A stretch of 40,113 nt of DNA, taken from UHGV virus genome UHGV-0369821, one strand, 5' to 3'. How positions within the stretch are numbered: position 1 is the first letter of the stretch; every line of letters starts with the position of its first letter. The notes beneath the pieces are model-generated. The model was given only the letters and a program-made list of their open reading frames with translations, was not told where the DNA came from and did no database searches. The position numbers and the translations under genes are program-made. This DNA is from a virus. Positions 1 through 40,113 of this stretch are shown here, piece by piece.

Positions 1-2
1 TC

Positions 3-128
3 AGCCACCACAATGACCGCCTTTGTAATTTGATGACCATGCAGACGCAGGCCCAAGTGGAAACAGCAAAGGCAATTCAACTGTTAGCTATTCGAGTTGA
101 AGGAATAGAAAGAAAGATAAAAGAATGA
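3..128 (+). CDS. 3' end of a gene continuing from upstream of the window (C-terminal fragment)
   Basis: Frame is open from the window edge to TGA at 126-128. The stop overlaps the next start as ATGA, which suggests translational coupling. Confidence 0.3.
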   Translation, partial: SHHNDRLCNLMTMQTQAQVETAKAIQLLAIRVEGIERKIKE

Positions 129-619
129 ATGTTCTGATTGCGATTGACAAACAGGATAAGGTTTTAACTCACATTGGTCAGAGCTTGGAAAGCTTTCTGG
201 ATAAGGGATTTTTTACCTCATTTATTGAGGTAGTGCCGACCACAAAAGAAATTAACCTATTTATGACTAATAGGTGGGACAATATGGGAATAGAGTTTAT
301 TTTGAGGTTGCGAACTTCCTCTGTTACCTCTGATAGAGCCACGCATCAAAAACTTGTCTCTTCAAACACACAAACGCCATTTGGTTTTAGGCTCCTGCAT
401 ACAGCAAATACCCTTTTGCAAAAAGAGGGTTGGGGCGAATTTGGGTTTAACCCATGCACGGAATTTAAGGGGTTGCCGGGTTGGATAGACTTTATTGATA
501 TTGAAATTGCCAATGTGGCAGACAAGAAAGACCTCTCTGCTCTAGGGGACGGAAAAGTTTTTGCAAGTAGCGTTGCTAAATGGATGAATAAGGCCGCAAA
601 ATATCTTCAAACAAGGTGA
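125..619 (+). CDS. hypothetical protein
   Basis: 164-aa ORF. Start overlaps the upstream stop (ATGA). No recognisable motif. Confidence 0.5.
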   Translation: MNVLIAIDKQDKVLTHIGQSLESFLDKGFFTSFIEVVPTTKEINLFMTNRWDNMGIEFILRLRTSSVTSDRATHQKLVSSNTQTPFGFRLLHTANTLLQKEGWGEFGFNPCTEFKGLPGWIDFIDIEIANVADKKDLSALGDGKVFASSVAKWMNKAAKYLQTR

Positions 620-979
620 TTATAAATCCTTGTTGAACAAATAATCATCAATAACCTTACACTCTCTCATAGACAACGGGGATTGCTTGTAATACATGCG
701 AATCCCCGTTCTTTTTGCACTTCTTACATCTAGATATGACAGAGGCATACACCTGTTTGTCCTATAGAGTTTTTTAAAGCGGGCAGAACGCCATTCTCTG
801 TTCCTGCGGGCGGCTATGCAAAAATCCAGAGCCTTTACTGCATCTCCTGTTAATGTTTTTTGTATAAACTTGGTTGGAGAATAAGACCTCTGTCTTAGAA
901 GCGCAGATAATGGGTTGCCCACAGAAAAAAGTTCCAGTATTTCGTAAAACTCTTTATCCGTAAGCCTGTTTAACTTCAT
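620..979 (-). CDS. hypothetical protein
   Basis: 119-aa ORF packed tightly against the RuvC-like gene (start of one abuts stop of the other at 979). Confidence 0.5.
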   Translation of the reverse strand: MKLNRLTDKEFYEILELFSVGNPLSALLRQRSYSPTKFIQKTLTGDAVKALDFCIAARRNREWRSARFKKLYRTNRCMPLSYLDVRSAKRTGIRMYYKQSPLSMRECKVIDDYLFNKDL

Positions 980-1548
980 TATGCTAGCTGGAATTTTTTA
1001 GATGCATCTTTTTGAAAGGAGGTGTAAATGGACGGGTGGCACAAGCAATGACCCATTCGAGATAACACATACGCATCTGCCTCATTATTGTTTTTGGGGT
1101 CTATCTGCCACTTTTTAAGAACAGCAGTCATTATAAGTCCTTTTTCTCCAACACCTTTTCCGGTAGCAAATTTCTTTAGGGTTGTTGGAGGGAAAACAAT
1201 TATATTTGAAATCCCTGATGAAAAAAGGATGTGTTTTACCACTCCTCCAAGCTCTCCCAAATGAACGATTTTGCCGAACCGCGAAAAGGCATAATTCTCT
1301 ATACATACCAGAACCTTTTCCGCTGGCGTCTGCGCTAGGATTGTGTCCTTGATGTTCTCTAGTTGGTTGGCAAAATCAGAAAGCCTCTGGGGGCCTTTGT
1401 GAGGGCTTGAAAGGGTGGTTGTATAATCAGAGGCTACTCCTGACTTATGATGAAACACAGAACACCCTGTAGCGGTTAGTGAGAGGTCTAAACCCAGAAA
1501 ACAGTTGAACCCTTCAAAAAGCTTTGTTTCTACTTTGTTTTCTTCCAT
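979..1548 (-). CDS. RuvC-like Holliday junction resolvase
   Basis: N-terminal FLGLDLSLTATGCSV matches the RuvC motif ILGIDPGSRVTGYGV. Catalytic Glu lies in LVCIENYAF (cf. FAIEQVF). C-terminal EADAYVLSRMGH matches DAADALAIAITH. Confidence 0.75.
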   Translation of the reverse strand: MEENKVETKLFEGFNCFLGLDLSLTATGCSVFHHKSGVASDYTTTLSSPHKGPQRLSDFANQLENIKDTILAQTPAEKVLVCIENYAFSRFGKIVHLGELGGVVKHILFSSGISNIIVFPPTTLKKFATGKGVGEKGLIMTAVLKKWQIDPKNNNEADAYVLSRMGHCLCHPSIYTSFQKDASKKFQLA

Positions 1549-1790
1549 GATTTTTTCTCTGATGAAGCGAATCTAAAATCTACTAGTTCAAAACGCGATT
1601 CTTTTTGAGCCATTACTATTCCTCCATTGTAGCTCTTCTTGAGGACAACAACGCCAAACGGAGAACTTTGCTCGAATTCGGCCTCATTGTTTTTCTGAAT
1701 AGCGGCGATAGCTTCGGCTGTGGTGAACCAAACATCGTCCTCTGTTTCTTTTCTCTTAGGGGGGCGCCCCCTTCTGCTTTCACTTTTCAT
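1530..1790 (-). CDS. hypothetical small basic protein
   Basis: 86-aa ORF with an RGRPPKRK basic N-terminus. Overlaps its neighbours in an operon-like way. Confidence 0.4.
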   Translation of the reverse strand: MKSESRRGRPPKRKETEDDVWFTTAEAIAAIQKNNEAEFEQSSPFGVVVLKKSYNGGIVMAQKESRFELVDFRFASSEKKSWKKTK

Positions 1791-2154
1791 TATCTAATTC
1801 TTCCTTTGCTAACCTATATGCCTCTGCTCCTTCCATTGCTGGATTATTGTTATATATTTCCACCGCTTTGCGTAATCTTTTTTTTACTATCTCACCTTTC
1901 TCTGTAATTATTTCCAAAGGATTTTTGTAGCCCAATTTAATTAGAATACGCATGGAGAGAATAATAATATCCGCGCATTCAAAAGCCATATCTTTTTTTG
2001 TTTTTGCCGAGATGAGTTCTTCCACCTCTTGTTTGAGATGACCAATTAGGGCTTCTTTAGTTTCTTCAACTCCTAGAAAATTTTTAAAGACGGTTGTTAT
2101 CTCTCTGGAAATATTATAAATCCTAGTGTTTCTTTCGTTCTCGAAAAGATTCAT
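1780..2154 (-). CDS. MazG-like nucleoside triphosphate pyrophosphohydrolase
   Basis: EVEELISA...ECADIIILSMRILIKLGY...KKRLRK fits the all-alpha MazG/NTP-PPase EExxE...E/D..D pattern. Size is about 124 aa. Confidence 0.55.
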   Translation of the reverse strand: MNLFENERNTRIYNISREITTVFKNFLGVEETKEALIGHLKQEVEELISAKTKKDMAFECADIIILSMRILIKLGYKNPLEIITEKGEIVKKRLRKAVEIYNNNPAMEGAEAYRLAKEELDNEK

Positions 2155-2204
2155 AGTTTAATTCTCTCCGTAAATAATTCTATCGATATATTTTTTAATT
2201 TCAC

Positions 2205-2513
2205 TTAGTGCCATAACATAGTTTTTTTGACAAATCGGGGTCTTGCTGCACCAATGAAAAGGTTAGCTTTTAATTCTTTAGTGTTGTCTTTTTCTCTTGT
2301 TTTTAACAAGGTTTTTGCATATTCCATGGCAAAATTCTCTCTATAAAACTCTTTCCATTCTACCGACCACTTTTTTAGAATAGTGGGACATTTAAAATCT
2401 GGTTTTAAAAAAGTAGGAACATTAATTTTTACTACTCGCGTATAATTGTTTCTATTGTTCTTATCACATACTAAGAAACAATTTTCTGATTCAATAGTGG
2501 TTTCGTATTCCAT
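2205..2513 (-). CDS. hypothetical protein (start chosen at internal Met; longest ORF extends to 2714)
   Basis: An internal ATG at 2511-2513 abuts the stop of the next gene at 2518. The longer version would overlap 2518-2871 out of frame. Confidence 0.4.
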   Translation of the reverse strand: MEYETTIESENCFLVCDKNNRNNYTRVVKINVPTFLKPDFKCPTILKKWSVEWKEFYRENFAMEYAKTLLKTREKDNTKELKANLFIGAARPRFVKKTMLWH

Positions 2514-2517
2514 ACAA

Positions 2518-2871
2518 TTAGACTTTTGGTTGCCAGTTGTCACAGAACCCTTCATAAGCTTGTGCAAAGGGACAGCGAAAACACTCACTACAGGGGGTAG
2601 CGTAGGGATGCGTCCCTTCGTGAGCACAGTTCTCACAGATTCGTTCTGCTTGCGGAGTAGTCCACATTCTGTATCTACGGCGGCATTTCCACGCTTCCCG
2701 AACAACCATTCCATAGCTACATTCTTTATCTCTAAAGTGATGAAGCAATTCTGTGTTTATTTGGTAGCCACGGTCTTTCAATACACTACGAACATGGGTG
2801 TGAAAAACAGAGGCTCCGCCCCATGTCACTCCAAAGTCGTAAAAAGCTTTCTGTTCAGGCGTCATTTTCAT
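2518..2871 (-). CDS. Cys/His-rich putative zinc-binding protein
   Basis: CENCAHEGTH...CSECFRCPF...C cluster in a 117-aa ORF. Confidence 0.45.
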   Translation of the reverse strand: MKMTPEQKAFYDFGVTWGGASVFHTHVRSVLKDRGYQINTELLHHFRDKECSYGMVVREAWKCRRRYRMWTTPQAERICENCAHEGTHPYATPCSECFRCPFAQAYEGFCDNWQPKV

Positions 2872-2970
2872 TTTTTTCTTTTATTTTGAATAAAATATAT
2901 TGAATTAGCATGCAAATTGCCAATGCGAGTGATAGCAAAAATGCAACAATATCCCATAAATTAACGACAA

Positions 2971-4089
2971 TCATTTCTTCACAATCCTTTCTTTTTGTTT
3001 TCTTTCTTCAATAAAGTCGCCAAATATTTTATTGAATTGCTCATTCGATATTTTTCTTGTTTGCTTGCCGTTCACGATATTCTGATGCTTGTGAAAAGCA
3101 TCTTCCAACTTAGCTACAGAAATAGCAATAGCATCTATGAAGTCTTCTTGAGGAATAACTTGCTGACATCTAGCTATACCTTCCTTCTTAAACGTTCTTA
3201 CAGTGTTTCCCTCCTTTAGGGCAAGACCGTCAATCTCTTCACCGTTTTTCAGGAGTTCAAAGCACGAATCTTCAATTTCTTTGGCGACTTTTTGTGCAAG
3301 TTTCGCCGTAAAAAACAATTTACTCCTTTCGGAGGGATTCATTTGTATCAGACTGGAAGAAAACTTTGTAGAAGGTACTGCAATCGTCTGCATCGCATTG
3401 ATAGGGGCCTTGCAACGTGAGAACCCTTTGCAGTATTGACAATGGGCATTAGCAATGGGTTCGCTATTCTCTTTAGTTCTCCTGCATATCTCCACTACCT
3501 CTTGTTCAGCCTCCTTAATATCCTCTTCACTGTACCTTACTATCACAGGATAAGAGGTGACAAGGGGTTGAACAATGGCGCATGAGACCGATTTTATGTG
3601 GCAGTCATGATAATTCCTTTCAATATGTTGCTTACAGCATAGGGCTAACCCTCTAATCTGGTGATTAGTTTGGGTAGATTCTTGCTCTATGGGTCCCGTT
3701 TTGTAATCAATAATCAACAAATGGAATCCTTCTTCATTGTGTTTGCCAAAAACCAAGTCAGGTTTTCCAGAAAAAAGAGGCTCTTCACCCTTTAAAAAGA
3801 AGCATCTTTCTTCCTTCATAACCTCCTCAAACTTATCATCCCCTGCCCAAATAGAAGCAACTTCTGTTGCAATCCTTTTACAGGCAATCATTAGCTTCGT
3901 TTCTTCCTCATTGAGATGAATGTTTTGGTAAGCAAGATATTGATGAATGCGGTTGCCTCTTTCTGCCATTTCGGAGGTTGAGCCGTTATCTTCTATGTCG
4001 TATTTCAAGGAGTATGGACAACAGGCTAAGCGAGCCAAGCTTGAGCATGAAGGAAGTCCTTGTCTTTCTGTGTTTTTTTTCGTGTTCAT
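2971..4089 (-). CDS. PD-(D/E)XK nuclease of the RecB/Cas4-like family with a cysteine (Fe-S-type) cluster
   Basis: GKPDLVF...HLLIIDYKTG gives the motif II Asp and motif III (ExK-type IIDYKTG) of the RecB nuclease domain. An N-terminal Cys (CSSLARLACC) plus C-terminal C-x2-C-x5-C (CQYCKGFSRC) resemble the Cas4/AddB iron-sulfur ligands. Confidence 0.7.
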   Translation of the reverse strand: MNTKKNTERQGLPSCSSLARLACCPYSLKYDIEDNGSTSEMAERGNRIHQYLAYQNIHLNEEETKLMIACKRIATEVASIWAGDDKFEEVMKEERCFFLKGEEPLFSGKPDLVFGKHNEEGFHLLIIDYKTGPIEQESTQTNHQIRGLALCCKQHIERNYHDCHIKSVSCAIVQPLVTSYPVIVRYSEEDIKEAEQEVVEICRRTKENSEPIANAHCQYCKGFSRCKAPINAMQTIAVPSTKFSSSLIQMNPSERSKLFFTAKLAQKVAKEIEDSCFELLKNGEEIDGLALKEGNTVRTFKKEGIARCQQVIPQEDFIDAIAISVAKLEDAFHKHQNIVNGKQTRKISNEQFNKIFGDFIEERKQKERIVKK

Positions 4090-4178
4090 ATCTTTATTTA
4101 TTATTAGAATCTATATCTCTCATACATATTTTATCAATAATGACTATGATTCCACACGTGATTATAGTCATAACAACA

Positions 4179-5057
4179 TCATTCATTCCCTTCTTTCTTT
4201 CTGAATATAGGTTGTTCTTCTACTTTGTTATTATCGTCAGAAAAAGCTTCCTCTTTGGAAATTGCGCCTGTCTTGATAGCATTAAAAAGGCCAATCAGCA
4301 TGACAATTTCTGATTCCTTGCAACTCTCTATCTTGTGCTTCAAATAAGCTTCAAGCATTTCTTTTGTGACCCCTATCTTCGAGAAAGCTATTACACAGTC
4401 TTCTACCCTTTGCAAAAGCGGCTTATCAGAGGCTCTAAGGGTGTTTTGGCACGCCTCGGAAGCCTCTTGTCTGATGAAGTCCGGGAGAACTGACCAAATG
4501 CACGCACGAATGCGCCTTGATGCCATGTTTGCGCAAATTTCATATATATCCCTGTCCGAGTAAAGAGCATAGCCGCCTTCTTTAGTATCTCTCCAATGAG
4601 GAACGGAAAAAGCAATCTCTCTTCTAATGTTGTTTTCTTTGTCCCAGCAGAATGCTATGCAGTCAGAGCAAATGCGGCCTTTTTCGTCCACATGTTCTCC
4701 AATCTTCCTCCAACCCGCCTCCGCATTCCCATACGCCGTTAGGCAAGCGTTTGCTAAATGGATTGTCTCTCCGGAAATGGAAGAACCACCTCTTTTGTAT
4801 TCAAAGAAAGCCGTGTTCGCTAAATGCCGAAAAGAGCAAAGCTGGCGTATCTTAGAAGAAACTTCCAGCATATTTCTCGGCATTTGTTTTGCTATATATA
4901 TAGAGGCGAGAGCTTCCAAAGATTCTTTGTTAGAAAGGACGTTGGCTAGAGGATTCCCAGCGAGAGGAGCAATCATGGGCATACTATCGCCAGCCGCAAA
5001 TGGTATTGATTCGTTTGTTTCTGACATGGCCTCATAATATCGTTTTTCCCTCCGCAT
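4179..5057 (-). CDS. hypothetical protein; possible single-strand annealing protein (weak RecT-like resemblance, mainly synteny with the nuclease)
   Basis: 292 aa, directly downstream of the exonuclease on the same strand. MPRNMLEVSSKIRQL loosely resembles RecT LPRHMTAERMIRI. The functional call is weak. Confidence 0.45.
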   Translation of the reverse strand: MRREKRYYEAMSETNESIPFAAGDSMPMIAPLAGNPLANVLSNKESLEALASIYIAKQMPRNMLEVSSKIRQLCSFRHLANTAFFEYKRGGSSISGETIHLANACLTAYGNAEAGWRKIGEHVDEKGRICSDCIAFCWDKENNIRREIAFSVPHWRDTKEGGYALYSDRDIYEICANMASRRIRACIWSVLPDFIRQEASEACQNTLRASDKPLLQRVEDCVIAFSKIGVTKEMLEAYLKHKIESCKESEIVMLIGLFNAIKTGAISKEEAFSDDNNKVEEQPIFRKKEGNE

Positions 5058-5080
5058 GCAATATTTTTCTTTTTTTTTTC

Positions 5081-5110
5081 TTGCGTATGACAGGTGACAT
5101 GTCTATAAAT
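5081..5110 (+). promoter_or_regulatory. candidate sigma70-like promoter in a divergent intergenic region
   Basis: TTGCGT, 17-nt spacer, TATAAA. Only a weak match to the -35 consensus. Confidence 0.25.
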
Positions 5111-5503
5111 AGCCGCATGCAGAAAGAACTACCACAAGAACAACTGTCGGCATTTTCTAAGTTTGCAGTCCAGAACGAAGAGTTGTGCAAGCTCATGATG
5201 CAAAGAGTGGGATTCAAAATCACTCCAATGGTTTGGAACAAAGCGAAATGGAATCCGGCTCAAATGTCTGTCAAAAAGCTCACCCACCTCCGCGCCTTTT
5301 ATCCTGCGGCATTTGGGTTAGAGGATGAGCCTAATAGCGATTTTTTGAAGTCTCTGTACTACCTCCACATTTCCAACAGAATACTTTCAGGAGAAATTGA
5401 ACCTCTTATTGAAGATAAGGATTTTGCGACCTATATGCCTTACGCCCATTTTGTTTTACCGATAGACGATTTTACAAAAAACGCCCTTTCTAAATTCATG
5501 TAA
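5087..5503 (+). CDS. hypothetical protein (start uncertain: 5087, 5099 or 5117); possibly replication-associated by position upstream of the DnaC-like gene
   Basis: ORF in the divergent orientation to the 4179-5057 gene. Several in-frame ATGs lie after a promoter-like TTGCGT-17-TATAAA. Confidence 0.4.
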   Translation: MTGDMSINSRMQKELPQEQLSAFSKFAVQNEELCKLMMQRVGFKITPMVWNKAKWNPAQMSVKKLTHLRAFYPAAFGLEDEPNSDFLKSLYYLHISNRILSGEIEPLIEDKDFATYMPYAHFVLPIDDFTKNALSKFM

Positions 5504-5512
5504 AAAACGAAA

Positions 5513-6145
5513 ATGAACTATCCACTTGACGACTATCCGCTAGAAGAAATGGAACGAAAATCTGTTCCGAGGTTGGTAAAAGACATTTTAGATTTAGACC
5601 AATTATTGAAAGGGTTAGATAAAATACCGCTAACAAGTGAAGAAGAAAAGGAAGAGTGGAGAAGGAAGGAAAAAGAGAAAGAAAGGGTGAAAGGCTGGGA
5701 AAAACGGCTAAAAGAATCAGGCGTTCCTTTAGCGTTTTACCAAGCTTGCGTTCAAAAAAAAATCGTTCAATGCAAGCTTTTCCCGGGGATGAATCAAGTA
5801 AAAGCTCGTAGCTGGTTTTTTGCCTCTTCGAAGAAAGGGAAAACCTTTTCCGCTTGCAACCTAATTGCGAAAGAATTGTGGGAGGGAAGAAGAGGGTTGT
5901 ATTTAAAGGCCGTCGACCTAGAAAGAGAATTATCAAGTTTTCGTCCTCAAGAAGAACTCTTAAGGAAATATCAAAGAGTACCTTTTCTTGTAGTGGACGA
6001 TTTTGAAGGAATGCGGATGAGTGTGAATTCATCCTGCAATTTTATAGCATTCCTCAAAAAAAGAAACGATTCCGGATTGTGCTCTTTTATTATAATGAGA
6101 GAACGTACTTTTTTTGCGGAACAGATAGAACGGGCGACTACTTGA
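5513..6145 (+). CDS. DnaC/DnaI/IstB-like AAA+ helicase loader
   Basis: ESGVPLAFYQACV matches the DnaC/DnaI sGIPkry..a.f motif. Walker A is ASSKKGKTFSA, Walker B is FLVVDDFEG. Confidence 0.65.
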   Translation: MNYPLDDYPLEEMERKSVPRLVKDILDLDQLLKGLDKIPLTSEEEKEEWRRKEKEKERVKGWEKRLKESGVPLAFYQACVQKKIVQCKLFPGMNQVKARSWFFASSKKGKTFSACNLIAKELWEGRRGLYLKAVDLERELSSFRPQEELLRKYQRVPFLVVDDFEGMRMSVNSSCNFIAFLKKRNDSGLCSFIIMRERTFFAEQIERATT

Positions 6146-6242
6146 GCAAAACAATAAGTAACACGGAATAAGATTGTTATAAAAAAGCCCTGTAGCCATT
6201 TTCGTAGGCTACAGGGCTTGAATGCCGGATTTTTATGACAGA

Positions 6243-6932
6243 CTATTGCACCCTCTTTTCAGGTATTAAAACGTTATTTAATGAATAGTATTTTTTTGTA
6301 TAGTGATATTTTTTAGAATACTTTGAATAACCTAAATTGTGATTGTAGTAAAGTTCATCTCCATACGATGAACAAGTGTATTTAGCATTATACTTTAGAT
6401 AAGAAGAGTTAGAGAAATAGGCAATTTTATTTTTATCTGGTCTTTGAAAATCGCCATAAAAAAGCATCTCTCCTTTTTTCCAAAATACAAATTTATTTGA
6501 GCCGAGGACGGCATTAACCATGTTGTCTATATCGTCATTGTTTTTCTGGATGCAATACTCACCAAAAGCTGGCAAAAATAGGTATCGGAAAAAAGTTTCG
6601 CTATCTGTTAGATCGTCTTTGTTTTTAATGCTCAAGATTCCATTATGGCAAAAGTACCAGCCATTTCCATTCCAGCCATGAACGTTTTTTTCTGAAATTG
6701 AGCCATGCGTTTTGATGCGAGCATGCAAGAGGACAACATAATCTTTTGGGATTGTGTTCCACAAATTAACAATTTCTTTTTTTAAAAGGGTACGAATAAA
6801 ATATTCTGGCTTTTCTTGGCATGTACCTCTTTTAAATGCGGCTAAAAAGAAGCCGTCAGGGTTGTTTGTGATGCAATTTTGAAAATGTTGATTGCCAATA
6901 TCTTTTTTGATTCCGTACGCGATAATACACAT
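6243..6932 (-). CDS. Ntn-hydrolase / class-II glutamine amidotransferase-like protein (GATase_4-type)
   Basis: The protein begins MCIIAYG, with Cys2 as the predicted nucleophile after Met removal, as in MCGI of GAT-II enzymes. It sits next to an amidoligase gene, a conserved pairing described for this family. Confidence 0.5.
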   Translation of the reverse strand: MCIIAYGIKKDIGNQHFQNCITNNPDGFFLAAFKRGTCQEKPEYFIRTLLKKEIVNLWNTIPKDYVVLLHARIKTHGSISEKNVHGWNGNGWYFCHNGILSIKNKDDLTDSETFFRYLFLPAFGEYCIQKNNDDIDNMVNAVLGSNKFVFWKKGEMLFYGDFQRPDKNKIAYFSNSSYLKYNAKYTCSSYGDELYYNHNLGYSKYSKKYHYTKKYYSLNNVLIPEKRVQ

Positions 6933-6947
6933 ATTGTTTTTTCTAGT

Positions 6948-7253
6948 TTAGTTTTTTCCGTATTTATCAATGATAGATTTAACGCCTAGAGTTAATTCTA
7001 GGGCTAATTTTTCTTCTTCTTGTGTTTCGTAAAATATTTTTATGAAAGTATATTGCCATTGAGGTGAATATGACATTTTCATGCCTTTTTTGATTAAATA
7101 GTTTATGACGTCCTGCCTTATCTTTCCAAATGTTTCTGCTGATAGTGTTTTTTTGTAAACATTTACAAATTCAATGTTTAAACTGCCAACCAAGGAAGAG
7201 ATGCAACACTCTAGCTTTTTCTTCTCCATTGTTGTATCGGTTTTCTTCTTCAT
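6948..7253 (-). CDS. hypothetical protein
   Basis: 101-aa ORF between the Ntn-hydrolase and amidoligase genes. Confidence 0.45.
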   Translation of the reverse strand: MKKKTDTTMEKKKLECCISSLVGSLNIEFVNVYKKTLSAETFGKIRQDVINYLIKKGMKMSYSPQWQYTFIKIFYETQEEEKLALELTLGVKSIIDKYGKN

Positions 7254-7341
7254 AGGCCGATTGCGTATAAAAAACTAATCCAAATTATTGCACCAGCAAT
7301 TAAAACAATTAAATCTTCTATTTTTTCTTTTATTTTTTTAT

Positions 7342-8592
7342 TCATATATTTTCGAGTAATTTATATAATTCTTTTGTCATACATTTTTCTCTTAGAAAAG
7401 ATATATATTTCGGAGCAATCTCCTTTAATTCTAATAATGATATTTCTCTATTCTCCATCGCGAAGAGATAAGTAAAGTAGCAAAAATCTACTATTGTTTT
7501 AATCCTTTCTTTTTTGACTGTTCCCTTGCCCCTCCTAAATTCTATTGTGGCATTATTACTGAAATTTAATTCACAATACCTATTATTCGAAATTTTATCA
7601 AAGAGGAGCTTTTGGCCTTTTGGGGATGCAGAAATAGGGTGGACGCCGTATTGTTTTAGCTCACAAACACCCGGAATTGTGAAACAGTATTGATTGTTAT
7701 CTCTTCCAAATATTTTATTAACCAGTTCGTAAGAAAGAGAGTAAAAACATTTTTTCAGCAAAAGTTCTACACTTCTTTCACACTTGATTCGTGAAACGTG
7801 AACATGTAGCCCCGTTTCTTTAGTTGATTGAGAATAAGAGCCGAATAACGGGAAAAATTCTTCGCATAGCAAATCAATAGCTCCATTTTTTTTCAACAAT
7901 GATTCAATAGGCAAAGGTCGGGTAGTTAGTTCTGTTCCTCCTCTTTCGTCACGTAAGGAGCCGTCATGCTGGAAGTAAAAAAAATTAGAAAACTTATTGT
8001 AAATAGAACGGTTTTGGTGATAAAATTCTATTTCCAACCCTACAAGGGGAGCTTTTAGGGTTGAGTTTTCAGGGATCCAACCATGAGGCCGAAAGTGGTA
8101 TCCGTTCATTTTTGTTTCTATCAAGTCTTTTTCCGAAAAATCACTTATAAGGAACTCCTTTGTGCTTAAATATCTCAAAGCCGGGAAGACATGCTCTATT
8201 ATATAACTCCACTCTTTTTCCGGGATTTGTTTTAAAGTGAAGGCATCTAAGAAGCACTTAAAGATTTTTATAAAATCACTAGAGTATTTTTGTTTTTGGT
8301 TTAGCTCTTTGTCGGGAACTGGAATTATTGTTTGAGAAAAAAAATTACACATTGCCCATAGAGTTGCGTTCCTTATCAATTTAAAATTTTTTTTCTCAAG
8401 CACAATCCCGTTTAAATCTTTAACTCCTGCAAACCGCAAAAAAGCGGTTGCTTTTCTCCTTCTTAAATACAAGTCCTTTGCTTGTTGCGTCTTGTAGCCA
8501 AAATCAAAAATTTTATTTTCACAAAACAAATAGTAATTCTCTCTTACAAATTGTTTCAGAAATTCTACTTTATCTTTTTCTTTTTTATTCAT
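7342..8592 (-). CDS. amidoligase (glutamine synthetase / GCS2 carboxylate-amine ligase-like, Amidoligase_2-type)
   Basis: LVGLEIEFYHQN (E-x-E metal site), FQHDGSLRDERGGTELTTRPL and ETGLHVHVS (H-x-H) match conserved blocks of YbdK/GCS2-like amidoligases. Confidence 0.6.
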   Translation of the reverse strand: MNKKEKDKVEFLKQFVRENYYLFCENKIFDFGYKTQQAKDLYLRRRKATAFLRFAGVKDLNGIVLEKKNFKLIRNATLWAMCNFFSQTIIPVPDKELNQKQKYSSDFIKIFKCFLDAFTLKQIPEKEWSYIIEHVFPALRYLSTKEFLISDFSEKDLIETKMNGYHFRPHGWIPENSTLKAPLVGLEIEFYHQNRSIYNKFSNFFYFQHDGSLRDERGGTELTTRPLPIESLLKKNGAIDLLCEEFFPLFGSYSQSTKETGLHVHVSRIKCERSVELLLKKCFYSLSYELVNKIFGRDNNQYCFTIPGVCELKQYGVHPISASPKGQKLLFDKISNNRYCELNFSNNATIEFRRGKGTVKKERIKTIVDFCYFTYLFAMENREISLLELKEIAPKYISFLREKCMTKELYKLLENI

Positions 8593-8593
8593 G

Positions 8594-9166
8594 TCAAATA
8601 ATGATTCGGAGGTTTTCGTTTTTAGTATTCAGACCTGAATAAGTTTTCCATATGTCTCCAATAATTGAATTAGAATCGTGCAGTTTATAAAAGATATTTT
8701 CGCTCAAATTCACCAACAACCCTTTTTTTTGTAAAATAATCCCACATTTTTTATAGTATTTTAGAGCTAAAAATTTGTTTGAAGAAAAGGCCCTAGTGAT
8801 TGGATAGCTACTATTTAGTTTTTTTTCCTCATATTCGGGGAAATGGCCTAGGGCCGGTTTTGTTTTAAAACGGGCAGATGATAGCGGTTTAACCCCAACA
8901 ATATAAACACCGGCGTTTTTTTTCCCGCCAGAAGTCCTAAGAACCGGCAAATAACCTAAAGTGTTTCCAAAAACAAAAATAGGGCTGATAAGCGTTTTTT
9001 GAGTTGTACCGGTATCTAAATTTTCTATTTTCGCGAAAAAATAAACGCTAATAAAGGATTGTAGGTCTCTAATTACAGAGCAATCATCTTGAGCGTGAAT
9101 GGTTCCAGAATAAGCGGGAATTCTGCTTTTCGCGGTCCTGTATAGTTTTATTGAGTATTTATGCAT
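8594..9166 (-). CDS. hypothetical protein
   Basis: 190-aa ORF. Its stop lies 2 nt from the amidoligase start. Confidence 0.5.
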   Translation of the reverse strand: MHKYSIKLYRTAKSRIPAYSGTIHAQDDCSVIRDLQSFISVYFFAKIENLDTGTTQKTLISPIFVFGNTLGYLPVLRTSGGKKNAGVYIVGVKPLSSARFKTKPALGHFPEYEEKKLNSSYPITRAFSSNKFLALKYYKKCGIILQKKGLLVNLSENIFYKLHDSNSIIGDIWKTYSGLNTKNENLRIII

Positions 9167-9178
9167 GTTTTTTTAGAG

Positions 9179-9595
9179 TTATTCCCCGTAAAGGAATTTT
9201 TTTGTGTTTAAAATTTCACCTTTATATGAAATTTTAAAATCTTTATTTTTCTCTACGCATAAGTGCGCATGAAGGAAAGCTTGCTCTTTTGTTAGTTTTA
9301 TTGTTCGTGAGGGCAGGAACATAAATTTTTCTTCTAAAGCTTTATGCCAAATTTCATTTATTTCTCCAAATATCACTATTCCGAGACAAGGATAATGTGC
9401 TTTTTCTTTGATTTGTATTTTTCTGTTTTTTTGCAAAATAAAAATTAGGCCTTTCTCTGTTTTTTTTAGTTCTTTAATTATTGTTACAACAGATAAAACG
9501 CTTCTTTTATTTTCTTTTAAAAAAATAATGATATGTGTTTTTTTTATTATTATTTTTTTTGAAGCATCTATAATGTTTTGAATTTCAACATTCAT
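9179..9595 (-). CDS. hypothetical protein
   Basis: 138-aa ORF, first of four overlapping small genes. Confidence 0.45.
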   Translation of the reverse strand: MNVEIQNIIDASKKIIIKKTHIIIFLKENKRSVLSVVTIIKELKKTEKGLIFILQKNRKIQIKEKAHYPCLGIVIFGEINEIWHKALEEKFMFLPSRTIKLTKEQAFLHAHLCVEKNKDFKISYKGEILNTKKFLYGE

Positions 9596-9878
9596 CGAGC
9601 GTCAAGGTTTTGAAGTTAAATCTATATTCTAATCCGTCCTTTAAAGGAGCCTTCCTAAAATCGCTCAATAAGTCTCCTTCGGGGCGGTTTTCTAGGCGAA
9701 AAATGAGCTTTCGAGGTTTTTTGGAGACGTCAAAAACCTCAATAATTGAGCCTAATCTCCAATCAGCTTTTATCATGCGGTGAAAGGTTCTAAGCCCGTG
9801 TGAAAAATTTAAATAAAGAACAGGGCAAACACGCCTTTCTTCTTGAGGGTTTTCAAACTCAAATTCAAAAACTTTCAT
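9585..9878 (-). CDS. hypothetical protein
   Basis: 97-aa ORF that overlaps its neighbour by 11 nt. Confidence 0.45.
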   Translation of the reverse strand: MKVFEFEFENPQEERRVCPVLYLNFSHGLRTFHRMIKADWRLGSIIEVFDVSKKPRKLIFRLENRPEGDLLSDFRKAPLKDGLEYRFNFKTLTLDEC

Positions 9879-9882
9879 AGCT

Positions 9883-10230
9883 TCAAAAATATGCGAGATT
9901 ATAAAAAATTAAATTTTCAAAAGGTGTTATCTTGTGCCATTTTATATAAATTCCAACTATTTCCGTTTTTGGTTCAAAGTGGTAATTATAAATAAATTCC
10001 TTAAAATATTTATCTTCTTTCTTTTTTATTATTTCTATAGCATTAAATCTGATGCCGTTTAGCAAATCTATTAGTATTTTTTGTTCCAAAACGTTGGATA
10101 AGTTTTTTTTAAGCTGATATATTCGCCCTTGTTCTTCAAGGCTGATTTTTCCTTTTAGCTTTAAGTCTGTGTCTTTTCCTAAAAAATAGGCGACGGCTCC
10201 AAAATTTGTTGTATAATCAATAGAACTCAT
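9883..10230 (-). CDS. hypothetical protein
   Basis: 115-aa ORF. Confidence 0.45.
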   Translation of the reverse strand: MSSIDYTTNFGAVAYFLGKDTDLKLKGKISLEEQGRIYQLKKNLSNVLEQKILIDLLNGIRFNAIEIIKKKEDKYFKEFIYNYHFEPKTEIVGIYIKWHKITPFENLIFYNLAYF

Positions 10231-10510
10231 ATTCCCTTTTCAAAAAAAACATATTGCTATAGTTAACGTCATAAAACAGTGAATTTCTTTTTTTCAAAAT
10301 CTCTTCAAAGGATGATTTGCTTCTTTTTTGCTCTTCTATCATTGCGGATTCAGGGAAGGCATGAGCAAAATCAATATGCGCTTCGAGGTTTGGCAATTCC
10401 TCCCCCGTTACTGGTCCTGCAAAGATAAAATAAATATTAGCGCGAACGAAAACAAAATACTTATCTTCTCTCTTTTTTTTAAAAACTTTCACAATATGTT
10501 TAGCGTCCAT
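10217..10510 (-). CDS. hypothetical protein
   Basis: 97-aa ORF that overlaps its neighbour by 14 nt. Confidence 0.45.
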   Translation of the reverse strand: MDAKHIVKVFKKKREDKYFVFVRANIYFIFAGPVTGEELPNLEAHIDFAHAFPESAMIEEQKRSKSSFEEILKKRNSLFYDVNYSNMFFLKREYEFY

Positions 10511-10702
10511 TAAGTGCGAAATTTACATGGTTAAAAAATTCTTCAGGCGATAAAAAAGTAAAGATAGTCTCGTAAGTCTTCTGCCTCCGTTACTAATTCC
10601 AAAGCGTATTGTTTTACGCCTTTTTTCCATTTAGTTCGGGCGGGGCTTTTCAATATTTTTTTATTACTTCTTCTCTGTTGTTTTTTCATTTTATTTTATT
10701 CT

Positions 10703-10942
10703 TTATTTTATTCTTTTCTTCATGCCTTTTACTAACTCGCTCGCCCGTTTATAGACGTTATCCTTAGTTCCTACGACAAAGGTTTGCCAACCGCAATTCA
10801 TGCACCCGTATTCATAACTTCCCTTAGGATTCTGCAATGTCTCATAAACCAAAACGTCCATCGGAAGCCAGCAAAATGGGCATCGCAACTTTTTAAATTT
10901 CTCTTGTTTCTTTTTTCCCATGTTTTTTGTTTTTTCTCTCAA
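10703..10942 (-). CDS. zinc-ribbon protein
   Basis: CPFCW...CMNCGW gives two CxxC pairs in 79 aa. It is the first gene on the minus strand leaving the divergent hub. Confidence 0.5.
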   Translation of the reverse strand: MREKTKNMGKKKQEKFKKLRCPFCWLPMDVLVYETLQNPKGSYEYGCMNCGWQTFVVGTKDNVYKRASELVKGMKKRIK

Positions 10943-12030
10943 GGGGTCTTTCTCTATTCTTCCTTCCGTCCCCTTTCATGTTTTTATTCTATCTTTTTTC
11001 CCTCATAAGTCAACAACTTTTATTTCTTTTTTTCTCAATTAGCAAGTTTTTTTCTCTCCCTCTAACCTCTTGACAAACTGCTTTTTCCTCTCTCCCTTCC
11101 CTCCTCTTTGCCTTACTTCCTCCCTCGGGGGGGGCCTTTAGGGGGGGGGCAACTCCTAACTCCATCGGATAACTCCATCCTTTTTCTCGATGCGGCTTCT
11201 AACCTCTTCCCGCTCCTCTTCGCTCTCTTGACCTTTCCATCGGTCAGGAGGGCGTAAGGGGCGTAAGCGGGGGAGTTAAACCCCGGCCGGGACGAACCAG
11301 TTTGCCCTCTTCCTTAAAAATGGTTTCTCCCATAGTGGACCCTCTTTTGCCATTTTTACGTGTTTTTTTAGGCGGATCCGTCATAAGTAGCAAACTGTTA
11401 GAGGCTAGCGAATTTTAAGAAAACCTGTGTTCCTAGGGCTTGCCAAAAATCGGGTTTTGTGCATGTTTCATGTTTATTTTCTCTAGATTGTCTCGCTCTT
11501 GAGTGTTTTTTGTAGAGCCTCGGCGATTCGGTGCGTGCTTTGAGCGGCCTTCAAACTGGCTCAAAAGCGTACCGATTCCGTTGCATTTGGGCGCCTTCTG
11601 CCTGCTTCTGCTTGTGTGCGCACCGACAATCTTCATAACTCGTTGACTGTCTATCATACTTCGCATAACACACATAATGCCAAATAGGGCACATTTGAGG
11701 ACAATCCCGAATATCGCGCTACAATGGGCCTAGCGCGCGCCGCATATCTGCCATGAGTAATGTATAGGCCCATCCTCTAAAAAGCCCGTGTGCGCAATCC
11801 TCGCAAGCCGTTTTTCGGGCAAATCGTAGTAATTAGAATAATTATTGAGGTTTTGCCCACTTTAGGCCATGTTGCGGCGTTGCTTCGGAGCCACCTAGCC
11901 ATGAGGGACTGCAAGCCCGTCAGCACCGCGCCACCCCTAGGTGCTTCTTGCTAGGACGTCCCTACAGGCGGGAGGCGGGGAAAAATCGCCGGGTGTTTCG
12001 CGCTGGACAAAGAAGGTATCACCCTGCATA
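10943..12030. promoter_or_regulatory. 1-kb non-coding divergent hub: CT-rich tract, G8 and G9 runs, GC-rich core with a 9-bp inverted repeat; candidate divergent promoters and origin
   Basis: No credible ORF. Transcription direction and purine/pyrimidine skew both switch here. G8 at 11127-11134 and G9 at 11141-11149. Inverted repeat ATGGGCCTA (11724-11732) / TAGGCCCAT (11765-11773). Confidence 0.5.
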
Positions 12031-12492
12031 ATGAGCAAAAAGGGAGAAGAGAAAGAGAACAAAGAAATGGCGAGAAGAGCAGGAGACGTAGAGATGAACG
12101 GGAAATTAGTGAGAGAGTTGGTGGAAGAAGTGAGGGGGGAATTGGAGCGAGGGGAGGTGAGGACGGTAGAGGAGGCGTTATCGAAGCGAGGAGTGAGCCG
12201 GAAGCTGTTTAGGGAGATGGGAGGGATAGAGGAGTGGAAGGGAGAGAGGAGGAGAGGCGAGAGAGGAGGAGAGGAGCGGGAAGAGGTAGAGGAATTGGGG
12301 AAAGAGGAATTGGGGAAGTTTTTAAGTAGAGTGATAAGAGGGAGGGAGCTAGGGATGGGGGGAAAGGAGAAGATGAGTGCGGTAGGGTTGTATATGAGGT
12401 TGAAGGGATGGGACAAGGTGAAAGAGGAGAGGGAGGAGCTGGTAGGAGAGGAGATGAGAGAGTTGCTGAAAAAAGACAAAGAGAAGAGTTGA
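12031..12492 (+). CDS. highly charged (E/R/K/G-rich) low-complexity protein encoded almost entirely by purine codons
   Basis: In this frame, third positions are A/G except where the amino acid forces a pyrimidine (Asp, Asn, Phe, Tyr, AGY Ser). T and C fall at position 2 for Val/Leu/Met and Ala/Thr. That frame-specific pattern argues for real coding. Confidence 0.45.
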   Translation: MSKKGEEKENKEMARRAGDVEMNGKLVRELVEEVRGELERGEVRTVEEALSKRGVSRKLFREMGGIEEWKGERRRGERGGEEREEVEELGKEELGKFLSRVIRGRELGMGGKEKMSAVGLYMRLKGWDKVKEEREELVGEEMRELLKKDKEKS

Positions 12493-12526
12493 AGAAGAGG
12501 AGGAGGAGAGATAAACTAAAGAGGAG

Positions 12527-13168
12527 ATGAGAAAAGGGTTGGACGAAGTAAAGATAAGGAAAGAAGAGCTGGAACATGGCTTTTTGAGGGGGGTGAAGGA
12601 GATGGTGAGGCAGAAGGTGGAGATGGGGTTAATGCCATGGGGGCGGCGGGTATTTTATCCGAAGATGGTATTGAGGGCGAGGCCGCAGAAGTTGAGGGAT
12701 TTTTTGATAGAGGAGGAGGTATGGGAGTTGCAGGAATGGAGCAAGGATTCATTGGAGAGCAATCCTGAGCGGCACCATTTGTACGAATGCGGAGGGAGGT
12801 ATTATATGGGATTGTACTTTAAGAGTACGAGGGGGCGGAGCATAAGGAGGAAGATAAGTTTAGGGACAAGGGAATTGGAAGAGGCGAAAGAGAGGAGGGA
12901 CGAGTTTTATAAAGAGTGGAGTGGGAAGGGATTGAAATGGTATATGGCAGACGGGGCGAAATGGAATATGAAGTTACCGGGAGTGCCGGAGGTAGGAGAG
13001 TTGAGCAAATTAGACAAAAGGGCGCGGAAGGAGACGGAAGAGGCGGCGGTACAGGCGTTGAAGGAAGCGCGGGAGAGTTGGAAGAGGATGAGGTGGGAGC
13101 AAGTGAGGAAGGAGGAGTATTGGGAGGCAGAGGAGAAGAGGAGCCGGAGTTTAAGGAAATGGAAATAG
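12527..13168 (+). CDS. charged protein with an integrase-type / AP2-like DNA-binding motif
   Basis: GGRYYMGLYFKSTRGRSIRRKISLGTRELEEAKERRDEF resembles the three-strand-plus-helix integrase N-terminal / AP2 DNA-binding module. No recombinase catalytic domain follows. Wobble positions are purine-forced. Confidence 0.5.
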   Translation: MRKGLDEVKIRKEELEHGFLRGVKEMVRQKVEMGLMPWGRRVFYPKMVLRARPQKLRDFLIEEEVWELQEWSKDSLESNPERHHLYECGGRYYMGLYFKSTRGRSIRRKISLGTRELEEAKERRDEFYKEWSGKGLKWYMADGAKWNMKLPGVPEVGELSKLDKRARKETEEAAVQALKEARESWKRMRWEQVRKEEYWEAEEKRSRSLRKWK

Positions 13169-13179
13169 GAGGTAAGGAG

Positions 13180-13377
13180 ATGGAAAAAGAAGTAGGAATA
13201 ATGGTAAAGTTTGGGAAAGGAAGGGTAATGGAACTGCATTTGTTTCCGAACAAGGAGGCAATGAGGAAGTGGCGAGGAGAGGACAGCGAGCAAGACGCAG
13301 AGGGGGAGTACCGGGAGTGGAGCGTACCGTTGGGGGTGATAGAGGACTTATGGGCGGCGGCGATGGGAGAGGAATAA
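13180..13377 (+). CDS. small hypothetical protein (65 aa)
   Basis: AGGAGGT lies 7 nt upstream of ATG 13180, immediately after the stop of the preceding gene. Wobble positions are purine-only. The upstream part of the listed 12916 ORF overlaps gene 12527-13168 and is treated as spurious. Confidence 0.4.
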   Translation: MEKEVGIMVKFGKGRVMELHLFPNKEAMRKWRGEDSEQDAEGEYREWSVPLGVIEDLWAAAMGEE

Positions 13378-13401
13378 AAAATTAGAATAATAATAAAAAG
13401 T

Positions 13402-13968
13402 ATGAAAATAATCGTAGACATAGGGCATGCGCGGAACACAGGAGCGCGAGGGAACGGGCTGGAAGAGCACGCAGTAAGCGAGGAGATAAGCAAAGAGTTG
13501 GTGAGGGAGTTAAAGGCGGCAGGGTATGAGGTAGTTGAGTTGGACTTTCCGCACCTTAGTAACGCGAAGGACTTGGAAGCGACGATAAAAGAGGCGAATC
13601 GGATGGGTTCGGATATAGGAATATCGTTGCACTGCGACAGTGCAAGTCATTGGGTAGGAGGGGAAGAAGAGGCGAACCCTAAGCCGCATGGAGGGCATGT
13701 GTGCTACTATCCTGGGAGCAGTAAGGGGAGGAAGTTGGCAGAGGCGGTAGGAGTGCGTCTTAGCGGGCTATTGCCTGGGCGAGCAGAGGCAGTGGTAGGG
13801 AGGAAGGACTTGGCGGTATTGAGGCGAACAAGGCCGGTATGGATATTGTGTGAGTGTGGATTTATAACGAATCCGGGAGATGCGGAGGTGATGAGGGAGC
13901 ATCCGGAGAAGATAGCGAGGGCGATAAGCGAAGGAGTGAAGGATTATTTGAAATATGCAAGAGATTGA
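13402..13968 (+). CDS. N-acetylmuramoyl-L-alanine amidase (Amidase_3 family) endolysin
   Basis: MKIIVDIGHARN (cf. IVIDAGHGG), GYEVVEL, DIGISLHCDSA (cf. ADLFISIHAD), VLRRTRPVWILCECGFITNPGDAEV (cf. VLR.T..P.VLvE.GFisN..D). No signal peptide. Confidence 0.85.
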   Translation: MKIIVDIGHARNTGARGNGLEEHAVSEEISKELVRELKAAGYEVVELDFPHLSNAKDLEATIKEANRMGSDIGISLHCDSASHWVGGEEEANPKPHGGHVCYYPGSSKGRKLAEAVGVRLSGLLPGRAEAVVGRKDLAVLRRTRPVWILCECGFITNPGDAEVMREHPEKIARAISEGVKDYLKYARD

Positions 13969-14446
13969 TAAAGAGGGAGTTGGAGAGCTTGTGCACAGCA
14001 TTGCGCACGGGGACAAGTGGGAGGAGGTTGAGGACAGGAAGAGTTGTTGCGTATGGGTAATGAGGAGCAAGGACAAGTTTCTTGTGAGGGAGGGGGTATT
14101 AAAGAAATGGCCGAAAAGGGGCTGGAAGGGGCGAGCATTAAGCAAAGGAGGGAAATGCTATGCGCAATCGGCAGACAGCATATTGAAGGAGGCAGAGGTA
14201 GAATGGGAAAGGAAGCCGGAGTATGCGCACATGTACTATAGCGGGATGCTGGGAGGAAAGGCGGCGAAAGACGCGACGTGTTTTTTAGAGGAAGCCAGAG
14301 TATTTAAGATGCCATTGCCGAGGGGGAGGTATAACAGCGATGCGTGGGAGTTTGTAAGGTGCCGTCTTGTAGAGGAAGTGGTAGAGAAGCCGATGGACGA
14401 CGAAATGGACATTTGGTTGAAGTACAGGAGGGACAAATGGTTTTAA
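13955..14446 (+). CDS. candidate terminase small subunit (by position and translational coupling)
   Basis: 163-aa ORF ending in ATGGTTTTAA, which overlaps the start of the large terminase. No motif-level support. Confidence 0.45.
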   Translation: MQEIDKEGVGELVHSIAHGDKWEEVEDRKSCCVWVMRSKDKFLVREGVLKKWPKRGWKGRALSKGGKCYAQSADSILKEAEVEWERKPEYAHMYYSGMLGGKAAKDATCFLEEARVFKMPLPRGRYNSDAWEFVRCRLVEEVVEKPMDDEMDIWLKYRRDKWF

Positions 14447-16017
14447 GTGAAATAATAGAGTTGCTGAAAGACCCGATGTGGCGAATATCCCATTTGTATG
14501 AGATAAAATTGACGGATGGGAACATCATTCCTTATAAGCCGAGGAAGTTTCAGGAGGAGCTTCACAGGGCCTGTTACTGTGAGGGGAAGAGGAGGTTTTT
14601 AATACCTAAGAGTAGGCGGCAGGGTTGCTCTACGGCGATTGGAGTGATGATGGCTGACATGGCGGCGTTTGAGGAGGGGTGGAAGCTGGCTTTGGTGGAC
14701 AGGACGTTAGGAGACGCGACGGAAAAGCTTACGGACATTGTGAGGGTAGCGTTGGACAGCTTGAAGAGGAAATTGCCTGGGATGTTCGACATAAGTTACA
14801 GCAAATCAAAGATAAACGTTAAGATGGTAGGAAGGAGGTCGAGCGAGATAGTTGGGGGTAAATATTTTCGAGGCAGTGGTCTTGGATTTGCGCACATATC
14901 CGAGCTTGGTACGATTGCGACCAGTGAGCCGAAGCGAGCTGCTGAAATCGTCAACGGCACATTCCCTGCGGCTAAGGATGGCTTTATCTTTGTGGAGACG
15001 ACCGTACGAGGGGGGAAGCGAGGGGTATTCTATGAGAACGTGATGAATGCGCTAAGCGTGCCGGAGGGGAAGCGAGGTGAGAAAGATTTCCATGTAGTGT
15101 TTTTGCCGTGGTGGAGCGACGAGAATAATATATCGGAGGGGGTGGAGGAGATAACGCCAGCTACGGAGAGCTACTTTGAGACGCTTAGGAGCAAGAGCGG
15201 GATTGTCGTGACGGAGGCGCAAAAGAGGTGGTGGCAACAGGCCAAGCGGCAACATGGCGTATCAATGAATGAAGAGTACCCGTCCACCTTGGAAGAGGCT
15301 TTTGAGGTCCCTATGGAGGGGGCTATCTTGGAGGCGGTGTTGGACAGGGCCATGCAGGAGGGGGCTTTCAGGAACTTGGTTTACGATAAAACGAAGCCGT
15401 GTTATTGCACATGGGATTTGGGTGCGCCCCTGAATACGATTAACCTTGTGTTTCAGTTGGACGGCCCCTTTATTAACGTCCTTGAGCTGGACAGTGGTTT
15501 GCATGCGAGCGAGCGCGTAGCAGAGCGTGTAACGAGGCTTAAAAGCAAATATCCGACCTTACAGGCGAACTTCCTTCCGCATGACGGCGGGTATATGACG
15601 GACACAGGGATGACACAGGCGCAAATGTGGCAGGAGGCAGGGTTGCCGGGCATCCAGTTGTTGCCCAAATCGAAAGACAAATGGATTGGCATCAATTACC
15701 TTTTAGGGATGTTCAACATGTTTCGGTTTGACACCAACGGTACGAGCAAAGCGTACAGTTACTGGTTGTCCTACAGGTGCAAGCCGGAGGTGGGAGAGGG
15801 AGGCGTGTTTAAGAATGAGATTGTACATGACAACGCATCCCATTGGGCAGACCCGTTGAGGTATGTTGCAGAGGCGAGGATGAACAACCTGTTGACGGCA
15901 GGAGTTGTAACGCAGGACAGCAAAGCCGGGATAACCTGTACCTTTGGGAAATATCATCGTGAGCAAAATGTTGGACATAACTGGCGGCGGGGGTTTGAGC
16001 ATACTTGCCGCATCTGA
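14437..16017 (+). CDS. terminase large subunit
   Basis: Deviant Walker A KSRRQGCST (cf. SRQLGKT of T4 gp17) and Walker B-like VVFLPWWSDE. Size and position upstream of the portal fit. The longest ORF begins at 14344, but the ATG at 14437, coupled to the upstream stop, is preferred. Confidence 0.8.
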   Translation: MVLSEIIELLKDPMWRISHLYEIKLTDGNIIPYKPRKFQEELHRACYCEGKRRFLIPKSRRQGCSTAIGVMMADMAAFEEGWKLALVDRTLGDATEKLTDIVRVALDSLKRKLPGMFDISYSKSKINVKMVGRRSSEIVGGKYFRGSGLGFAHISELGTIATSEPKRAAEIVNGTFPAAKDGFIFVETTVRGGKRGVFYENVMNALSVPEGKRGEKDFHVVFLPWWSDENNISEGVEEITPATESYFETLRSKSGIVVTEAQKRWWQQAKRQHGVSMNEEYPSTLEEAFEVPMEGAILEAVLDRAMQEGAFRNLVYDKTKPCYCTWDLGAPLNTINLVFQLDGPFINVLELDSGLHASERVAERVTRLKSKYPTLQANFLPHDGGYMTDTGMTQAQMWQEAGLPGIQLLPKSKDKWIGINYLLGMFNMFRFDTNGTSKAYSYWLSYRCKPEVGEGGVFKNEIVHDNASHWADPLRYVAEARMNNLLTAGVVTQDSKAGITCTFGKYHREQNVGHNWRRGFEHTCRI

Positions 16018-16042
16018 TGAGGCGTTAAGGCGTGACGCCGGC

Positions 16043-16414
16043 ATGGGACTAAGTGAGGCATGGAAGCTTCATGAGGGAGGCGTGCGGCTTTATACCGGAA
16101 ACGGTCTTGTGCTGGGCCACTATTATCGCATCGAACCGGACAATGTACGGGTATGGGGCGAGGCGTCGGAGTTCTTGAGGACAAGACATATAGAGGAGGC
16201 GTCGGTGAGCTATGAGGAGGCCAATGGCTTCTTTTTCTTTTTAGGGGTTGGAGACTATGTTGGTTTTTTAAGGCACTTGCAATTAAGCCCGCACATGCAA
16301 TTTGGTAGTGGACATAGGCACGGGAAGCTGTATGTTTACTCACGTAAGGAGTTAGACTTATATATTAAACTTAAATTAAGGAGGAGTAAATGTCAGGCGT
16401 TGGACAGGCAGTAG
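16043..16414 (+). CDS. hypothetical protein (uncertain)
   Basis: ORF downstream of the large-terminase stop. It overlaps the start of the next gene by 25 nt. Codon pattern is plausible. Confidence 0.3.
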   Translation: MGLSEAWKLHEGGVRLYTGNGLVLGHYYRIEPDNVRVWGEASEFLRTRHIEEASVSYEEANGFFFFLGVGDYVGFLRHLQLSPHMQFGSGHRHGKLYVYSRKELDLYIKLKLRRSKCQALDRQ

Positions 16415-16686
16415 GAGCAGTTGTCGGGACGGTAATCGCCCCCGGTGTAGGAACAATTATCGGCTCATCTATTGGTGGGCTGGCAGACGGAGCAATCAAC
16501 AAGAATAAAGACAAGGGGTCATCCGCCCCGGAAGCTCCAAAGCCCGTAGAGCAATACGAAACTCAACAGGAAGCAGTTCGTAGCAAAAATGAGGCGAACA
16601 GGCGTCGGAGTTCTTTTTCAAATACCTTTGTTGCCTCTAGAGGGATTGGAACAAGTGGCGTAGGCAAAAGCTTTTTAGGCCAATAA
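16390..16686 (+). CDS. glycine-zipper membrane protein
   Basis: Strong Shine-Dalgarno AAGGAGGAG 5 nt before the ATG. The N-terminal 35 aa form a GxxxG/AxxxG repeat (VGQAVGAVVGTVIAPGVGTIIGSSIGGLADGAI). The C-terminus is charged. Confidence 0.55.
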   Translation: MSGVGQAVGAVVGTVIAPGVGTIIGSSIGGLADGAINKNKDKGSSAPEAPKPVEQYETQQEAVRSKNEANRRRSSFSNTFVASRGIGTSGVGKSFLGQ

Positions 16687-16687
16687 T

Positions 16688-18313
16688 ATGCTGTACAACA
16701 ACCAGTTACCAAAGCAGAAGAGGGAACAGCTCTATTCGTATAGACAACGCTATGTGTCTAACTGGCAACGAGTTGCGGAGTACGTAGAGCCGGACCGGAG
16801 GTTTAACCTGAACGGGGCTGTGCAGGAGGCTACTCCTAACAATGAGGCCTATATTGACACGACCCTTGAGCGAGCCTTGAGGCTGAACGCAACAGGCCAG
16901 CATGAGCTTGTGATGCCCAAAGCCAGCGAATGGTTTACGTTTACTCCACAAGCTAAGGCGGCAGATGCTGACGAAGTAAGTTCTACTATTGAGGACGAGT
17001 ACGCCCTGACGGCAAGGGTAGTGTCCATGTTCATGAGGAACAGCAACCTGCATACAGCCAGCGAGCTTTTCTTCTGGGACAGGGCGGCTTATGGGATTGG
17101 AGCGTTTTGGGCAGAGTGGGACGCGAAGCAAAAGGGGTTTAATTTTTATTCTATACCAGTAGGGACATTCATGGTGGACAAAGACAAATTTGGCCGGATG
17201 AATATGTTTTGCTGGGACGACTGGATGAGGAACCAAGACATTGTGGCTACGTTCCCTGAGGGTAACTTGCCGCAAACTGTTAAGGATAAGTATATTGCAA
17301 ACTCCAACAGTCCGGACAACTACCTTGTGTTCCACTTGTTGGAGCGAGTGGAGCGCACAGGAGATGAAGGACTTGTGAGGCGAGCCAAAGGAAAAGAGTG
17401 GGTGCTTCGTTCGGTGTATGACGCTACAGGAGACGTATTGCTTGAGCAATTCTTTGAGCAATGCCCCGTTATCTGTTGCAACTGTTTTGATTTGCCTAAC
17501 TCCCCGTATGGATATGGGTTTGGGAAGGTTTCATTGGCAGACCAGATTGAATTGGTTAATTGCCTTAAGGCTTTGGCAGAGGCGGCCCAACAGAAGATTT
17601 TCCCGCCGATGCTTGTTCCGGAAGGATTTCAGGGTAATATCGGATATGGAGCGGGCGAGGTAACGACCTTTAACCCGTTGAACATTCAGGCAAGGCCGTC
17701 GCCCCTGTTCCAGCAGTCAGCCCAAACTTCCGATACCCAATGGCAAATTGAGCGTTTTGAGCGTGTCATCAATGAGGCGTGCGACGTTAATTTGTTCATG
17801 CCGTTGTTGCAGGTGAAAGACCCGCAATACATGAAGGCCACGGTAGCGCAGATGATTGAATCCTACTCTGCCCGCATCAGCTCTACGGCGTACACGAGGC
17901 TGATTGAGCAATTCTTGCGGCCATTGGTTGACTTCTGTTATAATACGCTGGTAGCTCAAGGGTATATTCGTCCCCTGCGTGAGTATCACATCCAGTTCTG
18001 CACGCCGTTCCAGATTCTTTTGGATAGGCATCAGCCGACGTTGTTCACAGAGTTCCTGCAAACGGTTGTCATTCCTCTGTCTCAAATTGACCCGACGGTT
18101 CTTGATTCATTGGATGCTAACTATATTTTCCGAAGAAGCATGCTTGATATTGGATTGTCGCCCAAGTATGCTAGGCCTCAAGCTAAGGTGAACCAGATGC
18201 GAAAGGAAAGGGAGGCCGCCCAAAACGAAGCCAACCAGATGGCAAATGCCAAGACATTCTCCGAAGTGCAGAAGAACCTCGGCGCGGCATCCAAAGACAT
18301 GAATATCATTTAA
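16688..18313 (+). CDS. portal protein (by synteny and size)
   Basis: 541 aa, immediately after the terminase and before the scaffold and capsid genes (T7 gp8 is 536 aa). No motif confirmation. Confidence 0.65.
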   Translation: MLYNNQLPKQKREQLYSYRQRYVSNWQRVAEYVEPDRRFNLNGAVQEATPNNEAYIDTTLERALRLNATGQHELVMPKASEWFTFTPQAKAADADEVSSTIEDEYALTARVVSMFMRNSNLHTASELFFWDRAAYGIGAFWAEWDAKQKGFNFYSIPVGTFMVDKDKFGRMNMFCWDDWMRNQDIVATFPEGNLPQTVKDKYIANSNSPDNYLVFHLLERVERTGDEGLVRRAKGKEWVLRSVYDATGDVLLEQFFEQCPVICCNCFDLPNSPYGYGFGKVSLADQIELVNCLKALAEAAQQKIFPPMLVPEGFQGNIGYGAGEVTTFNPLNIQARPSPLFQQSAQTSDTQWQIERFERVINEACDVNLFMPLLQVKDPQYMKATVAQMIESYSARISSTAYTRLIEQFLRPLVDFCYNTLVAQGYIRPLREYHIQFCTPFQILLDRHQPTLFTEFLQTVVIPLSQIDPTVLDSLDANYIFRRSMLDIGLSPKYARPQAKVNQMRKEREAAQNEANQMANAKTFSEVQKNLGAASKDMNII

Positions 18314-18591
18314 TGATGAGAACAGAAGAAAAGTTGGACGTAGTAAGGATTACCTCTCTTTTAGGAGATGAAATAGAGATTCCCAAAGAGGTTTACGACA
18401 AAGCCAAGGAAGTATTGGATTCCGACAGGGACAAATACATCCTGTTTGTACTCAAGGCTATTGCCAGCGGGAGCAGATATAAGCTTCCAGCCGCATTGAA
18501 ATCCCACTTCGATGGAAACAAACTCTTCTACATTGAAGGCATTAACGCACTAATTGAAGTAATAGAAGCATTGTATGAGCGAAAACAATAA
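18313..18591 (+). CDS. hypothetical protein
   Basis: 92-aa ORF with a start/stop overlap to the portal gene (ATGA). Confidence 0.45.
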   Translation: MMRTEEKLDVVRITSLLGDEIEIPKEVYDKAKEVLDSDRDKYILFVLKAIASGSRYKLPAALKSHFDGNKLFYIEGINALIEVIEALYERKQ

Positions 18592-19465
18592 CCCCTCTAC
18601 GGGAGACACTACGCAGACACAGCAACCTCCGGCCCAAGAGCAGACGAAGATGCCGGGAACCATGTCATTGAGCGACCCTGCCTTAACTCAAAAACCGCAG
18701 GAACAGTTCACTATTGACAAGATTGTTAATAATGACGGGACGTTTAAGGAGGGCTGGAATTCCTCTGTCGAAGGCGGCGAGAGCTTGTCTAAGTACAACA
18801 ATATCAATGACTTAATCAAAGGCTTCGTTAATGCAAACAAGCTTATTGGAAAGAAGCAGGAACAGATTTCCCGCCCCGGAGCAGACGCTACGGACGAGCA
18901 AAGGAAAGCATGGCGTGAACACTTGGGCGTTCCGGAGAAAGCCGACGACTATCAAGTGCCTGATGAATATAAAGAGACGGTGGATGCGGAATCTTTTAAG
19001 GAGTTCGCGCAGTTTGCTCACGAACACAACATCCCCGCCGATACCATGCAGGAGCTGTTGCGCTTTCAGGAAAGGTATGCGGCCAAACTTAATGAAGTAA
19101 ACGCCAAGCGTATCGAAGAACAGGCGAAGGAAGCCAGGAAATATTTTCAGGCAGAGTGGGGAGGCTTGTATGAGCGCAACTTCAACTTGCTCAAAGACGG
19201 CCTTGTTCGCGCCGGAATTGACATCGAATCCCCGGAGATGTCTGGCGCATTGAACAATCCCTTCATTCTTTCTGCGCTGTTCGACAAGATTTCCAGCATG
19301 CAGGACGGGACAATGCCTGTTCCCGGGTTCATGAAAGCCAGTGCCAGCGACGCAAAGGAACAAATCATGGGACTGATTAACAAGTATGGTTCCGTCAACC
19401 AGATGCCGCACGACGCAAGGGAGCTGTATCATAGGCTCTTGGCAAACAAAAATATCAAGTGGTAG
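18575..19465 (+). CDS. scaffolding protein (by position and composition)
   Basis: 296 aa, Q/E/K-rich and predicted helical, between the portal and major capsid genes. Confidence 0.55.
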   Translation: MSENNNPSTGDTTQTQQPPAQEQTKMPGTMSLSDPALTQKPQEQFTIDKIVNNDGTFKEGWNSSVEGGESLSKYNNINDLIKGFVNANKLIGKKQEQISRPGADATDEQRKAWREHLGVPEKADDYQVPDEYKETVDAESFKEFAQFAHEHNIPADTMQELLRFQERYAAKLNEVNAKRIEEQAKEARKYFQAEWGGLYERNFNLLKDGLVRAGIDIESPEMSGALNNPFILSALFDKISSMQDGTMPVPGFMKASASDAKEQIMGLINKYGSVNQMPHDARELYHRLLANKNIKW

Positions 19466-19568
19466 TTTTGCATTGCATGCGCAAGCATTCAGTGGTATAT
19501 CTACTTCTGCATTAGTGTGAGTTTTTTTACTCCGGTGTTTTGTCTCACACTAAAAAACAAAAAAATAG

Positions 19569-19620
19569 TGGAGGGCTGGGTTTCTTTGTTCTTCTTTACC
19601 AGCCCTCCATTATTTTTATT
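19569..19620 (+). terminator. rho-independent terminator
   Basis: Perfect 11-bp stem TGGAGGGCTGG / CCAGCCCTCCA with a 19-nt loop, followed by TTATTTTTATT. Confidence 0.55.
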
Positions 19621-19722
19621 GCATTCTCATGTCAGGCATGGCATATTACACCTGCTGTTGGGAAACAGCACAATATCATCAAAGGGATAAATATCGAAGA
19701 GCGATAGCATGGAGAAAATGGG

Positions 19723-19762
19723 GCTGGGAACGTAGTGTGATGCGTTCCCAGCTTTCTTTTTG
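19723..19762 (+). terminator. rho-independent terminator
   Basis: Perfect 10-bp stem GCTGGGAACG / CGTTCCCAGC with a 10-nt loop, followed by TTTCTTTTTGTTG. Confidence 0.6.
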
Positions 19763-19932
19763 TTGATTTTATATTATGGTTAAGCTTTCTTGAGCTTAGA
19801 GCAACCCGTTTTGGACACTTGCTTTAACAACCACATAGTTAGAGGACAGCCGTCTTCCTCATTAAACAGCCCTGCTTTAAGGACACCTGTCGAACACATT
19901 GTGACGGTGAGAACTAAAAGTATAATTGAATT

Positions 19933-20925
19933 ATGGCAAATTACGGAAACTTCCAGACGCTTGCTGTAAACGAGTACACGCCCATGATTTATGCGGCTGT
20001 TCAGCAGACGCGTTCCCACACGGAGCGTTTCATGAGGGTTTACGGCATGAATTCCAGACAGCGCAGGTTCCAAATCATTGACCCTGTGAACTCCACTCAA
20101 ATCACCGACCTGTATGGCGCGACTAACCCGCAACAGGCCGAGTTCCGACAGAGGTGGCTTAAGACGAAAATCTTTAAGTCCACTCATGAAATTTCCCGCA
20201 CGGAAATGCAACAGGCTGGAACCATTGATTCCCCTCTGCCCCGTATCGTTGACGCCGAACGCATGGAAATGCAACGCCGTCGCGACATGGTTGCGGTTGA
20301 AGGCCTCATTGGCACGGCATGGACTGGTGAGAACGGGGACATCCCTGTGACGTTTAACGAAAAGGCAAACACTATCCCTGTGGGATATGTGCGGACTGGC
20401 ACTTACGTTGCGTCCGGTCTGACCTTTGACAAGATTGTGCGGGCCAAGACTATCTTCGGCATGCGCAACGTGCTTGGTCAGGATGTGGAACGTCAGGACT
20501 TGGGCGGCCCCGAAATGGTGATTCTGTGTACGCATGAAGAACTGGCTGCTCTGTACGGCATCAAGGAATTCACGAATATCCTTTACTCCGACCAGAGACC
20601 CATTGCCAGTGGCTATATTGACAACGTGCTTGGCGTCCGCTTCATTGCTCTGACGGCCGACATGCTCCCGTTTGGCAGTCGTCCGCTTGGTGATGCGACC
20701 GACCCGACCAATGGTAATAGCACGGCAAACGTACGAAGCCTTGTCGCTTTCACGATGAACTCTGTTGCCTTTGGCGTGCTTGAAGAGTTGTTCGTGCGAA
20801 TCGAAGAGCTTCCGACCAACCAGTATGTATGGCAGACCTACTCTGAAATCGCAATGGGCGCGACCCGAATCGAAGACAAGGGTGTGCTCAAGATTGACGT
20901 GGCGGGTTCTTCCGGCAACTTCTAA
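19933..20925 (+). CDS. major capsid protein
   Basis: 330 aa following the scaffold gene. The N-terminus MANYGNFQTLAVNEY resembles MSMYTTAQLLAANEQ of lambda gpE-type capsid proteins. Similarity is judged by eye only. Confidence 0.7.
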   Translation: MANYGNFQTLAVNEYTPMIYAAVQQTRSHTERFMRVYGMNSRQRRFQIIDPVNSTQITDLYGATNPQQAEFRQRWLKTKIFKSTHEISRTEMQQAGTIDSPLPRIVDAERMEMQRRRDMVAVEGLIGTAWTGENGDIPVTFNEKANTIPVGYVRTGTYVASGLTFDKIVRAKTIFGMRNVLGQDVERQDLGGPEMVILCTHEELAALYGIKEFTNILYSDQRPIASGYIDNVLGVRFIALTADMLPFGSRPLGDATDPTNGNSTANVRSLVAFTMNSVAFGVLEELFVRIEELPTNQYVWQTYSEIAMGATRIEDKGVLKIDVAGSSGNF

Positions 20926-20950
20926 TCCAACATAGAAAGGCAAAAAAGTT

Positions 20951-21493
20951 ATGGCAGAATATCCTTCTGTAGCAAAAGCGCAGGTTGAAGCCGGGATGCC
21001 TCCGTATTTGAGTGCACAGCTTCAACGAGGACAGGTCTTGAAAAAGACGATTGTGTACAAGGCAGGGGCTACTGAAACCCCTGCGTCTTCGACGATTGTT
21101 GACCTTCCCCTTCCTCCGGGAGTGGTGATTGACGTTTCCTCAATCGCTCTGACGCATGACGGGGTGGGTGCGGGTACTTACTCGCTCAACATCCAAGTTC
21201 TAGACAAGGCGGGTAATGCCAAATATTCCGGAACCGGAATGTTGTCTTTGACGGCAACTGCAACCGCAGGAGAAATTGTGAGAGTTACCTCTGCTTCCTC
21301 ACTATCCCCCGCCGGTGCAATGATTTTTGACCCAGCGCAATATCTTGTCGATAATGGTATCAATATTGACGGGGAAGGGATTACCTACGAACGCCTGAAA
21401 GAGAAGTACAATATTGCTTGTATCGTCTCTAATACTGCGGCTATTGCGGCCAATAAATCTCTCACCATTGTCATGGACCTAATCATCCCCTAA
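20951..21493 (+). CDS. hypothetical structural protein (minor capsid/decoration candidate)
   Basis: 180-aa ORF between the capsid and tail genes. Confidence 0.45.
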   Translation: MAEYPSVAKAQVEAGMPPYLSAQLQRGQVLKKTIVYKAGATETPASSTIVDLPLPPGVVIDVSSIALTHDGVGAGTYSLNIQVLDKAGNAKYSGTGMLSLTATATAGEIVRVTSASSLSPAGAMIFDPAQYLVDNGINIDGEGITYERLKEKYNIACIVSNTAAIAANKSLTIVMDLIIP

Positions 21494-21505
21494 TCTGAAA
21501 AAACA

Positions 21506-22162
21506 ATGACTGACCTTGATATAGCTAACTACGCTTTGGGGTTGCTTGGACAGTACAAAATCCAGAGCTACCCGGAAGTAGGGAAAAAGTCAGTAGAAGG
21601 TCAGGCATTAGAGGCATATCTTCCATTCGCTATTCAAGACGTGATGATTGATGGCGAATGGAACTTCGCCCGGAAAAGGGTAATCATTGAGCCGTCACCG
21701 ACAGAGGTGGCGGCCTTTGGTTATCATAACGCTTTCCCGAAGCCTGACGACCTAGTGACAATAATCTCCGTAAATGGGGAGCCTTGGAATATTCAGGCGC
21801 AGTTTGTGCAGATTGAGGGAGAGTATATCTTGGCAAACGTTGACCAGTTAAGGCTGGTTTACATTGCCTCACCTACGGATGGCACAACGCTTCAAGGGAT
21901 TCCAGACCAGTTAAAACCATTGGTAGGGATTCGATGGGCCTATCTTATCTGTGTTCGGATTACCAACAACATTGAGTTGTACAACATGATAGCGGACATG
22001 TACCAGAGGGAATTGCACCGAATGCGTGATAATGACTTCATCAACAACACGGGTGGACGCTACAACTACCGCAACAAGCTCATGAGCCAGTCCACTTGGG
22101 GCCGCTATCCATTTGGGACGACCGCCCCATATCACGGTTCTCCCACTTACATCCCAGACTAA
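21506..22162 (+). CDS. tail tubular protein A / adaptor-like protein (T7 gp11-like, tentative)
   Basis: The N-terminus TDLDIANYALGLLGQYKIQSYPE is patterned like T7 gp11 [23 protein letters not shown]. Position precedes the giant tail protein. Confidence 0.45.
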   Translation: MTDLDIANYALGLLGQYKIQSYPEVGKKSVEGQALEAYLPFAIQDVMIDGEWNFARKRVIIEPSPTEVAAFGYHNAFPKPDDLVTIISVNGEPWNIQAQFVQIEGEYILANVDQLRLVYIASPTDGTTLQGIPDQLKPLVGIRWAYLICVRITNNIELYNMIADMYQRELHRMRDNDFINNTGGRYNYRNKLMSQSTWGRYPFGTTAPYHGSPTYIPD

Positions 22163-22182
22163 CCTAAAATTCATTCAGCTAT

Positions 22183-25100
22183 ATGGCTACAAATTCCCGG
22201 CAGTTTCAAATGCAACTCAACTTTAACGGGGGGCAAGTTTCCGAAAACTTCACTCCACGAGTTGACATGCAGAAATACCAGACAAGTTGCTCTGTGATGA
22301 GAAACTTCATTCCCAGACAGTTCGGCATGTTAAAGAGGCGTCCGGGATTTGGTTTTGTTGACAGCTTTAAAAATCCTTTTCGGATATTAAAATTCCCTTG
22401 TACCAACAACGAGGAATATATTGTCTGCGTACACTCTGACAACAAATATGAGAGCGGAGGATGCAAGCCGTTTGCGACCATTTATCAATGCGGATATTTT
22501 GGAGACCAGACTAGAAGGTGGGAAGTAAATCTTGATATAGACCCCGTATTCATGCCGGGGGTTAATGGCTGGACTGCGGACAGTTCTTCTGAAAGGCATG
22601 GTAGGTTTTGGGATACGGACTTAGCTAAAATCAAATATGTATCTCAAAACGACAAGATGTGGATAGTGCATCCTGATTTCTTCCCTCTGGAATTAACAAG
22701 GACGGCGAAGCCAGCACAACTTCCGCAGACGTCGATGGCAGAGGACAAGTATGTTGTTGAGTTTGACACCTCCTCAAACACGAATCTTTCCACAAAAAAC
22801 TCTTTGTGTTTTGGTTTGTATGGCGTTAATAGGCTAAATGCAAAAACACAACCTTTCTTTACCTTAAACTTTAAGGACAACAAATCTATTGCTTTTGGTT
22901 TTAGCGGTAGTGGCGCCGATACGAAGTGGGCTATAACTACTTCGGATGGAGTTGTACATCAACTGGAAAACATTGGCGTTAGCTCTGACCAGACTGTAGA
23001 TTTTAGCGATTTCAATAAAAACATACCTATCAACATTTATTGCTTCCTGACGTGGCGAGGAAACAAGCTTTACGCAAGCATAGGATGTAATAACAGTTAT
23101 GGAACGTTAGGCCTCTATAAGTATTCCTCCTCCGAAGTCGAGGTTGATTCTTCTTTGGGCAACTTGTTAAGTTTTGTTATTGGGGGAACTCCGGGGAGTT
23201 CGACCGATGCTCAATCTTATGTTTCTTTCAAAGAAACCTTTAGTTCTGGTTCAGATTTTAGCGGCATTGGGATTAAAGTGAATTTTGGACAAGGAGATGT
23301 GCCTGATAAAAGCTTTAATAACAACGACCACAGGGTGTCGCTAATAATGGCTCAAATGTTTGGAGAAACTTCGAGTGTGTTCAAGCTTAATGATTGTCAA
23401 ATCCAGCAATACAATAATTCCGTTTTCCCCATTAAGCGGATATACGAGAGCGGCACAAATATTTACACGGAAGAAACTGTCATTGATTTCAAGTTAACGA
23501 CGATGGACTTCCTGACTTATCCGAAGAGCGACGACTACTATATTAACAACAAGAATCAGTCGAGCAATCCGGATAGCCCTATGTTTTGCCGCAACCACGA
23601 GACATACCCGGATATTCCGTATTATGTATATGAGGATAAAGACGTAGCACTTAATACTATTAACGCCGTATTCGGTGACAGGTTTTTCCTCTCTGATGGC
23701 TCTGTCTCACAAATTGCAGGGAATGACGGAACGCAAATAGCTGAATGGCTTAAAGACTATACGCCCGGAGATGTTGTCATTGGCTCTTGCCTGATGAACA
23801 AGACAGATGGGGTATTGAATGGTAATATCTACAATTTTAGTACTGGCTCTAATGTAGGAATCCCCATTAACTTTTTCCGCATGGCTAATATTGTGTGCCG
23901 ATACGTGCGAGGCGACTGGACGCTTAGCACCGATGCGGAAGTCGCCACAAGTAAAGGCTGTTTAGTAAGCTATATTGAAAACAATAAAGTTTTCTCCGGT
24001 TATCCTAATGGCGGTGGGTACACAATTTTCCGTGTAAACAATAACTGGTTCTCACAACCTAGAAAACTTAGAATGTCCGGAAGCGATACTCCGGGAGTTT
24101 TTATAGGTCTTGTTTACATTGGCGAGAATGGGGAGGTAAGAACAGATACAGGAGATGCAGAGCAATCTATTGAAATAGATAATAGTAGCGGAGCTTACCA
24201 TACAGACATCCCCTTTTCTGTGTGGCCTAATCAGAAAAGGCTCACATCCACCACTACTGATGCGACGGTATTCCAGAACCTGACCATTATGCCGTTGATG
24301 TATGCTCCTGTGCTGGATGTTATATTTAAAAATTTTTCATCTAATTTCGGCAGAGGGAACTACCAGATAACCCAAACCAACATTAGTGCCACAAATTACT
24401 ATTCGGCTAAATTCAATGACTTGGTGAAGTGCGCCTTTTCTGTAGAGAAAGGCTATCCTTCCTGCATAGCGTTGCGTAATGGGCGGCTGATATTGGCTTC
24501 AACCAAGGCCCAACCCCAAACAATATGGGCTTCCCGTGTTGACAGGTATAATGAGTTCTCTGTGGACGATATGGCAGATTCCGGCTGGGATTTGACGATA
24601 GGTGCGAACCAGAGCCAAAAGATTCAATGGTTGTCTTCCTCTAAGGATTTGATAGTAGGAACAGACATTGGCGAATGGGTGCTGAACGACAGCGACTCAA
24701 GCAATCCTGTACCCATTATTAAAGAGCAATCCAGATGGGGTTCTTCTGTGGCGCAAGGGGAACTGATGACTGAAAGCCTGTTCTTTGTTCCTAGGGACAC
24801 AAAAGGAGTTATTCAGTCTATCTACTCCTTCCAGATTGACGGTTATACCTCCGAGGACGTGACTATCATGGCATCGGATTTGTTTGATAGTGGGATTACG
24901 TCACACTCTATCCAAAAAGACCCTGACCCAATCTGGTGGGGTACTACTGGCGACGGAAGGCTTTTAGGGTTGCTGTATAACCGGGTGCAGGACATCAATG
25001 GCTGGTTCCAATGCGATATTCAAGGAGCCTTCATAAATCAGGTATGCTGTTACAATAACCCGGTAAAAGGCGAAGAAGGATTGATTGTTTCCGTAAAAGG

Positions 25101-26475
25101 TAAAGGCGAGAACGATTTCGTAAACGCCAATCAATACTTCCTCTCTTATATGGAGGACAGCAATCCTTGTGTTGACTTCTTCTCCACGGGGCAGACGAGC
25201 TACACAGATGCTCTGGCCTATGGAGGCTTTGTAAACAATTCGTGGAACAACTTCTCCACGGGGCAGACGAGCTACACAGATGCTCTTAACACTCTAATTG
25301 TAAATGGCTACTTCAAGGAAAACACAAATAGTTCGCAACTCACAGTTCAGGCCAAAACCCCTACAACTCAAAGCTGGATATCAAGATTTTCTTTTTCCTT
25401 CGATGAGTCTGCTATTTTCAACAATCCGGTCGCTAGTGGGAGTGATGTTGAGATAGAATCTTTCCTTTTTGAGAACATGTACAGCCCTTCTCAAGAGGTA
25501 TTAACCAAAGGGCCGTTCAGGATGTTTGTTTTCGACGCAGAGACGCAAGAACTCCTTACTTACTCTATTAACTCGATATTGTTGCCTGACGACACAAATC
25601 AGTTGCCAATCCTTGAGTTCAGTTTCTTAGGGTTGGTGTTGAAGGCTAACCAGAAGATAAGGTGTTACTTCTCTTCGGCATCGGTTCCCTCATGGGAAGG
25701 TGCAGAACAGATTTTGCAGTTATCAGTCTTTGACGAGGCCGGCCATGATGTGCAATATGGATATTTCCCATACATGGATGTGAGAGTTAAAGCTACTACA
25801 TCCAAGATAGAGTGGGACGAAACCAAGCCTGTATATCTGGACATCATTTCAGCTAACGGGCAAACAACCACAGGCTATTGCTTTGGCGGCAATGAGGTAA
25901 ATAATAATTATTCTTATTACCAGCAAGCGCCGGAGGGTGAAGGCTTGTTCTCCCAGAGCCAAATCGTATTTAATGTTAAGTCTGAAATTGAAAACGATAT
26001 TGGCCAAGCCGGGAACAGCGGATTTATTACTCCCCCGTCCAGCACCTCATCGACTCTTCCAAACTTTGTTTTTGGGCTTCATATCTTTTCGGAGTTTATT
26101 TCAATGCCAATGGGGAATGCAAATAATTATGTCATTCCTGCGACCACTACGAAGATTAGCCAACTTAGGTATCAAGTATCACGGGATGAGGGCAACGACG
26201 TAACTCCTTCATCTTCATTCCTTAGTGATGACGGTCTGGCTTATGGTGCGCCAAGGATTCAGGCCACAGTTCAGGCATTGGACTATGATGCCCCGATAGC
26301 TATGGAAAAGAGCACTTCCATGTCGGTATCAACAAACTTGTCTAACGGGAGAGACCATATTGTATTGAGTGGACAAAGCTCTACAGATACAAGACTGTAC
26401 TTTTCCTTAGATGATGCTAAAAAGGTGAACGTATTAGCGGCATACATTTTATATGATTCCACTCTCGTTAGCTGA
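22183..26475 (+). CDS. large tail protein (tubular B / nozzle-like, 1430 aa) with an internal 72-bp tandem duplication
   Basis: Position after the gp11-like gene. Exact 36-bp DNA repeat at 25179 and 25251 (FSTGQTSYTDAL twice). Confidence 0.5.
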   Translation: MATNSRQFQMQLNFNGGQVSENFTPRVDMQKYQTSCSVMRNFIPRQFGMLKRRPGFGFVDSFKNPFRILKFPCTNNEEYIVCVHSDNKYESGGCKPFATIYQCGYFGDQTRRWEVNLDIDPVFMPGVNGWTADSSSERHGRFWDTDLAKIKYVSQNDKMWIVHPDFFPLELTRTAKPAQLPQTSMAEDKYVVEFDTSSNTNLSTKNSLCFGLYGVNRLNAKTQPFFTLNFKDNKSIAFGFSGSGADTKWAITTSDGVVHQLENIGVSSDQTVDFSDFNKNIPINIYCFLTWRGNKLYASIGCNNSYGTLGLYKYSSSEVEVDSSLGNLLSFVIGGTPGSSTDAQSYVSFKETFSSGSDFSGIGIKVNFGQGDVPDKSFNNNDHRVSLIMAQMFGETSSVFKLNDCQIQQYNNSVFPIKRIYESGTNIYTEETVIDFKLTTMDFLTYPKSDDYYINNKNQSSNPDSPMFCRNHETYPDIPYYVYEDKDVALNTINAVFGDRFFLSDGSVSQIAGNDGTQIAEWLKDYTPGDVVIGSCLMNKTDGVLNGNIYNFSTGSNVGIPINFFRMANIVCRYVRGDWTLSTDAEVATSKGCLVSYIENNKVFSGYPNGGGYTIFRVNNNWFSQPRKLRMSGSDTPGVFIGLVYIGENGEVRTDTGDAEQSIEIDNSSGAYHTDIPFSVWPNQKRLTSTTTDATVFQNLTIMPLMYAPVLDVIFKNFSSNFGRGNYQITQTNISATNYYSAKFNDLVKCAFSVEKGYPSCIALRNGRLILASTKAQPQTIWASRVDRYNEFSVDDMADSGWDLTIGANQSQKIQWLSSSKDLIVGTDIGEWVLNDSDSSNPVPIIKEQSRWGSSVAQGELMTESLFFVPRDTKGVIQSIYSFQIDGYTSEDVTIMASDLFDSGITSHSIQKDPDPIWWGTTGDGRLLGLLYNRVQDINGWFQCDIQGAFINQVCCYNNPVKGEEGLIVSVKGKGENDFVNANQYFLSYMEDSNPCVDFFSTGQTSYTDALAYGGFVNNSWNNFSTGQTSYTDALNTLIVNGYFKENTNSSQLTVQAKTPTTQSWISRFSFSFDESAIFNNPVASGSDVEIESFLFENMYSPSQEVLTKGPFRMFVFDAETQELLTYSINSILLPDDTNQLPILEFSFLGLVLKANQKIRCYFSSASVPSWEGAEQILQLSVFDEAGHDVQYGYFPYMDVRVKATTSKIEWDETKPVYLDIISANGQTTTGYCFGGNEVNNNYSYYQQAPEGEGLFSQSQIVFNVKSEIENDIGQAGNSGFITPPSSTSSTLPNFVFGLHIFSEFISMPMGNANNYVIPATTTKISQLRYQVSRDEGNDVTPSSSFLSDDGLAYGAPRIQATVQALDYDAPIAMEKSTSMSVSTNLSNGRDHIVLSGQSSTDTRLYFSLDDAKKVNVLAAYILYDSTLVS

Positions 26476-27358
26476 CACTTCTGGGCTTACTAGTGATGGG
26501 CTTCTTCCTATCACTGGCTTCCCGTCATGGATGTGGGGAAGCGGATTTCTTAACGACCAGTTAAACAACATCCCGGAAATCGCAGAACCCGCCTATAATG
26601 AGTTGTGGACAGACCCCACAACAGGAGTAACTAATGCTCTCCTGCCTTCGATAAGGAGTGATTCTTATCTTGATGGGATATATGACACGGACTATCAGAC
26701 GGGCTATCCGGAGATGCCGCAACCTCCGACATATAATCCTAACACAAGTTATTTGCCGTCAGCGGCTTCTACGAATATATGGCAAGAGAAATCCAGTCCA
26801 AACAAAATAGGTTGGGATGACACCTTCGACGGATTTGGGTTTAACTCTACTACTCTAAAAGGGTTCGGAAGTGTCCTTTCGGATATTTCTTCTTCGTTTA
26901 GTAAGAAGAAAGAGTATGCCAATTATGTTGCCAGTTACGAAAATAAGGCGCAAGCGTTAAGGAATCAGGCAGAATCAGCCTATAAGATTGCGGGAATAAA
27001 TATGTCCCGCCTTAGAGGCAATCAGGCTAAATATCTGGCACAGCAACAGGTTTCTGCGGTGCGTACAGGGTTCGCCCCCACATCAGGTTCTATTAGTGCT
27101 GTACAGAAGGCGACGATGAGCCAGTTCGAGCAACAAATAGGAGACGCTTGGTTGGAGGCAGAGCAGAGGAGGCAAAACACCATGTATCAAGCGAGCGTTG
27201 CGGATTGGCGTGCAAGTCAGGCTAGACAAGCCAGCAAGAGGAGTTCTAAAGGGTTCCTCGGCTCTTTGATTGGTTCGGGGGTTGGCGCCTACTTTGGCGG
27301 CCCGACAGGCATGGCTATTGGCTCTAAAATAGGCACATCATTAAACGGGTTATTCTAA
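26453..27358 (+). CDS. internal virion protein with a C-terminal glycine zipper
   Basis: Position matches T7 gp13/14. C-terminus is GFLGSLIGSGVGAYFGGPTGMAIGSKIG. Confidence 0.5.
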   Translation: MIPLSLADTSGLTSDGLLPITGFPSWMWGSGFLNDQLNNIPEIAEPAYNELWTDPTTGVTNALLPSIRSDSYLDGIYDTDYQTGYPEMPQPPTYNPNTSYLPSAASTNIWQEKSSPNKIGWDDTFDGFGFNSTTLKGFGSVLSDISSSFSKKKEYANYVASYENKAQALRNQAESAYKIAGINMSRLRGNQAKYLAQQQVSAVRTGFAPTSGSISAVQKATMSQFEQQIGDAWLEAEQRRQNTMYQASVADWRASQARQASKRSSKGFLGSLIGSGVGAYFGGPTGMAIGSKIGTSLNGLF

Positions 27359-29317
27359 ATGGCGACCTACGACACAAGAGATATTAGGATGGGTGTTACC
27401 GGTTCGAATAAGGAGGGGTTGCTTCCTTCTCCGTCTAACAGGTACTTGCGCTCTACTTACGATACGGCGAGATATGTTCCTATCGGCAACGAGTTTGACA
27501 AGGAAAGCCGGGAAAGGGAGCTGGGTAATCTAGGAGAAGGTTTGTCCCTATGGGCCAAAGCACAGGCCGAGGTGGAGACGACTAACGACAGTATCCAGTC
27601 GAGGCGCATGGCGGCAGAGTACATGGAAGCCTCAACGCAGGTTTTCAACCAGTTGCAAAACGACCCAAGCACGATGAACAACCCTGCCGTGTGGCTGGAC
27701 GTGTACACGGAGGAAATGACATCAAGGATTGCGGAGATAAATAATAATTATTCTAAATCTTTTTATGTTGGTCGCAATCAACTCATGTCTAACGAGCAAC
27801 TTAATTTGCTGTTAAAAAAGGAGAAGAATAATGTGGCCCTGATGGCGGCAGACCGGGTATCAAAAATGGCTGCTGACGAGACAAACGCCTCCCTGAAAGT
27901 GGCAATAGCTAACAGGGATTTCGGACTGGCTAAGGAGATAAACCAAAGTCCCTACTTAACTCCTGCCCAAAAGATTTTGAATGAGAATGAAATCACTGGT
28001 GCTCAAACACAGGATATAATTCAGCAGTCAGTCTTGAGAGACCCGTGGGGCGTTGTAGAGGAAGTGAACAGGGATGGGTCCGCACAACGTCGAGAACTCA
28101 CCTATGAGCAACAGCAGTACGCAATGAATCAAGCGCAGGGGCAGATAAGCACGATTCAAAAGCAATCGTACGATTCTCTCGTACAGAAGTTTTTGTTTAA
28201 CCCGGAAGAGTTTGACTTGAACGTGGCAAACAAGTTGCTGAAAAACAACCATTTGACTACCCAGCAATACGTTAATCTTCTGAACATGAAGAAAAAAATG
28301 AGCGCCAAGGTAGAGCCGACGCCGATGCAGTTTAAGGCAATGTCGGAATGGGCAACGAAGCTGTCAGAGGGATATGCCAAGGAATCTCCCGAAGGCAAAG
28401 CAAATATCCTTTCGCAAGCCGAACGTCTTTTTGACAGCATGAATTTCAGCACCAGCGACAAGAATGCTCTGGTTAAGCTGGTAACGCAAAAGATTTCCCC
28501 TGAAACATTCAGTCAGGCAGACAAGCTGGTAGAGCAATTCTGGAATAATGGGCAGTTGCCCTTAACAACAACGGCTGATTATACCGGAACGCAGGGTGGG
28601 AAAACTCCGATTTATTTAACGGAGGCAGAGTTCAATACACAGTTCAAGGAGCGCAAGAACCAGTTTTTCCTAGATAAAAGCAGAACATATCTTGACCCTA
28701 AGACAGCAAAAAAACGTTTTGCTGTGATGGAGTATGTACCAAATGCCCAAAACATTTTAATACAAGATAGAGTAAAGAGCGAAGTCCGCTCTGCATTGAC
28801 GGATAAAATAGCCGAATATCGTGCGGAGAATGGTGGTAAGTCCCCGAATACCGAGGAACTGTACACAATGATTTATAACGCTCGCGCAGAAGTATTTGGC
28901 AATCAAAATATTAGAGCACTCAACCCTATCATGGACGGACCTGTTTTTCCGACAGGGCAACAGGCAGAAAAGGATGAGAGGAAGGCGACCTTTATTCCAA
29001 GAGAAAATAAGAAGTTTTCTTTCAGAGAGGATGGGCCGGTTGTAAATATCCCAGAGAACGATAAATTTATCTGCCTCTCTCCAAACGATGCTTTTGTGAC
29101 TGGCGAGAAAAACCCTCTTTTATTGCTCAAACAGGCGGGGCAATACCCGGTAGGATATGTGACGTTTGACCAGTCATATCTAGAAAAGCCCTCGGAAGGG
29201 ATGCAAGAAGTTGTTGCGAGAAGAAATGCCAAAGCTATTGCTGAAAAGGCGGGCCTTGCGGCGCAGAGCGAGCAAACCGTATATTGTGCTTTAATTGCAT
29301 ATTGGAACAGCTTATAA
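27359..29317 (+). CDS. internal virion (core) protein
   Basis: 652 aa, Q/N-rich. ATG follows the preceding TAA directly. Position is analogous to gp15. Confidence 0.5.
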   Translation: MATYDTRDIRMGVTGSNKEGLLPSPSNRYLRSTYDTARYVPIGNEFDKESRERELGNLGEGLSLWAKAQAEVETTNDSIQSRRMAAEYMEASTQVFNQLQNDPSTMNNPAVWLDVYTEEMTSRIAEINNNYSKSFYVGRNQLMSNEQLNLLLKKEKNNVALMAADRVSKMAADETNASLKVAIANRDFGLAKEINQSPYLTPAQKILNENEITGAQTQDIIQQSVLRDPWGVVEEVNRDGSAQRRELTYEQQQYAMNQAQGQISTIQKQSYDSLVQKFLFNPEEFDLNVANKLLKNNHLTTQQYVNLLNMKKKMSAKVEPTPMQFKAMSEWATKLSEGYAKESPEGKANILSQAERLFDSMNFSTSDKNALVKLVTQKISPETFSQADKLVEQFWNNGQLPLTTTADYTGTQGGKTPIYLTEAEFNTQFKERKNQFFLDKSRTYLDPKTAKKRFAVMEYVPNAQNILIQDRVKSEVRSALTDKIAEYRAENGGKSPNTEELYTMIYNARAEVFGNQNIRALNPIMDGPVFPTGQQAEKDERKATFIPRENKKFSFREDGPVVNIPENDKFICLSPNDAFVTGEKNPLLLLKQAGQYPVGYVTFDQSYLEKPSEGMQEVVARRNAKAIAEKAGLAAQSEQTVYCALIAYWNSL

Positions 29318-32300
29318 GACATTTATGCCTGATACATTAGACCCATTAAACTTGGCTACACCTCCGATAGATAGCGAACCTATTGGCGGTGATGCTTTAG
29401 AGGCACAGGCACAACAGGAAATGCAAGAGCAAATCGCTAATGAGGCTCAAGGCGTTTCTAATGGTGTTAATGAGGGGGCATGGGCAGAAAGGGCGTTAAG
29501 CCAGAAGCGGAAACTGCGTTCTGACTTGGATGAGTATTTGAAGCTTCAAGCACAGGCCACGCCTGATGATTCGCCAGAGTTTTTACAGGCTCTTTCCGAA
29601 AGGCGCAACCAACTAATCAATAGTGGCATAGACCCTGATTATGAGAAATATCGGGACAAGGTAGATAGAATTCAAGGCAAGATATACGCCATTACTCAAA
29701 ACATCAATCCCAAGACAGGGTTGTTTGGAGTTGTCCCCACAGAGGATGTTAAAGACAGCAGACTTGGAACACTTCTCACCGCAGAGCAAATTGGGTACTT
29801 TAACAGTCTCCCAAAAAGCATGCAGGATGAATTTCTCTTTGAGGGCATTGTTGAGACGTTCTTCCCGCAGGGCGGCATGGATAAGGTGACTGCATTGGGG
29901 TTGCTCAAGGAACACTACCAGACGGATTCCATGCACGGAGTTGTCAGCAAATACGCTCAAGAGCTTCAAAGGAACAAGGATGAGGAGACAGCATACAATG
30001 AAGCCTCTACCAGATTTTTCGATTCCTTTATAGAAACAGGAGGCGATTACCAGAAAGCAATCGACAGCTTGGAAGGCAATCTAAACCTGTATGCGGAAAA
30101 CATTTTCAACCAAGAACCTGCGCTTAAATACATTTACCAGCGTGCGTATAACTCCGTCTCATGGATTAAAGATGAATACATAGAAAGCGGAGAGCTGGAT
30201 TGGGACAAGATGGCAGACAGGTTGTTGAAGCTTGGGGAAGGAGAGACGTTCTCTCTAGCCATTCAGATGCTTCCCTACATGTTGCCCAAAGACGACAGGA
30301 CTTGGCTAACCCAAGCCATAGACGACACCGCCTCTGATGTCTCCCGCTTTGCTAGGCTCATGGTTGACGGAGGAGGTGATAGCGCCCAAGCAGAACGCCT
30401 TGCGTTGGCTATCCAGCAGGAATATCGTCAGGGCCGAGACATGCCTACATCGTGGATAGGGAGAGCTTTTAAGGCGGCGACAGACCAAGTTCCGAAGGTG
30501 GCGGCAGTAACCGGAAGCTCTCTTTTGGCTTCACCGGGTGGGCCTGTAGCAATGGCCGCCACAGGAACAGCTGTCGGCTCAATGGTGTATGGTTCAACGG
30601 TAGGTCTTGAGGCATATAGGACGAATTCTTCTAGGGCAGGAGCATTGACATATGGTGTTACTGTTGGGGCCTTGGAAGGTCTCCTTGAAAACGTAACTCT
30701 TGGCGTTGGTGCTTTGGCCTCCAAAGGTATTAAGGTGGCAGAGGCAGGTAGGAAAATGGCCTCTGTTGCCGGAAGAGTTCCCGCTACCGTAAGAGGTGCG
30801 GCGGCTGGTGCTTTGTCTGAATATACCCAAGAAGTCATTGCTGACCCAATTTATGTTGGATTGGAGAATGTAATGCGCTCTGCGGGGTTTGAGCTTACCC
30901 AGCAAAACACCCTTAAAAACTGGTGGGAAACATTGGACTTCACATCCCCTGAACTATTGGGGGCTACAGCCATTCTTGGAGGCTCCATTGGTGCTGTTGG
31001 GGGCTATCAAGCTAACCACCTCATCAACCGAGTAGGAAGAAGCGCTTCGGCTCTTCAAGCTTATGGTGTACCCGAATCGGAAGCTGTGGCTATTGCCGAA
31101 ATGCCAGACGGCAAGGAGCGCACAAACAGGCTTATATCGGCCCTTCGCAATAACCGGGTAAGCCCCGACGTGCAAATAACAAACCAGCAAGCGGGGATAT
31201 TCCTGAACTTTTTAGCTAAGAATGCAGAGAGGTTTAAGGATGTTGAGCTGATGCCGGAGATATCCGACAACGGGGACGGAACCTTTAATATTGTTGAGAG
31301 AGACCCGGTAAGTGGAGCTGAAAAAGTAACCACAGTAACAGACGAAATCGCAGGGACGTTCATGTCTCAAGCGTTGCAGTCAAATCCGGGATTTATCAGG
31401 GCATTAAATATTTTCGCCCAAGAAGAGATAGAGTCAGGGGTGGGCAAGGAGACGAAGATAAAGAGCTATACTCCTGACGAACTCCGAGCAAAAATCCAAT
31501 CCACAGAAGACAACAATGCAACTATAGCACGACTTAGGGCTTTGGCTGTAATTAACCAAGACCCGGAATTGTTGCAGAGTTTTCGTGATGGGAAAGTAAG
31601 TATTGAAGATGTAGCAAATGAGCTGGAAATTGTATCTGCATATAGAGATGGCACGATTGCTGTTGCGAGGGGTGAAGCGAATCCTCTCAATATTCTCGAA
31701 GAAATAATTCATGCCCGCGCCATATCTGATTTGGAGAGCGGCGTTATTTCCAGAGATGTTATTGAAACACAGGTAAGGAATTACTTGGAATTCTTGGGCC
31801 GCAGTAGCGAAGAAATAGGGGACTTGAGCAATGACGTTCTGTTGCAGGAGCATCTTGCCAATATGGGGAAAGCTTTAGCTACAACGCCAGAGTTGTTTTC
31901 CTCCATGCCGGGGAATGTTCAGACAATTTTGGAGTGGCAGAAAGACGCCATTGCGGAAGTCGGCAATATTTTTGAAGAAGGCAATCTGATAAGAGAAGCC
32001 ATTGAGCAGGGAGTTGTCTCTTCCGATTTTGTTAAATGGTCTAAATCGTTGGCGACAATGGCCGAGCGTCGTGATGGACAGGACGTTGGCGAGCTTATCA
32101 ATGGAGCAACGGGCGAAAACATTTTGCCGATGGGGAAAACTCTTCCTTCTGCGAGGAGGAGAGGAACAATAGATGTAACTCCTTCTATTAAAACCATTAA
32201 CGAAGCTATCAAGAGCATTGTTGAAGGGACATCGGAAAGGGCAGTAGGACAGCTTCATAAATTGCAGAGAAGCATGACCAAGCTTTCCGAAAGGTTTTCA

Positions 32301-35300
32301 CAAGGCAAGCTAACAGAGAGGGGACAGCAGAAAGCATTGCTGAACTCTGTCCTCTCTATCGCTAATGCTATGGCTTCGGGGAGCCGGAAGTTTATTTCTA
32401 ACCAACTTGCTGACAGGCTGGCTAATCCGAAAAGCAATGAGGCCTTCAATGCGGACATGAAAACAGCTCTTGATGCGACCGTTAGAGCGTTGAATGAAAG
32501 GGCAGAGGAAGCAAGCCGAAAGCAACTGGAACGTCTTATTCAGGACGAAATAAAGAGGCGTGTTGAACAAGCTGACGCTAAAGCTAAGAAGGATTTCAGC
32601 AGGGAAATGAAGTTCCTGCGTAGTCTTATCTCGAAAGAAATCCGCAAGGACATTAAGGAAGAAAGAGCAGAGGCGGCGGCAGAGAAGAAGCTTGCTACTA
32701 AAAGCATAGAGAGCTTGCGGAGGTTAGCGGAAAATGCCTTCAAAGACACTAAAGGACGTTCGCGTTCTTTAGACGCACAAGCTAGAGAGGAAACTATGGA
32801 CGCTCTGACGGTTATGGCTATGTCTCCCGAAGAGGTTGCAGTCCAGCTGGAAACCTTGGATAGCACCATAGATGAGCTTCAAAACCAGAAGGCATCAGAA
32901 GAGAATGCTCTAGAGTTGGAAAACTTGGAAAACCAAAAGAACCTCCTCGAGGTATTTGGGAGTGCGTTGTATCGGGAAAGGATGCCCAACGGAAGGTACA
33001 AATACGCACTTAATGCTCAACAGCTCGCAGAAGCGGTTAAGACACTGAAAGAGCTACAGCGAGAAGGACGGCTTCGGAGAAAGAAAGTTAATGAGCAGAT
33101 TGAGCGTTTCTATAACAAATTCAACGCAGTCATCAACGAGCGGGTAGGAGGGGAGAATAATCGTGATGCCCTTAGAAAGGCTGTATTGGAGCGAGACCAA
33201 AGAGGCACAGGCTTTTTGGACAGAATCTTTACAGGATTCATGAGCCTTCAACAGCTCCTTGAAGTTCTCTCTTCGATGAAAGACTTTAAGGATATAGGAA
33301 CGTTCTTGCAAAATAATGTTCAATACGCAGAACAACAGCGAGGAGTAGAGAAGGAAAAGGCTACGTCTCATGCCGTTCGTATCATGCGGGGAATGATGGA
33401 GAGAGCGGGGCAGAATTCGCCTAGGTATTTTGACCAGCTTTCCACCAAAACCATATCCTTCATGGGCCACGAATTAACCAAGTATGGCCTAGTCAAAGTC
33501 TATCAGACGTTAAGGGAAAAGGACGGCTTAGACGTATTGCGGGAAAACCTTGGCAACAAGGGCATGGATTTTGGCAATTATCGAAAATATCAGCAAGAGC
33601 TTGAGGCCTTAAACAAAGGCCTTGCTGATGGCGCCTTAACTTCCGAAGAGTATGACGCCAATGCGGAAGTTATTGAAAACGAATACCTTGAGAGAAAAGA
33701 AAAGGATATTTCCAAGCTTTTGGAAATCCTTGGTCCGGACGGCCTGTATTTAGCGGACGAACTGCAAAACCTGTATCGAGAAAAAGGTGAGAAGCTTCGG
33801 GCGTTCATGGCAGAGAACTATGGACAAACGGTAATTCTAGATGACTACTATACGCCCCGCAACATCGCGGCTTACAACACCATGCAAGAAGGCGACATGG
33901 AAAGTTACAGCAAGGGCCACATTTCAAGAACAGGATTACCCTCTTACGCGAAGCATAGAAACACGCCGTCTTCCGCAGCCTTGTCTTTGGAGATAAACCC
34001 TCTTGGAGAGTATCTTCGGTACAGCTCTATCATGGAAGGGTGGATGACAGCCTACGAACTAGTCAACTTCAACAACCGAGTTTGGGCTAATCCTACCACC
34101 AACGCACAGTTACAGAAATTATTAGGCCCTGCCAATTATGAGACGGCCAATAAAGACCTTTATTACTTCATCAATGAAGGCCGTGTGTATGCGCAAAAGA
34201 GTGTGTTGGCAGAGGTGATGGGGAAAGTGTTTCAAGTGTTAGCTAAGACTAGGATTGCCTTCTCTTTAGCTTCTTTGGTGCGCTCTGGGGCGGCTATATT
34301 CAACCCTCTTGTGGGAAGCAATTTCTCATCAATGGAAATCATTAGAGGGTTTGCAGGCATCGCTTCTGGGAACTATAAGGGGTTCTCGATTGAAGAGCTT
34401 AGGGACTTGGAAGCCATGAAGGAGCGCAAATACAGAGGATGGGAAGACCGTGTGCTGGCTGAAAAAGCATTAAGCATACCCCTGAAAAAACAAGCGCAAT
34501 GGGGATATTGGCAGGAAGCCGGCATGAGCGGGTTAATTGGTTTCGACTGGTGGAGTATTTCAAGGGCTAACATGCTAACGTCTCACATGCTTGCAAAGCG
34601 TGGTTTGTCACATGAACAGATAAGGTGGGAGCTTAATAAGAATATCTATCAGACAGCACAGCCTTTATCAACTTCGGCCAAAGCTTCGCACTTGTTAGGC
34701 GGTAGTGCTTTTGAGGCATCCCAATTCTTATTCCTTTCCGACGTAATGAACAAATTCGGCATGGTTGTAATGCAGGGCAAAAAGGGCGATTGGCTAGGCG
34801 CATTCCGAGTTTATACTATTGCGGCTATAGCTAATGGCCTTTTCAATGGTTTGGCAACTGCTTTGTTTGGAGACAAGGATAAAGAGGATGAATTTCTGGA
34901 CAACCTCTTCTTCACAGCCGTCCTAAGCCCGATAGTTTCAGTCCCGATGTTTGGAGGCTTTGCGGAATGGGTATTGTCCGAATTGAGCGGAAAACAATAT
35001 TCGCTTGGACGGGCTGACGTGGCTGACCTTTCAAGCACGATTCAGAACCTAGTCAGAAGTATTGTAAAAACATACGAAACAGTTTCAGAGAAATGGGATA
35101 AGGAAGGAGCTTTGACTTTCAATGATTACGCCGATATGGTTTCTTACTTAGGAAAGAACATTGGTAGTGTGGCGACTGTTTCAACTGCTTTTGGTTCTTC
35201 TGGACAGAGCGTAACTAAATCTCTGGAAATGGTAGGCGCATTGTCGAATGCCCTTTCTCAAGTGAAGACGACCGCTCAAAAGGCACTCCCGGAGCCAATC

Positions 35301-35471
35301 AACCCGCTTTATACGGAGAAGGAGGAAATGAAGGAAAGAGCGCGACAGCTCAAGAAAGCTAAGAGAGAAGCGAAGAGGGAAAACGGCGAAAGGTCAGCAA
35401 CCTACAGAAAACTTTCTAGGGAATTAAGACAAATAAACAAACTACTCAAGATTAGAGGCTGGGAAGACTAG
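29295..35471 (+). CDS. giant internal virion / ejection protein (2058 aa)
   Basis: Position is analogous to T7 gp16. Long coiled-coil-like E/K/R segments and a glycine/alanine-rich central segment (GSSLLASPGGPVAMAATGTAVGSMVYG). Confidence 0.55.
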   Translation: MHIGTAYKTFMPDTLDPLNLATPPIDSEPIGGDALEAQAQQEMQEQIANEAQGVSNGVNEGAWAERALSQKRKLRSDLDEYLKLQAQATPDDSPEFLQALSERRNQLINSGIDPDYEKYRDKVDRIQGKIYAITQNINPKTGLFGVVPTEDVKDSRLGTLLTAEQIGYFNSLPKSMQDEFLFEGIVETFFPQGGMDKVTALGLLKEHYQTDSMHGVVSKYAQELQRNKDEETAYNEASTRFFDSFIETGGDYQKAIDSLEGNLNLYAENIFNQEPALKYIYQRAYNSVSWIKDEYIESGELDWDKMADRLLKLGEGETFSLAIQMLPYMLPKDDRTWLTQAIDDTASDVSRFARLMVDGGGDSAQAERLALAIQQEYRQGRDMPTSWIGRAFKAATDQVPKVAAVTGSSLLASPGGPVAMAATGTAVGSMVYGSTVGLEAYRTNSSRAGALTYGVTVGALEGLLENVTLGVGALASKGIKVAEAGRKMASVAGRVPATVRGAAAGALSEYTQEVIADPIYVGLENVMRSAGFELTQQNTLKNWWETLDFTSPELLGATAILGGSIGAVGGYQANHLINRVGRSASALQAYGVPESEAVAIAEMPDGKERTNRLISALRNNRVSPDVQITNQQAGIFLNFLAKNAERFKDVELMPEISDNGDGTFNIVERDPVSGAEKVTTVTDEIAGTFMSQALQSNPGFIRALNIFAQEEIESGVGKETKIKSYTPDELRAKIQSTEDNNATIARLRALAVINQDPELLQSFRDGKVSIEDVANELEIVSAYRDGTIAVARGEANPLNILEEIIHARAISDLESGVISRDVIETQVRNYLEFLGRSSEEIGDLSNDVLLQEHLANMGKALATTPELFSSMPGNVQTILEWQKDAIAEVGNIFEEGNLIREAIEQGVVSSDFVKWSKSLATMAERRDGQDVGELINGATGENILPMGKTLPSARRRGTIDVTPSIKTINEAIKSIVEGTSERAVGQLHKLQRSMTKLSERFSQGKLTERGQQKALLNSVLSIANAMASGSRKFISNQLADRLANPKSNEAFNADMKTALDATVRALNERAEEASRKQLERLIQDEIKRRVEQADAKAKKDFSREMKFLRSLISKEIRKDIKEERAEAAAEKKLATKSIESLRRLAENAFKDTKGRSRSLDAQAREETMDALTVMAMSPEEVAVQLETLDSTIDELQNQKASEENALELENLENQKNLLEVFGSALYRERMPNGRYKYALNAQQLAEAVKTLKELQREGRLRRKKVNEQIERFYNKFNAVINERVGGENNRDALRKAVLERDQRGTGFLDRIFTGFMSLQQLLEVLSSMKDFKDIGTFLQNNVQYAEQQRGVEKEKATSHAVRIMRGMMERAGQNSPRYFDQLSTKTISFMGHELTKYGLVKVYQTLREKDGLDVLRENLGNKGMDFGNYRKYQQELEALNKGLADGALTSEEYDANAEVIENEYLERKEKDISKLLEILGPDGLYLADELQNLYREKGEKLRAFMAENYGQTVILDDYYTPRNIAAYNTMQEGDMESYSKGHISRTGLPSYAKHRNTPSSAALSLEINPLGEYLRYSSIMEGWMTAYELVNFNNRVWANPTTNAQLQKLLGPANYETANKDLYYFINEGRVYAQKSVLAEVMGKVFQVLAKTRIAFSLASLVRSGAAIFNPLVGSNFSSMEIIRGFAGIASGNYKGFSIEELRDLEAMKERKYRGWEDRVLAEKALSIPLKKQAQWGYWQEAGMSGLIGFDWWSISRANMLTSHMLAKRGLSHEQIRWELNKNIYQTAQPLSTSAKASHLLGGSAFEASQFLFLSDVMNKFGMVVMQGKKGDWLGAFRVYTIAAIANGLFNGLATALFGDKDKEDEFLDNLFFTAVLSPIVSVPMFGGFAEWVLSELSGKQYSLGRADVADLSSTIQNLVRSIVKTYETVSEKWDKEGALTFNDYADMVSYLGKNIGSVATVSTAFGSSGQSVTKSLEMVGALSNALSQVKTTAQKALPEPINPLYTEKEEMKERARQLKKAKREAKRENGERSATYRKLSRELRQINKLLKIRGWED

Positions 35472-35503
35472 CCAACAATCTTTAACCAAGACAACATTGA
35501 CCA

Positions 35504-36523
35504 ATGACTGCAAAAAAAAAGACAACCGCCCGTACAACCGGGCTAACTGGCAATCAGTTTGCTAGCGTTGAGCAAGGTCGTTCTTATGTTCTGTCAGTAA
35601 ACTCTCCCACTGGGGCAGGAGAGATAGAACTATTGGCGGCCGATAGCGACCAACAGAGCGAGTCGGATATGTTTAGCATGCTTTACGAGAAAATTGAAAC
35701 AGCTAGGCAAATCCCGTTTGTTGCAATTTCTCCCTTTGTTTTTGTAAACGTGGGGAGTAGCGATGTACAATGGCTGGTTACTCCGGCAAATTTTAGTATC
35801 GCCGTCCCCGGTGCGTCGTCCGGCGGCGGCTCAAGCTTTGACCCCGCTTCTGACCAAAACATTTCAGGGGATTGGACGTTTTCAGGCTTGTTAAAATCGG
35901 CTTCACAAGACCCGATAACAAATGAAAGCGTTCTAAATGCAGGTATGGCGGACAACCGCTATATGACACTTGATACCGAGCAAACGGTCCAAGGCAAAAA
36001 AAACTTTGAAGGGAATATAAAAATCCGGACTATTTCCAGCGATATTACCGATAAAGAGCCTACCAAGAAACTAACAATATGGACATTCCTTTGTAATAAA
36101 GGGAATATGGTTATTTATCAGTACACTACTACCTCATTAGTTGGTATTCAATCACCAGATTCAGGCGGCGGTTTTAATGTCGCCAAGAATGGAAATGTCA
36201 CTTGTGAAAATTCTTTGCTTGTTAGAGGGGGTACAACTATAAACTCCTTGGATGTGTCCGGGCCAGCAGAGTTTGATAATACCGTTACTGTAACTGCGGG
36301 GAATAAGTTCATAAGTTCTATTATCAGCCAAGAAGATTTGACTGATACAACGATTGCTCCTACGGGCACAAATGACCAAAGATATATCAAATATCTTTCA
36401 ATGACGGAAGCTGAATATAAGGCGTTGCAAACTAAATCTACTTCAACTATTTATTATCTAACCGACAAATCTATGTGGGCTATCGGTGACAAGGAAATTG
36501 TCACGTCGGATATGCCTGCGTAA
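35504..36523 (+). CDS. tail fiber / receptor-binding protein
   Basis: ISGDWTFSG...DNRYMTLDTEQTVQGKKNFEG resembles the phage tail-fibre repeat (D.RYv...GDTMTG). Position is at the end of the structural module. Confidence 0.55.
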   Translation: MTAKKKTTARTTGLTGNQFASVEQGRSYVLSVNSPTGAGEIELLAADSDQQSESDMFSMLYEKIETARQIPFVAISPFVFVNVGSSDVQWLVTPANFSIAVPGASSGGGSSFDPASDQNISGDWTFSGLLKSASQDPITNESVLNAGMADNRYMTLDTEQTVQGKKNFEGNIKIRTISSDITDKEPTKKLTIWTFLCNKGNMVIYQYTTTSLVGIQSPDSGGGFNVAKNGNVTCENSLLVRGGTTINSLDVSGPAEFDNTVTVTAGNKFISSIISQEDLTDTTIAPTGTNDQRYIKYLSMTEAEYKALQTKSTSTIYYLTDKSMWAIGDKEIVTSDMPA

Positions 36524-36553
36524 TAGCCCCCTCTCCCGATTTCGGGGGGGGGG
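36524..36553 (+). repeat. C-run / G10 homopolymer hairpin immediately after the tail fiber gene
   Basis: CCCCCTCTCCCGATTTCGGGGGGGGGG followed by a T-rich stretch. G10 at 36544-36553. Confidence 0.4.
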
Positions 36554-36633
36554 CATAACTCTTTTATAATAAAGCAATTATACAACAACTCTTCTCAACT
36601 ACCGCAATTAACAACGAACCAGAACTAGAACCA

Positions 36634-37062
36634 ATGTATTTGAAAGTCATTCCTCTAGTCGGCATCAATCAATATTCATCTAACTTAGCCACCCTTCCTG
36701 CGGACGCTCCTTCCGGTATTTACGAAGTAGCCTTTACAGGCAATAATCCGAGCTGCATGTACACAATTCGGGCATACAATCAAGGAGTAGGCTCAAATAG
36801 GCCTCAAACTATTCAACAGCTTGAGAATGCCAATCAACCTCTGATTGCTAACGGCGATTATCCTGACGTCTCTTTTTGGAGCTATGAGAACGAAACTGGA
36901 ACTTCTACTTTGGGAATCTCTTCCGGTAGTAACATTGTCCGAGCTTCGTGTTTCGTACACCACGTCCTCGGAGAAGAAACCAAGCTCGTAGAGCTAAGTT
37001 CCTCCGGCCAATTTACAGCGGAACAGGTAATTACAAATGTGGTAGTCAGGCAAATTGCCTAA
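36634..37062 (+). CDS. hypothetical protein (possible tail fiber accessory)
   Basis: 142-aa ORF after the tail fiber gene. Confidence 0.45.
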   Translation: MYLKVIPLVGINQYSSNLATLPADAPSGIYEVAFTGNNPSCMYTIRAYNQGVGSNRPQTIQQLENANQPLIANGDYPDVSFWSYENETGTSTLGISSGSNIVRASCFVHHVLGEETKLVELSSSGQFTAEQVITNVVVRQIA

Positions 37063-37453
37063 TATAATTTTCGTTATGATGGTGAAAATATTTTTTCAAG
37101 AGCTTGGTGAATATGATAAAGCCACATTTGTTTGTCTTCGACACAGCGATTGTCAAGACAAGACCCCAGAAGATTTGCCGGAGGATAAGCGAGAAGTATG
37201 GGAAAAACTCAAACAGGAACTTGCCTCATTAAAAGAGGATTGGATTGTCACGGAAGCTGTGCTTTTCCCGAGCCTTGATGAACCGACAGAAACGGTAGAA
37301 ATAAAAGTTTCTGCTAGACACGTCTCAATAGAACTTCCTGCGCCTCGCGTAGCTGTAAAAATTTTCACGTCACGCGAGATTCCTGCTCTAAAAAAGAAAG
37401 ACAAGGATTTGATGGAGTTCTTAAAATGGATAGCAGGAACAAAGTCAGAATAA
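37055..37453 (+). CDS. hypothetical protein
   Basis: 132-aa ORF with an 8-nt overlap to the upstream gene. Confidence 0.45.
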   Translation: MPNIIFVMMVKIFFQELGEYDKATFVCLRHSDCQDKTPEDLPEDKREVWEKLKQELASLKEDWIVTEAVLFPSLDEPTETVEIKVSARHVSIELPAPRVAVKIFTSREIPALKKKDKDLMEFLKWIAGTKSE

Positions 37454-37542
37454 ATACTCGACATGAACAACACTTCATCCTAGTATACCAACAGTTGCTA
37501 TTCCCGTAGCCACTGTATATAGGTGTTTCAATGTCATACGGA

Positions 37543-37577
37543 CAGGGCCTCTGTTAAAAGCGGAGGCCCTGTTTTTT
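37543..37577 (+). terminator. rho-independent terminator ending the structural operon
   Basis: Stem CAGGGCCTC / GAGGCCCTG with an 11-nt loop, followed by TTTTTT. Confidence 0.65.
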
Positions 37578-37590
37578 ATGCGTGTTCGGG

Positions 37591-37646
37591 CAACTTGTAA
37601 GGAAAGCTTACAAGTTGGATGAACTGTAAAGAAAAACTTTACAGTT
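37591..37646. promoter_or_regulatory. two adjacent perfect palindromes (operator-like)
   Basis: CAACTTGTAAG-gaaag-CTTACAAGTTG (37591-37617) and AACTGTAAAG-aaaaa-CTTTACAGTT (37622-37646). Half-sites are related and centres are about 30 bp apart. Confidence 0.5.
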
Positions 37647-38083
37647 GACCAAAGGCACAGGATTTGGTCTAATGCTCTTGGAAGAATTCTTTTCTTCTTT
37701 CGTTGTGCATATTCGAGCGGAGCAGCTTCGGGGTTTTTTCTCATGTTTTACCCGAAGCTGCTCTTCTTTTTTGTCTTGAAACAGGCCTGATGTAAAAAAT
37801 ATGTGTTGTATGACACAACTATAATTAACTAATAACCATATACTTATGTCACACAATGTTCCGTTTCGAGCGTTTTCGATGTCAAACTTTAGGCTTGATT
37901 TTTTGAGGGGTCAGTTGTTAAAATCTTGTTCAAGGAACAGGGCGGTTAAGTTGATTGTCTTCCTTTAACCTCTCCGGGGCTAGAAAGAAAAAGAGTTCGG
38001 ATATGGCAAGCATATCCTTCATGATTTTTCAAAAGTTTTGATTTACGCCTATCGGCTATGGAGCCAAACAAAGTTGTGGGCTT

Positions 38084-38272
38084 GGTTAGAGAAACAACGG
38101 GATTAGAAAAGAATTGGTTTAAAAACATTTCTAATTTGGAACACGTTGGTTAGAGAAAGTAGGTTAGAATAAACCTTTTAATATTTATACTTATTGATTT
38201 ATTCCTTCGTTCGGCTAACAGGTTGCATAGAGAGGTTAACAAGAGTTCCAAGTTCGAAGGTATTAGAGAAAC
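38084..38272. repeat. iteron-like direct repeats G(G/T)TTAGA(G/A)AA
   Basis: GGTTAGAGAAAC at 38084, GATTAGAAAAG at 38101, GGTTAGAGAAAG at 38148, GGTTAGAATAAA at 38162, GTATTAGAGAAAC at 38260. All lie in a 1-kb AT-rich non-coding region. Confidence 0.5.
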
Positions 38273-38513
38273 GATAACATAGACCACTTCGAAGCTATTA
38301 ACTACCGTCTCCAACCACAAAGGACGTTACACCGTATATACGCGCGTGCGAATTTATAAGAGAGCAGAAAAAACTTTTTTCCAGTGTGTATGACAATTCT
38401 AAAAGAAAAAAACATTGATTGCCCTGTCGTTTCTGTTATTGTGAAGAGGTCGCAAGGAACTAAAGCGTTAGTTTTAGGATAGTAAGCGATAAACAATAAC
38501 CACTAAAAATAAT

Positions 38514-39047
38514 ATGGCATATAAAAAAATAAACGGAGAAGACTTTCCTCAAGATAAAGTCTCAGGCTTAATCGCTCTACTGAATAGTGATCCGATTAAA
38601 TCAGCCTTTTTCGTCAAAGAGTTTGAGGATATAGTTGAATCTGGCTGGGATTTGGAACCTGACTGTAATGTTTGGTACAGGGTAAAACCGTCAGTTCTTC
38701 AAGAAATAGATGAGCTGGACGTTTCCGAAAAAGAAAAGGAAGCAATCAAGAAAAAAGCTGCAACGATTGTCGGATGTCCTGTTTTTTATGTTGGCAAAAG
38801 AACAGATGGAGACGAAATTCTGACTGCTGGCATGGTAGAAGGACGCTATTTTGGTTTTAACAAGAAACACTTCCACAAGATTGAATCTGATGTTTATTCT
38901 AAAAATCTGAAAAAGGCCCTTCTTGTGTCCGAAAACTGGGACAAGTTCATCAAACCTCTTATTTGGGTGATTCGCGGTTTTGAGCTTGATGACTGCTCAA
39001 GTTTCCCTACCATTGTTGCGCCTAAGCTTTGTGATGAAGAAGATTAA
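38514..39047 (+). CDS. hypothetical protein
   Basis: 177-aa ORF, first gene after the non-coding region. Confidence 0.5.
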   Translation: MAYKKINGEDFPQDKVSGLIALLNSDPIKSAFFVKEFEDIVESGWDLEPDCNVWYRVKPSVLQEIDELDVSEKEKEAIKKKAATIVGCPVFYVGKRTDGDEILTAGMVEGRYFGFNKKHFHKIESDVYSKNLKKALLVSENWDKFIKPLIWVIRGFELDDCSSFPTIVAPKLCDEED

Positions 39048-39405
39048 CCTGACAGTATTGAATAACTTTTTAACGTTCCTGAATAATGTTCATGAGCTAA
39101 CCGAGAGGGGCTGGGTTCATGAAGCTACAGGAACAATGTACAAAAAGTGTTCAAAGCTATTCGACACATTCAAGGAATCCTATTCAGGTAACTCTCTAAG
39201 CCCTGAAAAAGATATTGTCTTTGAGGAGGTTTCCTTAACAGAGACACCTAATGATGAAGACGTCCTCGACGTACTTAGGGAAGAATGTGACGAAATCTGT
39301 GATTATCTTTACGATGTAGCAGGACAAGAATCATTTTTAGTCTCACAAGTAGATGAGATTAAAACTGTTTTAAGTCAGCAGCTATTTGTTGCTAGGAAGG
39401 TGTAG
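39034..39405 (+). CDS. hypothetical protein (start at internal ATG overlapping the upstream stop)
   Basis: ATGAAGAAGATTAA overlap. The longest ORF starts at 38980. Confidence 0.45.
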   Translation: MKKINLTVLNNFLTFLNNVHELTERGWVHEATGTMYKKCSKLFDTFKESYSGNSLSPEKDIVFEEVSLTETPNDEDVLDVLREECDEICDYLYDVAGQESFLVSQVDEIKTVLSQQLFVARKV

Positions 39406-39528
39406 CAAAAGAACAACCTAGAAGTCTAGGAGCTGTTCTAAAAATCAACAACATAAACAACAAACAAATATAGTAGAAAAGGGTGGGATAATCCAATATG
39501 GTTAGCCTTCCCTGCTACATTGCAAAGC

Positions 39529-39576
39529 ACCACCCTGCAAACGGGCAATATCCTATTTGCGGGGTGGTTGTTTTTA
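39529..39576 (+). terminator. rho-independent terminator
   Basis: 13-bp stem ACCACCCTGCAAA / TTTGCGGGGTGGT (one G-U pair) with a 14-nt loop, followed by TGTTTTTATTTG. Confidence 0.6.
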
Positions 39577-39592
39577 TTTGTAGGAAGGTCTT

Positions 39593-39985
39593 ATGAATGT
39601 TATTTGTCCATGTATGAAAACAACTCATACCTTCGATGCATTAGTGGAGGCTGTGGCAAATCAGGTTGGGCTTGATACCAGCATCCCAGAAGACCACACT
39701 AAAGCGTGCGAGCTTGTCACTTGGATGCTTGATGAAGGATATTCTTCTATCGTGTTGACACATGCGGCAGAGTTTGCCGAAGAGAAGGGAGTTCCGGGAA
39801 AATGGATTGCTCTTGTGAGTGCTATCATTGGTGCGCTCATTACCTTTTTCTGTACTACAGGGTGCGCTAATACCTCTTTCACCTTGTCCGGAGAACAGGG
39901 AGGCCAAATCAGCTACAGCGTTGACGAAAACGGGAATCTGATTATATACGGGAAGCCTCCTGTCGTTCAAACTAAGGGGAAATAA
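39593..39985 (+). CDS. small membrane protein
   Basis: 130-aa ORF with one hydrophobic segment, WIALVSAIIGALITFFC. Confidence 0.45.
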   Translation: MNVICPCMKTTHTFDALVEAVANQVGLDTSIPEDHTKACELVTWMLDEGYSSIVLTHAAEFAEEKGVPGKWIALVSAIIGALITFFCTTGCANTSFTLSGEQGGQISYSVDENGNLIIYGKPPVVQTKGK

Positions 39986-40037
39986 GAAGATGTGCCAGCT
40001 CTCCCAAGTGCCAAAATACTTTTTAGAGTTTGCTAAG

Positions 40038-40113
40038 CAATCCCCTATGTTCGCTTGCCTTATGATGTCGCTGGCGATATGTGGAGGAGCATGTTGGTAT
40101 ATTGGAGAACTGG
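40038..40113 (+). CDS. 5' end of a membrane protein gene continuing past the window
   Basis: MFACLMMSLAICGGACWYIGEL begins hydrophobic. Partial. Confidence 0.2.

Follow-up and report, generated by a model that had tools for sequence, protein, structure and literature searches.

Homopolymeric tracts of G or C are found in the promoter spacers of surface genes of Neisseria and Bordetella, where they are phase-variable. The G tract of the mitochondrial CSB II, with the form G5-6-A-G7-8, and the G-quadruplex of Neisseria pilE are comparable elements. Among tailed phages, the left end of the T7 group combines a terminal repeat with the leftward host promoter A0 and the rightward host promoters A1-A3. 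The divergent early and late promoter regions of lambdoid/P22-type phages, in which the late promoter precedes a lysis cassette and then the terminase, portal and head genes, provide a second point of reference.

The locus described here occupies positions 10943-12030 of the virus genome UHGV-0369821, a stretch of 40,113 nucleotides that was analysed at its full length and is referred to as the window. This interval of ~1.1 kb, the hub, separates the two gene arms of an uncultured phage and is a control region that is genuinely non-coding and strongly conserved. Comparison with related phages shows a layout common to ~60 related human-gut contigs, in which a leftward promoter (P_L), a pyrimidine tract, a double G tract, a core element (11628-12030) and a rightward promoter-like element (P_R) follow in the same order. 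The reading preferred here, to which we give an even chance, is that the hub is a long, divergent transcription-control region with a G-quadruplex-type element, placed between the arms of a ~40-kb podovirus-like human-gut phage. Such a region offers elements that can be tested, namely two promoters, a quadruplex-type G tract and a 400-bp DNA element. Its length of 1 kb is unusual for a control region and is an observation on the other side.

The lineage is common in human-gut metagenomes, where it is represented by dozens of contigs of ~40 kb, and blastn against the INPHARED phages gave no similarity. Literature searches yielded neither a description of the lineage nor any characterised Akkermansia phage isolate. 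The host is probably Akkermansia, as indicated by a CRISPR array fused to one contig, and one Akkermansia-type CRISPR spacer matches the part of relatives that corresponds to 11150-11245. The Bacteroidota promoter models initially proposed for this locus were in light of the CRISPR evidence probably the wrong choice, and the likely host is corrected from Bacteroidota to Akkermansia.

Promoters and gene arms

Minus-strand genes stop at the hub and plus-strand genes begin beyond it, in agreement with the inversion of polarity described in the original prediction. The skew inverts as well, with GC skew passing from -0.20 (10501-11500) to +0.36 (11501-12500) and +0.71 (12001-13000), AT skew changing from -0.33 to +0.35 across the hub, and the cumulative GC-skew minimum located at 11001-12000. 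The plus arm encodes a T7-type portal, large terminase, endolysin, major head protein and tail proteins, and the order downstream of P_R is small genes, endolysin, small-terminase candidate (the best being 13955-14446), large terminase, portal, protease/scaffold and capsid. The closest large terminases are ~30% identical and include those of Stx2-converting phages. Besides small ORFs, the minus arm contains two genes that are amidoligase-like and GATase-like, respectively, and encodes a DUF2800/PD-(D/E)XK nuclease and a RuvC-like resolvase. A DNA polymerase was not found, and the sole replication-related match is a weak IstB/DnaC-like one at 5513-6145. A virion RNA polymerase, which would bring unusual promoters with it, was considered and rejected: the 2058-aa protein encoded at 29295-35471 has no sequence match in the PDB, and the DxDGD RNA-polymerase motif was found neither in it nor in the large virion proteins encoded at 22183-26475, 27359-29317 and 26453-27358.

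P_L (10986-11013, minus strand) is a leftward sigma70-type promoter, TTGACT-16-TAGAAT, that agrees with the consensus at 10 of 12 positions in a sigma70 scan. The form TTGAC(A/T)-16-TAnnnT is found in all 47 loci covering the site. The -10 hexamer occurs as TATAGT, TATTAT, TATGAT or TAGAAT with T1, A2 and T6 constant; variation is restricted to non-consensus positions, and the -11 A and -7 T are kept in all loci. The conserved sequence CATGAAAGG follows the promoter, and an A-rich stretch lies upstream of it. P_L is spanned by a pyrimidine (C/T)-rich tract of the plus strand (10943-11126), the CT tract of the original prediction, which is reflected in a plus-strand purine content of only 16-24% at 10900-11100 and corresponds to a purine-rich sense strand in the leftward arm. 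In relatives its composition is conserved and its sequence is not. A second tract rich in plus-strand pyrimidines (11150-11245) forms the right flank of the G tracts, and the pyrimidine tract reaches 230 nt rightward of P_L. The leftward start could thus lie further right, at a promoter not found in the scan, which returned no other conserved sigma70-like promoter in the hub, only clade-specific candidates such as TTGAGA-16-TATCAT on the minus strand of the main clade.

The first gene of the leftward arm (10703-10921, minus strand) encodes a 72-aa CxxC...CxxC zinc-ribbon protein and most likely starts at ATG 10921. The protein has no significant family matches, and tblastn confines the gene to G1, the clade of the window itself. 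Its absence beside P_L from the main clade is an observation that sits uneasily with a control region. A tie between this gene and the version of the core blocks was also considered and discarded, being confounded by phylogeny and broken by the mosaic loci L004 and L087.

P_R (12004-12032, plus strand) is a rightward promoter-like element, TGGACA-17-CATAAT, with a scan score that is likewise 10/12. TGGACA with a 17-nt spacer is present in 64 of 64 loci, followed by TGTAAT in 54 and CATAAT in 10. Purine loading begins right after the -10 hexamer, and the purine fraction is 0.77-0.87 from 12000 on. The -11 position is A in the window, where -7 is T, and G in the 54 loci with TGTAAT, and in a distant clade with 66% terminase identity the site reads TGTAAG and the -35 hexamer is absent; for these reasons P_R may not be a sigma70 promoter at all. 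The first gene of the rightward arm (12067-12492, plus strand) encodes a 141-aa protein with a high content of E, K, R and G, with homologues limited to this phage lineage, and presumably starts at ATG 12067. ATG 12031 overlaps the -10 hexamer of P_R and is missing from most relatives, and the flanking starts first proposed, 10942 and 12031, should probably be replaced by the two given above.

The predicted divergent promoters are thus recovered, conserved in relatives, as a promoter that points outward at the left side and a promoter-like element at the right side, and this arrangement makes a role of the hub in switching between the two gene arms reasonable. Host RNA polymerase would start leftward at the near-consensus P_L to transcribe the small early and DNA-metabolism genes, and a rightward start at P_R would serve the operon for lysis, terminase, portal, capsid and tail. 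Both start sites are predicted from consensus matches and composition. As most relatives lack the -11 adenine, their P_R is probably activator-dependent.

The conserved core and the origin question

The core (11628-12030, no strand assigned) is a non-coding DNA element of ~400 bp whose length is fixed. Its invariant blocks are separated by others that occur in two alternative versions. Its 47 distinct sequences of 426 nt align almost without gaps in 430 columns, and the distance from its first block, M1, to P_R is 338-340 nt in every locus holding both. Blocks of 58, ~33 and ~34 nt are 100% identical between genomes whose terminase genes show an identity of only 0.52-0.54 at four-fold sites. 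Both block versions are combined in the mosaic loci L004 and L087, which shows that the blocks can be exchanged independently. M1 (11628-11685) is an A+T-rich and nearly invariant 58-bp block with four NCATAAYNC 9-mers at 11633, 11654, 11663 and 11672, the last three in tandem, and is a candidate array of protein-binding sites. A diverged and CA-rich counterpart of M1 is present in the clade with 66% terminase identity. The A+T-rich 17-mer AATTAGAATAATTATTG (11831-11847) is exact in all loci that hold the core and sits within its GC-rich part.

Two features of the core proposed earlier carry less weight. The segment 11700-11800, described as a GC-rich core, has 54% GC, which is not above the right arm. 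The 9-bp inverted repeat ATGGGCCTA / TAGGCCCAT (11724-11732 / 11765-11773) does exist but is not conserved among relatives, with a mismatch in L001, only 6 bp in L002 and no pairing in the main clade; by a hand estimate, ~0.2 such repeats are expected by chance. In the transcription-control reading, the core upstream of P_R would act as DNA and not as RNA or protein, in the form of a binding-site array with fixed spacing, and would probably set the timing of P_R firing.

A replication origin, in which the core or M1 binds an initiator, the 17-mer or M1 melts and replication proceeds bidirectionally from the hub, is a rather unlikely alternative. The cumulative GC-skew minimum falls in the hub, the core is fixed-length, block-conserved and non-coding, and the 9-mers of M1 and the invariant A+T 17-mer are the kind of sequence that an origin would use. 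That the four repeats lie in an A+T-rich invariant block is itself an observation that suits an origin as well as a control region. As no DNA polymerase was found and the IstB/DnaC-like match is single and weak, the phage probably depends on the replisome of its host and must then have an origin at some position. However, the skew is positive also at 5001-6500, where two plus-strand ORFs sit. Skew tracks the gene strand, and the inflection at the hub is no independent evidence of an origin, which serves as a warning that an inflection at a switch of gene polarity should not be read as one. The hub has no match to the DnaA box TTATCCACA at up to one mismatch and no conserved match at up to two, and the bidirectional origin of the original prediction is unsupported. 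Longer iterons were not found, no longer direct repeats are conserved, and a search of over-represented 7- and 8-mers for iterons gave nothing conserved besides the 9-mers of M1, the only possible iterons, whose tandem pattern is lost in L018 of the distant clade. The putative loader module (5000-6145) moreover lies at a distance of 5 kb, and an origin would often be expected there if lambda O/ori is taken as the model.

The double G tract and contig ends

The double G tract (11127-11149, plus strand) consists of G8 at 11127-11134 and G9 at 11141-11149 with the 6 nt CCTTTA between them, exactly as predicted. The pattern G7-N3-12-G7 is found at a single site in the window, where 100 shuffles give an expectation of 0.00, and once per relative. 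G tracts are present in 56 of the 57 loci that cover the site and are missing only from the CRISPR chimera L005. The 25 variants have runs of 7-11 G or runs split by one A or T; every run either has at least 7 G or carries such a split, and four G3+ tracts are always left. Interrupted runs of the forms G9-A-G5, G6-A-G5 and G5-T-G6 retain the G-quadruplex pattern. The central loop measures 4-11 nt, the G4Hunter scores are 2.1-3.3, and the total motif length ranges from 20 to >29 nt. Four G3+ tracts with short loops are thus kept across relatives, and a G-quadruplex fold is predicted from the sequence. Hairpins between the G runs and the flanking C/T tracts can form on the plus strand through G:C and G:U pairs and are no more stable than those of shuffled sequences.

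Relative to the -35 hexamers, the tracts are placed 114 nt upstream for P_L and 855 nt upstream for P_R, outside both promoters. The double G tract would most likely fold as a structure of the G-quadruplex type, by which the junction of the promoter domains is marked or insulated, its length variation being a side effect of the sequence and not a mechanism. If the tract is structural, it would clearly exemplify a quadruplex motif under selection in a phage regulatory region and would account for the assembly breaks seen in these phages.

Those breaks also bear on packaging. At least four verified contig ends (L002, L081, L085 and L044) coincide exactly with the right-hand edge of a G run, two of these ends being joined to a Nextera adapter, and L057, L061 and L084 have further probable ends at G runs; only verified contig ends were counted, and the boundaries of retrieved loci are not always contig ends, as in L030 compared with L008. 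Such ends could reflect a discontinuity of the virion DNA at the G tracts, for example a cut of the cos type or the edge of a terminal repeat, with the hub as the end junction. The hub heads the operon with the terminase genes, the terminal repeats of T7 and T3 hold CCTAAAG beside C runs where the minus strand here reads C9-TAAAGG-C8, and the T7 left end likewise has ~0.9 kb of non-coding DNA with divergent host promoters. This explanation is nevertheless distinctly unlikely, as most assemblies continue straight across the G tracts and near-identical assemblies of 40.09-40.11 kb are differently permuted, which implies a circular assembly graph with no fixed end. Contig starts vary, some lying after run 1 and some after run 2, which fits a failure of sequencing or assembly at a variable G-rich site. 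The small-terminase candidate is 2.8 kb away, and the order of lysis, terminase and portal genes resembles that of lambdoid/P22-type phages, which package by the headful mechanism. A T7-like terminal repeat in particular was rejected, since CCYAAAG shows no enrichment across the window, with 13 copies where 15 are expected, and no repeat is found at the window ends.

It is a long shot that the G tracts form a functional G-quadruplex or R-loop element that produces a real DNA discontinuity by priming, nicking or packaging cleavage, with the core as a nucleoprotein scaffold reading the tracts. Such an element would explain why independent assemblies break exactly at run edges, and length heteroplasmy could then tune early infection. 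To our knowledge, a quadruplex-based cis element of this kind has not been described for tailed phages.

G-tract slippage was originally proposed to phase-vary a promoter, and the length variation on which this depends is indeed present. Among ~99%-identical genomes, run 1 has 8, 9 or 10 and run 2 has 8 or 9 nucleotides, and comparisons of A/T runs of 7-8 in such genomes are unchanged in all but one. In some genomes from the clade of the window, the tract lengths also give rise to minus-strand ORFs of 42-125 aa that extend over the C runs, through which slippage could alter a reading frame. A phase-variable switch acting on promoter activity or on the frame of a small minus-strand ORF is nonetheless very improbable. 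The tracts do not lie between the -35 and -10 of any detectable promoter, and the range of total motif length leaves no helical phasing preserved. Lineages whose runs carry a single A/T interruption and are more stable persist, which speaks against slippage itself as the function. The ORFs across the tracts have neither a counterpart in the main clade nor a family match, no conserved ORF crosses the site, and they sit on a purine-rich strand poor in stop codons. The length differences could in addition be Illumina or assembly errors at G homopolymers.

Coding status and comparison with known systems

The strong conservation of the core without an ORF, its fixed length and several -10-like hexamers within M1 would be compatible with a non-coding RNA gene in which the conserved 400 bp is transcribed and acts as a structured RNA. 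This is scarcely plausible against the structural evidence. The whole window has no Rfam match at the gathering score, with below-threshold matches up to an E-value of 10 amounting to noise, and a tRNA/tmRNA scan was negative. No helix of at least 5 bp has compensatory support on either strand; RNAalifold on 47 sequences (430 columns) gives -37.8 kcal/mol with a covariation term of -1.87, and compensatory changes occur in 7 of 74 predicted pairs. The folding z-scores are -0.13, +0.48 and +0.29, and mosaics of the blocks persist. A structured RNA was accordingly discarded on the Rfam, tRNA/tmRNA, helix-covariation, RNAalifold (11 as well as 47 sequences) and z-score results, and a CRISPR-repeat mimic acting as an RNA anti-CRISPR has no match in the window.

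The absence of a credible ORF noted in the original prediction is confirmed. No conserved ORF is present in 10922-12066, and the longest ORF of the hub has 80 aa (11433-11675, minus strand). Neither the hub ORFs nor those called in public assemblies match PHROGs or Pfam families, and in a six-frame stop map of the 47 distinct core sequences no frame is open in all of them beyond 92 nt. A conserved island, CCGGGACGAACCAGTTTGCCCT (11286-11310, no strand assigned), overlaps a candidate 35-aa minus-strand micro-ORF for which no coding constraint is apparent: in the main clade, its polymorphic sites number 12/6/9 at the three codon positions, 9 changes are synonymous and 21 non-synonymous, and 4 haplotypes have an in-frame TAG. 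A decayed or missed protein-coding gene is hardly credible at all, since the assorted ORFs that gene callers place in the hub of public assemblies (94 aa on the plus strand in the main clade, 42-166 aa in the clade of the window) change strand and frame from clade to clade, contain one-nucleotide indels and share no stop-free frame or family match, and the micro-ORF, despite its equal length in three clades, has no third-position excess. The six-frame stop map, the family searches and the codon-position test of the micro-ORF together led to the rejection of a hidden gene.

Among phages, the lambdoid/P22 type shares the late-side gene order after P_R and the use of host sigma70-type promoters. 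The hub, however, has no gene for a repressor, Cro or Q-type regulator beside it, exceeds the lambdoid operator region about tenfold in length, and includes both a G-quadruplex motif and a conserved non-coding element of 400 bp. The T7 group is similar in having ~0.9-1 kb of non-coding DNA before the first genes in a podovirus with a T7-type portal, host-type promoters in both directions, and a CCTAAAG-like motif that adjoins C runs. In contrast to that group, no phage RNA polymerase gene and no phage-type promoter were found here, genes diverge on both strands, CCYAAAG is neither repeated nor enriched, and the assemblies reveal no terminal repeat or fixed end.

With regard to the G tracts, those of Neisseria and Bordetella are similar as G/C homopolymers of 8-10 nt that vary between near-identical genomes. 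Unlike them, the tracts of the hub lie outside a promoter spacer or conserved ORF and consist of two paired runs with a short pyrimidine loop, of which interrupted variants persist. Compared with CSB II and pilE, an R-loop or hybrid quadruplex finds no support in the hub, where only mosaicism hints at recombination and nothing at priming. What the hub shares with these two elements is a conserved, length-polymorphic G-rich tract in a non-coding control region, a tolerance of a single non-G interruption, and the potential to form a quadruplex.

A conserved non-coding hub with predicted divergent promoters

The interval separating the minus-strand and plus-strand gene arms (window 10922-12066) is a real, well-conserved non-coding control hub, and divergent transcription from two predicted promoters is its best-supported mechanism on the basis of sequence conservation. 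All of the sequence features listed in the original prediction are present on direct inspection, and the absence of a credible gene is upheld, with the longest ORF in the hub spanning at most 80 aa and none matching PHROGs or Pfam. The flanking gene starts placed at 10942 and 12031 are revised to more likely ATG codons at 10921 and 12067. Relatives were collected by a terminase-based scan of IMG/VR (19 loci) and by DNA-pattern scans of viral and metagenome contigs (about 45 further true relatives); nearly all derive from human-gut metagenomes, and many of the contigs are 39.3-42 kb long.

The architecture was compared by alignment across the window's own clade (G1, 97-99% identity), the contig L002 and the large main clade (G2, 87% terminase amino-acid identity). 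The suggested divergent promoter region is supported by a predicted leftward promoter, P_L (10986-11013, minus strand), with the form TTGAC(A/T)-16-TAnnnT in 47/47 loci, and a rightward promoter-like element, P_R (12004-12032, plus strand), with the form TGGACA-17-(TGTAAT or CATAAT) in 64/64 loci. The -10 hexamer of P_L occurs as TATAGT, TATTAT, TATGAT and TAGAAT, such that non-consensus positions alone change. P_L is followed by the conserved sequence CATGAAAGG and the hub also holds a pyrimidine-rich tract that retains its composition across relatives but not its sequence. The double G tract precedes M1, the first block of the core, by 490-535 nt, and small conserved islands, e.g., GGGAC(G/T)AACCAG(T/C)TTGCCCT, come after the tract. 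The distance from M1 to P_R is 338-340 nt in all loci holding both, and purine-rich sequence begins immediately 3′ of P_R. In a distant clade with 66% terminase identity, the hub is short (~480 nt) and is without the TGGACA hexamer of P_R; the elements retained there are a CA-rich M1-like block, CC(C/A)CTAGG, GGGAGAAAAGCGG and GAAGAAGGGT..TGTAAG.

The core (11628-12030) is represented by 47 distinct 426-nt sequences aligned in 430 columns and is ~67% identical overall between G1 and G2, with invariant blocks alternating with blocks for which two different versions occur. The core blocks include the 58-nt M1 (11628-11685), CCTCGCAAGCCGTTTT, CGTA..AATTAGAATAATTATTG..GTTTTGCC, CCCCTAGGTGCTT and GGGGAAAAA...GGGTGTTT.GCGCTGGACAAAGAAGGTATC; two relatives, L004 and L087, are mosaics of both block versions. 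As four-fold degenerate sites of the terminase are just 52-54% identical in the same genomes, the invariant blocks are under purifying selection. A coding function is ruled out by stops in every frame, with no frame stop-free in all sequences beyond 92 nt, and by one-nucleotide indels that interrupt the gene-caller ORFs of the hub among relatives. A structured RNA is rejected as well: the core has no Rfam match, helices of at least 5 bp have no compensatory support on either strand, and folding z-scores are -0.13, +0.48 and +0.29. For the 47 sequences, RNAalifold yields -37.8 kcal/mol and a covariation term of -1.87; the majority of its predicted pairs join invariant columns. Being neither coding sequence nor structured RNA, the core works as DNA. 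Four NCATAAYNC 9-mers occur in M1, three as a tandem array, and the core could be an array of protein-binding sites acting at the DNA level upstream of P_R, a role that the fixed block spacing fits. The GC-rich segment predicted at 11700-11800 exists, but at 54% GC it equals the right arm, and the 9-bp inverted repeat is confirmed, though it is near chance expectation and not conserved.

The double G tract

The two runs, G8 at 11127-11134 and G9 at 11141-11149, are located as originally described, and the paired-run pattern occurs at one site in the window versus 0.00 expected from 100 shuffles. The motif is found in 56/57 loci covering the site, in 25 variants, and is missing only from the CRISPR chimera L005. 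Run length is 7-11 G, and the loop between the runs consists of CTTT plus zero to several bases (4-11 nt in total). Several lineages have a run interrupted by one A or T (G9-A-G5, G6-A-G5, G5-T-G6), and since runs are either interrupted or at least 7 G long, four G3+ tracts always remain. This conservation, with G4Hunter scores of 2.1-3.3, agrees better with selection for quadruplex-type folding than with selection for a slippery homopolymer. The tract lies between the P_L and P_R promoter domains, whose boundary it may mark or insulate.

Among ~99%-identical genomes, run 1 (left) has 8, 9 or 10 G and run 2 (right) 8 or 9, and A/T runs of 7-8 are unchanged in all comparisons but one; the length variation could be biological or technical in origin. 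The proposal that slippage phase-varies a promoter is not supported, as the tracts lie in no promoter spacer, being 114 nt from the -35 hexamer of P_L and 855 nt from that of P_R. In some G1 genomes, the lengths of the tracts are such that minus-strand ORFs of 42-125 aa span the runs; these ORFs have no G2 counterpart or family match and sit on a purine-rich strand where stop codons are few. A 35-aa micro-ORF of equal length in three clades is rejected as a gene for want of coding constraint, with polymorphic sites distributed 12/6/9 by codon position, 9 synonymous and 21 non-synonymous changes, and an in-frame TAG in 4 haplotypes.

In L002, L081, L085 and L044, a verified end of the contig coincides with the right edge of a G run, and L057, L061 and L084 probably end there as well. 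As most assemblies read across the tracts and near-identical complete assemblies are differently permuted, the breaks look like a coverage or heterogeneity problem of a variable G-rich site, and less probably like a physical DNA discontinuity. Untrimmed Nextera adapter survives at the ends of two public metagenome contigs (L044 1-42, L081 1-44), fused straight to the base after run 2. Apart from these runs, the window has a single long G tract, G10 at 36544, within a terminator-like hairpin (CCCCCTCTCCCG / CGGGGGGGGGG; 36524-36570, folding z-score -3.84) directly 3′ of the gene at 35504-36523.

Strand skew and the question of a replication origin

The predicted inversions of skew are confirmed. 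GC skew changes from -0.20 to +0.71 with a cumulative minimum at 11001-12000, and plus-strand purine content rises from 16-24% at 10900-11100 to 77-87% from 12000 onward. A replication origin in the hub, for which the 9-mers and an A+T block could speak, has no independent support: the inflection coincides with the switch in gene polarity, and DnaA boxes and long iterons were not found in the hub. The skew is also positive at 5001-6500, the site of two plus-strand ORFs, and thus follows gene strand as purine loading of coding strands. These ORFs (5000-6145) lie within the minus-strand arm and flip the local skew; a weak IstB/DnaC-like match (E 0.0026) is seen for the second, and together they may be a helicase-loader module and an alternative origin location. 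A second ~1-kb stretch without an ORF above 89 aa (37454-38513; GC lower, 38-40%) carries inverted repeats (37571-37637; 37671-37706 / 38094-38129) and has no Rfam match. This stretch may represent a further non-coding element, and possibly an origin or packaging site.

The coding strand of 12040-14000 is extremely purine-rich, with 77-87% purines, 2-7% C and a GC skew of up to +0.71; its proteins have a high content of E, K, R and G and homologues in this lineage only. Purine repeats of 15-17 nt occur at 12213-12317.

Genome mosaicism and the probable host

Genes of the ~40-kb phage genome fall into two arms. On the minus strand (620-10942) lie many small ORFs, amidoligase-like and GATase-like genes, a DUF2800/PD-(D/E)XK nuclease and a RuvC-like resolvase, and the plus-strand arm (from ~12067) encodes an endolysin, the large terminase (14344-16017), a T7-type portal (PF12236), a protease/scaffold-like protein, the major head protein, tail proteins and very large internal-virion-type proteins. 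No INPHARED phage resembles the window by blastn, and the nearest matches of the large terminase are ~30% identical. The DxDGD RNA-polymerase motif is absent from the large virion proteins searched, and a 2058-aa protein has no sequence match in PDB.

The hub seems to be a boundary for module exchange. GC content is ~31-40% in the left arm versus 45-53% in the right arm (12000-36000), the change falling at the G tracts (~11100); the terminase gene of L002 is 99.8% identical to that of the window at the nucleotide level, with a hub merely 81-88% identical; and L004 and L087 have mosaic cores. Content just downstream of P_R is variable, as L009 (1-470) carries an extra purine-rich coding segment 5′ of the first plus-arm gene, in the place taken by the hub core and leader in the other relatives. 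On the other side, the zinc-ribbon gene is restricted to G1, and small early proteins adjoining the hub have the common motif (K/N)xYA(L/Y)E(L/F)(V/A)E..(E/D)D (window 10543-10689; L010 5589-6253). The 89-aa and 129-aa proteins of G2 form a family, of which the 48-aa ORF of the window appears to be a short member. The GATase class-II-like gene (PF13230, E 0.0017, a weak match below cutoff) adjoins the amidoligase-like gene (PHROG, E ~5e-6) at 6243-6932 and 7342-8592; in some phages, genes paired in this way are associated with hypermodification of DNA bases.

In L005 (1-240), a CRISPR leader and two repeats (GTCGCACTCCGCAAGGAGTGCGTGGATTGAAAC) are joined directly to hub sequence beginning ~25 nt right of run 2. 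The sole complete spacer matches the relative L012 (1184-1216) at 100%. The repeat is type I-C-like, and in phage genomes the joined hub sequence comes right after TTC, which is the protospacer-adjacent motif that type I-C systems use. Across 185,579 scanned species genomes, the repeat is confined to Akkermansia, which makes this genus, and not Bacteroidota, the probable host, in which case sigma70-type rather than Bacteroidota-type promoter models would apply.

Follow-up and report, generated by a model that had tools for sequence, protein, structure and literature searches.

Purine Bias and Late Transcription in Described Systems

A purine excess on the sense strand along the direction of transcription, seen in third codon positions as well as in the choice of amino acids, is the subject of Szybalski's rule and of Forsdyke's purine loading. 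Known purine loading is genome-wide and mild, amounting to an excess of a few percent, with about 55–60% purine in thermophiles. The virus genome UHGV-0369821 analysed here (the window, 40,113 nt) carries an excess of the same kind but of another order, with 82% purine overall and 96–100% at four-fold degenerate sites; unlike purine loading, it is limited to the first 2.4–5 kb after one promoter-like site, where it appears as a step followed by a gradient. No published description of a late operon with such a pyrimidine-poor start was found in the literature.

Purine-rich RNA paired with pyrimidine-rich DNA forms the most stable class of hybrids, and runs of at least four G seed R-loops. The regions known for R-loops (immunoglobulin class-switch regions, CpG-island promoters, the origins of ColE1 and phage T4) resemble the window in having a G-rich non-template strand downstream of a promoter, a length of kilobases and a thermodynamically favoured RNA:DNA hybrid. 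The window differs from them in avoiding G-clusters, in being coding under purifying selection and in having relatives that are skewed over the ~12–18 kb sampled. The retroviral polypurine tract, a non-coding element of 15–20 nt, is likewise a purine-only RNA segment whose DNA hybrid is of special stability; the window, however, presents 2.4 kb of genes and involves no reverse transcription.

With regard to function, the nearest parallels are the antitermination systems of phage λ (Q) and HK022 (put RNA), which do the job proposed below for the window, namely to keep the host polymerase going along a long operon transcribed from a single late promoter. Late operons of the λ Q type also share with the window the placement of lysis and packaging genes first. 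The proposed means is different, being the bulk composition of the transcript, and we know of no described mechanism of antitermination that works in this way. Finally, the sites used by Rho (rut) are rich in C, poor in G and marked by spaced 5'-YC dimers (PMC6144790). They lie on the same nascent-RNA axis as the window (C versus G, YC density, lack of structure), of which the window occupies the inverse end, with no segment of C>G for 1.9–3.8 kb across five lineages and YC dimers depleted five-fold. If the reading based on Rho were true, the domain would act as an anti-rut region.

Composition and Coding Status of the Domain

The extreme domain (12040–14436, plus strand) comprises five genes with the spacers between them, preceded by a short leader. 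It follows directly on the single conserved promoter-like site of the window, and over 2.4–5 kb the coding strand is almost free of C and T. Positions 12031–12500 contain A.357, C.047, G.466 and T.130, that is,.823 purines and a GC skew of +.82, in full agreement with the extreme bias that the earlier note had reported from 12031 onwards. This purine content stands at a z-score of 5.4 relative to 470-nt segments taken outside 11.5–18.4 kb (mean.510, sd.059, maximum.626). The purine fraction is.73 for 12031–14500, ~.60 in terL, ~.55 in the portal gene and ~.54 in the rest, against.46 in the left 11 kb. The domain as a whole has A.32, C.10, G.41 and T.17, its spacers are made of purines only, and across 2.85 kb not one 78-nt segment has C>G, the first such segment occurring at 14888, inside terL. 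The GC content of the domain is unchanged, G standing in place of C and A in place of T; the bottom strand is ~41–47% C.

At the codon level, the purine fraction at four-fold degenerate third positions (R4) is.84–1.00 (84–100%) in the five domain genes (12.0–14.4 kb), compared with ~45% in the structural genes. By kilobase it falls from.97 to.91,.70 and.66, and it lies between.37 and.60 beyond 16 kb. T makes up 0–10% of the four-fold sites in the domain. The choice among synonymous codons follows the same trend, with higher fractions in the domain than in the structural genes for Ile ATA (.83 vs.24), Arg AGR (.73 vs.52), Ser AGY (.86 vs.32) and Leu TTR (.77 vs.42). The claim that third positions are nearly all purine, ATA and AGR included, is thus upheld, and the codon data also support the view that pyrimidines are kept mainly where the protein forces them. 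Serine is encoded by AGY, with one pyrimidine, rather than by TCR, with two, which places the bias at the level of the nucleotide and not of the tRNA. The proteins themselves are affected, Glu, Arg and Lys being doubled and Thr, Gln and Asn depleted five-fold. The genes have no internal stops, and their dN/dS values relative to a lineage of 91% identity are 0.13–0.32; these values, together with an Amidase_3 match, indicate that the domain genes are real, as expected from the earlier description of the region as frame-consistent coding and not junk or random hypermutation.

The first gene, gA (12067–12492, plus strand; R4.98, dN/dS.13), encodes 141 residues rich in Glu, Lys, Arg and Gly and has homologues in all lineages. 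No match to it was obtained in Pfam, PHROGs or PDB, and its AF2 model (pLDDT 64) matched no fold; by eye, its C-terminus carries a weak terS-like motif. It is followed by gB (12527–13168, 213 residues; R4.96, dN/dS.31), without a family match in Pfam, PHROGs or PDB sequences, and by gC (13180–13377, 65 residues; R4 1.00 with n=22, dN/dS.28). The endolysin gene (13402–13968) encodes an N-acetylmuramoyl-L-alanine amidase (Pfam Amidase_3, 1.7e-23; phrog_435, 4e-36) and has R4.90 with C.00 at four-fold sites. The fifth gene, gE (13955–14446, 163 residues; R4.84), overlaps the start of terL and is a terS candidate by position; its earlier assignment as terS found no support in Pfam, PHROGs, PDB sequence search or structure prediction. 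In terL (14437–16017, phrog_2 match, 30% identical to terL genes annotated in phages of Ochrobactrum and Ralstonia) the bias is intermediate, with R4.63 and G.45 vs C.16 at four-fold sites. It is nearly gone in the gene of the T7-type head-tail connector or portal (16688–18313, Head-tail_con 2e-49; R4.56), and R4 reaches.41 in the scaffold and.38 in the capsid gene. All these genes lie on the plus strand and belong to the rightward operon for packaging, lysis and structural proteins of a ~40-kb podovirus; the domain is the part of this operon nearest the putative promoter. Named homologues of the amidase come from Akkermansia and Akkermansiaceae, and the host is probably an Akkermansia-like bacterium. 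The phage is common in the gut.

Dense G-clusters with G-quadruplex potential, also attributed to the domain by the earlier note, could not be substantiated. Runs of at least four G are under-represented (19 vs 28.8 expected, z=-3.75), GG is below expectation and only one canonical G4 motif occurs in 2.4 kb; a search for motifs repeated in the manner of TerS or Chi sites gave none. The avoidance of G-runs and the lack of a recurring motif argue against G-quadruplex or Chi-like readings. The corresponding RNA is predicted to fold weakly: its minimum free energy per 150 nt is -16 kcal/mol, whereas other regions of equal GC reach -36 to -41, and it has 1.96 YC dimers per 100 nt vs 9.6.

The Promoter-Like Element and the Non-Coding Hub

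At the start of the domain, a sigma-70 scan (10/12 matches) revealed a promoter-like element (11977–12032, plus strand) composed of GGGGAAAAA (11977–11985), GGGTGTT (11991–11997), TGGACA (12004–12009), AGAAGGTATC (12011–12020) and CATAAT (12027–12032). It occurs once in the window, and the motif was found in six of the seven lineages examined, the search pattern not finding it in L039. Wherever the motif is present, C drops from.23–.32 in the 150 nt upstream to.01–.09 in the 150 nt downstream, with C exclusion on the sense strand beginning within ~10–20 nt of the element. The 182-nt leader of L009 is down to C.016 and is A-rich, not G-rich. The match to the consensus and the conservation make the element a candidate promoter, but its most conserved part, AGAAGGTATC, sits in the would-be spacer, so that an activator or pac site is an alternative reading. 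The gA reading frame also opens at 12031, which the putative -10 overlaps, and for this reason the true start is probably the ATG at 12067.

Upstream of the element lies a non-coding hub of ordinary composition (11261–11976; purines.47) that separates the divergent arms and where the cumulative GC skew has its minimum. Alignment of six lineages showed near-invariant blocks at ~11628–11685 and ~11800–11860 within what is otherwise a hypervariable mosaic that breaks assemblies; the hub gave no Rfam match and no significant RNA fold. On its other side, a non-coding tract that is CT-rich on the plus strand, and purine-rich on the minus strand, extends over 10943–11260 and contains a G8-CCTTTA-G9 motif (11127–11149), both conserved in L009, L004 and L012. 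This tract had been described as a mirror of the rightward domain. Its composition is real (purines.29), but it is not a simple mirror, because most of it is located upstream of the predicted leftward promoter (TTGACT-16-TAGAAT, 10986–11013, minus strand; 10/12 matches in a sigma-70-like consensus scan), which precedes the first leftward gene (ATG at 10921) and has a counterpart in L009 (TTGACA-N17-ATTATA). No avoidance of C is seen in the leftward early genes. Matches among left-arm proteins include a DnaC-like loader, a PD-(D/E)XK exonuclease and RuvC.

Recurrence of the Gradient in Related Lineages

The positional gradient recurs in seven related lineages that differ in gene content and have saturated dS. 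Over 52 genes, the pooled Spearman correlation between bias and position is -0.86; with gene order conserved, this value does not separate the effect of distance from the motif from that of gene order. Five lineages have no 78-nt segment with C>G for 1.9–3.8 kb, and the share of such segments is at most 10% in the first 4–5 kb vs ~15–60% later. Depending on the lineage, terL has an R4 of.61 to.89. The amidase gene is informative in this respect: inside the domain its R4 is.83–.90 in the window, L009 and L031 and.60–.75 in L038 and L039, it is.47 (unbiased) in a sister lineage that carries the gene at the distal end of its operon, and.30–.35 in Akkermansia Mu-like prophages. The bias depends, therefore, on position and not on the gene. 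The earlier proposal of a polar bias anchored at the hub and fading through terL and portal is borne out by the step at the element and the decay in seven lineages.

In more distant relatives C is avoided over longer distances. The prophage relative L027 has C.02–.05 and G.70–.81 in most genes over ~18 kb sampled, and L030 shows the same avoidance over its sampled late operon. Genes of Akkermansia prophages, taken as a proxy for host codon usage, have wobble C of.38–.58 (L034, L036 and the structural genes of L037, an unrelated Akkermansia prophage in which the latter show.37–.55). Relative to this host-like usage, L027 represents a swap of C to G at constant GC3. Among the genes of the window, L027 and L030, the capsid gene ranks at or close to the top in C use. 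The specificity for pyrimidines varies by lineage, with U retained in L018, L027 and L030, and L018 being G+T-rich at four-fold sites. C avoidance extends over the ~12–18 kb sampled in the more distant relatives, one of which is an Akkermansia prophage. The family trait is therefore C avoidance at constant GC content, and this points to a general transcript property over a device specific to an origin or a pac site. The lineage of the window excludes T in addition, wherever the protein permits and also in leader and spacers.

Possible Origins of the Bias

The bias has stayed in place although synonymous divergence is saturated, and is thus upheld by continuing pressure. This pressure is most likely selection, considering that transitions leave purine content unchanged and that single-stranded DNA damage would favour other bases. 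As the favoured but tentative explanation, with marked reservations, we propose that selection acts on the nascent late RNA to make it proof against termination and secondary structure. A transcript free of C would offer no loading sites to Rho, and one without C and U could form neither GC hairpins nor U-tracts, hence neither intrinsic terminators nor hairpin pauses, leaving the RNA essentially unstructured. Such "antitermination by composition" would let the host RNA polymerase that starts at a single late promoter cross small genes, probably weakly translated, and reach the long structural operon. The bias would ease where heavy translation shields the RNA and host-preferred C-ending codons are favoured, as in the scaffold and capsid genes; the high C use of capsid genes is expected from this trade-off.

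The step at the motif, the C-poor non-coding leader and spacers, the high R4, the lack of C>G segments, the low YC density, the weak RNA structure, the dependence on position and the C avoidance of the relatives support antitermination by composition, and no antiterminator protein or structured RNA was identified. Against it, purines at four-fold sites reach 96–100%, beyond what Rho would impose, as Rho needs several YC dimers together and selection on a single C or U should weaken at low density. That saturation would be explained by escape of a pyrimidine-stripped transcript from a C- or U-specific endoribonuclease, which could be a host housekeeping enzyme, a defence or toxin RNase or a host-shutoff RNase of the phage: each pyrimidine would be an independent cleavage site with a constant cost, a cut near the 5' end would expose everything downstream, and a C-specific enzyme would tell phage from host, whose proxy genes are C-rich at wobble positions. 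We consider this rather unlikely, because no candidate RNase was identified in the window, other mRNAs of the clade (left arm, distal late genes) are unprotected and the specificity varies, U being tolerated in three lineages. Nor is the decay within 5 kb a direct prediction of antitermination, given that premature termination anywhere in an essential 25-kb operon should be costly; the translation trade-off or internal promoters would be needed, and the leftward early genes and the CT-rich tract are not accommodated. A decay of this shape, smooth over ~5 kb from a GC4 skew of.94 in the first kb, resembles the length distribution of R-loops, whose stable hybrids on a G/A-rich non-template strand might prime or load replication, recombination or packaging near the hub. 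The position of the skew minimum and the hybrid-minus-duplex energy (-0.22 kcal/mol per step in 12040–13400 vs -0.05 in the background, from nearest-neighbour parameters) are in keeping with such a zone, as is the absence of DNA polymerase, primase and helicase among left-arm proteins with matches, although an initiator may be among the many left-arm ORFs without annotation. The scarcity of G-runs and GG, the A-rich L009 leader and the five proteins under purifying selection, which must be translated, make it unlikely, and G>>C over the ~12–18 kb sampled in L027 and L030 cannot be an origin device. Distinctly less probable is a role at DNA ends, in which the element would be pac, headful ends and terminal redundancy would thin out rightward, and structure-free resected tails, free of C or, on the complement, of purines, would anneal and circularise the genome efficiently. 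The bias is indeed unidirectional, anchored beside the terminase genes and decays over ~5 kb (10–12% of the genome), the phage encodes an exonuclease and RuvC, and nine related contigs end within ~1 kb of the hub or domain start; but these ends differ (8672, 8719 and 8812 in L018 coordinates), the hub breaks assemblies by its mosaic nature, no TerS or Chi repeat was detected, and C avoidance across the sampled L027 and L030 regions is left unexplained.

Strand-asymmetric mutation, driven by transcription, R-loops or resection and not by selection, is very improbable, even if the polar decay resembles transcription-linked mutation profiles and L018 has its G+T-rich pattern. Purine enrichment requires transversions; C-to-U changes on an exposed top strand would enrich T, which is rare at four-fold sites, an exposed bottom strand would lose the C in which it abounds, and L027 shows a C-to-G swap. 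Divergence among close relatives forms a patchy mosaic and not a mutation-rate gradient, and dS, although saturated, is much the same within the domain as beyond it. There remains a cassette acquired horizontally from a purine-loaded donor, one of the possibilities raised by the earlier note, which would fit the abrupt compositional boundary at 12.03 kb. Its probability is negligible and we reject it: seven lineages share the positional gradient in spite of saturated dS and unlike gene content, the core genes terL and portal take part in it, and the amidase family is biased only in the domain position. Of the earlier interpretation as a whole, the coding, polar and hub-anchored bias stands, while G-quadruplexes and the donor cassette do not.

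Genome organization and probable host

The window holds essentially the whole genome of a podovirus (~40 kb), with two divergent arms on either side of a non-coding hub at 10.9-12.0 kb. The right arm encodes a T7-type portal, a Phage_capsid_2 capsid, the large terminase subunit (terL) and two giant proteins, and the leftward-transcribed left arm carries genes for RuvC, a PD-(D/E)XK exonuclease, a DnaC-like loader and an amidoligase. GC content is ~.28-.46 (mostly.28-.41) in the left arm (1-11000) and ~.39-.54 (mostly.43-.53) in the right arm (12000-36000). A DNA-level search of GenBank phages gave no match. The named homologues of the endolysin come from Akkermansia and Akkermansiaceae. A terL of 48% identity sits in an uncultured Akkermansia MAG, within a prophage; a 34% homologue comes from Prosthecobacter. 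These homologies point to Akkermansia or a relative as the host, a genus of medical interest with few characterised phages. At 90% identity, the terL of this phage falls into a cluster of 1,128 sequences, and the phage thus appears common in public data.

A purine-rich domain that remains coding

The extreme purine excess that the earlier note described on the plus strand from 12031 onward is borne out by base counts, the segment 12031-12500 having.357 A,.047 C,.466 G and.130 T, which corresponds to.823 purines and a GC skew of +.82. These first 470 nt of the domain stand 5.4 sd above 470-nt windows taken outside 11.5-18.4 kb (mean.510, sd.059, maximum.626). The purine fraction is.73 over 12031-14500, ~.60 in terL, ~.55 in the portal gene and ~.54 beyond, with.46 in the left 11 kb, and GC skew ranges from +.77 to +.48 across 12-14.5 kb. 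The CT-rich tract reported at 10943-11260 also exists (purines.29). At synonymous third positions, the preference for A or G proved stronger than first put: the purine fraction at four-fold degenerate third positions (R4) is.98,.96, 1.00,.90 and.84 in the five successive genes of 12067-14446 (gA, gB, gC, the endolysin gene and gE). It declines downstream to.63 in terL,.56 in the portal gene,.41 in a scaffold-like gene and.38 in the capsid gene, being mostly ~.45 (range.37-.57) in the remaining late operon and ~.25-.60 in the non-domain genes of the window. An assembly or sequencing artefact was rejected, as IMG/VR, ENA and Logan assemblies each yielded the domain independently, its ORFs intact.

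The bias reshapes both codon choice and protein composition. Compared with the structural genes, the domain favours ATA for Ile (.83 vs.24), AGR for Arg (.73 vs.52), AGY for Ser (.86 vs.32) and TTR for Leu (.77 vs.42), and its proteins have doubled Glu, Arg and Lys and five-fold depleted Thr, Gln and Asn. Nevertheless, the domain is still coding, as had been claimed: its ORFs have no internal stops, their dN/dS is.13-.32 against a lineage with saturated dS (NG86 estimates, rough at such composition), and one clearly encodes an Amidase_3 endolysin. The start of gA is probably the ATG at 12067. No match was obtained for gA, gB, gC and gE in Pfam or PHROGs, nor for gA and gE in a PDB sequence search. 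No support was obtained for a small terminase subunit (terS) in the domain, since the ORFs 13955-14446 and 12067-12492 matched no terS family in Pfam, PHROG or PDB sequence searches and their single-sequence AF2 models (pLDDT 37 and 64) gave no fold match, which leaves synteny as the sole argument. On the minus strand, spurious long antisense ORFs of 180 and 224 aa occur at 11937-12479 and 12819-13493, because the pyrimidine-rich strand lacks stop codons, and they can deceive gene-calling programs. Genes outside the domain (for example those starting at 16688, 19933, 20951 and 21506) mostly lack an upstream Shine-Dalgarno sequence and have only A-rich leaders.

The bias begins at a conserved promoter-like element

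In the lineages examined, the domain is directly preceded by an element of the form GGGGAAAAA-N5-6-GGGTGTT-N11-13-AGAAGGTATC-N5-7-YRTAAT or GTAAAAAAT, which was not found in one lineage (L039) with the search pattern used. In the window it occupies 11977-12032 (+) and includes a predicted sigma-70-like promoter, TGGACA-17-CATAAT. In lineages with the element, the C fraction is.23-.32 over the 150 nt that precede it and drops to.01-.09 over the following 150 nt. The lineage at 91% (L009) has a 182-nt non-coding leader after the element with.56 A and.016 C, and the intergenic spacers within the window's domain are made of purines only. The bias cannot, therefore, be put down to protein composition, given the biased leader and the purine-only spacers, and its onset coincides with the expected start of a transcript from the predicted promoter.

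The hub itself contains further conserved features. Inside the CT-rich tract, G8-CCTTTA-G9 (11127-11149, +) is kept with small changes in L009, L004 and L012, and may form a G-quadruplex, bind a protein or be a homopolymer pair prone to slippage. Two near-invariant non-coding blocks (~11628-11685 and ~11800-11860) are conserved between lineages with saturated synonymous sites, the latter holding a hairpin-like GGGCAAA...TAATTAGAATAATTATTG...TTTTGCCC; both are candidates for an operator, an origin or a pac site. An Rfam search of hub and domain returned nothing credible, with no match for the near-invariant blocks, and the RNA fold of the hub was not significant (z=-0.3). Nine related contigs (L013, L016, L017, L011, L007, L031, L002, L019 and L005) end at most ~1 kb from the hub or domain start, without sharing one nucleotide, which reflects either a nearby physical DNA end or assembly breaks in a hypervariable, compositionally extreme region. 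When the window is compared with L001 and L002, blocks of 20-29% divergence appear at 20750-21749, 23750-24249 and 11250-11749, the rest differing by 0-2%; this is recombination mosaicism, affecting capsid-proximal genes, a 1430-aa gene and the hub.

Composition follows position rather than gene

The polar pattern is common to seven lineages (the window, L009, L018, L020, L031, L038 and L039) whose terL identity to the window ranges from ~66% to ~91%, with variable amplitude and reach. Across 52 genes pooled from the six motif-bearing lineages, which are not independent points given the kinship of the lineages and their conserved gene order, R4 correlates with distance from the motif with a Spearman coefficient of -0.86. 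GC skew at four-fold sites is.94 in the first kb and then.86,.63,.34,.09 and -.07 in successive distance bins to 9 kb. The R4 of terL is.61-.89, depending on lineage.

The endolysin gene provides the cleanest control for position versus gene. In the window's clade it is found ~1.4 kb from the domain start, with R4 values of.83-.90 (three lineages) or.60-.75 (L038 and L039). In the sister lineage, represented by L018, L014 and L035 (the same phage, 97-99% nucleotide identity), a homologue 55% identical to that of the window is located at the distal end of the late operon, with an R4 of.47. In Akkermansia Mu-like prophages, endolysin genes have R4 of.30-.35 and C of.55-.58. In L035, a TnpB gene (OrfB_IS605/Cas12f-like) is inserted at 8676-10004, just before the distal endolysin gene. 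As dS between lineages is ~1 or more throughout, the composition must be a maintained equilibrium and not a relic. The suggestion that the domain is a horizontally acquired cassette from a foreign donor was ruled out on these grounds, composition tracking position and not genes (amidase R4.90 vs.47, terL.61-.89) while dS is saturated; we give it practically no credence, and it was ranked last together with mutation bias.

Probable selection on the nucleotide content of the sense strand

Strand-asymmetric mutation bias is also a very improbable explanation. Transitions leave purine content unchanged, and hence the deamination behind ordinary skews cannot produce the pattern. Exposed-strand C-to-U damage, oxidation and depurination would raise T on the top strand, where T is 0-10% at four-fold sites, and exposure of the bottom strand should deplete its C, which is 41-47%. 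Divergence among near-identical relatives gives no support to a mutation-rate gradient, forming a patchy mosaic of 0% blocks beside 20-29% blocks. The wrong bases for damage and the lack of a divergence gradient therefore favour selection on nucleotide content. The preference of Ser AGY over TCR and the biased non-coding parts place the pressure at the nucleotide level, and a tRNA or wobble-level explanation was rejected for these reasons, the phage moreover encoding no tRNAs.

Several candidates for the selected feature could be discarded. The G-clusters and G-quadruplex potential invoked in the earlier note did not survive comparison with synonymous shuffles: runs of at least four G are under-represented (19 vs 28.8 expected, z=-3.75), runs of at least three G occur as expected, the GG odds ratio is.91, below expectation, and G4 motifs (G3+N1-7 x4) number 1 in 2.4 kb vs.5 expected, without enrichment. 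A k-mer search (k=5-8, second-order Markov expectation, five lineages) disclosed no recurrent enriched word that could act as a Chi-like or TerS-binding repeat, only single conserved coding words. Selection for the Shine-Dalgarno-like GGAGG, in the sense of ribosome recruitment, was likewise rejected (30 seen vs 34 expected), as was avoidance of restriction palindromes as a sufficient driver, 6-bp palindromes being down only ~two-fold. The remaining candidate is the bulk lack of C, here also of U, on the sense strand.

This lack has consequences for the transcript. Loading sites of the Rho termination factor (rut) are defined by windows with C>G and by YC dimers (PMC6144790), and the domain is the compositional inverse of such a site: 78-nt windows with C>G are absent for 2.85 kb in the window (1.9-3.8 kb across five lineages), YC dimers are five-fold depleted, and (YC N9-13)x4 motifs number 0-1 per kb vs roughly 0-16 later. 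At unchanged GC, the domain RNA is almost unstructured (-16 vs ~-38 kcal/mol per 150 nt elsewhere), and the RNA:DNA hybrid is favoured over duplex DNA by ~0.2 kcal/mol per step in a nearest-neighbour estimate.

C avoidance as a family trait

In more distant relatives, which have all genes on one strand, C is avoided at four-fold sites over very long stretches. L027 (equivalent to L033), a prophage in an uncultured Akkermansia MAG, shows an extreme GC3 skew, with C of.02-.05 and G of.70-.81 in most genes of the ~18 kb sampled and T and A near host-like values, and L030 shows the same avoidance from the start of the late operon (2449) to the end of the ~12 kb sampled. Unrelated Akkermansia prophages (L034, L036 and L037) use C heavily, L037 having a similar capsid and portal. 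Because L027 and L030 avoid C and the unrelated prophages use it, the trait common to this terL family is the replacement of C by G on the sense strand, GC3 staying constant. In the window's clade, this replacement is confined to the first 4-5 kb and is accompanied by a T-to-A swap, T being retained in the L018 lineage. In the window, L027 and L030, C is used most, or nearly most, in the scaffold and capsid genes.

Possible functions of the bias

The reading ranked first, which we hold tentatively, is that the composition shields the late transcript from termination and from folding. With C (and here any avoidable pyrimidine) kept out of the first part of the late operon, the transcript would be invisible to Rho and unable to form terminator and pause hairpins, and the strength of the bias would be balanced along the operon against the need for adapted codons. 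This reading was put first because it accounts for the abrupt onset at the promoter-like site and the bias of the leader, for C being the base chiefly avoided and for the long-range trait in relatives, and because it agrees with the avoidance of long G-runs and the weaker bias of the most highly translated genes. More doubtful is the broader proposal that an Akkermansia-type podovirus family uses bulk composition as a regulatory device, an "antitermination by composition" that would replace Q- or put-type factors, with temperate relatives having much or all of their genome written without C. A termination-proof transcript has its weak points: the bias decays within 5 kb although the essential operon is 25 kb long, the early genes lack protection, the tract rich in C and T that lies upstream of the leftward promoter is left unaccounted for, and purine purity at synonymous sites is near-absolute. 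This last feature is better explained if a pyrimidine-poor transcript serves to evade nucleases, a possibility that we consider unlikely; no RNase candidate turned up in the window.

An R-loop device would suit the gradient, the thermodynamics and the strong positive GC skew downstream of the predicted promoter, and the domain does resemble R-loop-prone switch regions except for G-clustering; however, G-runs are avoided instead of enriched as seeds, and the coding load of the domain and the long-range skew in relatives also speak against it, so that we rate it lower still. A role in packaging (pac) or terminal redundancy appears improbable: it would agree with a decay that runs over 5 kb to one side only and with contig ends that cluster around the hub, but these ends do not share a single nucleotide position and L027 is left unaccounted for.

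Relation to known strand asymmetries

The domain is of the same kind as transcription-oriented purine loading and GC skew, the purine excess of the sense strand running with gene direction (purines.73-.82, R4.84-1.00). It differs in being larger, anchored to one site and graded, that is, neither genome-wide nor modest but limited to ~5 kb past that site. To our knowledge, synonymous sites with 96-100% purines over more than 1 kb of real genes are far outside the known range of strand asymmetry, and literature searches for an earlier description of such a domain returned nothing relevant. The natural controls are unusually clean, comprising the abrupt onset at a conserved site, the gradient that follows, a gene that is biased or not according to location, and sister clades in which the trait is local or extends across the sampled genome. 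They make the function of transcript purine loading and GC skew directly testable, the candidates being Rho evasion, RNA structure, R-loops and nuclease evasion. In practical terms, tracts of this type can fragment assemblies, lead gene callers astray and bias host prediction from codon usage.

Two further observations concern genes outside the domain. In the early arm, the amidoligase-like gene (7342-8592, minus strand) adjoins a gene weakly similar to class-II glutamine amidotransferases (6243-6932, minus strand); pairs of amidoligase and glutamine amidotransferase have been associated with protein or nucleic-acid modification. Inside the 1430-aa gene, a perfect 36-nt direct repeat is present at 25179-25214 and 25251-25286, the copies being 72 nt apart.

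Follow-up and report, generated by a model that had tools for sequence, protein, structure and literature searches.

A ~510-bp stretch of non-coding DNA at positions 37878-38385 of the window (the whole 40,113-nt stretch of DNA analysed) is conserved between two diverged lineages of human-gut phages, and the comparison of these lineages indicates that it is a functional element belonging to no described family. The same block contains a cluster of short words that the initial annotation had read as the classic architecture of replication-origin iterons or clustered regulator binding sites. The array as first described is a weak feature, while the element that contains it is real. The best explanation, held only tentatively, is that the block is transcribed, as a non-coding RNA or as a leader, and controls the gene cassette in which it lies.

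The comparison of the core involves essentially two haplotypes (lineages A and B) plus one deletion variant. Lineage A, which includes the window, has homologues of the downstream 177-aa protein that are 84-94% identical, and lineage B has homologues that are 47-55% identical. Between the two lineages, identity is ~90% over the BLAST-aligned core (90-95%) and 85-99% in 100-nt windows, as against 50-68% in 100-nt windows of the adjacent gene; within lineages, the core is 99.1% (B) and 98.7% (A) identical. In nucleotide terms, the core is changed at 5-10% of its positions between lineages. The 177-aa gene is 60% identical between A and B and 89.6% within B; the corresponding values are 85% (in-frame) and 99.1% for a DUF5856-like gene, and 83% and 98.3% for a 130-aa gene. 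Across five flanking genes, fourfold-degenerate sites are diverged by 0.34-0.62 between the window and L008; for one tail gene, L015 and L011 show a far lower fourfold-degenerate divergence of 0.11-0.12. Because the core is 90-95% identical while flanking silent sites are 34-62% diverged, near saturation, the block is under purifying selection at the nucleotide level over ~500 nt. In particular, 123 consecutive nucleotides (37989-38111) are identical in both lineages, except for a single loop change that one haplotype of type A shows and a replaced segment in L071 and L093. The selection argument rests on the diverged lineage B together with silent-site divergence; a judgement of ultraconservation of the gap from three contigs is invalid, as those genomes are 98% identical throughout.

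The block lies within a gap of 1,060 bp (37454-38513) between a 132-aa gene (37055-37453) and the 177-aa gene. The region had been described as a ~1-kb AT-rich non-coding region that precedes a new plus-strand gene set, and this description holds: the gap is gene-free in every relative, extends over 940-1,130 bp upstream of the 177-aa gene in each genome carrying that gene, has a GC content of 0.36 with AT rising to 80% at 38150-38210, and is followed by a gene set that begins at 38514. Six-frame stop counts leave no frame of the gap open under any single stop reassignment, and none of its ORFs is preserved between lineages, except one possible micro-ORF of 29 aa (37879-37968). This frame is 50-59 aa long in lineage B, and four of six within-lineage polymorphisms are synonymous, faintly suggesting that it might be coding; past position 37968, the block contains no conserved ORF. 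Some gene callers place minus-strand ORFs of 89, 81 and 152 aa in the gap; these were rejected, as they have no inter-lineage homology or are broken by indels. Further, ARAGORN finds no tRNA or tmRNA, the gap sequence has no nucleotide match among 50,697 phage records, and there is no 10-11 bp periodicity of the kind expected from phased A-tracts or DNA curvature. A DGR-like template or repeat was also rejected, with matches elsewhere in the genome of 13 nt at most.

The window is a complete phage genome of ~40.1 kb that is circularly joined, position 40113 running into position 1 in the near-identical contigs L001 and L002. Its layout resembles that of podoviruses. The portal shares ~22% identity with T7-type connectors; also encoded are a large terminase, a scaffold or protease, a major capsid protein, internal virion protein(s) and a 1430-aa protein with a tail-nozzle domain. 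Genes on the minus-strand arm specify a RuvC-like resolvase and a DUF2800/PD-(D/E)XK exonuclease, and a further one has a weak match to an IstB/DnaC-like ATPase. Among the proteins scanned, no match to a DNA polymerase or primase family was seen beside this weak ATPase match, and no integrase was found. Because most genes lack a Shine-Dalgarno sequence and the relatives are human-gut metagenome sequences, a Bacteroidota-type host is likely. A crAss-like virion RNA polymerase with its promoters was considered and rejected: the DFDxD motif is missing from all four large virion-protein ORFs checked (301, 652, 1430 and 2058 aa), and the 2058-aa protein has no match in a PDB sequence search.

A ~2-kb cassette sits between tail-associated genes and late genes in one clade of podovirus-like phages (~40 kb) from the human gut; the cassette consists of the variable 132-aa gene, two terminators and two palindromes, a TGTATGACA box, the block, a second TGTATGACA box and the 177-aa gene. 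The more distant relatives L030 and L031 are both without the 132-aa gene, the entire gap and the 177-aa gene. Their gene order is giant tail protein, tail fibre, a 142-aa gene (L031 only), DUF5856-like gene, 130-aa gene and endolysin, and in L031 the DUF5856-like gene starts 3 nt after the 142-aa gene. The same RuvC and exonuclease genes are still found in L031; the L030 locus stops short of that module. Since L030 and L031 share the flanking genes but miss the region, the latter is an optional element, a cassette that has been inserted into the late operon. Morons are autonomous promoter-gene-terminator insertions in late operons, and their control regions are normally short. The cassette is similar to a moron in that it is present or absent among relatives, lies between late genes and after terminators, and carries a fast-evolving gene; in contrast, its non-coding part is ~0.8-1 kb long and far more conserved than the gene.

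The product of the 177-aa gene is diverged to ~50% identity between lineages. It and its neighbours have no Pfam, PHROG, NCBIfam or PDB match, except a weak DUF5856 match, and the 177-aa protein itself has no winged-helix or HTH match. Structural models of this protein reach a pLDDT of 40 (single-sequence) and 55 (alignment-based, AlphaFold), and Foldseek returns nothing with E < 0.46 for the model. A non-coding part that is near-invariant across samples, beside a gene that diverges to 50% amino acid identity is a pattern typical of host-interaction or anti-defence loci.

The flanks of the block contain several recognisable signals (Table 1). The first of the two terminators marks the end of the tail or late operon. 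The 9-nt word TGTATGACA is enriched genome-wide, with 17 matches versus 5.9 expected and none of 100 shuffles reaching 17; its conserved copies bracket the block, and others are found 25-31 nt before start codons in small gaps. As a guess, it may be a promoter or operator word. The Bacteroidota-type promoter TAnnTTTG is missing from the gap.

Table 1. Features of the 37454-38513 gap and the adjoining gene, in window coordinates. An empty strand cell marks a feature without assigned strand.
Feature	Position	Strand	Remarks
Intrinsic terminator	37542-37580	+	Inverted repeat ACAGGGCCTC...GAGGCCCTG, then T run; kept in relatives with small changes
Two adjacent perfect palindromes	37591-37646		Inverted repeats CAACTTGTAAG-gaaag-CTTACAAGTTG and AACTGTAAAG-aaaaa-CTTTACAGTT
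Second terminator	37720-37773	+	13-bp hairpin and T run; stem fully re-paired in the other lineage, 18-nt loop conserved
Box 1, TGTATGACA	37807-37815	+	Invariant in all relatives; TATAAT follows
Conserved non-coding core	37878-38385	+	From alignment of relatives; ~510 bp
Possible micro-ORF, 29 aa	37879-37968	+	ATG coincides with start of invariant block; left edge of block
Long-range inverted repeat, 5' arm TTAACCTCTC	37965-37974	+	Pairs with 38230-38239
Invariant hairpin, GGATATG-gcaag-CATATCC	37999-38017		z = -2.5; sole substitution in loop; terminator-like when read on the minus strand
Word copy 1, GGTTAGAGAA	38084-38093	+	In exact 13-mer 38082-38094; invariant in relatives
Word copy 2, GATTAGAAAA	38101-38110	+	Invariant in relatives
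Inverted copy, AATTAGAAAT	38127-38136	-	Complementary to direct copies; AATTAGAACT in lineage B
Word copy 3, GGTTAGAGAA	38148-38157	+	In exact 13-mer 38146-38158; GGTTAGATAA in most lineage-B genomes
Word copy 4, GGTTAGAATA	38162-38171	+	TGTAAGAATA in lineage B, core lost
AT-rich stretch, 80% AT	38166-38210		Most variable part of the core between lineages
Long-range inverted repeat, 3' arm GAGAGGTTAA	38230-38239	+	Pairs with 37965-37974
Word copy 5, TATTAGAGAA	38261-38270	+	TGTTAGCGAA in lineage B
Perfect alternating pyrimidine-purine run, CGTATATACGCGCGTGCG	38333-38350		CG-unit length varies between genomes
Box 2, TGTATGACA	38387-38395	+	Conserved in relatives; 118 nt upstream of the 177-aa gene
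177-aa gene	38514-39047	+	Fast-evolving, acidic C-terminus; inherited together with the block

The initial annotation had counted five copies of G(G/T)TTAGA(G/A)AA within 190 bp. Taken exactly, this consensus (GKTTAGARAA) has only two matches in the window, starting at 38084 and 38148, each of them within an identical 13-mer, TTGGTTAGAGAAA, whose two occurrences are 64 bp apart. The count of five stands when up to two mismatches to GGTTAGAGAA are allowed: plus-strand copies then begin at 38084, 38101, 38148, 38162 and 38261, with start-to-start spacings of 17, 47, 14 and 99 bp, and those at 38101, 38162 and 38261 have two differences each (8 of 10 bases shared). A sixth TTAGA core is inverted. 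Tandem Repeats Finder reports no tandem array.

The shuffling test that had been proposed for this cluster comes out in its favour, as five copies are found in none of 5000 dinucleotide shuffles of 38084-38272 (maximum 4). Moreover, the genome's densest cluster of TTAGA is located here (6 in 190 bp versus 98 in 40 kb, both strands; Poisson 9e-6), a cluster that ranks sixth among all 5-mers. The word was picked after viewing the sequence, and the correction for this choice left the word free when the 1,060-bp gap was shuffled. A cluster of the same strength then appears in 7-10% of gap shuffles for any 5-mer, in 2.5-5.5% for any 8-mer with one mismatch, and in 7.5-8.5% for any 10-mer with two mismatches; an exact direct repeat of at least 13 nt appears in 2.8% of shuffles. 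Overall, the word cluster is real, yet only marginally beyond chance.

Comparison with related phages, another check that had been suggested, points to a conserved non-coding functional element in the region, but it does not clearly extend to the individual words, as copies 3, 4 and 5 are altered in lineage B. Specifically, copy 3 is changed at motif position 8, copy 4 is without its TTAG core, copy 5 has TTAGC in place of TTAGA, and the inverted copy differs by one base. Copies 1 and 2 are unchanged in all haplotypes, but they lie in or beside the fully invariant stretch of 123 nt. Across 38084-38272, there are 6 changes in the 60 nt of word positions versus ~17 in the remaining 129 nt; the word positions are protected no more clearly than their surroundings. 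A weight matrix built from the six word copies was applied to segments acquired by individual genomes. A 53-nt insertion specific to lineage B holds GGTTAGCAAC and GTTTAGCAAA, two weak matches (P = 0.013). In a natural variant (L071, L088 and L093), 38024-38081 is replaced by a shorter sequence with CTTAGAATA and an inverted GCTTAGACC; the L071 replacement has one weak plus-strand match, TCTTAGAATA (P = 0.15), and its inverted copy is below threshold. The matches in acquired segments score 5.8-5.9 bits versus at least 9.2 bits in the six copies. Judged from these patterns, the words are possibly functional.

The same measurements bear on a reading that is possible, though doubtful, in which the block is functional and the word cluster is incidental, a by-product of A/G-rich conserved sequence and one duplicated 13-mer. 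The corrected shuffle tests (2.5-10%) are consistent with it, as are a stated consensus that fits two copies only, word positions that are altered about as often as their surroundings between lineages, and the low scores of the matches in independently acquired segments. It would have to accommodate the densest TTAGA cluster in the genome, a 13-mer duplication that is exact and kept in lineage A, the invariance of copies 1 and 2 in all haplotypes, and the return of TTAG words in inserted and replacing segments.

In the tentatively preferred reading of the block as a transcribed RNA or leader, the upstream operon would terminate and transcription would restart at box 1, so that the block would be made as a long non-coding RNA or an untranslated leader. 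Its function would be carried by the sequence of the block, and not by a very stable fold. Pairing or recognition by proteins would be the task of the GGUUAGAGAAA-type words, together with the one complementary copy UUUCUAAUU, and via these words the RNA would set the expression of the downstream gene set, the 177-aa gene first. In this scheme, the use of box 1 as a promoter, the transcription of the block, its strand and any role of the words are read from sequence features.

In favour of such an RNA are the constraint on almost all bases of the block, the terminators upstream and the TGTATGACA boxes on either side, whereas the missing TAnnTTTG promoter speaks against it. Structure predictions give a mixed picture of such an RNA. 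Pairing between 37965-37974 and 38230-38239, 255 nt apart, is kept through two compensatory double changes and one G-U change. These two covarying pairs belong to the same helix and to a single evolutionary event (the A/B split), 128 of the 144 predicted pairs never vary, and the minus strand has as many or more apparent compensations. The lineage-B insertion self-pairs in an 8-bp stem. Compared to dinucleotide shuffles, the folding energy has z = +0.37 (plus strand) and -0.27 (minus strand), indicating no excess stability; column-shuffled alifold yields z = -2.9 (plus) and -2.4 (minus) against a null that is weaker than dinucleotide shuffles. In the L071/L093 variant, which lacks or replaces 38024-38081, the arms of two predicted helices are gone and their partners are unchanged, and in L090 a further predicted pair is lost through a G-to-A change. 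Rfam 15 has no match in the whole window at gathering scores, and a permissive search (E up to 5) of 37300-38650 yields only chance-level matches (E of at least 0.85).

Several known systems provide partial parallels. In phi14:2, a crAss-like Bacteroidota podophage, long intergenic regions give rise to long non-coding RNAs at levels exceeding those of most genes (doi 10.1101/2020.03.07.982082). The phage in the window is likewise of podovirus type, with a probable Bacteroidota-like host and unusually long gene-free gaps, but it has no sequence relation to phi14:2, is ~40 kb long and carries no DFDxD motif in the four large virion-protein ORFs checked; transcripts of its gap are a proposal. If true, the RNA reading would add to the few hints of abundant long non-coding RNAs in Bacteroidota-type podophages, of which phi14:2 is the main example. 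GOLLD and ROOL are large phage-associated structured RNAs. The block is like them in having several hundred nucleotides of conserved non-coding phage sequence, with insertions that form self-contained hairpins; unlike them, it has no Rfam match, no excess folding stability and almost no covariation. Phages P4 (CI RNA, with seqA/B/C targets) and P1/P7 (c4 RNA) use RNA-based regulatory leaders. Similar to these, a long untranslated leader would precede the gene set, with short direct repeats and a complementary copy that are able to pair; the likeness is architectural only, as processing sites, an immunity function and lysogeny genes are not known here.

A more specific form of the RNA reading is possible but speculative enough to be doubted: the block would be an undescribed phage non-coding RNA or RNA-based control leader of ~0.5 kb, in an optional cassette with a rapidly diversifying gene, and the GGUUAGAGAAA-type words would be pairing or protein-sponge elements that, for example, time or protect the expression of a gene for host interaction or anti-defence. 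Should the block indeed be a functional RNA or control region, it would be an unexplored regulatory module in abundant, uncultured human-gut phages.

Rather doubtful is the alternative that the block acts as DNA, as a complex promoter/operator for the cassette, with the GGTTAGARAA words bound by a regulator of phage or host origin and the TGTATGACA boxes as promoters; this corresponds to the regulator-site part of the initial annotation. Five direct copies and one inverted copy in 190 bp, never equalled in the naive shuffles, would suit such a regulator, as would two best copies that are identical 13-mers, the invariance of copies 1 and 2, and the weak additional matches in the lineage-B insertion and the L071 replacement. 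Its position also fits, with the block directly upstream of the gene set and downstream of the terminators. However, once the free choice of word is corrected for, significance is no better than 2.5-10%; between lineages, half of the six copies are altered within the word; and the searches of the neighbouring proteins revealed no DNA-binding domain. Moreover, 500 near-invariant nucleotides, including 123 repeat-free invariant bases, far exceed the needs of binding sites.

A replication origin, in which the words would be iterons for an initiator and the 80% AT stretch at 38150-38210 an unwinding element, is improbable. Classical iterons, such as those of the lambda ori and of plasmids P1, F, R6K and pPS10, are 17-22 bp long, near-identical, regularly phased, and located beside or inside the initiator gene. 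What the region shares with iteron origins is a short word present in several direct copies in non-coding DNA, with an AT-rich stretch beside them (after copies 3 and 4) that differs in sequence between lineages but not in composition. Strong conservation of the non-coding region is also consistent with an origin, and the missing polymerase or primase family among the proteins scanned implies that host machinery needs recruiting somewhere. In contrast to classical iterons, the units are 10-13 bp, degenerate and irregular, with spacings that have no helical phasing and no tandem array; no site for the DnaA box TTATCCACA with up to one mismatch is found in 37454-38513. The initial annotation had advised looking for an initiator gene nearby, and family, PDB and fold searches of the neighbouring proteins reveal no initiator-like domain; the 177-aa protein is 50% diverged while words are unchanged, and the candidate loader gene (5513-6145) is ~7 kb off around the circular map. 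Further, the region is missing from relatives that keep other functions (the RuvC and exonuclease module in L031, the late genes in L030 and L031), and cumulative GC skew has no turn at the region. As the region has neither a gene of initiator type nor a DnaA box, and its repeats are neither evenly spaced nor 17-22 bp long, it is unlikely to be a classical iteron origin, and the claim of classic iteron architecture retains only its AT-rich stretch; an adjacent initiator of unrecognisable type is possible. For annotation in general, a visually convincing "iteron array" may pass a naive shuffle yet fail an origin's defining features.

A packaging or terminal region, either a pac or cos site or short repeat arrays like those found beside the terminal repeats of T7 DNA, is very improbable: the podovirus-type layout (T7-like portal, nozzle domain, internal virion proteins) and the long conserved non-coding region with irregular arrays of short words speak for it, but the terminase gene (14344-16017) adjoins the other long gap (10510-11937), ~16 kb away on the circular map (22 kb along the window), the region is missing from L030 and L031, and there is no sign of fixed ends at the region, because genome-length contigs of relatives have starts that bear no relation to one another and are continuous across the ends of the window. 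Two other candidates were rejected. Against host-derived sequence or an attP site, there is no integrase among the proteins scanned, and a 17-mer of the block has 38 chance hits in 185,579 species genomes, none extendable. ToxIN-like type III toxin-antitoxin arrays are composed of tandem repeats of ~36 nt followed by a ToxN-family gene; here there are no tandem repeats, and the 177-aa protein has no Pfam match.

Minor observations concern the surroundings of the block. The 5-nt loops of the two palindromes between the terminators are inverted between near-identical genomes, and the second palindrome is copied in another intergenic gap of the distant relative L030. At the same hotspot as the cassette, L003-L005 carry a Lar-like anti-restriction gene.

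The conserved core block of the 1,060-bp non-coding region (37454-38513) begins exactly at the ATG of a possible micro-ORF, which reaches 50-59 aa in lineage B, the second of the two phage lineages that carry the 177-aa gene, because its stop codon is replaced by TGG. Within lineages, four of the six polymorphisms in the micro-ORF are synonymous. Further into the block, window positions 38024-38081 are otherwise invariant, and yet a natural variant is in circulation in which this segment is deleted or replaced; in three relative contigs (L071:960-1830, L088 and L093), the substitute is shorter and forms a hairpin. Near the block's right end lies a perfectly alternating pyrimidine-purine run, whose number of CG units varies among genomes.

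Coordinates of features in the non-coding regions and the minus-strand arm
Feature	Coordinates	Strand	Size or content
Possible micro-ORF	37879-37968		29 aa; MSNFRLDFLRGQLLKSCSRNRAVKLIVFL
Perfectly alternating pyrimidine-purine run	38333-38350		18 nt; CGTATATACGCGCGTGCG, with palindrome CGTATATACG inside
Two adjoining perfect palindromes	37591-37617, 37622-37646		10-11 bp each, 5-nt loops
TGTATGACA sites	4118, 7375, 37532	-	
TGTATGACA sites	5084, 6232, 37807, 38387	+	
Plus-strand ORF pair	5000-6145	+	167 aa, then 210-aa IstB/DnaC-like ATPase
Adjacent amidoligase-like and weak class-II glutamine-amidotransferase-like genes	6243-8592	minus-strand arm	416 aa and 229 aa
First long gene-free gap	10510-11937		~1.4 kb; T-rich, loose T/C-rich repeats

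To the left of the block, the loops of the two adjoining palindromes are flipped (GAAAG/CTTTC and AAAAA/TTTTT) among genomes that are otherwise near-identical, and a copy of the second palindrome is present at 5735-5761 of L030, a more distant relative, within another intergenic gap. Together, the loop inversion and the L030 copy suggest either that the hairpins are extruded and the template is switched there, or that the palindrome is a site of binding. The neighboring terminator hairpin (37720-37773) has been rebuilt between lineages; in particular, all of its 13-bp stem is re-paired with other bases in lineage B, while its 18-nt loop, GTTTTT(T/G)CTCATGTTTTA, is kept.

The word TGTATGACA, which brackets the block, is enriched across the genome, with 17 sites at one mismatch or fewer versus 5.9 expected. 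The sites at 4118, 5084 and 7375 are located 25-31 nt ahead of an ATG, and the word could be a promoter or operator motif of the phage. It is found in small intergenic gaps, often with a TATA-like word after it.

The 177-aa gene that follows the block (38514-39047) is the fastest-evolving gene in its neighborhood, with a between-lineage nucleotide identity of 60%; within lineage B, its nucleotide identity is 80-100% and that of its neighbors is 98-99%. The acidic C-terminus (EED) of the protein is invariant, and searches of families and folds matched it to no known family or fold.

Elsewhere, the amidoligase-like and amidotransferase-like genes may jointly form a nucleotide or DNA modification module. 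The plus-strand ORF pair is embedded in the minus-strand arm, where it overlaps a minus-strand ORF (5496-6032); its plus-strand reading is favored by the local GC skew, and the pair may encode an initiator and a loader. Moreover, the endolysin gene (13402-13968) is upstream of the terminase gene in the window genome, and downstream of a 130-aa gene in the more distant relatives L030 (5975-6529) and L031 (4484-5062); its placement differs, and it has therefore been relocated within the family.

The first long gene-free gap, rather than the second, is where a packaging site would more naturally be expected, or else an origin or early promoters. It separates the divergent minus-strand arm from the lysis, terminase and structural arm. 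The GC content is ~0.31 at 7-10.5 kb and jumps to about 0.5 in the region from 12000 to 16000, where the plus strand is extremely purine-rich (the GC skew reaches 0.77 and the AT skew 0.46) and dense in AGAGGAG clusters; the ORFs covered by this region include the endolysin gene and the beginning of the terminase gene.
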